This document shows positions 1 through 50,116 of a DNA stretch of 50,116 nt, piece after piece. Positions within the stretch are counted from its first letter, which is position 1, and each line of letters starts with the position of its first letter. A model generated the notes under the pieces. It did no database searches. It saw only the letters and a program-made list of their open reading frames with translations, and was not told where the DNA came from. Origin of the DNA: Prevotellaceae bacterium UBA5903 (GTDB taxonomy: Bacteria > Bacteroidota > Bacteroidia > Bacteroidales > Bacteroidaceae); contig DJEH01000037.1 in assembly GCA_002431845.1 (NCBI GenBank), positions 1 through 50,116 on the forward strand, given 5' to 3'. Both the position numbers and the translations under genes were made by a program.

Positions 1-100
1 GCTTCATCAGTCACGTAGCCCGCTACGCTCCCTCTTCAGCCTATGCTTCTGACAAAAACAAGGCACAAATTCATATCAATTAATTTTGAACACCTACTTA
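1..100. mobile_element. MITE-like palindromic element, long form, right end (truncated by window start)
   Basis: 51-100 is the reverse complement of 6842-6891 with 2 mismatches and ends CACCTACTTA. Internal CGTAGC-cc-GCTACG palindrome at 14-27. TTCAGCCTATGCTTC is shared with the 6842 copy. Confidence 0.75.
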
Positions 101-155
101 ACCTTCTTTTATTTTACATTAAAATAACATATTCTATATTGAAAATACATACAAC

Positions 156-1148
156 ATGAAACAGAAAGCTAATTTTCTACCCGCCATATTTATCCTTGCC
201 GGTATTACCATATTGGTAATCATAGGTAGCTTGTACGCATTCAACAACGACTCTGACACCATACAAGGTCAAGCCGATGTTACGGAATACAGAGTGTCGA
301 GCAAAGTGCCTGGGCGCGTGCTCAAATATCTGGTAAAAGAGGGCGACTATGTGCATGCTGGCGACACGTTGGCTATACTTGAGGCTCCTGACGTATCTGC
401 CAAATTATCGCAAGCTCAAGCTGCTGAAGACGCTGCAGCCGCACAGAGTAAAAAAGCAGAAAAGGGTGCCCGACAAGAGCAAATTACCGCTGCCTACGAA
501 ATGTGGCAAAAGGCTAAAGCAGGCGTTGACATTGCCGAAAAGTCATACAACCGTGTGAAGCGACTATTTGAACAAGGGGTTATGACTGCGCAAAAGTTGG
601 ACGAAGTAACAGCACAACGAAATGCCGCTATCGCTACAGAAAAAGCCGCCAAATCGCAATACGACATGGCTAAAAACGGGGCTGAAGTTGAAGACAAAGA
701 GGCTGCCGCTGCACTGGTTAATCGTGCTAAGGGTGCTGTAAAAGAAGTAAACTCTTACATCAAAGAGACAGTGTTGATAGCCTCAGCAGATGGCGAAGTT
801 ACCGACATCTTTCCGCAAATTGGCGAACTTGTAGGCACAGGTGCCCCTATCATGAACGTGGCTATTATGAACGATATGTGGGTTACGTTTAACATTCGCG
901 AGGACCATTTATCTTCGTTCAAAATGAACAATACCTTTAAAGCCACCATTCCTGCACTTGGCAATAAAGAAGTAACACTCAAGGTTTACTACATGAAAGA
1001 CCTTGGCTCTTATGCAGCATGGAAAGCTACTAAGACTACAGGGCAATTTGACATGAAGACCTTTGAAATTAAAGCTTCGCCTGTTCAAAAGATAGATGGT
1101 TTACGACCTGGCATGAGCGTGCTATTTGCTCCTGCCCAAACCAAATAG
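156..1148 (+). CDS. HlyD/YbhG-like periplasmic adaptor (membrane fusion protein)
   Basis: N-terminal TM anchor, lipoyl half-motifs (VSSKVPGRV..VKEGDYVHAGD; ASADGEV...GELVGTG), Ala/Gln-rich coiled hairpin, C-terminal LRPGMSV. Confidence 0.9.
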   Translation: MKQKANFLPAIFILAGITILVIIGSLYAFNNDSDTIQGQADVTEYRVSSKVPGRVLKYLVKEGDYVHAGDTLAILEAPDVSAKLSQAQAAEDAAAAQSKKAEKGARQEQITAAYEMWQKAKAGVDIAEKSYNRVKRLFEQGVMTAQKLDEVTAQRNAAIATEKAAKSQYDMAKNGAEVEDKEAAAALVNRAKGAVKEVNSYIKETVLIASADGEVTDIFPQIGELVGTGAPIMNVAIMNDMWVTFNIREDHLSSFKMNNTFKATIPALGNKEVTLKVYYMKDLGSYAAWKATKTTGQFDMKTFEIKASPVQKIDGLRPGMSVLFAPAQTK

Positions 1149-1151
1149 CTT

Positions 1152-2330
1152 ATGCAAGATATTAAACAATCAAGCAAAAGTTGCAACATATTTACACGTG
1201 AGCTGCGACGCATTTGCACGCAACCCATCTACTTGTTTTGCATGGTATTGGCTCCACTCTTTTGCTACTTTTTCTTTACCTCATTAATGAAGGAGGGGTT
1301 GCCAGAGAGTTTACCAATGGGACTTGTAGACGAAGACCATACGACGACCACACGCAACTTGGCACGCAACCTCGATGCATTTCAGATGAGCGACATTACG
1401 CACGAATATGCAAACGTAACAGATGCACGCAAGGCTGTTCAGAAAGGAGACATCTATGGCTTTTATCTCATTCCGCATGGAACAACCCAACAAGCACAGT
1501 TGCAACGCATTCCAACGATTTCGTTCTATACTAATAACTCTTATCTCGTGGCAGGTTCTTTGCTTTATCGAGATATGCGCACCATGTCGGAATTGGCATC
1601 GGGAGCTGCCACACGCTCTGTGCTCTATGCTAAAGGCGCAACCGAAAGGCAAGCCATGGCCTACCTGCAACCCATTGTGATTGATATGCATGCCACAAAC
1701 AATCCTTGGCTCAACTATAATGTGTATCTATCAAACATCATCATCCCTGGCATGTTGGGCATATTTATTTTTATGACCACTGTTTATAGCCTTGGGTCAG
1801 AACTTAAGTTTGGCACATCAGACGAACTTATGACTTCGGCCGATGATAGCATTATTGTTGCACTAACAAGCAAACTGTTGCCTCAAGGCATTATATTTTT
1901 GCTTATGGGCACACTCTACATATTGCTACTCTATGGCTACTTACACTTTCCGTGCAACTGTGGCATTATGCGCATGTGGTGTGTGATGGCGCTATTTGTG
2001 TTAGGGTGCCAAGGTATGGGCGTATTTATGTTTACCATGTTGCCAACCCTACGTATGGGCCTCTCATTTGCTTCGCTTTGGGGCGTAATATCCTTTAGTA
2101 TATCGGGCATGTCGTTCCCTGTTATGGCCATGCACCCTACACTGCAAGGTTTGTCATACTTATTCCCTTTGCGACATTATTATTTACTCTACGTAAACTG
2201 CGCACTCGACGGATACAACATAGCAAATGCTTGGCCCTTTGCCTTGTCGTTGCTGGTGTTCCTGCTTTTGCCATTACCCTTCTTGCCACGCTTGAAAAAG
2301 GTAATGAAATACTACGAATACGAACCATAA
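1152..2330 (+). CDS. ABC-2 type transporter permease (YbhS/YbhR-like)
   Basis: N-terminal TM, extracytoplasmic loop with VDED, NPWLNY motif, multiple C-terminal TMs; directly follows the HlyD gene. Confidence 0.85.
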   Translation: MQDIKQSSKSCNIFTRELRRICTQPIYLFCMVLAPLFCYFFFTSLMKEGLPESLPMGLVDEDHTTTTRNLARNLDAFQMSDITHEYANVTDARKAVQKGDIYGFYLIPHGTTQQAQLQRIPTISFYTNNSYLVAGSLLYRDMRTMSELASGAATRSVLYAKGATERQAMAYLQPIVIDMHATNNPWLNYNVYLSNIIIPGMLGIFIFMTTVYSLGSELKFGTSDELMTSADDSIIVALTSKLLPQGIIFLLMGTLYILLLYGYLHFPCNCGIMRMWCVMALFVLGCQGMGVFMFTMLPTLRMGLSFASLWGVISFSISGMSFPVMAMHPTLQGLSYLFPLRHYYLLYVNCALDGYNIANAWPFALSLLVFLLLPLPFLPRLKKVMKYYEYEP

Positions 2331-2339
2331 TAAACGCCT

Positions 2340-3572
2340 ATGTCATTCTTATCTATTTGTCGTCAATCACTATCAGACATCAACTACATATTCAGAGAAG
2401 AATTGCGCACCATCATTCGTGACAAAGGCGTAATTATCTTCTTCTTTCTTGTGCCTTTAGGCTATCCCCTACTCTACACTTTTATCTATACGAACGAGGT
2501 GGTAAGAGATGTACCTGTTGCGGTTGTAGACGACTGCCGAAGCACACAGAGCAGAGAGTACATACGCCACGTAGATGCAACACCTGACGTTAAAATAGTG
2601 TCGTATTGCGCCAATATGAGCGAGGCTAAAAACATGATAAAACACCGCGATGCCTATGGCGCAATACATATTCCGAACGACTTTACAAGCCGCCTCAACA
2701 AAGGCGAACAGGTGTATGTAGGTGCTTATGCCGACATGAGCGGAATGCTCTACTATAAGAGTGTGCTCACAGCCAACACCAACGTTAGTTTGGCTATGAA
2801 CGCTAACATCAAGATAAAAAGAGCGGGCGGAAGTACGGTACAACAAGACGAAGTGGCAGAACACCCCATAAAATATGAGGAAGTGTCACTATTCAATCCG
2901 CAAAATGGTTTCGCCACATTTCTCATTCCTGCTGTACTCATCCTCATCATCCAACAAACGCTTTTGTTGGGTATAGGCATGGCTGCTGGTACAGCAAGAG
3001 AGCATAATCAGTTTAGAGACCTTGTGGCAGTAAACAAGCACCATCGTGGTTTGCTACGCATTGTTATGGGCAAGGGGGCAGCCTATATGCTTGTGTACAT
3101 ACCGCTTTGCGTTTACGTTTTAGCCATTGTTCCACACCTATTCCACTTAAACCAAATCGGTAACCCGTGGCACATAGCTTGCTTCATATTGCCATTTCTC
3201 ATTGCATCAATCTTTTTTGCTATGACTGTGAGTGCTTTTGTGCGCCACCGCGAAATGTGTATTATGCTCATTGTGTTTACCTCTGTGCCCTTACTATTTA
3301 TCTCGGGAATATCGTGGCCTGGAAGTGCCGTTCCCGATGCATGGAAGGCTATCAGCTATGTTTTTCCTTCTACGTTTGGCATACATGGCTTTGTGGCTAT
3401 TAACAACATGGGAGCTACGCTGACCGATGTTGAACACGATTGGTACATGTTGTGGATACAAGCATTGGTATACATCATAACCACTTGCACCGTGTACAAA
3501 GCAAGCATAGCCAATTCACGGCAACACGTTATTGCTGCATGGAATGCACTAAAGAGCAAAAGTAAAAGATGA
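2340..3572 (+). CDS. ABC-2 type transporter permease (YbhR-like)
   Basis: Paralogous layout: VPVAVVDD, LFNPQNGFATFLIP, LFISGISWP. Confidence 0.85.
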   Translation: MSFLSICRQSLSDINYIFREELRTIIRDKGVIIFFFLVPLGYPLLYTFIYTNEVVRDVPVAVVDDCRSTQSREYIRHVDATPDVKIVSYCANMSEAKNMIKHRDAYGAIHIPNDFTSRLNKGEQVYVGAYADMSGMLYYKSVLTANTNVSLAMNANIKIKRAGGSTVQQDEVAEHPIKYEEVSLFNPQNGFATFLIPAVLILIIQQTLLLGIGMAAGTAREHNQFRDLVAVNKHHRGLLRIVMGKGAAYMLVYIPLCVYVLAIVPHLFHLNQIGNPWHIACFILPFLIASIFFAMTVSAFVRHREMCIMLIVFTSVPLLFISGISWPGSAVPDAWKAISYVFPSTFGIHGFVAINNMGATLTDVEHDWYMLWIQALVYIITTCTVYKASIANSRQHVIAAWNALKSKSKR

Positions 3573-3597
3573 CCGAAGACTTATAAACAGACCATTT

Positions 3598-3638
3598 TAA
3601 GTAGGTGCTTTAAATAATAATTATTGAGCACCTACTTA
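3598..3638. mobile_element. Minimal (41 bp) MITE-like element, probably acting as terminator of the ABC operon
   Basis: Perfect 12-bp inverted repeat TAAGTAGGTGCT...AGCACCTACTTA followed by a T-run, 25 bp after the stop at 3572. Confidence 0.7.
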
Positions 3639-3737
3639 TTTTTTTATTATCATTTTCATATATTGCAAATCAAAGTTTCTTCGTAATATTGCATATTGTT
3701 TAGCACAAGTTACCCTTTTAAAAACAAGAAACTACGC

Positions 3738-4664
3738 ATGAAAATATCCGTTATCATACCAGTATATCGTACAGAGAAAACGCTAATACGTTGCGTTAAT
3801 AGCGTGTTGGCACAAACCTTCACTTGTTGGGAAATGATATTGGTTGATGATGGTTCGGACGATGGTTCTCCGCAGATGTGCGACGATTTAGCGAATAAAG
3901 ACAAGCGCATTCGCGTTGTGCACCAATGCAACAAAGGACTGGGGGCTGCACGCAATACAGGCATAGCAAACGCAAATGGTGACTATTTGCTATTTGTAGA
4001 CTCTGATGACTATATAGCTCCTAATACTTTAGAAACTGCGCTTAACGAATTGCAGAAACATCCTCAATGTAGTTTTGCTGAATTTGGTGTATATAAATGG
4101 GTTGGTAACATTGAAAAAGAAACAACTCTTTTATTTAATAACCATTTAATCAACACTGCCGAGGAATACTGGTTTGCTGCTAAAGGATATGAACATTGCT
4201 ATGCATGGAACAAACTTTTTAGGAAAGAGGTGTTTGAACACATAAGGTTCAAAGAGAACAAAAAGTTTGAAGATGTATTTACCATGATAAACGTGCTTAA
4301 AGAATATGAGCAGTGTGTTACCATATCGCCAGCACTATATTACTACTGCTACAACAATGAAGGTATTACGGCAAATGCTCAAACTGAGCTATGCGACCTT
4401 TTGGAGGCTTTAGTAAAAGTGTTTGATTTTTATAAATGGCAAAAACCACAGCATACAAGCAAAACGGATTATAACATGTTTTGCGAACATGCGCTCAATA
4501 TTCAAATAGACGTTTATTCTTGGTGTGGTAAGAACAAGCTATTGCTGCATAAATTGCCATTAGCCCCAACTCCCAAAATGATTATGCAATATCTATTAGG
4601 AGTTTCGCTTTTTTGTAAAACTTATAACCTACTGCGAAAGCTATGCAAAAGCATCAACCATTAA
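3738..4664 (+). CDS. Glycosyltransferase family 2
   Basis: MKISVIIPVY, ILVDDGSDD, GLGAARNTG, FVDSDD. ATG at 3738 is preferred over the TTG at 3696. Confidence 0.9.
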   Translation: MKISVIIPVYRTEKTLIRCVNSVLAQTFTCWEMILVDDGSDDGSPQMCDDLANKDKRIRVVHQCNKGLGAARNTGIANANGDYLLFVDSDDYIAPNTLETALNELQKHPQCSFAEFGVYKWVGNIEKETTLLFNNHLINTAEEYWFAAKGYEHCYAWNKLFRKEVFEHIRFKENKKFEDVFTMINVLKEYEQCVTISPALYYYCYNNEGITANAQTELCDLLEALVKVFDFYKWQKPQHTSKTDYNMFCEHALNIQIDVYSWCGKNKLLLHKLPLAPTPKMIMQYLLGVSLFCKTYNLLRKLCKSINH

Positions 4665-5590
4665 TAAGTTTCGTCATACCCGTCTACAACATACCTGCAC
4701 CAATGCTGCATAAATGCATCAGTAGCATTTTTGAATTAAGTTCTGACATTGATAAGGAAGTAATTATTGTGGATGATGGTAGCGATTGCCCTATTGAAGC
4801 TGTATTGCAAACACCCCATAAGGATAGCATTGTTTGTCTTAGACAACCTAATAAAGGTGCTGCAGCTGCTCGCAATGCTGGACTTGATGCGGCACGAGGC
4901 ACGTACATACAATTTGTTGATGCTGACGACTATATTATACCTAACATATACATTCAGCTCCTACGTTTTGCCCTTAAAAACAATGCAGACTTGCTAAGTT
5001 TCAGAAGCATTTGTTCTAAAAAACACAGGGGAACACTTCGTGCAATTAAAGGGCCTATAACGGGGGCTTGCTACATGAAACAAAACTATGTTAGAGTAAT
5101 GCCGTGGGGCTATATCTTTAAACGAAAAATGAGCACCGAACTTTGCTTTACTAATGGTAGCTTCTACGAAGACGAAGAATACACACCACTGCTATACTTA
5201 AAGTGTAAACGCATTTACCACACACTTAGTACGGCTTATTTTTACAATCAAAGAATAGGATCGCTGACCCACTGCACCAACACAGATTACACCAAAAAGC
5301 GGTTTCCAGACTTTGAACGCATTATCTTGCACCTTTATCAATTACAAAAAAAAGCGCAAGGTGAAGACAAACTTGCACTGGAAAGGAGAGTGGCACAAAT
5401 TACAGAAGATTATGTATATAATATCATGCGATTTACGCACAACAAGCACATACTTGAACAAACTATTCTCCGACTAAAAGAGGCGGGCATTTGGCCTTTA
5501 CCCACTCATTTCTACAACATTAAATATACGCTTTTTCGTTGGATGACCTCAAATGCCACTATGCGCAACATACTGAGCTTTTGGTTGTAA
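4643..5590 (+). CDS. Glycosyltransferase family 2
   Basis: ISFVIPVYN, IIVDDGS, AARNAG, FVDADD, YEDE; overlaps the upstream GT by 22 nt. Confidence 0.9.
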   Translation: MQKHQPLISFVIPVYNIPAPMLHKCISSIFELSSDIDKEVIIVDDGSDCPIEAVLQTPHKDSIVCLRQPNKGAAAARNAGLDAARGTYIQFVDADDYIIPNIYIQLLRFALKNNADLLSFRSICSKKHRGTLRAIKGPITGACYMKQNYVRVMPWGYIFKRKMSTELCFTNGSFYEDEEYTPLLYLKCKRIYHTLSTAYFYNQRIGSLTHCTNTDYTKKRFPDFERIILHLYQLQKKAQGEDKLALERRVAQITEDYVYNIMRFTHNKHILEQTILRLKEAGIWPLPTHFYNIKYTLFRWMTSNATMRNILSFWL

Positions 5591-5660
5591 GTAGGTATTC
5601 TAAATTTAATCATATAATCATGTTCAGCATTAATAGATATGAATTTTGAACACCTACTTA
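5588..5660. mobile_element. 73-bp MITE-like element whose first 3 nt are the TAA stop of the GT2 gene
   Basis: TAAGTAGGTATTC...GAACACCTACTTA. Its reverse complement matches 41776-41848 end to end at 63/73 positions (hand count). Confidence 0.8.
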
Positions 5661-5679
5661 ACAAATAATTTATCTCTTC

Positions 5680-6804
5680 ATGAAAATACTTCTACTTGGC
5701 GAATATAGTAATGTGCATTGGACGCTTGCTCTTGGTCTTAGAAAACTTGGCCATAAAGTTACGGTTGTTTCAAATGGTGATTTTTGGAAGAACTACCCTC
5801 GAGACATTTCGCTTGTGCGTAAAGAACGCGCTTTTGACGGCATGCGCTATTATTTAAAACTTCTTTCGGTATTGCCGTTTTTGCGTGGATACGACATTGT
5901 GCAACTTATTAATCCGATGTTTCTTGAACTCAAAGCAGAACGAATTTTACCCATATATCACTATTTGAGAAAGCATAACAAACGTATGGTAATGGGAGCT
6001 TTCGGCATGGACTATTATTGGATAAAAACGTGTGACACCCCAAATAGTCCATTTAAATATAGCGACTTTAACATTGGTCCGCAACGCCGCCATAACGCTG
6101 ATGCTAACAAAGAAAGAAAAGATTGGATTGGTACAGCTAAAGAAAAACTTAACACTTACATAGCCAACGATTGTGATGCTATTGTAGCAGGACTTTATGA
6201 ATACTGGCGGTGCTACAATCCTTTGTTTCAGGATAAAACCACCTTTATCCCCTTTCCTATACAATTAGACCAATTTCCTGCACGCACAAATTTTTATCAA
6301 GAAGGAAATGCTATAAAGTTATTTATTGGTATAAGCAAAAAACGCAGTGCCTACAAAGGCACGGACATTATGCTAAAAGCAGCAAAAGCTGTTGAAGCCC
6401 AATATCCGCAACAATTAAAAGTATTAGTTGCCGAAGGCTTGCCTTTTGCCGAATATTGTAAACTCATGGAAGGTGCTGACATTATAGCCGATCAACTCTA
6501 TAGCTACACCCCTGCCATGAATGCATTGCAAGCCATGAGCCGCGGCATTGTGTGTATGGGGGGTGGTGAACCCGAAAACTACCAAATCATACACGAAAAG
6601 AAACTCAAGCCCATCATCAATGTGCAACCTACTTACGAGAGTGTATACAAAGAAATTGAAAAAATTGTTCTTCAACCTTCTCTGATAGAACTTCTACAAA
6701 GACAGAGCATTGAGTATGTAAATAAGCACCATGAATATGTGAAGGTGGCAAAACAATACGAAAGGCTTTATGATAGGATTTTGGAAACGCAAATCAACGT
6801 ATAA
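5680..6804 (+). CDS. GT-B fold glycosyltransferase (GT4-like)
   Basis: MKILLLGEYSNVH...LALGLRKLGHKVTV N-terminus; KGTD and ALQAMSRG near the C-terminal nucleotide-sugar motif. Confidence 0.75.
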   Translation: MKILLLGEYSNVHWTLALGLRKLGHKVTVVSNGDFWKNYPRDISLVRKERAFDGMRYYLKLLSVLPFLRGYDIVQLINPMFLELKAERILPIYHYLRKHNKRMVMGAFGMDYYWIKTCDTPNSPFKYSDFNIGPQRRHNADANKERKDWIGTAKEKLNTYIANDCDAIVAGLYEYWRCYNPLFQDKTTFIPFPIQLDQFPARTNFYQEGNAIKLFIGISKKRSAYKGTDIMLKAAKAVEAQYPQQLKVLVAEGLPFAEYCKLMEGADIIADQLYSYTPAMNALQAMSRGIVCMGGGEPENYQIIHEKKLKPIINVQPTYESVYKEIEKIVLQPSLIELLQRQSIEYVNKHHEYVKVAKQYERLYDRILETQINV

Positions 6805-6812
6805 AACATACA

Positions 6813-7001
6813 AAAGGTGAGATGAAGATATCTGTTATTGCTAAGTAGGTGTTCAAAATTAATTGATATGAATTTGTGCATTGTTTCTGTCTTCAGCCTA
6901 TGCTTCAGACAGAAACAATGTACTAAGGCATATTAATTAATGTAGGACATAATTACATAAATTAATTTTGAATACCTACTTAATATCATCATCTCACCTT
7001 T
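6813..7001. terminator. Terminator-like hairpin between convergent genes, loop interrupted by a MITE
   Basis: Arms AAAGGTGAGATGAAGATAT (6813-6831) and ATATCATCATCTCACCTTT (6983-7001) are inverted repeats with 1 mismatch. Confidence 0.55.
6842..6982. mobile_element. 141-bp MITE-like element
   Basis: TAAGTAGGTGTTCAAAATTAATT...AATTAATTTTGAATACCTACTTA terminal inverted repeats. Left part matches the 1-100 copy; right part matches the 73-bp copies. Confidence 0.8.
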
Positions 7002-7029
7002 ATCCTTTACTAAGTGTTTTAAGGGAGAA

Positions 7030-8754
7030 CTACTTCACCAAAGGTTCATCCTTTGCCTTTCCTGCGGCTGCCCAATCCTCTGGTATAAACTTCCATTGAT
7101 TAAGAGGTACTGGGGCTATTGTACCCATTTCGCGTATGCCGAGCATCAGATAATAGCGTAAATCTTTTTCTGTGGTCCACACTATGCGTTTGGGCAGTTC
7201 GGAGCTGGGGATATGAGCACCTTCTGTGAGCAATCCGCCACCACCATTGCCACGGTATGAATTAACTGCACAGCGATAAGTTGCTGTCAGTGAAAAGGGT
7301 TTACCATCAGCCATTTGCGTAATTGTAATTTTATGACCAGCAGGTTTAGATAAATCTACTGTATAACAAATGCCCGCTGCCGAATCAAAGTTATAGCTTG
7401 GATACTGCATGCGTTGCCATGCATCCTTAATATTCTCTGCATTAGGACGGAAAAGCATCAAATGGTCGTCTTTTGACTTCATCTGATTAGTCCAATGCGC
7501 ATAAGAATACTCCAAATAATCCTTTACTTCCTGCCCAGTAAGATTCATTACATAAAGCAGATTTTCATAGCGGTAAAGATTAAACATATCACGCACATGG
7601 ATAGGGCCTTCAGGAATAGAAGCATCGAGTGCTAACGGAGCTGCAAATGATATGTCAGCATTTGATATAGACAATTGCATAGAGTGGATAAAGTCTATAA
7701 AAGCAGACGAACCAAAGAAGGCAGGAGTAGTCTGCATATCATTCTCGTTGTAGCCAATAACCTCTGAAGTAAATGCTTTTACTGTGTCAGCTTGTGCTGC
7801 AAAATGTTTTAACAAATCTGCATCGGGGGCTAATGAGTCTATATCTACCACATCGCCTGTTACTTGCTTCTTCACCACTTTTTTACCATTAAGCGTGAGC
7901 ATCACATTGGCTTGAGCCACTGCTTCGGCTTGAGCAGCAGGATTAAGCACCCACACCGTATCGCCAGCAGCATTCACAACTTGGCGCAAAGCACGACGAT
8001 GGTCGTGGCCGCAAAATACGACGTCAAATCCAGGAACTTGTTGCGCTACAGCTACCGATGCATTCTCAGCCCCTTGAGGTGTGCCTTGGTCCTTACCTAC
8101 TCCAGAGTGGAAAAGACCCACTATCACATCAGCCTTTTGGCGCATTTCGGGCATATACTTGCGTGCCACTTGCACCATGTCGTCAAAACGGAGCCCACTC
8201 CATAAATTCTCTGGTAGCCACATGGGGATGCCAGGAGTTATCATGCCCAACACAGCTATTTTTATGCCTTGGCGCTCTATAATTGTATATGGTTTCCAAT
8301 AAGTTTTACCTGTTTTTGTTTCTATCACATTAGCACCAAGCATAGGAAAATTACACTGACTCACCCAACGGTCGTAAACAGCATGTCCTGTTTCTACGTC
8401 ATGGTTTCCCACAGTGGCTACATCATATTGCATATAGTTCATCATCTCTGCACAAAGGTGCTTTGACGATGTATCCATATAGTTGTAATAATAGGCAGTG
8501 GGCTGGCCTTGCAAAATATCTCCATTATCAAGAAGTACTACATGGTCGGTGCCATGAGTTTGTCGTAAATTTTTTACGTACGTATAGATACGTGCCAAAC
8601 TGCCCTTGCCTGGCTTACCATTAATAAAGTCGTAAGGGAGATAATTGCCATGAACATCACTGGTTTCAAGCAATGATATTTTTACACTACGTTGTTGTGC
8701 AAAAGTTATTATTGTCAAAGACAAAGCAAATAAAAAAAGTGTTATGCGTTTCAT
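7030..8754 (-). CDS. Bifunctional 2',3'-cyclic-nucleotide 2'-phosphodiesterase / 5'(3')-nucleotidase (CpdB/UshA family), secreted
   Basis: Signal peptide; metallophosphoesterase motifs TSDVHG, DNGDILQG, GNHD, FHSG, GHDH; C-terminal nucleotidase domain (YNFD, NSYRGNGGG). Confidence 0.88.
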   Translation of the reverse strand: MKRITLFLFALSLTIITFAQQRSVKISLLETSDVHGNYLPYDFINGKPGKGSLARIYTYVKNLRQTHGTDHVVLLDNGDILQGQPTAYYYNYMDTSSKHLCAEMMNYMQYDVATVGNHDVETGHAVYDRWVSQCNFPMLGANVIETKTGKTYWKPYTIIERQGIKIAVLGMITPGIPMWLPENLWSGLRFDDMVQVARKYMPEMRQKADVIVGLFHSGVGKDQGTPQGAENASVAVAQQVPGFDVVFCGHDHRRALRQVVNAAGDTVWVLNPAAQAEAVAQANVMLTLNGKKVVKKQVTGDVVDIDSLAPDADLLKHFAAQADTVKAFTSEVIGYNENDMQTTPAFFGSSAFIDFIHSMQLSISNADISFAAPLALDASIPEGPIHVRDMFNLYRYENLLYVMNLTGQEVKDYLEYSYAHWTNQMKSKDDHLMLFRPNAENIKDAWQRMQYPSYNFDSAAGICYTVDLSKPAGHKITITQMADGKPFSLTATYRCAVNSYRGNGGGGLLTEGAHIPSSELPKRIVWTTEKDLRYYLMLGIREMGTIAPVPLNQWKFIPEDWAAAGKAKDEPLVK

Positions 8755-9242
8755 TTTCTTACGTAATTTACAAAGTCATAAGCAAATTTATTTTTCTCAT
8801 CAGCATCGTGATGCTCGCGCCATACTTCAGTCCATTCACTTGGGTTGTATGCAGGAAAGAAAGTATCTGCCTCATCTGCCACCGCATCAATATGAGTTAA
8901 ACATAAACGCTGAGCAAGTGGTAAACAAGCCTCATATATGCTCTCGCCTCCAATGACAAAGACCTCCTCGTCTGCTTGGCATGCATGCAATGCTTCGTCT
9001 ATAGAGTGAAATACTTCTACGCCTGGAGCTGCATAATCTTTTTGTCGCGTAACCACCACATTACGACGATTGGGCAAAGCACCTTTGGGTAGCGACTCAA
9101 AAGTTTTTCGTCCCATCAAAATGGTGTGCCCCGTTGTGAGTTGTTTAAAATGTTTTAGATCTGCAGGCAGATAATAAAGCAATCCACCCTTGTTGCCAAT
9201 GGCATCATTCTGCGTAAGTGCACAGATAATAGAAAGTTTCAT
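8751..9242 (-). CDS. folA: Dihydrofolate reductase
   Basis: AIGNKGGL..LPADLKHFK, MGRKTFESLP..LPNRRNVV, VIGGESIY, DTFFP. Confidence 0.97.
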   Translation of the reverse strand: MKLSIICALTQNDAIGNKGGLLYYLPADLKHFKQLTTGHTILMGRKTFESLPKGALPNRRNVVVTRQKDYAAPGVEVFHSIDEALHACQADEEVFVIGGESIYEACLPLAQRLCLTHIDAVADEADTFFPAYNPSEWTEVWREHHDADEKNKFAYDFVNYVRK

Positions 9243-9308
9243 AAACTATGGTTATCTTTATTTTGGGCACAAAGTTAGTGGATTTTATCTGAAAAAACGT
9301 AAGGTTTA

Positions 9309-9340
9309 CTTGGCATGATAAATTGAAAACAGTAAATTTG
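9309..9340 (+). promoter_or_regulatory. Bacteroidetes sigma-A promoter for the etfBA-acd operon
   Basis: cTTG, 20-bp spacer, TAAATTTG (TAnnTTTG -7 box). A divergent TAACTTTG box for folA lies at 9270-9277 on the minus strand. Confidence 0.6.
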
Positions 9341-9409
9341 CCATATATTGCAATACATAAGCATAAAGGAAAGAAACCTTAAAAACAAATACATACTTAA
9401 TACAAAAAT

Positions 9410-10285
9410 ATGAGTTTGAAAATTGTAGTACTTGCCAAGCAAGTACCTGATACTCGCAATGTAGGAAAGGATGCTATGACTCCCGAAGGCACAGTTAATC
9501 GTGCTGCATTGCCAGCCATCTTCAATCCTGAAGACTTAAATGCCCTTGAACAAGCTCTTCGTTTGAAGGAGCAAAACCCTGGTTCAACCGTACATATTCT
9601 TACAATGGGTCCTCCCCGTGCCACAGAGGTTATACGCGAGGGACTATATCGTGGTGCAGATGGTGGCTATCTACTCACCGACCGTGCCTTTGCAGGTGCC
9701 GATACCTTAGCCACAAGCTATGCTTTGGCGCAAGCTATCAAAAAGATTGGCGTGCCTGACATCGTATTAGGTGGACGTCAAGCAATTGATGGCGACACAG
9801 CTCAAGTGGGTCCACAAGTGGCGCAAAAGCTTGACCTTAACCAAGTAACCTATGTAACGAGCGTAGACGAGGTTAAGGATGGTAAGGTGATTGTTACTCG
9901 CCACATTGATGGTGGTATGGAGCGTGTTGAAGCTCCTATGCCTATATTGCTAACAGTTAATGGCAACGCTGCGCCTTGTCGCCCACGCAATGCCAAGTTG
10001 GTAATGAAGTACAAACGTGCTTCTGCACCTATGGAACGCCCCACTGATGGTACGCTTCCTTACGCCGAAGAATACGACAAGAAACCTTATCTAACCATTG
10101 CACAATGGAGCGTGGCCGATGTTGATGGCGACTTGCAACAATGCGGCTTGGCTGGTTCGCCAACCAAGGTAAAAGCAGTGCAAAACATTGTTTTCAAAGC
10201 TAAAGAAAGCAAGCAACTCACTGGTTCGGATGCCGATGTTGAAGGTTTGGTAAAGGAGTTGCTAGAAAGTCATACCATTGGTTAA
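9410..10285 (+). CDS. etfB: Electron transfer flavoprotein beta subunit
   Basis: KQVPDT, NPEDLNALEQA, DRAFAGADTLATS, GRQAIDGDTAQVGP. Confidence 0.95.
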   Translation: MSLKIVVLAKQVPDTRNVGKDAMTPEGTVNRAALPAIFNPEDLNALEQALRLKEQNPGSTVHILTMGPPRATEVIREGLYRGADGGYLLTDRAFAGADTLATSYALAQAIKKIGVPDIVLGGRQAIDGDTAQVGPQVAQKLDLNQVTYVTSVDEVKDGKVIVTRHIDGGMERVEAPMPILLTVNGNAAPCRPRNAKLVMKYKRASAPMERPTDGTLPYAEEYDKKPYLTIAQWSVADVDGDLQQCGLAGSPTKVKAVQNIVFKAKESKQLTGSDADVEGLVKELLESHTIG

Positions 10286-10303
10286 ACCACAAACACACTT
10301 GTT

Positions 10304-11326
10304 ATGAACAACGTATTCGTATATTGCGAAATAGATAAAACTACTGTTGAGGAAGTATCGTTCGAACTCCTCACCAAAGGCCGCAAATTGGCCAACAAAC
10401 TAGGGGTTTCTCTTGAAGCTATTGTTGCTGGTACAGGTATTAAAGGCAAGGTTGAAAAAGAAATTTTGTCGTATGGTGTAGACAAACTTCATGTTTTTGA
10501 TGCCGAGGGATTATTTCCTTACACTTCAAAGCCACACACCAGTATTTTAGTTAATCTCTTTAAACAAGAGAAACCACAAATATGCTTAATGGGTGCCACA
10601 GTAATAGGTCGCGACCTTGGCCCACGCGTGTCATCATCGCTCACAAGCGGTCTTACCGCCGACTGTACAGCGCTTGAAATTGGCGATTTTGACGATAAGA
10701 AGAATAAAAAGCACTACGACAATTTGCTCTACCAAATTCGCCCAGCATTTGGTGGAAATATTGTTGCAACTATTGTTAATCCCGACCATCGCCCACAAAT
10801 GGCAACCGTTCGTTCTGGTGTCATGAAGGCCGAAAAGGTAAGCGACAACTATAATGGCGAGGTTGTTTATGAGGATGTTGCAAAATTTGTTCCCTCAACC
10901 GACTACGTAGTGAAAGTGCTCGAACGCCACGTTGAAAAGGCTGCTAACAACCTTAAAAGTGCTCCTATCATTGTAGCTGGAGGCTATGGTGTTGGCTCTA
11001 AAGAGGGCTTTGACCTTTTGCGTAAACTTGCTCACGAACTTCATGGCGAAGTGGGTGCAAGCCGTGCTGCTGTTGATGCAGGCTTCTGCGAGCACGATTT
11101 ACAGATAGGCCAAACAGGGGTAACCGTGCGTCCAAAGGTATACATTGCTTGTGGCATTAGCGGAGCTATACAGCATGTGGCTGGCATGAAAGAGAGTGGT
11201 ATAGTTATCTCTATCAACACAGACCCTAACGCACCTATCAACCAAATAGCAGACTACATCATTACAGGTTCAGTCGAAGAGGTTGTTCCTAAACTCATTA
11301 AGTACTACAAGAGTAATAGTAAGTAA
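10304..11326 (+). CDS. etfA: Electron transfer flavoprotein alpha subunit
   Basis: GLTADCT, RPAFGGN, RPQMATVR, GASRAAVD, QIGQTGVTVRP, GISGAIQH. Confidence 0.95.
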   Translation: MNNVFVYCEIDKTTVEEVSFELLTKGRKLANKLGVSLEAIVAGTGIKGKVEKEILSYGVDKLHVFDAEGLFPYTSKPHTSILVNLFKQEKPQICLMGATVIGRDLGPRVSSSLTSGLTADCTALEIGDFDDKKNKKHYDNLLYQIRPAFGGNIVATIVNPDHRPQMATVRSGVMKAEKVSDNYNGEVVYEDVAKFVPSTDYVVKVLERHVEKAANNLKSAPIIVAGGYGVGSKEGFDLLRKLAHELHGEVGASRAAVDAGFCEHDLQIGQTGVTVRPKVYIACGISGAIQHVAGMKESGIVISINTDPNAPINQIADYIITGSVEEVVPKLIKYYKSNSK

Positions 11327-11329
11327 ACA

Positions 11330-13039
11330 ATGGCAAACAATTATACTGATCATCCAGAATTACGCTTCGAGCTGAACCATCCCCTCATGAAGCATATCGT
11401 GGAACTTAAAGAACGCAATTTCCGCGACAAAGACGAATTTGACTACGCACCTATCGACTTTGATGATGCAATGGACAACTACGACCGTGTGCTCGACATT
11501 GCAGGCGAACTTGCTGGCACTACTATTGCCGACAACGCCGAAGGTGTTGATATTGAAGGCCCCCACCACGAAGGCGACCGCGTGCACTATGCGAGCGGAA
11601 CGGCAGCCAACCTCGACGCTATGGTAAAGGCTGGTCTTAATGGTATGACTATGCCACGTCGCTTTGGTGGACTTAACTTCCCCATCACTCCCTACACCAT
11701 GTGTGCCGAACTTGTTGCAGCAAGCGATGCTGGATTTGGCAACATTTGGAGTCTTCAAGATTGTATTGAAACGCTCTATGAGTTTGGTAATGAAGACCAA
11801 CACAGCCGCTTTATTCCTCGCATCTGCGCAGGCGAAACCATGTCGATGGACCTCACGGAACCTGATGCAGGCTCAGACCTTCAGCACGTAATGCTCAAAG
11901 CTACCTATTCTGAAGAAGAAGGATGCTGGTTGCTCAATGGTGTAAAGCGCTTTATTACTAATGGTGATGCCGACCTGCATCTTGTGCTTGCACGCTCTGA
12001 AGAGGGCACTACCGATGGACGTGGTTTGTCTATGTTTATCTATGACAAACGCCAAGGTGGGGTAAACGTGCGCCGCATTGAAAACAAATTGGGCATTCAT
12101 GGTAGCCCCACTTGCGAACTTGTTTACAAAAACGCTCATGCCGAACTTTGTGGCGACCGCAAACTTGGTCTTATCAAATATGTGATGGCACTAATGAATG
12201 GTGCACGTCTTGGCATTGCAGCCCAAAGCGTTGGTATCTCGCAAGCAGCCTACAACGAAGGTATTGCCTATGCACGCGATCGTGAACAGTTTGGCAAAGC
12301 CATCATCAACTTCCCTGCAGTGTATGATATGTTGGCTTTGATGAAAGCCAAACTCGATGCAGGACGTGCTTTGCTCTACCAATGCTCGCGCTACGTAGAT
12401 ATTTACAAAGCTCTTGACGACATTGCTCGCGAACGTAAACTTACTCCAGAGGAACGCAAGGAACAAAAAACTTATGCAAAGCTTGCCGACTCGCTCACCC
12501 CATTGGCTAAGGGTATGAACTCTGAGTATTGCAATCAAAACACCTATGATGCACTACAAATTCATGGTGGCTCGGGCTTTATGATGGAATACCCCATACA
12601 ACGTTATTATCGCGATGCTCGCATTACAAGCATTTATGAAGGCACAACACAACTGCAGGTAGTAGCAGCCATTCGCTACGTAACCAATGGCTCTTACTTG
12701 GCACAAATGCGTGAGTTTGAACAGGCTGAAGTAAGCGAAGCTATGCGCCCGTTGCAGGCACGCGCCAAGGCTATGGCTGATAAATTTGAAGAAGCTGTAG
12801 CGCGTATTAAAGAGGCTGGCGACCAGGCTTATCACGACCTTTGCGCACGCCACCTCATGGAGATGGCAGCCGATGTAATAATGCTTCACCTATTGCTTCA
12901 CAATGCCACTGCCAATGCCGAACTCTTTAGCAAGAGCGCACATGTTTATGCCAACTTTGCTGAAGCTGAAGTGGCTAAGCACTACACTTTTGTAATGAAC
13001 CTCAACGTTGAAGACATTGCAAACTATACAGCCGAATAA
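11330..13039 (+). CDS. Acyl-CoA dehydrogenase (long Bacteroidetes type)
   Basis: MDLTEPDAGSD, NGVKRFITNG, KLGIHGSPT, REQFGK, QIHGGSG, IYEGTTQLQ. Confidence 0.93.
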   Translation: MANNYTDHPELRFELNHPLMKHIVELKERNFRDKDEFDYAPIDFDDAMDNYDRVLDIAGELAGTTIADNAEGVDIEGPHHEGDRVHYASGTAANLDAMVKAGLNGMTMPRRFGGLNFPITPYTMCAELVAASDAGFGNIWSLQDCIETLYEFGNEDQHSRFIPRICAGETMSMDLTEPDAGSDLQHVMLKATYSEEEGCWLLNGVKRFITNGDADLHLVLARSEEGTTDGRGLSMFIYDKRQGGVNVRRIENKLGIHGSPTCELVYKNAHAELCGDRKLGLIKYVMALMNGARLGIAAQSVGISQAAYNEGIAYARDREQFGKAIINFPAVYDMLALMKAKLDAGRALLYQCSRYVDIYKALDDIARERKLTPEERKEQKTYAKLADSLTPLAKGMNSEYCNQNTYDALQIHGGSGFMMEYPIQRYYRDARITSIYEGTTQLQVVAAIRYVTNGSYLAQMREFEQAEVSEAMRPLQARAKAMADKFEEAVARIKEAGDQAYHDLCARHLMEMAADVIMLHLLLHNATANAELFSKSAHVYANFAEAEVAKHYTFVMNLNVEDIANYTAE

Positions 13040-13076
13040 GACTATATTTTAGTCAAAAAAAATATAAATTATTTAT

Positions 13077-13135
13077 GAGGAACAAGAGATAAACACTATG
13101 TTTAAGGACAAGTTCATTTCTTGTTCCTCTTTTTT
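13077..13135 (+). terminator. Intrinsic terminator after the acyl-CoA dehydrogenase gene
   Basis: GAGGAACAAGA...TCTTGTTCCTC followed by a T-run. Confidence 0.65.
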
Positions 13136-13167
13136 ATTCTAACAATTGATCCATACCATAAATTTTT

Positions 13168-14034
13168 ATGCAAGCATTCATCAATAATCTTTATGAAAAA
13201 CGCTCTTTCAGCGATAAATTTAATTTTTGCATTGATTGGATAAAAGCATACGCTACACCATTTTTTAAGCAATCATTGCTTTTTATCTTGCCTTTTTGCA
13301 TCATACAAGGCTACCTATTACAAGCGATTATGAAGTATACAAACTCATCATACGTTGGTAGCAGTGTGGCAACAGGAGATATGATAAAAATAGGTCTGTG
13401 TTATGCAGTTTCAATTGTAAGTGCATTCATTGCTTATTCGTTTTTCTATGCACTGATTAAAGAAACGGTTATCAATAAGAACAATCTACAAAAAGCGACC
13501 TTTAGCAGCGTATGGAAGGCTATGAAATCCAATATGTTCAGACTTTTTCTATCATCTGTTGTAGGATTTCTTTTTATTGTTGTCTGCGGTATCATATTAT
13601 TTTTGTTGGCACTTCTGAACAAATTAACACTGATTGTCACCCTTCCGGCTTTTGCAGCAATATGTATAGCACTATTGGCTTTTCAACCTCGATTTATACT
13701 CACAGACGATCCTATACTTGAGGCATTTACGCACGCTCTTAACTTAGGTTTTAAGTGCTGGTGGGGCTTTTTCTCAACAGTCTTTGTGATGGGTGTGCTC
13801 GTCACCATTGTACAATGCTTTGCTTATATACCTATGTACTTAAGCTCTATTACACAGATGCTTACTCAATCGTTTTTAGGGGAAATAATGGGCTATGTAT
13901 CAGGCGCTCTTCTAATTTATGTATCAATGATTACAAGCCTTTTCATGGTGCTCATAATTTGCGTACAGTATGGGCATGCCACAAAAAAAATAGATAAAGA
14001 AGAGCCATTAAACATAGAAGACAAAGTAGCATAA
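13168..14034 (+). CDS. Polytopic membrane protein of unknown function
   Basis: About six hydrophobic segments; no catalytic motif recognised. Confidence 0.7.
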   Translation: MQAFINNLYEKRSFSDKFNFCIDWIKAYATPFFKQSLLFILPFCIIQGYLLQAIMKYTNSSYVGSSVATGDMIKIGLCYAVSIVSAFIAYSFFYALIKETVINKNNLQKATFSSVWKAMKSNMFRLFLSSVVGFLFIVVCGIILFLLALLNKLTLIVTLPAFAAICIALLAFQPRFILTDDPILEAFTHALNLGFKCWWGFFSTVFVMGVLVTIVQCFAYIPMYLSSITQMLTQSFLGEIMGYVSGALLIYVSMITSLFMVLIICVQYGHATKKIDKEEPLNIEDKVA

Positions 14035-14119
14035 AAGCTACATATAACACAACGACAGAGGCTATAAAGACCGAGGACTAAAGTTAAACGATACACTTTT
14101 AAATCACCTTTCAGAAATT

Positions 14120-14157
14120 AAAAAGAGGGCATGCCACACAAAATTTGGCATGCCCTC
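14120..14157 (-). terminator. Intrinsic terminator for the vWA lipoprotein gene (possibly bidirectional)
   Basis: GAGGGCATGCCA...TGGCATGCCCTC inverted repeat preceded by an A-run. Confidence 0.7.
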
Positions 14158-14206
14158 ATCCAATTATAGTTTTATCATCTTATCGTCTTTAACATTTAAT
14201 TTCACA

Positions 14207-16009
14207 TCAGTTTGGACGGAAGAAGTAGTTTTTCTTACTACCCTTTAACTGCTTTTTAGCACTCTTACTTGTAAGTTCACCAATGATAGACTTCAAAATG
14301 TAGTCGAAGTTATTAAAACCATTTGTAAGGTCCTCTTCATGGATTACGTTTGTCCAGCTATCAAGTTTTCCCCAACTGCCGCCATTGCTATTACCACCAT
14401 CACCAGTAGGTGCGAACAATATCAAGCGGCGTCCCGAAGGCATTTTATTCCACTTGGCCGACAAATCATCAATTGTTGTCTGTGCATACTTACCTATAAG
14501 ATAGGGAGCATCAGTCCATAATATTATTACTTGGCGATGATAGCCATCATCTTGTCCCCAGTCAGTTTTACTAAATGCTTTATCAAGCACTTCAAGTCCG
14601 CTTTCGGGGGTGTCGCCCCCACCTGAAGCATAAAGAGAATTGACAAAGAGCTTAAAATCATCAGTTCGTGTAGGAAGGTCATAAGCAACACTCGTTTGCA
14701 ACCAAGGAGAGTCTACATTCAAGTCGCGGAATGCCATCACCTGCGTATTTAGCCCTGTAAGAATAATGCCTTCGTCATCGCATGCTTGCTTAAACGAATC
14801 GTAGAAGCCAATAGCATTTCGTTTCACCGTATTGATAATGCTCGACATACTGCCTGTTACGTCAATACACATCACCACGTCTACTGCCAAAAGGTTATCG
14901 CCCGTTGTAAACGATTTGATAGTATTATCGTAGAACACCTGTGCATTCTCGTCGCCATGCTTAGGCACAATACCACCATGATCAGCACTATTAAATTTGT
15001 AGTATGCTCTGTAGTAATAAGTGGTGTTAGGTTTGAAACCACGAAAGTCCACTACAAAACTCAAATCACTCTCACTTTGGTAGCCTTTACCCACATATTC
15101 AGCAGCGCCTACCGTTAGGTTTGCCATTGTTGTGTCGCAAATAATGCCATAAGTACCAACTGCATTATAGTCGTCCACAGGACACCATATTGTACCGCTC
15201 AATGTACAAGACGAACCTCCGACCTTGAAAGTAGCCTTACCCGTCCATAGCGAGATTGTATTAACTACTTGTTTTTCTACATTATTATCAAACCACTTGC
15301 TGGCGTTTTCGGTAAAAGCATAATTACCATCAAGCGCCTTGTTTATTTTTGCTACAAGTTCGTCATTGTTTGTATAGTTTTGACCAAATACTTCCTCAAA
15401 AATATTTGCGTACGACTTTAACAATGCCATGATGTTAGATGCTGCCGACGATGTGCTCATAATGCTTTTTTTGTTAGACATCTCAGTTGCTTTAGCATTG
15501 ATAAGATATGCCGTATTAGCTAACATAGCTTTAAACTTATCCGACGACGAAGCTTCAGTATTAGCTGTTAGATTTTTCTTTGAATAGGCTATGCTATCAA
15601 GCATGGTCAATTCCTTGCCATCGTCAAACAATAGCTCTAAGATAGAGTCATTAGGGAAACTAAAGTAGGCTATGCCCTTTGATGTTATCATTTGGCTCGG
15701 TATAGCCTCATCTTTCGTAGCAAGCAAACTCACCATATCATCGCCTGCAGCAGACGTATAGGTAAGAGTGCTATATTTACCCTCTGAACTCGTATTGTCT
15801 GTATTGGCAAATGCATCTTGTCCAAAACAGAAGTAACCTTTCTGCGTTAGATAGGCAGCATCCCAACTGCCTATATCATCTTTAAGTGTGATGATGCCAT
15901 CAGCATCCTTTAGTATTTGTGCTTGTGTGGGTCCACTCTCGTCATCGCTACATGCCACCACCATCATTGCGGTAATAAGTAGCATAAAAATGTTTAGATA
16001 CTTTTTCAT
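14207..16009 (-). CDS. Surface lipoprotein with FN3-like segment and C-terminal von Willebrand factor A domain
   Basis: Lipobox VVAC followed by acidic SDDES export signal; FKPNTTYYYRAY FN3-like motif; MIDAS-like DVTGSMS, GGGDTPES, ILWTDAP. Start is 16009 or 16018. Confidence 0.8.
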   Translation of the reverse strand: MKKYLNIFMLLITAMMVVACSDDESGPTQAQILKDADGIITLKDDIGSWDAAYLTQKGYFCFGQDAFANTDNTSSEGKYSTLTYTSAAGDDMVSLLATKDEAIPSQMITSKGIAYFSFPNDSILELLFDDGKELTMLDSIAYSKKNLTANTEASSSDKFKAMLANTAYLINAKATEMSNKKSIMSTSSAASNIMALLKSYANIFEEVFGQNYTNNDELVAKINKALDGNYAFTENASKWFDNNVEKQVVNTISLWTGKATFKVGGSSCTLSGTIWCPVDDYNAVGTYGIICDTTMANLTVGAAEYVGKGYQSESDLSFVVDFRGFKPNTTYYYRAYYKFNSADHGGIVPKHGDENAQVFYDNTIKSFTTGDNLLAVDVVMCIDVTGSMSSIINTVKRNAIGFYDSFKQACDDEGIILTGLNTQVMAFRDLNVDSPWLQTSVAYDLPTRTDDFKLFVNSLYASGGGDTPESGLEVLDKAFSKTDWGQDDGYHRQVIILWTDAPYLIGKYAQTTIDDLSAKWNKMPSGRRLILFAPTGDGGNSNGGSWGKLDSWTNVIHEEDLTNGFNNFDYILKSIIGELTSKSAKKQLKGSKKNYFFRPN

Positions 16010-16314
16010 GATATTCAATGTATTTGAGTCATGAAGCTACAAAAAAGTAGCCCATAACAAGGTTAAATAAAACTTGGCTATTCATCATGCGAACTCACCT
16101 TTCAACTGCTATTTTTCATGTTGTAAACAGAGAAGTAGATGTGTTCTTGATTTATTGACAAAGGTACAGGCTTTTTGTACACAAAAAAACATCATAAATA
16201 ATGATTTTAGCATCAAATACACTAACAAACATATAAAATGCAAAAGCTCAATCATAGATTGCTCGTTTTTATCTCTACACATCAGTATTTTTCTATTTTA
16301 AATTTCAGATTTGG

Positions 16315-16505
16315 CGTAATTAGCTGAAAGCCATAAAGCTCATAGCCAAGGGCATCAATCTAAGTATAGCAGTTTTGGAGTGAAACGCCTTGAAATAGCA
16401 AATGCATAGATGGACTATAGAGTAGCCTTTTGCCCTTTCAGGCTACGACGACGCTTTATCCCTCTATGAAGTTACCCCGGACGATGCGCTTTCCTATAAT
16501 GACTT
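16315..16505. repeat. Degenerate REP-like cluster (CCTGAAAGGGCAAAAGC type)
   Basis: GCTGAAAGCCATAAAGCTCATAGCCAAGGGCA, CGCCTTGAAATAGCAAATGC and inverted GCCTTTTGCCCTTTCAGGC resemble, from memory, Prevotella extragenic palindromes. Confidence 0.45.
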
Positions 16506-16601
16506 TTTAGGAAAAAACACAAGAAATGCTACTGTTATATAGTACGTCTAAGAAACAAAAGAGCCATCCCTCTTTACGTTTCACAAAAAATACAATAAAA
16601 G

Positions 16602-16632
16602 TTTGCAGTTATACTTTTTCTTTTTATATTTG
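16602..16632 (+). promoter_or_regulatory. Consensus Bacteroidetes sigma-A promoter of the RiPP operon
   Basis: TTTG (16602-16605), 19-bp spacer, TATATTTG (16625-16632), 100 bp upstream of the rSAM ATG. Confidence 0.75.
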
Positions 16633-16732
16633 CACTATACAAAAAGACAAACATTAACAACCTTTTTCATTTACCTTAAAGCCTTACAAGTAAATTAGAT
16701 ATTACTCAAAGGCAACTTTATTCACATAGCCT

Positions 16733-18082
16733 ATGAAAATACTATCAAAGTACGCAATTCCATTGAAACTAAAAAATAATCTATATATATTGTTTAATAC
16801 TCGTAATCAAGCTATTGTTAAATTACAAGCGAATGAGTTTGAATCTATCAAACAGATAAAAAATGCTGCAAATCTACATGAAGCAACAAAGAATATTCTC
16901 CATCCAGATTTAGTCAGTATATTAGAAAAACAAAAGTTTATAGTTGCTGAAAATGAGGATAAAGATTACGTAGCAAGCGAAATATTGCGTAATAAAATAG
17001 CCTCCTTTTCATCCAATACTCTTTCAATGACAATAGCTCCTACAAGCGATTGCAATTTTGCGTGTCCTTATTGCTATGAAAAGCATAAAAGACAATGTTT
17101 TATGAGCGATGATGTAATAGACCATTTGGTGCAATATGTAAAGAATTACCAACCATGTACAAAGTTTAAAATAACATGGTATGGAGGTGAACCCTTATTG
17201 GCTTTTGATGAAATAAAGAAACTCTCTGAAAAGTTAGTAGCTATACAAGATAAAGAATGGATAGGACATAGCATTGTAACAAATGCTTCGCTAATTACCG
17301 ATGATGTAATACAATATTTTAAGCAATATAAATTGCGCTCTATACAAATATCTTTGGACGGAATTAAAGAACATCATGACATCACTCGTCGATATAAACA
17401 CAATAAATGTGGTAGCTTTGATGTAATTATCAACAATATTGAAAAGTTATTGCTAAACTTGAACGATACAGATGTTGTTGTGCGTGTTAATATAGATAAA
17501 AATACCATAGATGACTATGGCAAAATAGCCAAGTTTTTTGCAGAAAGGTTTAGTGGACATCTAAATCATCTGAGAATTTACCCTGGATATATCCGTGTAG
17601 AAGACGAAGAAAGAGGATGTTGGAATTGCAATTCAATCTTAAATCAAGATAAATATCTTTTCTTTGATAAAATGGCAGATGCATACGGAGTGCCTGTCAA
17701 TTGGATGCCACAGAGGGCTACTAAAGGATGTGGTGCCACTTCTTTACATAGCTACATTATTGGTCCAGAGGGAGATATGTATAAATGCTGGAACGATTTT
17801 GGCGACAAGAAACGGTGCATAGGCAATATTGCAGATGACCAACTTAAAGGCAATACTCGCCTAATGATGCGCTATTTGGCTATGGGGATTGGACTTGATA
17901 CGGCAGAATGTTGCGAATGCAATCTACTGCCTGTTTGTAGTACGGGGTGCCCATGGGAAAGGATATCTAATGTTTATGATAATAAACATTTTGACTTGTG
18001 CACAATGGCGAAAAGTGAAGAAATATTAAGCCAATGTATGGACAAGTTCTTGGAAGAAAAGGAACTCCAAAGTATTAGTTAG
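16733..18082 (+). CDS. Radical SAM/SPASM peptide maturase with probable N-terminal RRE
   Basis: CNFACPYC (CxxxCxxC), WYGGEPLL, SLDG; SPASM Cys GCGA...GDMYKC, CCECNLLPVCSTGC and DLC; ~95-aa N-terminal extension. Confidence 0.93.
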   Translation: MKILSKYAIPLKLKNNLYILFNTRNQAIVKLQANEFESIKQIKNAANLHEATKNILHPDLVSILEKQKFIVAENEDKDYVASEILRNKIASFSSNTLSMTIAPTSDCNFACPYCYEKHKRQCFMSDDVIDHLVQYVKNYQPCTKFKITWYGGEPLLAFDEIKKLSEKLVAIQDKEWIGHSIVTNASLITDDVIQYFKQYKLRSIQISLDGIKEHHDITRRYKHNKCGSFDVIINNIEKLLLNLNDTDVVVRVNIDKNTIDDYGKIAKFFAERFSGHLNHLRIYPGYIRVEDEERGCWNCNSILNQDKYLFFDKMADAYGVPVNWMPQRATKGCGATSLHSYIIGPEGDMYKCWNDFGDKKRCIGNIADDQLKGNTRLMMRYLAMGIGLDTAECCECNLLPVCSTGCPWERISNVYDNKHFDLCTMAKSEEILSQCMDKFLEEKELQSIS

Positions 18083-18230
18083 CTAAAACTACCATTTGGC
18101 TAAATAAAAATATATTCCTCTTTGAACATAGAGAAATGACTTTAATAGGTTTTGCCTAACAAGGCAACTTGAATATATATATTTTTTTCTCTTTTATAAG
18201 AGATTTGTATTAACCTCAATTATACTAATT

Positions 18231-18470
18231 ATGAATAGAAGTATTCTTTTAAACGAAGCTTCGCATGTAGATGAATTTACATGGGAATCTTTGATTGGTG
18301 GAGCCAAAGGAGATGACTGCACAGGGCAATTTACTTGCGAATGCTATGGTCCAGGTGCATGTAAAGAGCATTCTGGTATGTTTCCCCCTATATGCACTGC
18401 ATATAAACAGGCGTCTTCATTGATAGGGAAACACACCTTGCCAATAAGCATTGCAGAATTGATTTATTAA
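18231..18470 (+). CDS. RiPP precursor peptide A1 (double-glycine leader, 5-Cys core)
   Basis: Leader MNRSILLNEASHVDEFTWESLIGG; core Cx5CxCx5Cx10C; homologous to A2 and A3. Confidence 0.9.
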   Translation: MNRSILLNEASHVDEFTWESLIGGAKGDDCTGQFTCECYGPGACKEHSGMFPPICTAYKQASSLIGKHTLPISIAELIY

Positions 18471-18480
18471 CATTTATCAC

Positions 18481-18533
18481 CTATGCTTTTGAAATGCATT
18501 GCTTCATCATGCATTTTCAAAAGCATAGTTTTT
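18481..18533 (+). terminator. Hairpin between precursor A1 and barrel 1 (leaky terminator or mRNA stabiliser)
   Basis: CTATGCTTTTGAAATGCAT...ATGCATTTTCAAAAGCATAG followed by TTTTT. Confidence 0.7.
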
Positions 18534-18546
18534 AAATTCAAACCTA

Positions 18547-20892
18547 ATGAATACACTAAAACGCAAAATCTGTATTTTGGCATTGTTATTTGGATTTATA
18601 CAATTAGCATGGTCGCAAAACATAGATATAAGTGGCAATATTACGGATACTAATAGTAAGCCCATAATAGGTTCTGTTGTACAATTTCTAAGTGATACGA
18701 TAAAGATTGCACAGAGCACCACAAATAATAAAGGCAATTTTAAAATTCAGATAGCCTCAAAGCAAAACCAAGCACAAAAAAACACGCTTAAAATATCATG
18801 CATTGGCTATGATAGCCAATATGTAGAGCTGCCCAATAAGTTTGATGGTGATATTAAAATAGGCACAATTGTGCTACAATCAAAGGCGCATCAAATTAGT
18901 GAAGCTGTTGTCAATTCATCAAGAACTACTATTGAAAATGGCAAAATAATTAAAGTTCCAAGTAAGGCTGAAAGGGAGCATTCATCAGATGCTATAAGTC
19001 TTCTGGACCAAATGAAAATTGCAGATTTGAGAGTTGATAATTTCAAGGGAACAATACAAAACAGTATAAAGTCTGTTACAGTATATATAAATAATATGCC
19101 TGCAACAGTGAACGAGGCATCTGCCTTACATCCTGATGAAATTATAAGAGTAGAATACCTTATGCACCCTCGTGGCGAGTTTACAGGAGAAGAGTATATT
19201 GTGAATTTCATAACTCGTTTGCAAGACCGAGGAGGAATTTTGATGGGAAATGTTGTTCAAAGTGAAGAAGTTAGTGGAACCTATGGCTTGACGTATAAAA
19301 CTTATCACAAGAAATCTCAATTTGCGGTTTCATATAATGCATCCTATCGCGATGACGAAAAATCATATACAAAGGTTTCACAGTTTATGAACCCCTTGGA
19401 TAACTCTTCGTTCACTTATCAAGAGTTTGCAGAAGGTAACATTAACCGCTCGCATAAAAACTCTTTAGGATTGTTCCACTACTACAGGACAGATGGATTT
19501 AATTCGAATTTGGGAGTATATCTTAATTCATCTAAAAAGCCCTTAGTGCATCTTTCAAGTACTCGTACACAAAGTAATTCGCAACAAACAATATTACAGA
19601 AAGAGAGTAATTCAAACGAATCACTTTTACCATCATTTGATTGGAACGTTCGTAAGAGTTGGAAGAATGGTGATATTCTTAAGTTTACACTTAAAGGTAT
19701 TTATGGTAGAAATAAAAGTTATAGCTTAAGAGAAAATAGTATAGATACAGAATCAAATCCTTATTTCTCATGGGCGAATAACGCAAAAGAAGATTTTTAT
19801 GAAGTATTTAATAAGATAAATTATTCTAAAGGATTTAAGAATAAAGGTGAATTGAACTTTTATTTTTATAATTATAATATGTGGTTTAATGAAAATTATA
19901 CAGGAAACTACAAACTCAAAACCTTACAATATGATGGTCTTATAAATTCGAAAGTTGGCTATACATGGAATTACAAACAAAAGTTCTACGCTTCATTTGA
20001 AATGGGTATAAATTATATGGTAACAACTCAAACGAACGAAGATAAAACAGAACAAACATTTTTTAGCCCAGGCTTAATGTTATCTTATAATTTTAAGAAA
20101 GGCAATATCCAATTTTATTATGATAATGCAACAATAGGAGTTAGTCCATCTTATGTGAGCAATGTAGAACAACAGATGGATGATATACAAATAAAACGTG
20201 GCAATCCAGTGTTAAAGAATACACGAATGCATACACTTAGGTTGAGTGGCTATGTAAAAATTCCTAAAACATTGCTCAGCCTATACATCACTTATAACCC
20301 TCTGCCCAATATAACAAGATGGAAAACAACGTACGAGAATGGAAAGTATGTACACACTCCTATTAATGATGGTACACATCATCCATTGGCTGTTACGTTG
20401 GGAAGTTCTGTAGATATTTGCAAAAATCTTAATGCGAGAGTAAACCTTGGGTGGAATTATTACAAAGAGAATTGTGCCACTTTCCCTCAAACGATTTCAT
20501 CTTTTTATGTATATGCCGATTTACGTTATATGATTGGTCCATTTACACTTGGTGCTTACTGTTACAAACCATCTAAAAGTTATGAAATCTTTGACACATT
20601 TACTCCAACTACGCAAAATGCTTTTAATTCTAGCCTATTTGTTTACTATACGCGCCCTCGCTATTCACTTAGCATTTCGCTTACTAACTTAAACAAAAGA
20701 CGCCCATATAAAACATATTATAGTACAGGGGCATTATTCTCGCAATACCAAAAAAGTTATACAAGTTTAGAAACAAAAAGGACAGCATTTGTTGACGTAA
20801 AACTTACATTCAACTTGCGCCATGGCAATAAAAAGTTCAAATATGAAGATTTTGAGATAAACAACGACTCAAAATCAGCTATTATGGAGTAA
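18547..20892 (+). CDS. Outer-membrane beta-barrel / TonB-dependent-receptor-like protein 1
   Basis: Signal peptide AWS|Q; CarboxypepD_reg-like N-domain (ISGNITD...ISCIGY); EAVV; plug-like IIRVEY...IVNFIT; RGNPVLK; aromatic-rich strands; C-terminal KLTFNL..GNKK. Confidence 0.8.
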   Translation: MNTLKRKICILALLFGFIQLAWSQNIDISGNITDTNSKPIIGSVVQFLSDTIKIAQSTTNNKGNFKIQIASKQNQAQKNTLKISCIGYDSQYVELPNKFDGDIKIGTIVLQSKAHQISEAVVNSSRTTIENGKIIKVPSKAEREHSSDAISLLDQMKIADLRVDNFKGTIQNSIKSVTVYINNMPATVNEASALHPDEIIRVEYLMHPRGEFTGEEYIVNFITRLQDRGGILMGNVVQSEEVSGTYGLTYKTYHKKSQFAVSYNASYRDDEKSYTKVSQFMNPLDNSSFTYQEFAEGNINRSHKNSLGLFHYYRTDGFNSNLGVYLNSSKKPLVHLSSTRTQSNSQQTILQKESNSNESLLPSFDWNVRKSWKNGDILKFTLKGIYGRNKSYSLRENSIDTESNPYFSWANNAKEDFYEVFNKINYSKGFKNKGELNFYFYNYNMWFNENYTGNYKLKTLQYDGLINSKVGYTWNYKQKFYASFEMGINYMVTTQTNEDKTEQTFFSPGLMLSYNFKKGNIQFYYDNATIGVSPSYVSNVEQQMDDIQIKRGNPVLKNTRMHTLRLSGYVKIPKTLLSLYITYNPLPNITRWKTTYENGKYVHTPINDGTHHPLAVTLGSSVDICKNLNARVNLGWNYYKENCATFPQTISSFYVYADLRYMIGPFTLGAYCYKPSKSYEIFDTFTPTTQNAFNSSLFVYYTRPRYSLSISLTNLNKRRPYKTYYSTGALFSQYQKSYTSLETKRTAFVDVKLTFNLRHGNKKFKYEDFEINNDSKSAIME

Positions 20893-20938
20893 TATTACGA
20901 ACTAACAATTCTTATACTAAATTAATTATTAACTGATT

Positions 20939-21187
20939 ATGGATAGCAATATTCTATTAAATGAAGCTTCACACGTTGATGAAGCTTCTTGGGGTTCTCT
21001 GATTGGAGGCATAGGGGCAAACGATAATTGCAATGAGTTTACTTGCAATAATGGTTTTACCTGCAATGTATTTGACAATTGCAAAGTTAAAGGAATTCTA
21101 AGTCCTGGTTGTATTGTACATAAAGAAACTGGAAAGCTTATAAGCAATAATCCTCTGCCAATGAGCATTGCAAGCTTAAACTTCTAA
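20939..21187 (+). CDS. RiPP precursor peptide A2
   Basis: Leader MDSNILLNEASHVDEASWGSLIGG; core Cx4Cx5Cx5Cx9C; tail LPMSIASLNF. Confidence 0.9.
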   Translation: MDSNILLNEASHVDEASWGSLIGGIGANDNCNEFTCNNGFTCNVFDNCKVKGILSPGCIVHKETGKLISNNPLPMSIASLNF

Positions 21188-21192
21188 CATTT

Positions 21193-21286
21193 AGATGGGT
21201 GGATAAAATCAATTAATATGCCTTTGAATGTTGTTTATAAAAAACATTACAAAATGTCTTAATTAGTTGATTTTAATCACTCATCT
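21193..21286 (+). terminator. Long imperfect hairpin between precursor A2 and barrel 2
   Basis: AGATGGGTGGATAAAATCAATTAAT...ATTAGTTGATTTTAATCACTCATCT, with an inner ATGCCTTTGAATG related to the A1/A3 hairpins. Confidence 0.6.
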
Positions 21287-21338
21287 TTACTTATTTTTAT
21301 TCACATAATCATTATAAACATATAGATCCAAGAAACTC

Positions 21339-23684
21339 ATGAATGCCCTTAAGCAAAAACTTTATTTGTTTTTTCTATTATTAAGTGTTACACAGATAGC
21401 ATATGCACAAAACATAGATATAAGCGGTAAAATCGTAGATAGTCAAAATCACCCCTTGCAAGGAAGCCTTGTACAATTATTAAACGATACGATAAAGATT
21501 GCACAAGGATTGACAAATGATAAAGGGACCTTTAAACTTCATTTAAGAAATAAATCAGATAAAGGAAATAAAAAGACGCTCAAAATATCTTGCCTTGGCT
21601 ATGAAAGCCAATCTATTGAATTAGAAAACAATCTTACCGATAACATAGAGTTAGGCACAATTAGTTTGTCTTTAAAGGCACAACAGATGGGAGAGGCTAT
21701 TGTGAGTACTTCAAGAACAACCCTTACAAATGGTAAAATTATAAAGATTCCAAGTAAGAAGGAAAAAGAGCATGCATCTGATGCTGTAAGTCTGCTCAAA
21801 CAAATGGGACTTGCAGATTTAAATGTGGATTTGAATAAAGGAATAATAAAAAATAGTGTAAAGAATGTAGCTATATATATCAATAATATGCCCGCAACGA
21901 TGGAAGAAGCTTTTGCTTTACCTACTAATGAGGTTGTAAGAGTGGAATACCATACACATCCACAGGGCGAATTTATGGGTGTAGACTACCTTGTGAACTT
22001 CATTACTCGTTCGCCAAAGCATGGAGGACTCTTGATGGGAAGTATTACACAAAACGAGGAAGTTAGTGGAATATATAGATTGACGTATAAAATGTATCAT
22101 AAGAAAAGCCAATTTGGTTTTTCTTATAGTGGCTTTTATCGCGATGACAAGACGTCATATAGTAAAGTTTCGCAGTTTACAAACCCTATAGATAATACTT
22201 CGTTATCTCAACAAGAAATAGCAGATAGAACTATTAATCGTTCACACAGAAATTCATTCGGCTTGTTTCATTATTACAGAACAGATGATTTTTCATCTAA
22301 TTTAGGTCTTTACTTAAATTTGCCCAAAAGCCCTTTGACGCATTCTACAACCACTCGCACACAAGATAATCAACTACAAAAGATCTTGCTTGATGAAAGC
22401 AAATCAAGCCAATCATATACTCCATCCTTAGATTGGAACATTCGTAAGGAATGGAAAAACGGAGATGTACTTAAATCCACGCTTGGTTTGGTTTATGGTA
22501 AAAACAAAGACTATAGTTTAAAAGAGAACCATTTTGATAATGAATCTACGCCCTATTTCTCCTGGATAAACAACACAAAAGAGGATTATTACAAGATTAC
22601 TAATAATATTATTTATTCAAAGTCACTCAATAAGGCTGGACAAATAGATTTCAACTTATATAACATGCATATATGGTTTGACGAAAAATATATGGGTAGT
22701 TTTAAACGTAATATATTGCAATATGATGGGCTTGTATATCCAACTATTGGATATTCATGGAGTTATAAGCAAAAGCTCAACATTTCGCTACAAATGGGAG
22801 CCAAATATATGGTAACAACTCAAACGGATGAAAGCAAAATTGCTCAAACATTCCTTGCTCCAAGTGCTGCGATATCTTACAATTTCAAAAAAGCCTATAT
22901 TAGCTTTTCTTATGGTAATGCCTCGGCAGGTGCTGCCCCATCACATTTGGGAAATGTAGAGCAAAGAATGGATGACATACAAAGCAAACGTGGTAATCCT
23001 ACGCTTAAAAATATGCGACTTCATTCTTTAGCATTACAAGGTTATATACAAATACCTAAAAACATGCTTAGTTGGAGTATTGTTTATAATCCACAACCCA
23101 ATAGCATAAGATGGACAACATTGTATGATAATGGACGTTACGTGCACATGCCTATTAATGATGGCACACACCACCCATTAACAATTACGCTTGGCAATAC
23201 TGCTAATATCACTAATAATCTTCAAGCCACAGTTAATCTCGGTTGGAACTATAACAAAGAAGTATGTACCACATATCCTCATGCAACATCGTCTTTCTTT
23301 GCATATGCCGATTTGCGTTATTGGGTAGGTGCATTTACATTTGGCGCATACTGCTATAAACCATGTAAGACCTATGAAATGTTTGACATGTTTACTCCTA
23401 CCGCACGTCAGCCTTTTACATTCAATGTATATGCCTATTACACGCGTCCACACTATTCACTTAGCATCTCATGTTATAACTTAAACAAAAAACACCCGCA
23501 GATAGTTGAAAGTAGCACTGGTGCTTTGTTCTCTCAATACCAAAAGAACTATACAAGTTTAGAGGAGAAACGAACAGGGTTTGTAACCCTTAAACTTACC
23601 TTTAACTTGCGCTACGGTAATAAAAAATTCCAATATGAGGACTTTGAAATAAAGAACAACTCAAATTCAGCTATTATGAAATAA
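21339..23684 (+). CDS. Outer-membrane beta-barrel / TonB-dependent-receptor-like protein 2
   Basis: Colinear paralog of 18547-20892; both are 781 aa. Confidence 0.8.
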   Translation: MNALKQKLYLFFLLLSVTQIAYAQNIDISGKIVDSQNHPLQGSLVQLLNDTIKIAQGLTNDKGTFKLHLRNKSDKGNKKTLKISCLGYESQSIELENNLTDNIELGTISLSLKAQQMGEAIVSTSRTTLTNGKIIKIPSKKEKEHASDAVSLLKQMGLADLNVDLNKGIIKNSVKNVAIYINNMPATMEEAFALPTNEVVRVEYHTHPQGEFMGVDYLVNFITRSPKHGGLLMGSITQNEEVSGIYRLTYKMYHKKSQFGFSYSGFYRDDKTSYSKVSQFTNPIDNTSLSQQEIADRTINRSHRNSFGLFHYYRTDDFSSNLGLYLNLPKSPLTHSTTTRTQDNQLQKILLDESKSSQSYTPSLDWNIRKEWKNGDVLKSTLGLVYGKNKDYSLKENHFDNESTPYFSWINNTKEDYYKITNNIIYSKSLNKAGQIDFNLYNMHIWFDEKYMGSFKRNILQYDGLVYPTIGYSWSYKQKLNISLQMGAKYMVTTQTDESKIAQTFLAPSAAISYNFKKAYISFSYGNASAGAAPSHLGNVEQRMDDIQSKRGNPTLKNMRLHSLALQGYIQIPKNMLSWSIVYNPQPNSIRWTTLYDNGRYVHMPINDGTHHPLTITLGNTANITNNLQATVNLGWNYNKEVCTTYPHATSSFFAYADLRYWVGAFTFGAYCYKPCKTYEMFDMFTPTARQPFTFNVYAYYTRPHYSLSISCYNLNKKHPQIVESSTGALFSQYQKNYTSLEEKRTGFVTLKLTFNLRYGNKKFQYEDFEIKNNSNSAIMK

Positions 23685-23699
23685 TGTAATTAAATCTAT

Positions 23700-24028
23700 G
23701 GATATAAAGTATATATCGGTGCCAATGTACAACTTGATTTGTTTGAAACTGCGCACATAAAATTAGAATGTCCATATCGCTTAAATCAAAAGGGCTGGAA
23801 GCCAATATTCATACCGCTTGCTAAAGCAAGGAAAAGAATTGAAACCTTATTCTCACAACTTACAGAGCAATTTTTGGTTATCAGAAACTATGCAAAGATC
23901 ATGAGTGGTTTGTTTGCTAGAATAATTAGCAAAATTAGTGCACTTACCATTCTGCAATATGTAAACTTTATCAACAACAAGCCCATCGGCAGAATTAAGT
24001 ATGCACTAAATTAATTCTACCAACGGGT
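23700..24028 (+). pseudogene. IS982-family transposase remnant (3' end plus right terminal repeat)
   Basis: In-frame YIGANVQLDLFETAHIKLECPYRLNQK...RKRIETLFSQL...RNYAK...RIISKI...IKYALN. Ends TTAATTCTACCAACGGGT (IS982 ends read ACCC). The 5' part is absent. Confidence 0.85.
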
Positions 24029-24048
24029 TATTTTTTAATATAACTATT

Positions 24049-24282
24049 ATGAATAGCAATATTCTATTAAACGAAGCCTCACACGTTGATGAAGCTTCTT
24101 GGGGTTCTCTGATAGGAGGAATAGAGGAAGGTGTATGCAATGGTAAGTACACTTGTATTTGTAATGGTGGTTCATGCTACATTAATGGTATGGAAAAGCC
24201 AGGTTGCATCTCCTATAGAGAAACAGCTCCCCTAATTACAAAAAAACATTTGCCAATAGAGATTGCAAAATTGAGCTATTAA
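24049..24282 (+). CDS. RiPP precursor peptide A3
   Basis: Leader MNSNILLNEASHVDEASWGSLIGG; core Cx5CxCx4Cx9C; tail LPIEIAKLSY. Confidence 0.9.
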   Translation: MNSNILLNEASHVDEASWGSLIGGIEEGVCNGKYTCICNGGSCYINGMEKPGCISYRETAPLITKKHLPIEIAKLSY

Positions 24283-24291
24283 CATTGTCTT

Positions 24292-24345
24292 CAATGCTTT
24301 TGAAATGCATTGTTTCAAGTAAATAATGCGTTTTCAAAAGCATTG
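24292..24345 (+). terminator. Hairpin between precursor A3 and barrel 3
   Basis: CAATGCTTTTGAAATGCATT...AATGCGTTTTCAAAAGCATTG, homologous to the A1 hairpin; no clear T-run. Confidence 0.65.
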
Positions 24346-24360
24346 TAATATTTATTGCAC

Positions 24361-26712
24361 ATGATAAATACAAATAAACAAAAATTATCTCTTTTGACAT
24401 TGTTATTTGTTATTATGCAAGTAGCATGGTCGCAAAGCATAGATATAAAAGGGAAAATTACAGATAGTGATAATGGGCCATTGCAAGGTGCTGTTGTAAG
24501 TTTGTTCTGCGATACCATACGAATGAATCAAGTATTTACAAACAACAATGGAGTATTTTCATTACGATGCAAGCATAACTTAAATAAGCCACAAAAATTT
24601 GCTTTACAAATATCTTGCCTTGGATATGAAAGTCAATTGTTTGAGTTGCAAAACGAATTAACTAAAAACATTGATTTAGGTACTATTAGTTTAACATCGA
24701 GTGCACATCAGATGGGCGAAGCTGTTGTTAGTACATCAAGAGTCTCTCTATCTAATGGTATTATCATAAAAGTTCCAAGCAAGATTGAAAAAGAACATTC
24801 TTCAGATGCCATAAGTTTGTTAAGCCAAATGGGGCTTGCAGATTTAAGGGTTGACATGTTCAAGGGGACCATAAAAACTGCAAGTAAAGATGTTGCCATA
24901 TATATCAACAATCTGCCAGCAAGCAAAGATGAAGCCCTTGCATTACATCCGAATGAAATTGTTAGAGTAGAATATCACCCTAACCCACAAGGCGAATTTA
25001 CAGGGATAGATGCGCTTGTAAACTTTATTACACGTTCGCCTGAAAAAGGTGGACTTTTGATGGGAAATATCCTCCAAAATGAAGAAGTCTGTGGAATGTA
25101 TAATTTGACATATAAATTCTATCATAAGAAAAATCAAATTGGCTTTTCATATAAAGCATCCTACCGTAACGATAAACAATCATATACAAAGACTTCACAG
25201 TTTGCTGCCCCGTTAGAAAACACAACATTTATTCGTCAAGAAATGGCAGAAGGCATTGCTAATCGCAATCACAAGAATACCTTTAACTTTTTTCATCACT
25301 ACAAAGCAGATGATTTCTACTCAAAATTAGAGGCATGCTTAGATATAAGCAAAAGACCATTGACGCATACCACAAGTAGGCGTATGCAAAATGGTTTAAC
25401 ACAAATCACTTGGCTTGATAAAACCCAATCGAACAATACTTTCTTACCATCCTTGGAATGGAAAATGCGTAAAGTTTGGGCTAATGGACAGGTTCTAAAC
25501 ACAAGATTTGCTGTTGGCTATGAAAAAAATAAATATTATAGTTTGAATGAGAATCAACTTGATAGCGAATTATATCCATATTTTTCGTGGACGGATAAAA
25601 TAAACGAAAATGGTTACACACTCCATAACGTTTTAAACTATTCAAAAGCATTCAAAAACCAAGGGCAATTAAATATTATATTGTATAACGACCATGTATG
25701 GTATCGTGACAATTATACAGGAGATGCCAAAGCAAAAATATTATTATACCATGGTTGGGTTAGCCCGTTAGCAGGCTATACATGGAACTACAAGCAAAGA
25801 TTTTTTGCAACATTTAATATGGGGTATACCTATGCTGTAACAAAACAAACAAAAGAAGATAAATGCATTGAAAAATCTTTTACTCCAGAAATAAGGTTGT
25901 CTTATAATTTTAAAAAAGCTAACATTAATATACATTATAAAAGTAGAGTATTAAATACTCCGCTCTCGTATGTGGGAAATGTAGAACAAAGCATTGATGA
26001 CATCCAATACAAATTTGGAAATCCAGCATTGAAGAACATGAAAAGCTATGCACTTGTATTGGATGGTTTCGTAAAAATTCCCAAGAGCATGTTAAGTTGG
26101 TATGTAAGCTACATGCCTATTACGCAAATGACAAGGTGGACAACTATTTACGAGAATGGCAAGTATGTGCATACACCTATTACAGATGGCACACATCATC
26201 CTTTGTTTGCATCAGTTGGCTATAACGTAGATATAACAAAGCAACTCCAGTTTAGAGGCAATTTGGGATGGAACTATGAGAAGGAAGTTTGTGCAACACA
26301 TCCGCAAACCAATTCGTCATTCGATATTTATGCCGAATTACGCTATTTTGTAGGTGCATTTACGTTTGGTGCATATTGCTATAAGCAATGTAAGCGTTTT
26401 GGAATGGAAGATATGTTTACACCTACAACACGCTATCCTTTAGCTTTTAGTGTCTTTGCCAACTATGTACGTCCTCACTATTCACTTAGTGTAGCGTGCT
26501 ACAACATAGGCAATCGCATGCAGAAAAAGAGTGAATGCAGTACGGGGGGCTATTTATTCTCTCAATGGCAAAGCAATTATAGCAGTTTAGAGGATAAACG
26601 CAAAGAGTTTATTAGCGTAAAGCTAACCTTCAATCTGCGTCATGGCAACAAAAAAGTCCAATATGAGGACTTTGAGCTAAAGAGCAATTCAAAATCAGCC
26701 ATTATGCAATAA
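24361..26712 (+). CDS. Outer-membrane beta-barrel / TonB-dependent-receptor-like protein 3
   Basis: Colinear paralog of barrels 1 and 2; ATG at 24361 is preferred to TTG at 24355. Confidence 0.8.
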   Translation: MINTNKQKLSLLTLLFVIMQVAWSQSIDIKGKITDSDNGPLQGAVVSLFCDTIRMNQVFTNNNGVFSLRCKHNLNKPQKFALQISCLGYESQLFELQNELTKNIDLGTISLTSSAHQMGEAVVSTSRVSLSNGIIIKVPSKIEKEHSSDAISLLSQMGLADLRVDMFKGTIKTASKDVAIYINNLPASKDEALALHPNEIVRVEYHPNPQGEFTGIDALVNFITRSPEKGGLLMGNILQNEEVCGMYNLTYKFYHKKNQIGFSYKASYRNDKQSYTKTSQFAAPLENTTFIRQEMAEGIANRNHKNTFNFFHHYKADDFYSKLEACLDISKRPLTHTTSRRMQNGLTQITWLDKTQSNNTFLPSLEWKMRKVWANGQVLNTRFAVGYEKNKYYSLNENQLDSELYPYFSWTDKINENGYTLHNVLNYSKAFKNQGQLNIILYNDHVWYRDNYTGDAKAKILLYHGWVSPLAGYTWNYKQRFFATFNMGYTYAVTKQTKEDKCIEKSFTPEIRLSYNFKKANINIHYKSRVLNTPLSYVGNVEQSIDDIQYKFGNPALKNMKSYALVLDGFVKIPKSMLSWYVSYMPITQMTRWTTIYENGKYVHTPITDGTHHPLFASVGYNVDITKQLQFRGNLGWNYEKEVCATHPQTNSSFDIYAELRYFVGAFTFGAYCYKQCKRFGMEDMFTPTTRYPLAFSVFANYVRPHYSLSVACYNIGNRMQKKSECSTGGYLFSQWQSNYSSLEDKRKEFISVKLTFNLRHGNKKVQYEDFELKSNSKSAIMQ

Positions 26713-26740
26713 AAAATGCAGACTTATTATACCATGCAAT

Positions 26741-28984
26741 ATGATAGATGTTTATAAGATAAAACAAAATTTCCTACTTTGGTATAAACTAAAGTTCACA
26801 CCACAGTTCGACCAAATGGATTGTGGCCCGGCTTGTGTGCGCATGGTAGCCTCTTATTGGGGCAAACTATGTCCCCTACCCTTATTGCGACAATGGGCTG
26901 GCATGTCGCGCGAGGGCGTGAGTGTGGCAGGCATACGCGACGCACTTAAGCACATAGGCATGGATTGTATGGTTTACAGAATGAAGTCTTCTGTTCTTGC
27001 CACTAAGTGTCCATTACCAGCAATTCTTTATTGGGACCAAAACCATTTTGTTGTACTCAATGGAGTAAAAAAGAAACATATATGGCAAAAAGAAGAGCAA
27101 GCTAAATATCATTTTAGGATAGCCAATCCTGCGTGTGGACAAACTTGGATGGAACAAGACGATTTTGAGCATCATTGGCTTACAGAAGGCGAAGGGATCG
27201 TGGTGGTAACAGCTCCCAACGAGGGAAATTTTCACGAATATACACCCCCTACCAGCAAACATAGCATGCGGCATTTTGCAAAACAATATGTAAAGCCCTA
27301 CCGTCATTCAATGTTGGCTTTAGGCATTTGCATGTTATTAGGTATTGTGTTCAATTTGCTAACTCCTTTCGTCACGCAAGCATTGGTAGACCAAGGTATT
27401 GCACAAAAAGACTTAGGGCTTATAGGCATGCTACTCTTTGCTCAAGTATGCATATTTTTGGGCAACTTCATACAGAATTTTATAAGCAATTGGGTGGCGC
27501 TATATATGGGTACACACATCAATATCAGTTTACTCAGCGACTATCTGAAAAAGCTGTTACGTTTGCCCATGCAGTTTTTCGACACCAAGAGCACAGGCGA
27601 CTACAACCAGCGCATCAACGACCATACACGCTTGCAAAACTTTGTTACGCAAGGTGCACTACAAACGTTCTTGTCATTGATAACCATACCCGTTTTAGCA
27701 GCTGTCATTGGGTATTATTCGCCCAAGGTGCTATTGGTGTATGCTGTGTTTACATTATTCTCTTTGTTATGGACATTCTATTTTCTGCAACGTCGCAAGG
27801 TTATGGACTATGAGCAATTCAGACTGAATGCTCAAAACCAGAACAAGCTATTTGAGATGATGAATGGCATAACCGAAATCAAACTATCCTCGTACGAAGA
27901 TGCCAAGACCCAACAATGGGAGGAGGTGCAACAACAGTTGTATCGGATGAACAAGCGCATTTTACGTCTAAATCAATGCCAAGACGCAGGTTTTAGCCTT
28001 ATCAGTCAGTTACGAAATGTGCTCATCATATTTTGGATAGCAGCCGAGGTGGTTCACGGAAATCTTACATTAGGTATGATGATGAGCATTTCGGCCATGA
28101 TGGGCCAACTTGATGGCCCGTTATCCTCGCTAATCTCGTTTGTTCGTCAATTTCAAGATGCGCGCATAAGCTTAGAGCGTTCTGAAGAAGTGCGCATTTC
28201 AGACGAAGAAGACAAGGGCCGCAACAAAGAAATGTCAGACGAAGCCTCTTATGCCTATTCGCTGCAAAACGTATCTTACGCTTATCCAGGAGGCGGAGGA
28301 CGAAAGGCTTTAAACGATATTAGCATTGATATTCCTGCTGGTAAGATGACGGCAATTGTCGGTGAAAGCGGTAGCGGAAAAACCACGTTAATGAAGCTAC
28401 TGCTAAACTTTTACGCACCACAGTCGGGGCAGATAATGCTGAACGGAACCAACTTGCAACAATACACCGCTAAGTCCGTAAGACAACATGCAGGGATTGT
28501 AATGCAAGATGGCTTTGTATTCTCTGACACGATAGCACATAATATATGCTTAAATGCTCCTTTCAACGATAAGCAGATGCAAGAAACTCTTAACATAACC
28601 TGCTTAGCTGATTGGGTTAATTCCCTACCGCTAAAACTCAACACCAAAGTAGGCGCAGAGGGCAATGGAATAAGTGGAGGTGAGCGACAAAGGCTTATGA
28701 TTGCTCGCGCTATATACAAAAGTCCTCATTGTTTGTTTTTTGATGAAGCCACAAGTTCATTAGATGCAGAAAACGAACGTGATATAACCGAGCATATCGA
28801 CCACTATTTTGCCCACATCACTCGCATCGTTATTGCACATAGACTCAGTACTGTTTGCCAAGCAGACCAAATAATTGTCATGAACAGAGGCCGCATTGTT
28901 GAAGTAGGAACTCATCAAGAACTCGTAAAGATAAAGGGATACTATTACAACCTAATAAAAAACCAATTAGAGTTGGCCAAATAA
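26741..28984 (+). CDS. Peptidase-containing ABC transporter (C39 PCAT, SunT/LagD family)
   Basis: QFDQMDCGPAC, HFVV, IANPA; TM domain; Walker A GESGSGKT, signature ISGGERQR, Walker B LFFDE, IAHR. Confidence 0.95.
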   Translation: MIDVYKIKQNFLLWYKLKFTPQFDQMDCGPACVRMVASYWGKLCPLPLLRQWAGMSREGVSVAGIRDALKHIGMDCMVYRMKSSVLATKCPLPAILYWDQNHFVVLNGVKKKHIWQKEEQAKYHFRIANPACGQTWMEQDDFEHHWLTEGEGIVVVTAPNEGNFHEYTPPTSKHSMRHFAKQYVKPYRHSMLALGICMLLGIVFNLLTPFVTQALVDQGIAQKDLGLIGMLLFAQVCIFLGNFIQNFISNWVALYMGTHINISLLSDYLKKLLRLPMQFFDTKSTGDYNQRINDHTRLQNFVTQGALQTFLSLITIPVLAAVIGYYSPKVLLVYAVFTLFSLLWTFYFLQRRKVMDYEQFRLNAQNQNKLFEMMNGITEIKLSSYEDAKTQQWEEVQQQLYRMNKRILRLNQCQDAGFSLISQLRNVLIIFWIAAEVVHGNLTLGMMMSISAMMGQLDGPLSSLISFVRQFQDARISLERSEEVRISDEEDKGRNKEMSDEASYAYSLQNVSYAYPGGGGRKALNDISIDIPAGKMTAIVGESGSGKTTLMKLLLNFYAPQSGQIMLNGTNLQQYTAKSVRQHAGIVMQDGFVFSDTIAHNICLNAPFNDKQMQETLNITCLADWVNSLPLKLNTKVGAEGNGISGGERQRLMIARAIYKSPHCLFFDEATSSLDAENERDITEHIDHYFAHITRIVIAHRLSTVCQADQIIVMNRGRIVEVGTHQELVKIKGYYYNLIKNQLELAK

Positions 28985-29020
28985 CAAATAAGGGTGAATA
29001 AGCACTCTAAAGTTAAGAAC

Positions 29021-29069
29021 AAAGCAGTTTGTAAGGCACTATCTACGTGCACATACAAACTGCTTTTTT
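29021..29069 (+). terminator. Intrinsic terminator closing the RiPP operon
   Basis: AAAGCAGTTTGTA...TACAAACTGCTTT followed by further Ts. Confidence 0.75.
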
Positions 29070-29239
29070 GATTTGAATATATTGAATTATTACTGTCCAG
29101 TAAAACTTAGGTAAATAACTCAAAAAACTCCCAACACATTACATAAAAGTAATAAGTTGGGAGTAAAAAATTATTATAAAAGAACAACTACAAGAAAGTG
29201 TTCTTTGAACTATTCAAATGGTATAGGTTGAACATCATA

Positions 29240-32200
29240 TTAGAATGTTAAACGCAAACCTACTTGGCAGTGCCAACGAGAACTTATGTCGCTCTTGGTT
29301 GGAGCATTTGATGAGTTATAAGAGTAGGTAGGAGTATAAACCTTTGAGTCGCCTTGAGTTGAAGATGCTATGCTCTCAATCTTTAGAGGAGAATAGTTCC
29401 AACTTACAGAATAACTTGCGCCCCACTTCTTATTAAGCATATTAGCAAAATTGATAATGTCGAATGTGAACTCAAGTTTACCAATACCATTGATGTTGTA
29501 GATAGACTGTGCCAAGTGAACATCTATTTCGTGTTCCCAATCAGAGAGATTAGAGTTGCGCTCTGCATATCGTCCACGATGGTTCTTGGCATAGCTATCA
29601 TGCTCAATCCATTGGCCAAACTTAGCACGGTCGTCTTCTGTCTTGAAGTTCATCTTAGCCAACTCATCTGCTGTTGGGATGTAGAGTAATGAGTTTGCTG
29701 TTGCACCATCACCATTAAAATCTGTGCGTGTTGCATCGTAATATGTTAGGTTATAACGTGAGCCGCTAAAGCCGTTATAAGTAAGGGCAACAGTGGTACT
29801 TGTCCAACCATTAAGGTACTTAGGTGTGGTGTAAGACAACGTAAAGAGTACACGATGTGGAATATCAAACTTAGAGAAACCTAACTCATTGCCTGAGTTT
29901 GAGTCTACAGAGAAGTTCTTTTGCCAGTTAGAATAAGCTACAGAAGACTTACCATCATTAACCGATTTGGCACGGCTAAAGGTGTAACTTGCATTAAGGT
30001 CAAGGCCAAAGTCGAACGACTTTTGCAATTGCGCTGTAATCGCATAAGTGTAGCCCTTGTTGGTGTTGCGTAGGTTGATGATAGAGTTGTAGTTACCCTT
30101 GTTAATTGAATAGTAAGGAGCTGCAGAAGCTTCTACACCAGGAATGGCATAAGTAGTTCCGGTACGATTAAGAGCAAGGTTTTCAAAGAACACATTGTTA
30201 AGTGTTTTTGTATAAACACCTTCCAACGTAAATTTCACATTGCCTGGCAATGTTTGCTCAACAGCCAAGTTTGCACGCAAAGCTTGTGGGAACTTGTAGT
30301 TTTTGTTAATCGTAACAATGTCGGGTTTTGCAGCACTACCTGCACCTTGTTGGTCCTCGATTGCTTGCAATGGGTTGTGTGCATACTGTCCCAATTTAGG
30401 CGTAGTGTTTTCGCCCGTTTTAGGAGCATATATAGTAGTACCCTTAGCCTCCATACCCGTGTTGGTAAATGCATTCGAAATCCATACAAGAGGCACACGA
30501 CCAGTGAACATGCCTACACCACCACGAATAAGTGTTGAATGGTCATCGTTAAGATACCAGTTGAAGCCCAAACGAGGAGATACAAGTAGCTTAGTACTTG
30601 GTGTGCTACCTACAGTGGCATTTAGTTTATTGTTTGCAGCCCATTGGTTGAACTCTGGGTTTTCAGTAGGATTGTTCCAAATAACAGGAATATCGAAGCG
30701 TAAGCCCAAAGTTGCATTGAAGTTGCGATTAACCACCCATTTATCTTGAACATAGAAGCCAAATTGTGCAGCCTTGAGCACTGGGGCCCATTTTGTGTCG
30801 CCACCTGTTAGAGCGGGATCAGTGTATTTATAAGTAAATTTGCTTGGATTGTCGTTCAAGAAATCATTGAGCGAATCGTAATACCACGAACCATTTGATG
30901 CTTGAATAAATAGGTTCTTTGTGCGATAAAATTCGTTGTGAGTACCAAAAATAAGTGTGTGATTGCCTTTGTACCAAGAGAGGTTATCCTCAAAGGTGTA
31001 GATGTTTTGGTCAAGATAGTTAGCACCCGAAGAATAGTCCGTACCGATATTACCTGTTATGGTTTTAACACTTTCGTCAGCACTTACCAAGTTATAAATC
31101 TGCACGGTAGGACCCTGATATGCCACATCACGATGATCGCGTACAACAACGGCAGAAGCACGTAGCTCGTTATAGATAGATGGCGAGATGTGCGAAGTCA
31201 ATTCAGCTACAACAGAGTTAGTTTTGTTATTCATACGATAACTTGAGTTGTTAAAAGTGTACGACTTAACACTTTCGCCATACTTGTCATCGTAACCATT
31301 ATTGTGTTGGTAGCGCACACTGAGTTTGTTATCGTCGTTGATATTCCAATCAACACGTGCCAAAAGTCCAAACGATTTTTTTTCTACATTACGTTGTCCG
31401 TAACCATCGCTAAAGCCCGTTAGCTCTTGGTATCTGTCTGCTATCTGCTTAGCTGCTGCTTCTGTAATGTACGAAGGAGCATAGCCTGGATATATGCTTG
31501 TTGGGTAAGACTGCTTTTTGCCTTCAGCACTTACAAAATAGAACAACTTATCCTTGATGATTGCACCACCGAGCGTACCGCCATACGTGCGCTCATACTG
31601 TGTGCTCATAGGCACCTTTTCGTAGTCGTGTATAGCACTATACTTGCCATACATGTTTTGGTTATTGAAATAGGTGTAAGCCGATGCATGCGTGGTGTTG
31701 GTACCTTGCTTTGTAACGGCATTAATAGCGCCACCTGTAAAACCACTTTGTCGCACATCAAAAGGTGCTACAGCTACTTGTATTTCTTCAATAGCATCCA
31801 TTGAAATTGGTGAAGCTCCTGACTGACCACCATTTGTGCCTGATGATGTAAGACCAAAAACATCGTTGCTCACAACACCATCTATTTGAAAGCTATTAAA
31901 ACGATTGTTTGAACCTGCAAAGCTTATACCACCATCTTTGTTGGTCATAGCCATTGGCGAGTTCTTTACCAAATCGTAGACATCACGGTCTACGGTTGGT
32001 ACATTCTCAATCTGTGATAGCGAGAAATTCTTGGCCGCACCGCCCTTTTGCTTACGTGCTCCTGTTACAACTGCCTCGTTCAGCGAATTGTCTTTAGGAC
32101 TAAGCGTAACATTTACTGGAAGCGAGCTACCCAATTCAAGGTAAAGTTTGCTAAATGTTTTAGGCGCATAGCCGATATACGAAATCGTGATGGTGTAAGG

Positions 32201-32431
32201 GCCACCCGTACGCATACCCTGGATGGTGTAGCGACCATTGTTGTTTGTTGTTGCACGATAGCGTGTTCCCGAAGGAGTATGCACTGCTACGATAGATGCA
32301 CCAATAACGGGGTCGTTGTTTTCGTCTGTAACAATACCATTAACCGATGAGGTTGTTACCTGTGCATTAGCAACTACTGCAAAAGCTGGTGCAGTGAGTG
32401 CTGCAAGCATAAGTTTTTTGAAATGTGACAT
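29240..32431 (-). CDS. TonB-dependent receptor with carboxypeptidase-regulatory-like N-domain (Oar-like)
   Basis: Signal peptide ANA|Q; FQIDGVVSND, APFDVRQSGFTGGAINAVTKQG, SPRLGFNW; C-terminal QVGLRLTF. Confidence 0.9.
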   Translation of the reverse strand: MSHFKKLMLAALTAPAFAVVANAQVTTSSVNGIVTDENNDPVIGASIVAVHTPSGTRYRATTNNNGRYTIQGMRTGGPYTITISYIGYAPKTFSKLYLELGSSLPVNVTLSPKDNSLNEAVVTGARKQKGGAAKNFSLSQIENVPTVDRDVYDLVKNSPMAMTNKDGGISFAGSNNRFNSFQIDGVVSNDVFGLTSSGTNGGQSGASPISMDAIEEIQVAVAPFDVRQSGFTGGAINAVTKQGTNTTHASAYTYFNNQNMYGKYSAIHDYEKVPMSTQYERTYGGTLGGAIIKDKLFYFVSAEGKKQSYPTSIYPGYAPSYITEAAAKQIADRYQELTGFSDGYGQRNVEKKSFGLLARVDWNINDDNKLSVRYQHNNGYDDKYGESVKSYTFNNSSYRMNNKTNSVVAELTSHISPSIYNELRASAVVVRDHRDVAYQGPTVQIYNLVSADESVKTITGNIGTDYSSGANYLDQNIYTFEDNLSWYKGNHTLIFGTHNEFYRTKNLFIQASNGSWYYDSLNDFLNDNPSKFTYKYTDPALTGGDTKWAPVLKAAQFGFYVQDKWVVNRNFNATLGLRFDIPVIWNNPTENPEFNQWAANNKLNATVGSTPSTKLLVSPRLGFNWYLNDDHSTLIRGGVGMFTGRVPLVWISNAFTNTGMEAKGTTIYAPKTGENTTPKLGQYAHNPLQAIEDQQGAGSAAKPDIVTINKNYKFPQALRANLAVEQTLPGNVKFTLEGVYTKTLNNVFFENLALNRTGTTYAIPGVEASAAPYYSINKGNYNSIINLRNTNKGYTYAITAQLQKSFDFGLDLNASYTFSRAKSVNDGKSSVAYSNWQKNFSVDSNSGNELGFSKFDIPHRVLFTLSYTTPKYLNGWTSTTVALTYNGFSGSRYNLTYYDATRTDFNGDGATANSLLYIPTADELAKMNFKTEDDRAKFGQWIEHDSYAKNHRGRYAERNSNLSDWEHEIDVHLAQSIYNINGIGKLEFTFDIINFANMLNKKWGASYSVSWNYSPLKIESIASSTQGDSKVYTPTYSYNSSNAPTKSDISSRWHCQVGLRLTF

Positions 32432-32467
32432 AAATTATAAAGTATGTAGAGATGATAAATGCTTATT

Positions 32468-33655
32468 TTATTTCAAGAGGTCTGAAACCGTTTCCAAACT
32501 GCCGTCATTAACAGATGGTTGTATGTTGAGCAACTTACACAACAAGCTATAAATACTCGTGTTGCTAAATACATGTGCCTTTTGATAACCTACTTTAAAG
32601 TCAGGCCCTACGGCTCTAAATGGCACTTGCATTTCAAAACCTGTGGGGTCGAAACCATGCATACCCAACGGACGATAAGGCTTGTCACCAATCACCCATC
32701 CACTCTCAGGATTGACCACAATGTCGCCTATATTTTCATTATCGCCATATCGCAAATATGATGGTACTTCGTTTTTGTGCCACACATGAACGTGAGGCAT
32801 CTTTTGCAATGCCTCATACACTTTCTTTTCAAATCCACGTTTTGGCCACACGTGTGTAGGAAGATCGCATTGAATACGCTCTACCCATTCTTTCTTTACA
32901 TAGTCGTATGGGTTGAGTAGATGATCATTGTCTATGCGTGCCATACCATGGTCTGCTAGCACTATGAGATTGATACTATCGCGATTAGTAAGCGTTTGCA
33001 AACTTTCATAAAGCGATTCAAGCAGATAGTCCATACGCTCTACGGCATGTCGTGTCTGCGGCGAAAATGGACCATAAGTGTGACCGCTATGGTCTGGCTC
33101 TTCAAAGTATGCCAATACCAACTGTGGACGCTCTGCCTCGGGCAAGCGTAAATAGCGTGTTACTTCAGCAATACGCTCGGCAAAGGTTAAAAGCGGTTTT
33201 TGAGCATAATCATGATAGTATGTGGGATAATGTCCTCCTATCTTTACGTCCGATCCAGGCCAATAAACTACACCCGTCCGAACGCCTTGTCGTGTGGCAG
33301 TGTTCCATATAGGATCACCATGCCAAAAGTATGGGTCACTGCGCGTTTCACTATTTCCGAGCGAGAACACTCGTCCAGTTTTTTTATCAGTAAAGGTGTT
33401 GGCTATAATACCATGATGCGAAGGCACCAATCCTGTCACTATTGTATAATGATTTGGAAATGTTTTTGAGGGAAACGAAGGTTGCATTGTAGCACTTACG
33501 CCCATCGTTGCCATCTGATTTAAGAATGGTGTGTTGTAGGCTCGAGTATATTCTTCACGAAAGCCATCAAGCGACACCATCACCGTGTAATGCTTTGCCT
33601 TTCCCGATACAGGGAGTAAGCATAACAATGAAATGATTAAAAGAATTTTACGCAT
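32468..33655 (-). CDS. Ectonucleotide pyrophosphatase/phosphodiesterase (alkaline phosphatase superfamily), secreted
   Basis: VSLDGFR, PSKTFPNHYTIVTG (catalytic Thr), EPDHSGH, LADHGM, GMHGFD. Confidence 0.92.
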   Translation of the reverse strand: MRKILLIISLLCLLPVSGKAKHYTVMVSLDGFREEYTRAYNTPFLNQMATMGVSATMQPSFPSKTFPNHYTIVTGLVPSHHGIIANTFTDKKTGRVFSLGNSETRSDPYFWHGDPIWNTATRQGVRTGVVYWPGSDVKIGGHYPTYYHDYAQKPLLTFAERIAEVTRYLRLPEAERPQLVLAYFEEPDHSGHTYGPFSPQTRHAVERMDYLLESLYESLQTLTNRDSINLIVLADHGMARIDNDHLLNPYDYVKKEWVERIQCDLPTHVWPKRGFEKKVYEALQKMPHVHVWHKNEVPSYLRYGDNENIGDIVVNPESGWVIGDKPYRPLGMHGFDPTGFEMQVPFRAVGPDFKVGYQKAHVFSNTSIYSLLCKLLNIQPSVNDGSLETVSDLLK

Positions 33656-33757
33656 TGTGTTCGTAATTTTTTTACGTCGTAAAATTGGTTTTATTATATT
33701 TCAAAAATATGAAAATCTGCTATAAGTTTTTCATGTTCTTGCTACATATAAAATGAT

Positions 33758-33797
33758 AAAGGTTCTGCCACACACATACGTGCACGACAGAACCTTT
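33758..33797 (-). terminator. Terminator-like hairpin after the GH31 gene
   Basis: AAAGGTTCTG...CAGAACCTTT inverted repeat. Confidence 0.55.
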
Positions 33798-33811
33798 TAT
33801 ACATTGTTATA

Positions 33812-36800
33812 TCAGAATTTCACTGAACCTAAATTTCTATCAACTAAGATACCATCCTTTGCTTTGAGCGTGAACTTGCCAGACTTCTTTGCCTTTAGTT
33901 TAATCACAAACAAGCCGTGATCACCTTCGTCGAGCAAGAAGTTGTTGCCCTTATTTACGAATGTTGGCAACAATTCTTTCTGCCCATTGGTGTGCAAGCG
34001 GTCGTATGTAAGATTTACCATATCCTTCATGTTCAGAAGTTCGGTTCCTACATATTCAAATTCGCTCGTGCTGTATGGAAGTGCAAAACTCAAACCATTT
34101 ACATAGTGCAAGCCCTTGCCCTTAACCGTAATTTCTACCATATCGCCAGCAGCGAAAGTAGTTTTATTGGGCGAAAGTACAAGTTTACCTGCCACCTTAT
34201 CATTAGAGTTGCGTACACCGCCATCAAGCTCAATTGAAACACACGAAATATCGTAAGCATCTATCAAGCCATTCTTGTTAATATCGCCCGAACTTACGTA
34301 GTCGAAGTCGGCATCGCCCTTACGCAAACCTGTGTAGTTCATGTATGAGGTCAAGTCGTTTTCGTCGATGCGCTTGTCATGGTTGATATCGCCTTGCAAG
34401 TAGCTTTCAGAACCTGCCACCTTGAAGATGTACATCTCGCGTCCTGATGCAAAGTTGCCAACAGCCTTATCCAAGTGAAGTTTTACGTAACGAGCTTCAG
34501 GATTACCATCAAACTTGAATGTCTTAGTTGTTCCGTCTTGCTTCCATTCAAACTTAACAGGAGCAGACCATTGCTGACGATCGGTACTTACAGATACTGT
34601 GCCCGAAAGCAATGTACCATTGCCACCATCCTCGCGAGGTATATATTCAAAACGGTCGAGTTTATTAACCGAACGCAAGTCAATGGTCATATCGCTTGGG
34701 ATAGCTTCGCCCTTACCCCACTTGCTATGCCACATGCTCTTTTCATCGAAGTCGAAGAGTTTTTGTACACCATTACCTGGTTGGTTTTCACAAGTTGTGG
34801 TAGCCTTAATGTCCTTTATAGCAAATTCAAGAGGATTACTCTTAGTGGTAGCACTGGCTGTAGCCCAATCAGAATAGCCGTCCTTATTTACCGAACGTAC
34901 TTTGAAAGCATAGCTTGTTTCAGGTGTGAGACCATCTATCGTAAAGTTGCTGTTGCGAATAGTTGAATAGAGCATACCATTATACTCTATCTCATAGAAG
35001 TCGGCATTTTCTACCTTGTTCCATGAAGGAGTAAGGCTGAATACACCTATGCCCTTGTCTGTAAACGCCACCTGTGGTGCTTTGAGTGCACCTGTATGCA
35101 CACGAAGGCGATCGGTAGGATTGAATTCAAATCCTTCAACCTTTACCTCTGTTGCATTGTCTGCAATGTTAGTCTTTTCGAGTTTTACAAGGAGCTGCGC
35201 ATTCTTTTCTACCACCTTCTTTGCAGCCTCCGAACCAGGGGTAGAGAAGCGGTTAAGATTTGGCTTTTCGTTATAGAAGTAAACGTTTACGCCCTTATTA
35301 AAGTCGGCTTCAGAGTTTACTGCTGTAAGTTTTATGCTCTTCTTACCAATCTTAGCAGTCACATTCTTAGGCGCTTTGCTCACGTTGATGCGGAGTTCTG
35401 TCTCCTTTTGTGGTTCAAAGCCATCGAATGTGCCGTATGTAGGATTAATTGTAACAACGAGTTTACCCTTGCCATTGGCACTTGTCGAAATCTCGGTGCG
35501 CGAGCATTGACCGCTCAAGTATGCTTGTGTTTGGCCATCATCGTCGTATTGGCTGAAAGCATTTGAGCTTTGAGCAGTAGCATAGATTTCGTAAGCACGA
35601 TAGTCTTTGCGAATTTGCGAAGGGTTGTTGTTGGGGTTAGCCATTGGTATGATGGCATCAGCTTTTACAAATACGGGGAGTTTCCAAATAGGAGCATCGT
35701 AGTTGTTGATAATGCGTCCACCATCATAAACATCACCATTATAGTAGTCTACCCAGCGGCCCTCTGGAAGGTAAATGCCATTGCGAATATCGTTGCCTTT
35801 CTCATCCATTTGGGTGTTTGTATAGATTGGTGCCACAAGGAATGAGGGGCCATACATAAATTGATATTGTGTGTTACTACCCAAAGTGTAGTCATTAGGA
35901 TAGTCAAGGAACATGGCGCGAATCATTGGCTTACCATCTACAGCCTGGCGAGCAATGGTGTAGGTATATGGCATCAGTTCGCTCTTGAGTTTGAGGTAAG
36001 AGCGGTTAATGCTTGTGGCAGGTTCGCCAAGTACTTCGGGATATTTAGGGTTAGATCCCCAACCATCCATATTCAGTTCCATTGGAGTAAAAGTTTTCCA
36101 TTGGAACTCACGGATATTTACAGGCATATTTTTACCACCAAAGATACCATCAACATCCGATGTAATGTTAGGTTGTCCTGAAAGTCCTGAGCCAATAAAT
36201 GTTGGGATGTGGAAGCGAATATATTCCCAATCGCCACCTGTTTGGTCGCCACTCCAAATACCTGCATAGCGCTGTGTGCCTGCCCATCCATCAAGCGAGA
36301 TGATAAACGGACGTGCATTTGAGCCGTAGTAAGGCATGATTTCGCCTACATCGCTCACACCATTCAAGCCGAACGAGTAACCAGCACCTACCCAAGCTAC
36401 GTCGGTTTTCAATACGCGTACGCCTGCATCGCGAACCTCCTTTACAATGTCGCGTTGGAGCAATGGCTCTATACCCTCTTTAGGATGAAGGTCGCTCTGT
36501 GTCCACAATCCTATCTCTACGCCTTTTGAACGTGCATAGTCGCCAAACGATTTTAGATTAGCTATGTTGCCATCTAACGAGTTGGTTTGTCCGTAGCCAG
36601 CTCCGTAACCATCGTTGGGTAAGAACCAACCTAAAGGCATATCGTTGTTTAAATAACGATCAATAGCAGCACGTGCTGAGAACTGATAGTTGTTCTTTTC
36701 GCCATTAAGGCTCTCTTTTATGCCGCCGTTGTTCTTTTGGCTTTCGTTATATCGTTTACCATCTTCGTAGAGCATAAAGCCGTCTTTTGCCTCGGTCCAA

Positions 36801-37723
36801 TAGTCACGATTGTAAGCGTTGAGGTGGCCCTCGTAAAAGCCAAACTTAGGCAGCAATATAGGATTGCCCGTAAGTTGGTAAAAGTCGTTGAGCAAGTCTA
36901 CAGGTTGTTGGTCTACCATTAAGAAAGCGTCAAGATAGTCCTCTTGGTGTGTAAGTATCACCTTATTTTCTTCGGTAGCACCAAAGTCGTAACGTCCGGG
37001 CTTAAATGTGTCCCACATCACGCCATAACCCTTTGTACTCCAATAGAAAGGCGTTGGCGAAGCCACACCACCATCAACCCAATTGTTGGTGTTTTCAATG
37101 GCTATACTCTTACCTTTATGGCTAAAGCGTCCGTTCTGCACACCACCACCATAGAAGTATTCTCCGCTATGAGCCTTGAGTGTAAGTGTAGTACTATTTT
37201 TGTCAAAGTTTACTGGAGCTACGCTCTCTGCCACTACCTCGCCCGATTGTAGGTTGGTAACAGACATCAAGCCTGTTTGCTTATCAAAGCGTATGCTTAC
37301 TCTTGAGGTAGAGATAACTACGGCATTATTTTCATTGCGTACATCAACTGCTTGTGTTGCACGGCGCGCATTGTCTACCAATATTTTAGCAGCAGGAGAA
37401 GCCTGTGGGTCGCGCACGATACCGCCATTATCATCGCGGAAAAGGCGGAATATGTTTTCGCCATAAAAGTCAATGGTAAGTTGCTTGCCATCGGCATAAG
37501 TTAATTCAACTGTTGTTGGATTAATCTTTGCCACACCCTTTATGGGATTATTGGCTGCCGCTTTGCTTGTAGCAGAAGCAGAGATGTTGGGCACTAACCC
37601 CGAAGCCAAAGGCAATGCACTTACGCCTTGAGCGCTAAAAGTGAGCCCTGCTATGGCCAACGGAAGAGCCATAACAAAGGTGCCCTTTGCACTACCTTGC
37701 TTCTTTTGCTGATTTTTTTTCAT
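33812..37723 (-). CDS. Modular GH31 glycoside hydrolase, Nag31-like alpha-N-acetylgalactosaminidase (GH31-FN3-CBM32-dockerin-cohesin-like)
   Basis: WFLPNDGYG, VLKTDVAWV, QRYAGIWSGDQ; FN3 (GLTPETSYAFKVRSVN); F5/8-type C (LFDFDEKSMWHSKW); paired dockerin loops GDINHDKRIDEND and GDINKNGLIDAYD. Confidence 0.85.
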   Translation of the reverse strand: MKKNQQKKQGSAKGTFVMALPLAIAGLTFSAQGVSALPLASGLVPNISASATSKAAANNPIKGVAKINPTTVELTYADGKQLTIDFYGENIFRLFRDDNGGIVRDPQASPAAKILVDNARRATQAVDVRNENNAVVISTSRVSIRFDKQTGLMSVTNLQSGEVVAESVAPVNFDKNSTTLTLKAHSGEYFYGGGVQNGRFSHKGKSIAIENTNNWVDGGVASPTPFYWSTKGYGVMWDTFKPGRYDFGATEENKVILTHQEDYLDAFLMVDQQPVDLLNDFYQLTGNPILLPKFGFYEGHLNAYNRDYWTEAKDGFMLYEDGKRYNESQKNNGGIKESLNGEKNNYQFSARAAIDRYLNNDMPLGWFLPNDGYGAGYGQTNSLDGNIANLKSFGDYARSKGVEIGLWTQSDLHPKEGIEPLLQRDIVKEVRDAGVRVLKTDVAWVGAGYSFGLNGVSDVGEIMPYYGSNARPFIISLDGWAGTQRYAGIWSGDQTGGDWEYIRFHIPTFIGSGLSGQPNITSDVDGIFGGKNMPVNIREFQWKTFTPMELNMDGWGSNPKYPEVLGEPATSINRSYLKLKSELMPYTYTIARQAVDGKPMIRAMFLDYPNDYTLGSNTQYQFMYGPSFLVAPIYTNTQMDEKGNDIRNGIYLPEGRWVDYYNGDVYDGGRIINNYDAPIWKLPVFVKADAIIPMANPNNNPSQIRKDYRAYEIYATAQSSNAFSQYDDDGQTQAYLSGQCSRTEISTSANGKGKLVVTINPTYGTFDGFEPQKETELRINVSKAPKNVTAKIGKKSIKLTAVNSEADFNKGVNVYFYNEKPNLNRFSTPGSEAAKKVVEKNAQLLVKLEKTNIADNATEVKVEGFEFNPTDRLRVHTGALKAPQVAFTDKGIGVFSLTPSWNKVENADFYEIEYNGMLYSTIRNSNFTIDGLTPETSYAFKVRSVNKDGYSDWATASATTKSNPLEFAIKDIKATTTCENQPGNGVQKLFDFDEKSMWHSKWGKGEAIPSDMTIDLRSVNKLDRFEYIPREDGGNGTLLSGTVSVSTDRQQWSAPVKFEWKQDGTTKTFKFDGNPEARYVKLHLDKAVGNFASGREMYIFKVAGSESYLQGDINHDKRIDENDLTSYMNYTGLRKGDADFDYVSSGDINKNGLIDAYDISCVSIELDGGVRNSNDKVAGKLVLSPNKTTFAAGDMVEITVKGKGLHYVNGLSFALPYSTSEFEYVGTELLNMKDMVNLTYDRLHTNGQKELLPTFVNKGNNFLLDEGDHGLFVIKLKAKKSGKFTLKAKDGILVDRNLGSVKF

Positions 37724-38016
37724 AAAATAATATGTGGTAATTGTTTTTGTTCAGTATGGAAATTGCGTTCTCTCAGATAAACGTTTTTAAGCCATCGGCT
37801 AAAGCCTTACGCTATTGCTATCTTTGAGAGTTCTTTATACAAAATACTATATTGCGACAAAGTTACACAATAAATAGCACATTTTATAGAGTTTTACATA
37901 AAAAGCCTACTTCACAAAGGTTGATTGCTTTTATTATTGAATATTCGGCATATAATGAAAGGGGAGATACAAAAAAACAACCAAACAAAACATGTTTAGT
38001 TGCTCAAAAAAAAATG

Positions 38017-38087
38017 TTGGGGTACCCGGATTCGAACCAGGAAAGGCAGGACCAGAATCTGCAGTGTTACCATTACACCATACCCCA
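38017..38087 (-). tRNA. tRNA-Gln (CTG)
   Basis: TGGGGTATGGTGTAATGGTAACACTGCAGATT-CTG-GTCCTGCCTTTCCTGGTTCGAATCCGGGTACCCCA-A cloverleaf; CCA is not encoded. Confidence 0.96.
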
Positions 38088-38128
38088 AGAGAAATAAAGG
38101 AATTTTGTATTTCTCCGAAATACGACTG

Positions 38129-38160
38129 CAAAATTAGTGCTTTTTATTATACAAACCAAA
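38129..38160 (-). promoter_or_regulatory. Consensus promoter for tRNA-Gln
   Basis: Minus strand TTTG, 20-bp spacer, TAATTTTG. Confidence 0.7.
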
Positions 38161-38368
38161 TTTGATTACCACTTTTTTTCTTTTCTTTTGTAAATGCTGG
38201 GTCAGAATACAACTTATAGGAATAGGCATTATCTACTATTTGTGGGGCGATAAATCCGAAAAATATACCAATATTTTTTGTACGGATTTTTTAGTAAAAT
38301 AGAATAAAAATATGGGCTTTTTAGGGCAAAAAAGGCCCATCAGCATGCCATTTTCGTAGATAAAGCTA

Positions 38369-38478
38369 TAAGGATACGTATCCTTAGGTGACAAGAACAC
38401 GTATCCTTAGGGTATAAGAATACGTATCCTTAGGGTGTAAGAACACGTATCCTTAGGTCATAAGGATACGTATCCTTA
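38369..38478. repeat. Tandem array of five 23-bp units with an 18-bp palindromic core
   Basis: TAAGGATACGTATCCTTA or near variants start at 38369, 38392, 38415, 38438 and 38461, with 5-bp linkers; half-site at 38498. Confidence 0.9.
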
Positions 38479-38789
38479 CACCATAACAACGTGTCTATAA
38501 GGATACATCAGTTTAAAACCAATATCTGACAAACAGGAAACAGTTGATTATCAACACCTTATAACATTTCATCATAATTACGTTGTTTGGGCACGATACA
38601 TCTATTGGTTGAAAACAAACGAATTATGAGGCATAAGATTTTATCATTAGAGGAAAAATAGAACAATCCGATATAAACTTAATGTTCTAAGTCAATTAAG
38701 CATTTATAAACAAAATGCTCAAAATGCAACTACAAGGCTTTAAAGCCTTGAAATGCATTTTGAGCATCGTTTCGTATGCTATATAATGA

Positions 38790-40928
38790 TTATTTCAAAT
38801 CAAGTTCATCGAGCACATAAGTTGAACCACCAAACTTGTCGATGATGAACAATACGTAGCGGATGTCTACGTTGATACAACGTTGAAGCTGTGGATTAAA
38901 CTTGAGGTCCGAGCTCAAACTCTCAATGTTACCATCGAAGGCCAAACCTATCAATTCGCCCTTGGCATTCATTACTGGCGAACCAGAATTACCACCCGTA
39001 ATATCGTTGTTCGACAAGAAACAAGTGGGCAATTTGCCATCTTCGCGAGCATAGCGGCCAAAGTCCTTAGCCTCATACAATTTGCGAAGCTTCTCGTTGA
39101 TAAAATAGTCGCTTTCAGTGTGACTTTCCTTCTCAAACATACCATCGAGCACTGTGCGCCAATCGTAATAAACGGCATCGCGTGGTTTGAGGTCTGTGAT
39201 GTGGCCATAGGTCATGCGCAACGTAAAGTTGGCATCTGGGGCTTTGCTCCAGTCGTACATCTCGCACAAGCCACGTACATATTTTTTGTCAAGCGCATGA
39301 CGTTTTACATTCAACTCATGCAATCCTGCAAAATTAGCCTTTTCATAATCGCGAAGCGACTTTTGTTGTTTTACCAAGGGATCGTTTTCAAGCACCTCAG
39401 CATTGTTCTTGCTCAAAGCCTCAGCCAAACGGGTGCTATCGGTAAACACGCTATTGGTGTATGCGCTATCAATGAGCGCTTTCCAACTCTTTCCGTCCTT
39501 TAAATAAGACGGAACGGTTGGCAGCTTATGTCCTTTGATGTAATAAGGTGTAAGCAATTCTACCTTGCCCTTATCTATATCTAAATGTAGGGGTTTGATG
39601 CGAGTGTTGTAATAAGCAACAATCGCATTCTTTGCCTTTTCAATGTCCTTATCCTTACCCGCTTTAAGTGCTTGCTTGTAGCTATCAATAAGTTTTATAG
39701 GTGCCGAAAGTTGCTGTGTACCAACGGCTATATTTAGCAAATTGGCATCGTGACTAACATTTGCATATTTAGTGCAAAGAGAGTCGATAGCTTCGATAAC
39801 CCCCTCGTACTCGGTCTTACCTGTTTGTTTTATGAAGCGACGGAACTCGTTTTCTTCGGCCTTTTTAAAGTCGAGCAAGTGGGTTTTCTCCACACTTTCG
39901 TTCATACCGCCAAAGTTCTTCACTGCATTGCCATAAGAGAAGTATGTGTCTTCAAGCAACAAGCGGAGCGAGTCGCTTTGGTCCATCAAACCTTTGTAAT
40001 ACGCAAGGAGTGGGTTGCCCGCAAGCACGATGGGGGCATTCTGACTGTTGCAGCGAAATTCTACTTCGCCCGCAGTTAGATAGCGTGTGGTTCGACCAGG
40101 GAAGCCCATAATCATGGTGTAATCGCCCTTTTCAATGCCCTTTAGCGAGATAGGTAGATACTTTTTTACCTTTAAAGGCACATTGTCTTTGCTATAAGGA
40201 GCTGGGTTGCCATCCTTGTCGGCATAGATACGAAACATGGCAAAGTCGGCGTTTTGACGTGGCCACATCCAATTGTCCGAATTGCCACCAAACTGCCCGA
40301 TGTTGTAAGGTGGGTTGGCCACCAAGCGGATGTCTTCAAAGGTTTGTTGATAGAACAAGTAAAACTGATTGCCACCGAAATAAGGCACGATAAGTGCCGT
40401 TACACCTTTCTTTTTAGCAAGGTCGCTCTTCTTAAACATCTTCTCTGCCAAAGGATCAAGGAAGCCTGTACTTTGCATGGTATATTCGTCTGCCTTTTTC
40501 TTTTTAGCCTCAGCATTTACCTCTTTGGTAACGTCTACAATGCGCAAGATAAAGGTAAACGTAAGGCTCTCTGGTGTACGCAATTCTTCGGCCTTGCTAT
40601 GAGCAAAATAGCCATCTTTCATATAGTCATGACCAATGGCACTCATTTCGTGAACATAGCTAAAGCCACAATGGTGATTGGTTAGTACCAACCCATCGGG
40701 GCTTACCACCTCACCCGTGCAACCACCGCCAAAGATACCTACGCACTCGCGCAACGAGGGCGATGTTTCGCTATACAAAGCCTCAGGAGGCAACTGCAAA
40801 CCTGCTTTGCGAAGCGAGTCTTCAAGGTGTTGTTGCTTCATTAGTTTCAATAGCCACATGCCTTCGTCAGCACGTGCACTGCCCAAGCTCATCACAAGAG
40901 CTAAGCAACATAAAAGTAACTTCTTCAT
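38790..40928 (-). CDS. dpp7: S46 family dipeptidyl peptidase, DPP7-type
   Basis: ADEGMW, TNHHC, NWMWPR, DITGGNSGSP; AFDGN has Gly at the S1 position where DPP11 has Arg. Start 40928 is supported by the signal peptide and a TACCTTTG box at 40966-40973. Confidence 0.85.
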   Translation of the reverse strand: MKKLLLCCLALVMSLGSARADEGMWLLKLMKQQHLEDSLRKAGLQLPPEALYSETSPSLRECVGIFGGGCTGEVVSPDGLVLTNHHCGFSYVHEMSAIGHDYMKDGYFAHSKAEELRTPESLTFTFILRIVDVTKEVNAEAKKKKADEYTMQSTGFLDPLAEKMFKKSDLAKKKGVTALIVPYFGGNQFYLFYQQTFEDIRLVANPPYNIGQFGGNSDNWMWPRQNADFAMFRIYADKDGNPAPYSKDNVPLKVKKYLPISLKGIEKGDYTMIMGFPGRTTRYLTAGEVEFRCNSQNAPIVLAGNPLLAYYKGLMDQSDSLRLLLEDTYFSYGNAVKNFGGMNESVEKTHLLDFKKAEENEFRRFIKQTGKTEYEGVIEAIDSLCTKYANVSHDANLLNIAVGTQQLSAPIKLIDSYKQALKAGKDKDIEKAKNAIVAYYNTRIKPLHLDIDKGKVELLTPYYIKGHKLPTVPSYLKDGKSWKALIDSAYTNSVFTDSTRLAEALSKNNAEVLENDPLVKQQKSLRDYEKANFAGLHELNVKRHALDKKYVRGLCEMYDWSKAPDANFTLRMTYGHITDLKPRDAVYYDWRTVLDGMFEKESHTESDYFINEKLRKLYEAKDFGRYAREDGKLPTCFLSNNDITGGNSGSPVMNAKGELIGLAFDGNIESLSSDLKFNPQLQRCINVDIRYVLFIIDKFGGSTYVLDELDLK

Positions 40929-41057
40929 AAATTGTTGTATTGTTGATTTATGCTTATTTTCAGTGCAAAGGTATAACATTTATCACGATGATTATGCCTT
41001 AAATATAAAAATTGTAACTTTGTACATAAAGTTACACCAACAACACATACAACGACT

Positions 41058-41690
41058 ATGAAACTTATATTTTTCCATGGTTTTGCCTCTTCTGGGGCAT
41101 CAGGAACAGTGCAACTATTGCGCAAAATTCTGCCTTCGGCCGAGGTTATTGCTCCCGATATTCCTGTTGATCCAAGCGAAGCATTGCCCATGTTGCAAAC
41201 ATTGGTAGAAACAGAACAGCCCGACGTAATTATCGGCACAAGCATGGGCGGAATGTACGCACAACAAATGCATGGCTATCTGCGCATTTGTGTTAATCCT
41301 GCTTTCCGCATGTCTACCATGAGCAAAACATTGCGTACTGGCGAGCACAAATGGCTCAATGGGCGCAAAGATAGTGCTAAAACGTTTAAGATTACAGCCG
41401 ATACTATTAAACACTTCAACCAAATGGAGCGGCACCAGTTTGAAGGCATTTCTGCTGCCGACAAAGAGCTATGCTATGGATTGTTTGGCATAAACGATAC
41501 CTTTGTTAATCCCGCAAATGCCTACAATACATTTATGAAATACTATGCACATGGCGAGCGCATTGAAGCAGGCCACGAACTCAACGACAAAGTTTTGCAC
41601 AAATACGTGCTACCACTCCTAAAACAACTATTGGGCAATAAATACGAAGAAGCTATTAAAGAGCCTCTACCCGACTACATGAAGTACTAA
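41058..41690 (+). CDS. YqiA/YcfP (UPF0227) alpha/beta-hydrolase esterase
   Basis: FFHGFASSG, GTSMGG nucleophile elbow, VNPA, GHEL. Confidence 0.85.
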   Translation: MKLIFFHGFASSGASGTVQLLRKILPSAEVIAPDIPVDPSEALPMLQTLVETEQPDVIIGTSMGGMYAQQMHGYLRICVNPAFRMSTMSKTLRTGEHKWLNGRKDSAKTFKITADTIKHFNQMERHQFEGISAADKELCYGLFGINDTFVNPANAYNTFMKYYAHGERIEAGHELNDKVLHKYVLPLLKQLLGNKYEEAIKEPLPDYMKY

Positions 41691-41775
41691 CGCTGTTTAG
41701 CAAATCCATATTGAAGCAAGTGTGTAAAGATTTTAATGAGCCAATAACACTCATTCTTTACGCACTTGTTTTTTA

Positions 41776-41848
41776 TAAGTAGGTGTTCAAAATTCATATC
41801 AATTAATATTGGACTTAATTATATAATTTAATTTTGAATGCCTACTTA
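41776..41848. mobile_element. 73-bp MITE-like element just downstream of a terminator
   Basis: TAAGTAGGTGTTCAAAATT...AATTTTGAATGCCTACTTA; inverted homolog of 5588-5660. Confidence 0.8.
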
Positions 41849-41939
41849 TTTCGGCTTCTATCAAGATAAAAAAGCACGAATTGCTTATTTATGCACACAC
41901 TTAGTTTTAAGCTTTGCTTAAATAAGTTATCTTTGCAAT

Positions 41940-44900
41940 ATGAAGAAACTTAAGAAAGTGCTAAAGTGGAGCGCTATTGCTTTAGTATCGCCTATTGCAT
42001 TGTTCCTCTTATTAGCTATATTAGTATACATACCTCCCATTCAAAACTTTGTTGTACACAAAGTTGCCGAAAATATGTCGGAGCGGATGGGAATGAACAT
42101 AAGCATTGACAAGGTAAGATTGGCCTTTCCTCTCGACCTTGCCATTCACCACATGACGGCTATTGAAAAAGGCGACACACTGATTAACGCAAACCATATG
42201 CGCCTTAACGTAAGGTTGCTTCCTTTGTTTAAAGGGCGAGCCGACATAGACGGCTTTAGCCTTTATGGATTGCAACTTGACACCAAGAGCTACATCTCTG
42301 ACACACACATCAAAGGCATAGCAGAAGAGCTAACCGCAACGAGTCATGGCATTGAGTGGGAAAAGGAATATGTTAATATCAACCATGCTCATTTGCGCGA
42401 TGCTAACTTTATGGTAGCCCTAAGCGATACGGCACAAAAAGATACTACTGAAAGCAAAGCTAAGTGGAAAATTAATGTGGCGAAAGCCAATATTGAACGG
42501 TCTAAAATACGGCTTTCAATGCCTGGCGATAGCATGCGTATCTACGCTAATTTAGCTAAAGTCTCTCTGCACAATGGTGTGTTTGATACTGGCAAGAACG
42601 ATTATGCCGTTCAGTCATTGCAACTCCGTTCGTGCGATATTAACTACGACTTGCCCTACATAAAGCCCTCTCGTGGACTTGACATTAACCATCTCGGTAT
42701 TAGCCAACTTACGTTACTCCTTGACACTCTCAGCTACAACCATCAAGGTACGCTGCGAGCTGGCGTACGTGCACTTTCGCTCAGAGAGAAGTGTGGATTG
42801 AATGTGGTTAAACTCAAAGGTGGAGTGTATATGGACACCGCTCAGTTGCGTCTGCCAGCTTTAACTATTCGCACTTCGGAATCAAACATTACAGCACAGG
42901 TTGCATTTGACTTTCGTTCATTCAGCACAGGACAAGGCGGACATTGCAAGGCTTATATCAATGCCAATATTGGCAACAAAGACATCCGTAACATTGGTCA
43001 AGCCTATTTAAATAAGCAATATCTAAGCATGTTGCCCACACAGCCACTTATGGTTAAAGGGGTTGTTATGGGCAATATTGACCATCTTAACCTTGCGGAT
43101 TTAAGCATTAAAGTGCCTTCTGTGGCTCAACTTTCAGCCCATGGATATGTGCGCAATGTATTAAAAAATTGGCGTAGTGGAAAGGTTAATTACAACTTGC
43201 AAACACAAAATCTTTCGCTCGTTCGGCGCATTGTTCCGCCCTCTCTTAGTAGTACAATCAACATTCCTAATGGCATTTCATCAAAAGGGTGGATAAGTTT
43301 TCGTGGCAACGCATACGAGGCTTACATCAAAGCCTTTTGTGGTAAAGGTAACATCACTGCTAAGGCACGCACAAACCTTAAACAAGAGAGCTATCAACTT
43401 GCAGCCATCGCACGCAATTTTCCTATCTCAACGATTGTTAAAGGCATACCACTGAGTCCATTTACAGGAAAAATACAAGCCTCAGGCCGTGGTTTCAATG
43501 TGCTATCGCCATCAGCATCGCTCAATGCACAAGCCAGCATCAATGCGCTTGCCTACCAAAGTTACAATTTAAGTGGCATTTCGCTTCGTGCTCAATTGCA
43601 ACAAGGCAAGGCTGTAGCACACTTTGTGGCTAACAATCCGTTGCTACAAGGCACGGGCAAAGTAAATGCCATTTTAGGGCGAAACTTGTATGATATTGCA
43701 CTCAATGTAGAGTTGCCCGAACTTGATTTACGCAAGTTGGGCATACTCTCTGACACGCTAACTATGGGCACCACCATTCAGCTTAAAGGCCAAACCAACA
43801 AGGCTTTTACAGCCTATGCGCTTAATGGTAGCATCACAAACAACCACTTTACAACGCCCACGATGAGTGTCATGGCCAAGGATATTTACTTTGACCTTAA
43901 CACCAATGCCGATACTACAACAGCCTTTGTATCGGCAGGCGACTTACGCTTGCGCATGGCTTCGAAAGGGAACATTCCTTACCTTTCGGCACGTCTTAAC
44001 CGCTTTGTTACAGAACTTTCAAAACAGGCTAAAAACTATAACATTGACCAAAAAAAGCTCAAAACGCTCTTGCCCTCTATGTCGTTTATGGTGGATGCCG
44101 GACGCGACAATCCGCTCTACAACATTGCTCGCATGAAAGGTTATGCCTTTAATTCTGCCATGATACACCTACACACACATCCCCTAACAGGAGTGAATGG
44201 TGATGCACGTATGGGCGGGCTCAGCATGGGTGCACTCTTGCTCGATACCATCAATACACATATCTACCAAGACAGCACCGGCGTGCAAATGGCAGGACTT
44301 GTTAAGAACAACAAGAAGAACCCCAATCCACTTGAAATAAAAGCCAAATCATACTTGATGAAATCGGGTGCAGGCATAGAACTTACCTATTTCGATAGCG
44401 AGGGCGAAAGGGGTGTAGACGTTGGCTTGCAAGCGCTTTTACAAGAGGATGGCATCAACATTCACCTCTATCCGCAGCACCCCATATTGGCCTATCGAAA
44501 CTTTACGGTCAATAAGGATAACTTCATATTTCTTGGAAACAACAAGAGCATACGGGCCGACGTTGATCTGTTAGCAGACGATGGAACGGGCTTGAAAATT
44601 TATGGCGAACCCAACGACACGGTGAACGATATTACACTCAGTATTAACCAAGTTAATCTTGGTGAACTATCAACCGTATTGCCCTATATGCCCAAACTTA
44701 ATGGTATGCTTAGTGGCGATATTCACATCACAGACAACTGGCACAACAAGCAAATGTCTGCCATGGCTTCGCTCAATGCCAACAACTTTAGCTATGAGGA
44801 CATGCCGCTTGGTAATGTGGGTATCGACGCTATTTACTTGCCTAAAACAGGGGGCGAACACCATGCATCTGCCTTTATCAGTTCTAACGACGAAGAGGTA

Positions 44901-46508
44901 TTGGCTTGCAACGGCACCTATTACGATAAGAATGGTGGACACTTTGAAGGCAATGCACAACTGCACGACTTTCCACTGCAAATGCTCAACGGCTTTATGG
45001 TTGGCACTGACGTAGCACTTAAAGGTATTGCGGCAGGCGATCTAAACGTGAATGGTACTTTTGACAAACCATCTATCAATGGTACACTCAACCTTGATTC
45101 GGCTCATATCTACTCAGACGTGTATGGTTTTGACTTTGTTACAGACAATCGTGCTGTTAATATCAACAATAGCAAAATCGTATTTAACAACTATAATCTC
45201 TACTCTACAGGCAAAAATCCACTGGTACTTAACGGCACTTTTGATATGTCAAACTTCGAACACATGCGCATGGACTTTGCGATGAAAGCCGATAACTTTG
45301 AGCTTATCAACACACGCAAAAAGGCTCAGTCTATGCTGTTTGGAAAAGTTTACGCCAACTATCTTGGCACACTCAAAGGCACCACAGACAACCTGTCGTT
45401 GCGCGGCAAACTTGAAATTCTTGACCGAACTGATGTTACCTATATCTTGAAGGATTCTCCCCTATCAGTAGACGACCGTTTGCACGACCTTGTGCAATTT
45501 ACCAACTTTGCTGACACCACTACAAACGAGGAGACAAAGGCCATTTCGCCCACTGGCATTGACCTTACACTGGGCATATCTATTAGCGATGCAGCCTTGT
45601 TCCACTGCAATCTTAGCAACGATGGACAAAGTTATGTAAACCTTGAAGGAGGGGGCGACCTCACACTGCGCATGACGCAACAAGGCGATATGCGCATGAC
45701 CGGACGCTTTACTACAAATAGTGGCGAAATGAAATATCAGCTACCTGTCATACCGCTCAAAACATTTAACATTGTACAAGGTTCGTACGTTGAATTTACT
45801 GGCGACGTGATGAACCCAACGCTTAATATTGAAGCTAAAGAGCGAACAAAAGCACTTGTTAGTGAAGACGACAAACCACGATCTGTGGCTTTTAATGTTG
45901 GTGTGAAACTAACTAAGCCTCTCAAAGATATGGGACTTGAGTTCACCATCGAAGCTCCCGAAGACCTTAATGTTCAAAACCAATTGGCGGCAATGTCTAC
46001 CGAACAACGTGGCAAAGCAGCTGTCACAATGATGGCTACTGGCATGTACATGACCGATGAAACCATGATGTCGGGCTCTGGCTTTAAAGCAAACAATGCC
46101 CTCAATGCCTTTTTACAAAACGAAATACAAAACATTGCTGGCTCTGCACTCAAAACCATTGACATAAACCTTGGAGTTGAAAGTGGCACTTCACAAACAG
46201 GAACTTCAACAACCGACTACTCTTTCCAATTTGCCAAACGCTTTTGGGGTAATCGCATCAGTGTTATTATTGGTGGCAAGGTATCAACGGGTGCTGACGC
46301 TACAAACTCTGCCGAGAGTTTCATTAACAACATCTCTGTTGAATACCGACTCGACCAGGGTGCCACTCGCTATGTCAAATGTTTCTACGACCGCAATACG
46401 CAAGATCCACTCGAAGGACAACTCACTAAGACGGGTGTAGGCCTTGTGTTGCGACGCAAAACCGACCGCCTTGGCGAACTCTTTATCTTTAAAAAGAAGA
46501 AGAAATAA
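41940..46508 (+). CDS. tamB: Translocation/assembly module TamB
   Basis: N-terminal anchor (LLAILVYIPPIQN), long beta-taco region, C-terminal DUF490-like domain (FTGDVMNPTLNI); adjacent to an Omp85 gene. Confidence 0.85.
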   Translation: MKKLKKVLKWSAIALVSPIALFLLLAILVYIPPIQNFVVHKVAENMSERMGMNISIDKVRLAFPLDLAIHHMTAIEKGDTLINANHMRLNVRLLPLFKGRADIDGFSLYGLQLDTKSYISDTHIKGIAEELTATSHGIEWEKEYVNINHAHLRDANFMVALSDTAQKDTTESKAKWKINVAKANIERSKIRLSMPGDSMRIYANLAKVSLHNGVFDTGKNDYAVQSLQLRSCDINYDLPYIKPSRGLDINHLGISQLTLLLDTLSYNHQGTLRAGVRALSLREKCGLNVVKLKGGVYMDTAQLRLPALTIRTSESNITAQVAFDFRSFSTGQGGHCKAYINANIGNKDIRNIGQAYLNKQYLSMLPTQPLMVKGVVMGNIDHLNLADLSIKVPSVAQLSAHGYVRNVLKNWRSGKVNYNLQTQNLSLVRRIVPPSLSSTINIPNGISSKGWISFRGNAYEAYIKAFCGKGNITAKARTNLKQESYQLAAIARNFPISTIVKGIPLSPFTGKIQASGRGFNVLSPSASLNAQASINALAYQSYNLSGISLRAQLQQGKAVAHFVANNPLLQGTGKVNAILGRNLYDIALNVELPELDLRKLGILSDTLTMGTTIQLKGQTNKAFTAYALNGSITNNHFTTPTMSVMAKDIYFDLNTNADTTTAFVSAGDLRLRMASKGNIPYLSARLNRFVTELSKQAKNYNIDQKKLKTLLPSMSFMVDAGRDNPLYNIARMKGYAFNSAMIHLHTHPLTGVNGDARMGGLSMGALLLDTINTHIYQDSTGVQMAGLVKNNKKNPNPLEIKAKSYLMKSGAGIELTYFDSEGERGVDVGLQALLQEDGINIHLYPQHPILAYRNFTVNKDNFIFLGNNKSIRADVDLLADDGTGLKIYGEPNDTVNDITLSINQVNLGELSTVLPYMPKLNGMLSGDIHITDNWHNKQMSAMASLNANNFSYEDMPLGNVGIDAIYLPKTGGEHHASAFISSNDEEVLACNGTYYDKNGGHFEGNAQLHDFPLQMLNGFMVGTDVALKGIAAGDLNVNGTFDKPSINGTLNLDSAHIYSDVYGFDFVTDNRAVNINNSKIVFNNYNLYSTGKNPLVLNGTFDMSNFEHMRMDFAMKADNFELINTRKKAQSMLFGKVYANYLGTLKGTTDNLSLRGKLEILDRTDVTYILKDSPLSVDDRLHDLVQFTNFADTTTNEETKAISPTGIDLTLGISISDAALFHCNLSNDGQSYVNLEGGGDLTLRMTQQGDMRMTGRFTTNSGEMKYQLPVIPLKTFNIVQGSYVEFTGDVMNPTLNIEAKERTKALVSEDDKPRSVAFNVGVKLTKPLKDMGLEFTIEAPEDLNVQNQLAAMSTEQRGKAAVTMMATGMYMTDETMMSGSGFKANNALNAFLQNEIQNIAGSALKTIDINLGVESGTSQTGTSTTDYSFQFAKRFWGNRISVIIGGKVSTGADATNSAESFINNISVEYRLDQGATRYVKCFYDRNTQDPLEGQLTKTGVGLVLRRKTDRLGELFIFKKKKK

Positions 46509-46566
46509 GGCTCGTTTTACTTGCCTTTAACGCACACTTTCTTACACACTAACGCTACCAATATCC

Positions 46567-49062
46567 ATGCATTCTATGCGTAAACATATTCTTTTTATAG
46601 CCACAATATGCCTCATTATGTTTGCTTTTGCAGCCTGTTCCACCACCAGGTCTATACCCGATGACGAACAGCTCTATACGGGCATTGACCACATAAGCTA
46701 TCAAGACAATCCTGCCGACTTGTGGAAAAAGAAACGCGACTCTGTAGGTGTTATCACAGCCGTAGCCAATGCCGTAAACAAACTTAACAAGGTGATTGAG
46801 GGCACATCTACTCTGAGCATTGATTCGCTCCTAATAAAGAACAAAAATCAACTCACCAAAGAAGAACGTAAGGCGCAAAAGCAAGCACGTAAGCAAACAC
46901 TTGCCGACTTTTCTACCGCACGCGAGGAGGTTGAAGCCGTATTAGCTTATCCACCCAACAACGCTATATTTGGCTCATCATCCATGAGTTGGCCTTGGAA
47001 AATAGGGCTTTGGTTACATAATGGACTATACGATGCTAAAGGCAAATTAGGCAAATGGATATACCAAAAGTTTGCTACAGACCCAGTACTAATAAGCCAA
47101 GTCAGTCCTGAAATGCGTGCCAAAGTAGCCACTAACACACTGCATAATTATGGCTACTTCCATGGCAAAGTAAACTATAACATACTCTCTGAAAAGAACC
47201 CCAAAAAGGCTAAGATAGCCTACAATGTATATGCAGGCCAACTCTACAGGCTTGACTCTATTGCCTATATTAATTACCCAAGCTCTATCGACAGCATCCT
47301 GCGTGCCAACAACAAAGAACGCTTGTTGCAAAAGAACGATGCTTTCAGCGTAGTTAAACTTGCCAACGAGCAAACGCGCATAGAGACCCTACTGCGCAAC
47401 AACGGCTACTATTACTATGCCGCTGCCAACACCACTTATAAGGCAGATACATTACAGCGCAAAAACTATGTTCAGTTGCGCATTATGCCTATTGCCAACC
47501 TAAACGAAAAAGCTACCCACCCTTGGTACATAGGACATACATACGTGAGTGTGCGTAACTATGACAACGAACCACTTGAGCAACAACGCACGTTCAGAAA
47601 CTACACATTCAGCTACTCTGGCAAGAAAATGCCCCTACGTGCTAACATGTGGCTTCACGCCATTACGCAGCGCAAGGGTGAACGTTACAGTCTATCACAG
47701 CAGCAAACCACCCTCGAAAAGATTGGGCAAATGGGTGTACTAAGCCAAATGGATGTAAGCTATGTGCCACGCGACACTTCGGCCACTTGCGACACACTCG
47801 ACATGGTGGTAACAGCCGTTATGGACAAGCTCTACGACTCTACCTTTGAGATGAACGCCACGATGAAAAGCAACCAACAAGTGGGTCCTGGCATCAGTTA
47901 CGAACTTGCCAAGCGCAATGCCTTTAGAGGTGCTGAGAAGGTATCATTCAAAATTTTTGGTTCTTATGAATGGCAAACTGGAGCTGGTTCACAAGGTAGC
48001 AATTCCCTACTCAACTCCTACGAACTTGGCACACAATTATCGTTTAAGTTTCCACGTTTTGTGTTTCCTGGCATCAGCAGACGTAAAGTGCGTTTCCCAG
48101 CATCTACCCAGTTTGCTCTTGATGCCGATTGGAGAAATCGCTCAAAGTTTTTCAATATGCTTAGTTTAGGCCTAAGTGCCAACTACCATTGGTACAAGCG
48201 CGAAACCGCACAGCACGACCTCACACTCTTCAGTCTTGATTTCGACCGACTAAACCACACTACTCACACATTCGACTCTATCATGTCTGCCAATCCAGCA
48301 CTCTATGTGTCTATGCGCAACCAGTTTGTACCTTCGCTCTCTTACACCTTTACCTATCAAAGTCGTAGTTGGCGCAAAGCCCCTTGGTGGGTTCAACTCT
48401 CTGTGAAAGAGGCTGGCAACATCACGTCGGGTATCTATGCCATTTGCGGTCAGTCGCTTAATAAAAAGAATAAAGAACTACTTGGAAACCCCTTTGCACA
48501 ATACATAAAATTCACAGCCGAGGCACATAAGCTCTTTAAATTCACCCAAAGCCTGCAATTGGCTACAAGGCTCTTTGGAGGCATTATCTATAGCTACGGC
48601 AATAGCTTTTCAGCTCCCTATTCCGATCAATTTTATGTGGGTGGAGCCAATAGCGTGCGTGCATTCACCGTACGCTCTTTAGGCCCTGGCAGCTATCGTC
48701 CTGCAAACACTAAGTACGCCTATATTGACCAAACGGGCGACTTTAAGCTCGAAGCTAATGCCGAATTGCGTGCCCGTTTGTTTGGCGACTTACATGGAGC
48801 CATCTTCCTTGATGCAGGCAACGTATGGACCTTGCGTCAGGATGCGCAGCGCCCTGGTTCGCAGATTACGCTTAGCACGCTCAAAAACATAGCTCTCGGA
48901 ACAGGCGTGGGTATTCGCTACGACCTTGATTTTCTTGTATTGCGTCTTGACATGGGCATTGCCTTGCATGCTCCTTATCAAACAAGCAAAAATGGCTTTT
49001 ACAACATTGAGCGATTTAAAGACGGACTTGGCATCCACTTTGCCATAGGATACCCCTTCTAA
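46567..49062 (+). CDS. BamA/TamA family Omp85 lipoprotein (TamL-like)
   Basis: Lipobox FAAC; POTRA motifs NYGYF and NNGYY; FYVGGANSVRAF, FLDAGNVW; C-terminal HFAIGYPF. Confidence 0.88.
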   Translation: MHSMRKHILFIATICLIMFAFAACSTTRSIPDDEQLYTGIDHISYQDNPADLWKKKRDSVGVITAVANAVNKLNKVIEGTSTLSIDSLLIKNKNQLTKEERKAQKQARKQTLADFSTAREEVEAVLAYPPNNAIFGSSSMSWPWKIGLWLHNGLYDAKGKLGKWIYQKFATDPVLISQVSPEMRAKVATNTLHNYGYFHGKVNYNILSEKNPKKAKIAYNVYAGQLYRLDSIAYINYPSSIDSILRANNKERLLQKNDAFSVVKLANEQTRIETLLRNNGYYYYAAANTTYKADTLQRKNYVQLRIMPIANLNEKATHPWYIGHTYVSVRNYDNEPLEQQRTFRNYTFSYSGKKMPLRANMWLHAITQRKGERYSLSQQQTTLEKIGQMGVLSQMDVSYVPRDTSATCDTLDMVVTAVMDKLYDSTFEMNATMKSNQQVGPGISYELAKRNAFRGAEKVSFKIFGSYEWQTGAGSQGSNSLLNSYELGTQLSFKFPRFVFPGISRRKVRFPASTQFALDADWRNRSKFFNMLSLGLSANYHWYKRETAQHDLTLFSLDFDRLNHTTHTFDSIMSANPALYVSMRNQFVPSLSYTFTYQSRSWRKAPWWVQLSVKEAGNITSGIYAICGQSLNKKNKELLGNPFAQYIKFTAEAHKLFKFTQSLQLATRLFGGIIYSYGNSFSAPYSDQFYVGGANSVRAFTVRSLGPGSYRPANTKYAYIDQTGDFKLEANAELRARLFGDLHGAIFLDAGNVWTLRQDAQRPGSQITLSTLKNIALGTGVGIRYDLDFLVLRLDMGIALHAPYQTSKNGFYNIERFKDGLGIHFAIGYPF

Positions 49063-49104
49063 GTAGGTCTACGTTAATTGATATGAATTTTGAACACCTA
49101 CTTA
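49060..49104. mobile_element. 45-bp deleted MITE-like element whose first 3 nt are the TAA stop of the Omp85 gene
   Basis: TAAGTAGGT...TTAATTGATATGAATTTTGAACACCTACTTA. Confidence 0.78.
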
Positions 49105-49231
49105 ACAATTAGTTATCACCTAAGGATTTCACTTCATTACACCCCCAACAAACAAGCATCGATAGCCCACATACTTATTGGTACTATCGATGCTTGCTCT
49201 ATTTATTTATTAATTCGTTTTCAAGCCACTG

Positions 49232-49951
49232 CTATCTTATCGTGTCAGAATGAGTTGCATTATGCTCAGTTGTAGTAGCTGGAGTGGCGGTTTCAGTTTC
49301 GTCTTTTTCATCGTTTTGCTGCGCTTCTTCGGCACGTTTGCGGCGTTGCCAATAGAGCCAACGAGCATGGCGAACCGAATCTTGTATGCGCATGCTATCT
49401 TCGTGAGTAAGACCTGGAGGAGTTGTATCTATCGGTTGTTTGGGCACATTAACTATAGTGTCTGCAGCCACTGCCGGCTTAGGTTCGGCATTGTTCCAAT
49501 TGCCTATGTAGTTGCGCCAATACGGATAGGTAGCCCCCATTGCCACAAGAATAATAAACAGCAACACCCACAATCCATAACGCTTCAATAGCTTTTTTAC
49601 CTTCGCAACTCTATGTCGTGGCTTCTTTACCTTTACCGAAACCGATACTTCTGCATCGTCTGTCGAACGAAGTTCATTACGCTCTTCGGGTAAGTCGGGA
49701 TGTGGTTGTTCTATCGCATCCACAGGCTCTTGCTGTTCGGTATTTTCGGTTTCAGTTTGTTGTTGCGAAGCCGCTGTATAAGTATAACCCACCGGCAATC
49801 GAGGCGGAATATTGGTTGTGCTGCTCTCACTTCGAGCAAAACCTAACGAACGCAAGTGGGGTTCGTTGGCATGTATAGGTTGCTTTTCAACATCTTGATG
49901 ATCGTTGTTGGCAAGCCCCTCTATATTTGATTTTTTATTGTTATCTTCCAT
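49232..49951 (-). CDS. Hypothetical single-pass membrane protein
   Basis: 240-codon ORF with a low-complexity acidic N-terminus and one TM (YGLWVLLFIILVAMGA); TAACTTTG box upstream at 49978-49985. Confidence 0.65.
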   Translation of the reverse strand: MEDNNKKSNIEGLANNDHQDVEKQPIHANEPHLRSLGFARSESSTTNIPPRLPVGYTYTAASQQQTETENTEQQEPVDAIEQPHPDLPEERNELRSTDDAEVSVSVKVKKPRHRVAKVKKLLKRYGLWVLLFIILVAMGATYPYWRNYIGNWNNAEPKPAVAADTIVNVPKQPIDTTPPGLTHEDSMRIQDSVRHARWLYWQRRKRAEEAQQNDEKDETETATPATTTEHNATHSDTIR

Positions 49952-50053
49952 CTTTGTATATACGTCAAATACAATGGCAAAGTTAATACTTATTGCATTT
50001 ATTTAGTCAAGTATTCCGAAATATTTTGACATAGTATGTACATTGTATTTTTC

Positions 50054-50077
50054 TAAGTAGGTGTTAAAAATTAATTG
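50054..50077. mobile_element. Left terminal repeat of another MITE-like copy (partner not in window)
   Basis: TAAGTAGGTGTTAAAAATTAATTG, 1 mismatch to 6842-6865. Confidence 0.65.
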
Positions 50078-50116
50078 TATAAATGAATCTTTTTATTTTC
50101 ATATTTGAAGCACTTT

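Follow-up and report, generated by a model that had tools for sequence, protein, structure and literature searches.

Gene clusters that combine a radical SAM (rSAM) enzyme, a TonB-dependent transporter (TBDT) and a peptidase-containing ABC transporter (PCAT) have been published for Bacteroides thetaiotaomicron (itf) and Parabacteroides distasonis (PMC9389541, PMC11002830). The itf cluster is described as comprising the precursor ItfA, the YcaO protein ItfB, the rSAM enzyme ItfD, the PCAT ItfE and the TonB-dependent transporter ItfF, and the accounts of the two clusters, in the parts that describe them, assign no role to the receptor (PMC11002830, PMC9389541). PF14905/SusC-like proteins in Bacteroidetes graspetide loci have been predicted to mediate export (PMC8939145), and the TBDT Oar is needed for the secretion of PopC (PMC6434023).

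The window analyzed here is a stretch of 50,116 nt (contig DJEH01000037.1) from Prevotellaceae bacterium UBA5903, a gut Bacteroidales bacterium. It contains an operon of the RiPP type, served by a single SPASM maturase and a single PCAT; the operon is a rare elaboration, with three peptide–barrel modules, of a cluster type already in print. The gene content bears out the RiPP operon proposed in the first-pass annotation, every element of which was recovered in place on the + strand: a promoter is followed by the rSAM/SPASM gene, by three repeats of a GG-leader 5-Cys peptide, a hairpin and an outer-membrane protein of ~781 aa (hereafter, barrel), and by the PCAT gene and a terminator (Table 1). 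The same annotation did not recognize the 1:1 architecture from characterized systems; the three-module version is rare, but clusters of rSAM, TonB-dependent receptor and PCAT genes had already been published.

Table 1. Features of the three-module operon and the evidence on which each was assigned.
Feature	Position	Strand	Basis
Bacteroidetes-type promoter: TTTG, 19-nt spacer, TAtaTTTG	16602..16632	+	read directly in sequence
Radical SAM/SPASM peptide maturase, 449 aa	16733..18082	+	Pfam Radical_SAM 66.8 bits
Precursor peptide 1, 79 aa	18231..18470	+	orthologue P0005 85% identical
Hairpin after peptide 1; likely attenuator or mRNA stabilizer	18481..18528	+	dG -22.7 kcal/mol, z -7.1
TBDT-like outer-membrane protein 1, 781 aa	18547..20892	+	Pfam CarbopepD_reg_2, weak OMP_b-brl_3
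Precursor peptide 2, 82 aa	20939..21187	+	orthologue P0006 70% identical
Long hairpin after peptide 2	21193..21286	+	dG -30.6 kcal/mol, z -4.1
TBDT-like outer-membrane protein 2, 781 aa	21339..23684	+	Pfam CarbopepD_reg_2; 60% identical to barrel 1
IS982-family transposase C-terminal remnant	23739..24014	+	NCBIfam NF033520, Pfam DDE_Tnp_1
Precursor peptide 3, 77 aa	24049..24282	+	orthologue P0004 83% identical
Hairpin after peptide 3	24292..24345	+	dG -26.4 kcal/mol, z -5.1
TBDT-like outer-membrane protein 3, 783 aa	24361..26712	+	start ATG 24361
Peptidase-containing ABC transporter (PCAT), 747 aa	26741..28984	+	Pfam Peptidase_C39, ABC_membrane, ABC_tran
Intrinsic terminator: 12-bp stem, then U-run	29022..29069	+	RNA fold

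The promoter boxes (TTTG, 16602–16605; TAtaTTTG, 16625–16632), which we take to match the Bacteroides −33/−7 consensus, are kept as a pair 5′ of the rSAM gene in two relatives (L006 and L009); a generic sigma-70 scan was uninformative for the promoter (61 sites against 59.5 expected). None of 200 shuffled sequences was as stable as the corresponding post-peptide hairpin in any of the three modules. Hairpins 1 and 3 have related sequences (repeat families D14 and D15), and the hairpin of module 2 is longer and unlike the other two. The terminator stem spans 29022–29065, with the U-run ending at 29069, and the next gene downstream (29240–32431) lies on the opposite strand. The IS982 remnant between modules 2 and 3, which is absent from the earlier annotation, covers positions 172–242 of the 243 in the NF033520 profile.

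In the maturase, an N-terminal extension of ~95 aa precedes the rSAM core, and a CX3CX2C motif at residues 107–114 is accompanied by a C-terminal Cys cluster. Its near-full-length NCBIfam matches all fall below cut-off (TIGR04334 Clo7bot, 227 bits against 600; TIGR04463 and CefB, 195 against 525 and 193 against 600), and the closest solved structure is 5wgg/5why (E 8.8e-15), which we take to be the ranthipeptide/SCIFF maturase CteB. The PCAT scores 98.8, 106.3 and 111.6 bits for Peptidase_C39, ABC_membrane and ABC_tran, respectively, and contains QMDCG at residue 25, HFVV at 102 and GSGKT at 544. In each of the three peptides, the leader is 24 aa long and ends in LIGG, and five Cys residues follow the GG; across the peptides, the core is variable and the C-terminal tail is conserved, with alternating hydrophobic residues and a terminal Tyr or Phe (in peptide 1, a variable 5-Cys core and the tail LPISIAELIY), a pattern presumably reminiscent of the outer-membrane-protein β-signal. 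At E ≤ 10, none of the NCBIfam models, TIGR04149 among them, was reported for any of the three peptides, in agreement with the initial placement of the precursors outside the curated families and apart from TIGR04149.

Barrel 1 comprises, in order, a signal peptide, a CarboxypepD_reg domain, an EAVV TonB-box-like motif at ~116–124, a plug, a barrel and a 22-aa C-terminal tail; for barrel 3, the ORF list gives an alternative TTG start at 24355 (785 aa). When an AF2 model of barrel 1 (pLDDT 88.8, pTM 0.78) was used in a Foldseek search, the best 50 rows were all TBDTs, and residues 126–757 aligned (VIA-align) to PirA, BtuB, HasR and Cir with Z of 18–20 and an rmsd of 3.5–4 Å over 450–516 residues, spanning plug and barrel. 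According to this model, the barrels are TBDT folds with an N-terminal CarboxypepD_reg domain, a plug and a barrel; the outer-membrane barrel of the earlier annotation stands, and the options that it had listed are narrowed to the TBDT fold. The positions that vary among the barrels are scattered and point to no binding site, and all genes of the operon are under purifying selection (dN/dS 0.06–0.22).

The repeat unit consists of peptide, spacer and barrel; successive units begin 2792 and 3025 nt apart, module 3 being more widely spaced because of the inserted IS982 remnant. A sister lineage has orthologues of all three pairs: the peptide cores are 68–80% identical to their orthologues versus 27–45% to their paralogues, and the barrels 77–85% versus 55–60%. 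The orthologue of peptide 3 (P0004) stands ahead of the barrel 3 orthologue in both L008 and L009. The precursor and the TBDT-like gene were thus co-duplicated and have co-diverged, and the repeat analysis confirms the peptide–barrel pair as the unit of duplication, as first supposed. The modules form a very small family (7 peptides and 8 barrels among 5.8 billion proteins), and only 3 of the 147 other genomes in the genus survey have a member of the barrel family at E ≤ 1e-60.

Further clusters in Bacteroidales display peptide:barrel ratios of 1:1, 2:1, 3:1, 3:2 and 0:1. One barrel is accompanied by a single peptide 5′ of the rSAM gene in L069, by two peptides 5′ of the rSAM gene in G537 and by three peptides in L109, and L106 has three peptides and two barrels; in L008 a barrel-1-like gene is intact but no peptide precedes it, and G512 has an intact orphan barrel without its peptide. 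A barrel remnant in L009 and a hybrid barrel in L008 indicate that tandem repeats recombine readily here. Since the ratios vary across relatives, strict 1:1 pairing is a trait of this lineage and not of the whole system; in homologous loci outside the lineage the two counts are largely uncoupled, and the 1:1 coupling suggested in the first-pass annotation is not borne out as a general rule.

In several unrelated families of Bacteroidales (L069, L098, L109 and G537), the barrel gene sits between those for the rSAM enzyme and the PCAT. It adjoins a PCAT gene in close relatives (G512/L005, G537/L058 and G539/L059), and of 60 PCAT loci sampled from the order, 8 have a barrel gene next to the PCAT. 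When adjacency to a PCAT was mapped onto a quick tree of 30 members of the family, it required 4 changes versus a shuffled mean of 10.3, with none of 500 shuffles as low. Members of the wider ~770-aa barrel family are mostly solitary and their contexts variable: 14 of 15 (L039–L053) have no PCAT of at least 400 bits nearby, and no neighbour is conserved. Of the 60 loci, 52 have an HlyD_3-type adaptor no more than two genes away from the PCAT; the adaptor is absent from 4 of the 8 barrel loci (the others being L074, L076, L078 and L121) versus 4 of the 52 barrel-free loci (Fisher p 0.008, a significance overstated by the non-independence of kin loci). No HlyD adaptor was found beside the PCAT in this window or in L005, L059 and L053, and a search of the 89%-complete genome with one query yielded no full-length HlyD of that type, only a partial match (residues 10–101 of 448).

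The reading that we favour, at somewhat less than an even chance, is that the TBDT-like proteins complete secretion by acting as outer-membrane gates specific to the peptides. A single promoter would drive the entire operon, and the hairpin behind each small gene probably lifts the level of peptide mRNA relative to that of the large genes. The maturase would recognize the common 24-aa leader and cross-link the 5-Cys cores, most likely by thioether bonds as in ranthipeptides, and the PCAT would cleave after LIGG and deliver a 53–58-aa product to the periplasm. Because the operon contains no HlyD-type adaptor, the crossing of the outer membrane would fall to the TBDT-like proteins. Precursor and TBDT-like gene have duplicated jointly twice and diverged jointly, and each barrel is most likely specific to the peptide encoded beside it. 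Transport may be directed outward through a TonB-energized gate that finishes a two-step secretion, in the way that Oar acts on PopC. To our knowledge, however, TBDTs other than Oar are importers. An additional export gate would also be redundant in the four barrel loci that possess HlyD; the peptide-less intact barrel of L008-type loci is more readily explained as a receptor than as a dedicated exporter; a conserved tail with a variable core is unexpected for an export signal shared by three different gates; and the scattered variable positions of the barrels indicate no binding site. Strict cargo specificity is, moreover, not general, since one barrel serves two or three different peptides in G537 and L109.

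The main rival, possible but rather unlikely, is that the secreted peptides are re-imported, either on their own or carrying a cargo, for example a metal, via their own TonB-dependent transporter, as in the hemophore pair HasA/HasR, methanobactin/MbnT and the matched pyoverdine and FpvA types; the three ligand–receptor pairs would in that case amount to three “private” channels. Canonical importers have this fold, with plug and TonB-box-like motif, joint divergence of ligand and receptor is the classic pattern, and the intact orphan barrels that outlive their peptides in L008 and G512 recall receptor piracy. The peptides are Cys-rich, the cassette includes no immunity-like gene, the HlyD adaptor of half of the barrel-adjacent PCAT loci could secrete the peptide, and methanobactin is described as re-internalized by the TBDT MbnT (PMC9601215). 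Re-uptake leaves the 53–58-aa peptide no evident exit, however, with HlyD absent from the operon and none full-length in the genome (one query); the cassette lacks an inner-membrane importer, periplasmic binding protein, sensor and metal-responsive regulator, the rSAM enzyme is expected to use up the Cys thiols, and three ligands from one promoter would be unusual for signals or metallophores.

No immunity protein known to us is a TBDT, and it seems improbable that the barrel shields the producer from its own peptide, whether as a decoy or resistant target variant or by periplasmic clearance, the peptides being anti-Bacteroidales toxins that act on outer-membrane proteins. A resistant allele implies close homologues in sensitive relatives, whereas a member is present in just the three other genus genomes (E ≤ 1e-60), and one barrel accompanies two or three peptides in other loci. 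Self-protection would fit a cassette with no other candidate immunity gene, the frequent duplication of toxin–immunity pairs as units, the persistence of orphan immunity genes (cf. L008) and a tail whose alternating hydrophobic residues and terminal Tyr/Phe presumably echo the β-signal. Bacteroidales GG-leader peptide toxins are reported to target the outer-membrane protein BamA (PMC8546649). That the barrels are ordinary nutrient transporters, co-copied by unequal recombination and functionally unlinked to the peptides, is very improbable: although the wider family is mostly found alone (14/15 contexts without such a PCAT) and tandem copies recombine readily (L008 hybrid, L009 remnant), the barrel lies between rSAM and PCAT genes in unrelated families (L069, L098, L109 and G537), PCAT-adjacent members cluster strongly together in the tree, purifying selection retains all three copies, and the same trio appears in the published clusters (PMC9389541, PMC11002830).

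Among known systems, the ranthipeptide/SCIFF, Clo7bot, TIGR04463 and CefB families, which are the best NCBIfam and PDB matches of the maturase, share with this locus an rSAM/SPASM enzyme of ~450 aa with an N-terminal extension, and ranthipeptide/SCIFF-type systems also share C39/ABC export and a precursor in which the leader is followed by a Cys-rich core. In contrast, the maturase here scores far under every family cut-off, the precursors match no curated model and have a long core (53–58 aa) with a conserved C-terminal tail, and the host is Gram-negative, with an outer-membrane partner. The Has operon encodes HasA, its ABC exporter and HasR together. Methanobactin is likewise described as a secreted ribosomal peptide encoded with an exporter and a cognate TBDT (PMC9601215). 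The HasA/HasR and methanobactin/MbnT ligands bear haem or copper, and their clusters supply the adaptor or inner-membrane parts that are required, whereas the present operon shows no cargo, regulator or uptake component. Bacteroidetocins are unmodified save for a disulfide and have an HlyD partner. Like the present peptides, they are Bacteroidales GG-leader peptides exported by a PCAT, and they act on BamA; their account, as far as it goes, describes no rSAM enzyme or TBDT, both of which are present here (PMC8546649). The cargo of Oar in Myxococcus xanthus is a protease, handled without a PCAT and without gene-by-gene pairing, whereas the cargo here would be a RiPP. Oar also bears a CarboxypepD_reg N-terminal domain; the barrels here are ~780 aa, whereas an Oar-like CarboxypepD_reg + OMP_b-brl_4 protein of 1063 aa is encoded by the neighbouring gene at 29240–32431. 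For the outward gate favoured here, Oar–PopC provides the parallel of a TonB-dependent transporter that passes a periplasmic polypeptide out (PMC6434023). The itf and P. distasonis RaS-RiPP clusters share with this operon a precursor, an SPASM-type rSAM enzyme, a TonB-dependent receptor (the barrels being set beside ItfF by description and not by sequence) and a C39 ABC exporter. They additionally carry a YcaO protein, or a two-component system and nucleotidyltransferases, in place of which no further enzyme is present here; ItfD forms a Trp–Ile C–C link on a non-Cys motif, whereas the cores here contain five Cys residues; and the clusters, as described, have one precursor and one receptor, whereas this operon has three modules.

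The first-pass annotation had described an operon, all on one strand, in which a promoter, an rSAM/SPASM maturase gene, three modules of peptide gene, hairpin and outer-membrane barrel gene, a gene for a peptidase-containing ABC transporter (PCAT) and a terminator follow one another, and the ORF map and domain scans bear this anatomy out on the + strand. A TTTG/TAtaTTTG pair, which we take to be the Bacteroides promoter consensus, was identified upstream of the rSAM gene and is kept in two related loci; a generic sigma-70 scan was at chance level (61 sites vs. 59.5 expected). A stable hairpin lies 3′ of every peptide gene (z of −7.1, −4.1 and −5.1 in modules 1, 2 and 3), and the PCAT gene is followed by a stem and a U-run. 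The repeated unit comprises peptide, spacer and barrel; successive units are spaced 2792 and 3025 nt apart, and the extra length of the latter is due to an IS982 remnant. An Rfam scan of 15500–30000 at E ≤ 0.1 returned only a chance-level snoRNA match (34.1 bits, below gathering). Between the left flank and the promoter region, a stretch of about 300 nt appears by eye to be more G+C-rich than the adjoining sequence; the related loci lack this stretch, and it contains neither an Rfam match nor an ORF of note. Directly past the terminator, convergent with the operon, lies a gene for a 1063-aa CarboxypepD_reg + OMP_b-brl_4 protein, the domain arrangement seen in Oar-type TonB-dependent proteins; the gene is part of the conserved flank and lies outside the promoter-to-terminator cassette.

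Features of the operon and its borders in window coordinates
Feature	Position	Strand	Remarks
G+C-richer stretch	16214–16510		
TTTG	16602–16605	+	
TAtaTTTG	16625–16632	+	
rSAM/SPASM enzyme	16733–18082	+	Radical_SAM 66.8 bits
Peptides 1, 2, 3		+	79, 82, 77 aa; ORF map
Barrels 1, 2, 3		+	781, 781, 785 aa; barrel 3 has 783 aa if from ATG at 24361
C-terminal tail of barrel 1	20824–20889	+	residues 760–781
Leader-coding DNA, peptide 2	20936–21017	+	
IS982 remnant	23739–24014		between modules 2 and 3
Leader-coding DNA, peptide 3	24046–24127	+	
PCAT	26741–28984	+	Peptidase_C39, ABC_membrane and ABC_tran all above cut-off
Stem and U-run, end	29069	+	
CarboxypepD_reg + OMP_b-brl_4 protein	29240–32431	−	1063 aa

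The maturase has a radical SAM core (Pfam PF04055, cut-off 29.5 bits) with a CX3CX2C motif at residues 107–114 (C107, C111, C114), and further cysteines at its C-terminal end (333, 352, 362, 393, 394, 396, 402, 406 and 423). SPASM domains carry 7–8 cysteines for auxiliary clusters; NCBIfam models of SPASM maturases match the enzyme out to residues 411–443, and the Pfam scan at E ≤ 0.01 lists no SPASM model. No curated NCBIfam maturase cut-off was reached (Clo7bot TIGR04334, 227 vs. 600; TIGR04463, 195 vs. 525; CefB NF038107, 193 vs. 600; PapB, 129 vs. 340; SCIFF, 89 vs. 425). The nearest relatives are ranthipeptide-type maturases, every score being below the family cut-off, and the best solved relative is 5wgg/5why; on this similarity of the enzyme, a ranthipeptide-type chemistry, in which Cys forms side-chain thioether links to a non-alpha carbon, is putative. 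The transporter combines an N-terminal C39 domain with ABC membrane and nucleotide-binding domains, with QMDCG at 25 (the C39 Cys), HFVV at 102 (His) and Walker A at 544, and scores 371 bits against NCBIfam TIGR01193, below the cut-off of 524.

The peptides consist of a near-invariant 24-aa leader ending in LIGG, a variable core with five cysteines and a conserved tail, LP(I/M)xIAxLx(Y/F). LIGG at residues 21–24 is invariant in all seven members of the peptide family, a double-glycine leader beside a C39 transporter. The first-pass annotation had judged the leaders to be unlike the TIGR04149 type; consistently, none of the three peptides matches any NCBIfam family, TIGR04149 included, at E ≤ 10, and an Atlas feature match at 0.85 is below the level that counts. 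With peptide 3, scores in the Atlas feature search did not exceed 0.86 and give only a lead. In their leader-coding DNA, peptides 2 and 3 are 93% identical, and the adjacent barrel genes are 60–79% identical by segment; the two leaders are 96% identical in protein, and the same two are also the most alike in the sister lineage, from which orthologues of all three peptide-barrel pairs were recovered. This pattern suggests gene conversion or concerted evolution of the leaders within a genome.

At E ≤ 0.01, Pfam detected an N-terminal CarbopepD_reg_2 domain in all three barrels and, weakly, OMP_b-brl_3 in barrel 1 alone (34.8 bits, cut-off 27), with no Plug or TonB_dep_Rec model listed; NCBIfam returned nothing for barrels 1 and 3, and for barrel 2 only a 16-bit match to the NikL family, far under the cut-off. 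Of the 3752 relatives identified at E ≤ 1e-3 by a profile search of 1.84 billion representatives, 233 pass E ≤ 1e-30. Most relatives are full-length proteins of about 770 aa, and the N-terminal domain was seen by Pfam in nine of ten relatives scanned, with nothing reported for the protein P0019. An AlphaFold2 model of barrel 1, built from a 134-row alignment, was confident (pLDDT 88.8, pTM 0.78). All 50 Foldseek matches listed are TonB-dependent transporters (TBDTs; best E 5e-17), and VIA-align superposed model residues 126–757, corresponding to plug and barrel, on proteins including PirA, BtuB1 of B. thetaiotaomicron, HasR, OprC, FhuA and Cir (Z 18–20, 3.5–4 Å over 450–516 residues). The classical TBDT barrel has 22 strands. 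An unstructured stretch ahead of the plug carries QISEAVVNS, QMGEAIVST and QMGEAVVST at residues 116–124 (LxEVxV in the family consensus), a putative TonB box resembling that of Bacteroidetes receptors. On the evidence of the structural matches, the barrels are TBDT-fold proteins, that is, large plugged beta-barrels, with an N-terminal extension of a kind typical of the phylum.

Columns identical in all three paralogues make up 54% of the plug, 39% of the N-terminal domain and 43% of the barrel, and no clear hot spot of paralogue differences was found on the secondary structure of the model. Complex prediction for barrel 1 (residues 25–781) with mature peptide 1 (25–79) scored 0.00 in both runs, which is no evidence either way. 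Past the last strand, all three barrels carry a low-confidence 22-aa tail, RHGNKKFxYEDFE...SAIM, whose pattern G(K/N)KK ... S(A/G)I(L/M)K is kept across the wider family of about 770 aa; such a conserved C-terminal extension is unusual for an outer-membrane barrel.

The family of peptide-barrel modules is tiny. The peptide profile recovered seven proteins out of 16 candidates in 5.8 billion, three of which are variants almost identical to the peptides of the window itself, and the barrel 1 search recovered eight proteins at E ≤ 1e-5 out of 6327 candidates. Three of 147 other genomes of the genus contain a member at E ≤ 1e-60, and 26 of 400 others in the order contain one from the wider family at E ≤ 1e-25; contig scans gave one locus among genome contigs and two short loci among metagenome contigs. 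Compared with their sister-lineage orthologues, barrels 1–3 are 77, 85 and 83% identical and peptides 1–3 are 85, 70 and 83% identical. The peptide cores track orthology (68–80% to orthologues vs. 27–45% to paralogues); the leaders, unlike the cores, appear to be homogenised within a genome.

GC3 is 0.28–0.31 in the rSAM, peptide and barrel genes (16733–26712), 0.44 in the PCAT gene and 0.39 in the flanking genes, and dS to the orthologue is 2.07 for the PCAT vs. 0.8–1.0 for the other operon genes; these contrasts may mean that the history of the PCAT differs from that of the maturase-module block. The whole cassette, from promoter to terminator (16214–29121), is inverted with respect to the same conserved flanks in a related MAG and an independent metagenome contig (L005, L006 and L009). 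In those relatives, the rSAM side adjoins sequence homologous to the window from 29122 on, and next to the PCAT side is the counterpart of the window up to 16213; DNA identity to them is 86–93% in the flanks and about 80% in the cassette. No inverted or direct repeat of at least 10 nt was found between the two cassette borders, and there is therefore no sign of a site-specific inversion system.

The first-pass annotation had also proposed that peptide and barrel are coupled 1:1, which fails outside this lineage. The related locus L008 and the MAG contigs L005/L006 contain the rSAM gene, no peptide, an intact hybrid barrel that resembles barrel 1 except for its barrel 2-like C-terminus, and then peptide 3′ and barrel 3′, and in L009 the first barrel is reduced to a 98-aa C-terminal remnant. 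A more distant genus member, G537, has two GG-leader peptides with CxxxC repeats upstream of the rSAM gene, followed by one barrel and a PCAT; another genome, G539, has a barrel and a PCAT, with no rSAM gene found by the single query used. Elsewhere in the order, the arrangements are peptide-rSAM-barrel-PCAT (L069), peptide-rSAM-barrel-two peptides-PCAT (L109), a 353-aa rSAM enzyme with three CxxxC peptides and two barrels (L106), and rSAM-barrel-PCAT, where the Cys/GG filter picked no peptide (L098). Cys-rich small ORFs beside 15 members of the wider family were convincing only in L050, next to an rSAM gene; on this count, the putative link to a peptide is not extended to the whole wider family. 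The neighbours of the non-PCAT clade of the family show no conservation.

Other families of Cys-rich GG-leader precursors, some with CxxxC-repeat cores, were observed beside rSAM-barrel-PCAT sets of other genera (L109, 10190–14737; L106, 3820–4474, also with an FGE-sulfatase-like gene; L069, 4067–4258; L068, 6823–7446); of these, only the two in L068 were compared with curated precursor models. In L050, from a genome of the same family (G277), genes for a 464-aa rSAM enzyme, a 54-aa peptide whose C-terminus is Cys-rich and a barrel-family member share one strand (9109–16540) with three genes lacking annotation; the 20 kb covered contain no PCAT. A homologous gene of about 236–256 aa (blastp cluster 3) lies near three barrel-family genes (L049, L050 and L053); the L053 copy is ThiF/E1-like on reading alone and adjoins a LuxR-type-looking gene, and a PCAT lies downstream of the barrel in that locus.

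Among 400 other genomes of the order, 145 have PCATs at E ≤ 1e-100, scoring being limited to the top two candidates in each genome. Sixty PCAT loci from related genomes were hand-picked from the top of the list as a non-random sample, mostly with about 8 kb of upstream flank, and 52 of them have an HlyD adaptor, a protein of about 440 aa (HlyD_3 confirmed on one representative), at most two genes away from the PCAT. The adaptor is present in four and absent from four of the eight loci with a barrel-family gene within two genes, vs. 48 and four, respectively, of the 52 loci with no such gene; one of the latter four stops at a contig end. The association of HlyD absence with barrel presence (Fisher p 0.008) is overstated in significance, as kin are not independent. 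Further barrel-adjacent PCATs with no adjacent adaptor occur in the window, L005, L059 and L053, and a single HlyD query against the window's 89%-complete genome gave only a partial match (residues 10–101 of 448). A second PCAT of this genome (L129, G000:C56:203-2380; 725 aa, 54% identical to that of the window) lies at a contig start and is followed by a 129-aa ORF, with no adjacent HlyD gene. On a quick tree of 30 barrel-family members (14 PCAT-adjacent, 15 not and one distant; barrels below 600 aa left out), the PCAT label requires four changes, compared with 10.3 on average after shuffling, and each of 500 shuffles required more than four. Rows that are PCAT-adjacent form the deep, long branches, and sampling is biased by the way in which the rows were found. 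The one conserved partner of such PCATs is the TBDT-like protein.

Because of the protein families involved, the SPASM enzyme would cross-link the peptide, guided by the leader, and the PCAT would cleave it after GG and export it across the inner membrane. A product of 53–58 aa is far too large for diffusion through porins. Since, in addition, the operon lacks the usual adaptor and a TBDT-like protein is the conserved partner, the reading we favour, at somewhat short of even confidence, is that this protein would finish secretion as a peptide-specific outer-membrane gate. Oar-PopC is a precedent for an outward TBDT (PMC6434023), and an earlier prediction gave a role in export to the PF14905/SusC-like proteins found in graspetide loci (PMC8939145). 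A broader proposal, which we hold a little more loosely, is that Bacteroidales would secrete cross-linked peptides in two steps, a TBDT-fold protein working outward in place of the HlyD/TolC half of the PCAT machine, with enough cargo specificity in the gate for it to duplicate, and then diverge, jointly with its peptide.

The main rival, rather unlikely in our estimation, is re-uptake of the secreted ligand through the barrel, for which methanobactin/MbnT (PMC9601215) and HasA/HasR offer parallels. It fits several observations better than the outward gate: import is the canonical direction of TBDTs, L008 has an orphan barrel, an immunity gene is absent, and four barrel-adjacent loci do have the HlyD adaptor. 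That the barrels themselves serve in immunity is improbable, and that they are mere hitch-hikers, in an operon whose genes are all under purifying selection (dN/dS 0.06–0.22), is very improbable.

Several RiPP clusters of gut Bacteroidales, both published and unpublished, include TonB-dependent receptors. The way in which peptides of 50–60 residues pass the Bacteroidales outer membrane matters in practice for antagonism and signalling in the microbiome. With three diverged peptide-receptor pairs and one maturase and exporter in common, specificity (nine combinations) and direction (release vs. uptake) are addressable in one construct, and if the outward-gate reading is true, the operon is a natural three-fold specificity experiment for that route. 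To our knowledge, only one outward-working TBDT is known so far; a barrel acting as exporter would be the second case, and with one acting as importer, a dominant gut lineage would possess peptide ‘public goods’ or signals whose receptors are private.

The operon contains the precursor, rSAM enzyme, TonB-dependent receptor and C39 ABC exporter that define the rSAM + TBDT + PCAT RiPP clusters of Bacteroidales, a cluster type already in print. In a search of the literature that covered abstracts and passages of main text, neither a function assigned to or tested for the receptors of such clusters nor a description of tandem precursor-receptor modules was found. Arrangements of PCAT, MFP and OMP genes appear in a survey of Bacteroidales RiPPs (PMC10352776). 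The gene content is the same as that of the itf and P. distasonis type, the receptors being likened by published description only: the P. distasonis cluster, listed as uncharacterised, comprises a 61-mer precursor along with RaS enzyme, TonB-dependent receptor and PCAT (PMC9389541, section 9 and Figure 6 legend), and itf of B. thetaiotaomicron comprises the rSAM enzyme ItfD, the YcaO protein ItfB, the PCAT ItfE and the TonB-dependent transporter ItfF (PMC11002830, section III.b). New with respect to these systems are the family of precursors, the modules in which peptide and receptor have duplicated and diverged together, and the HlyD-less pattern.
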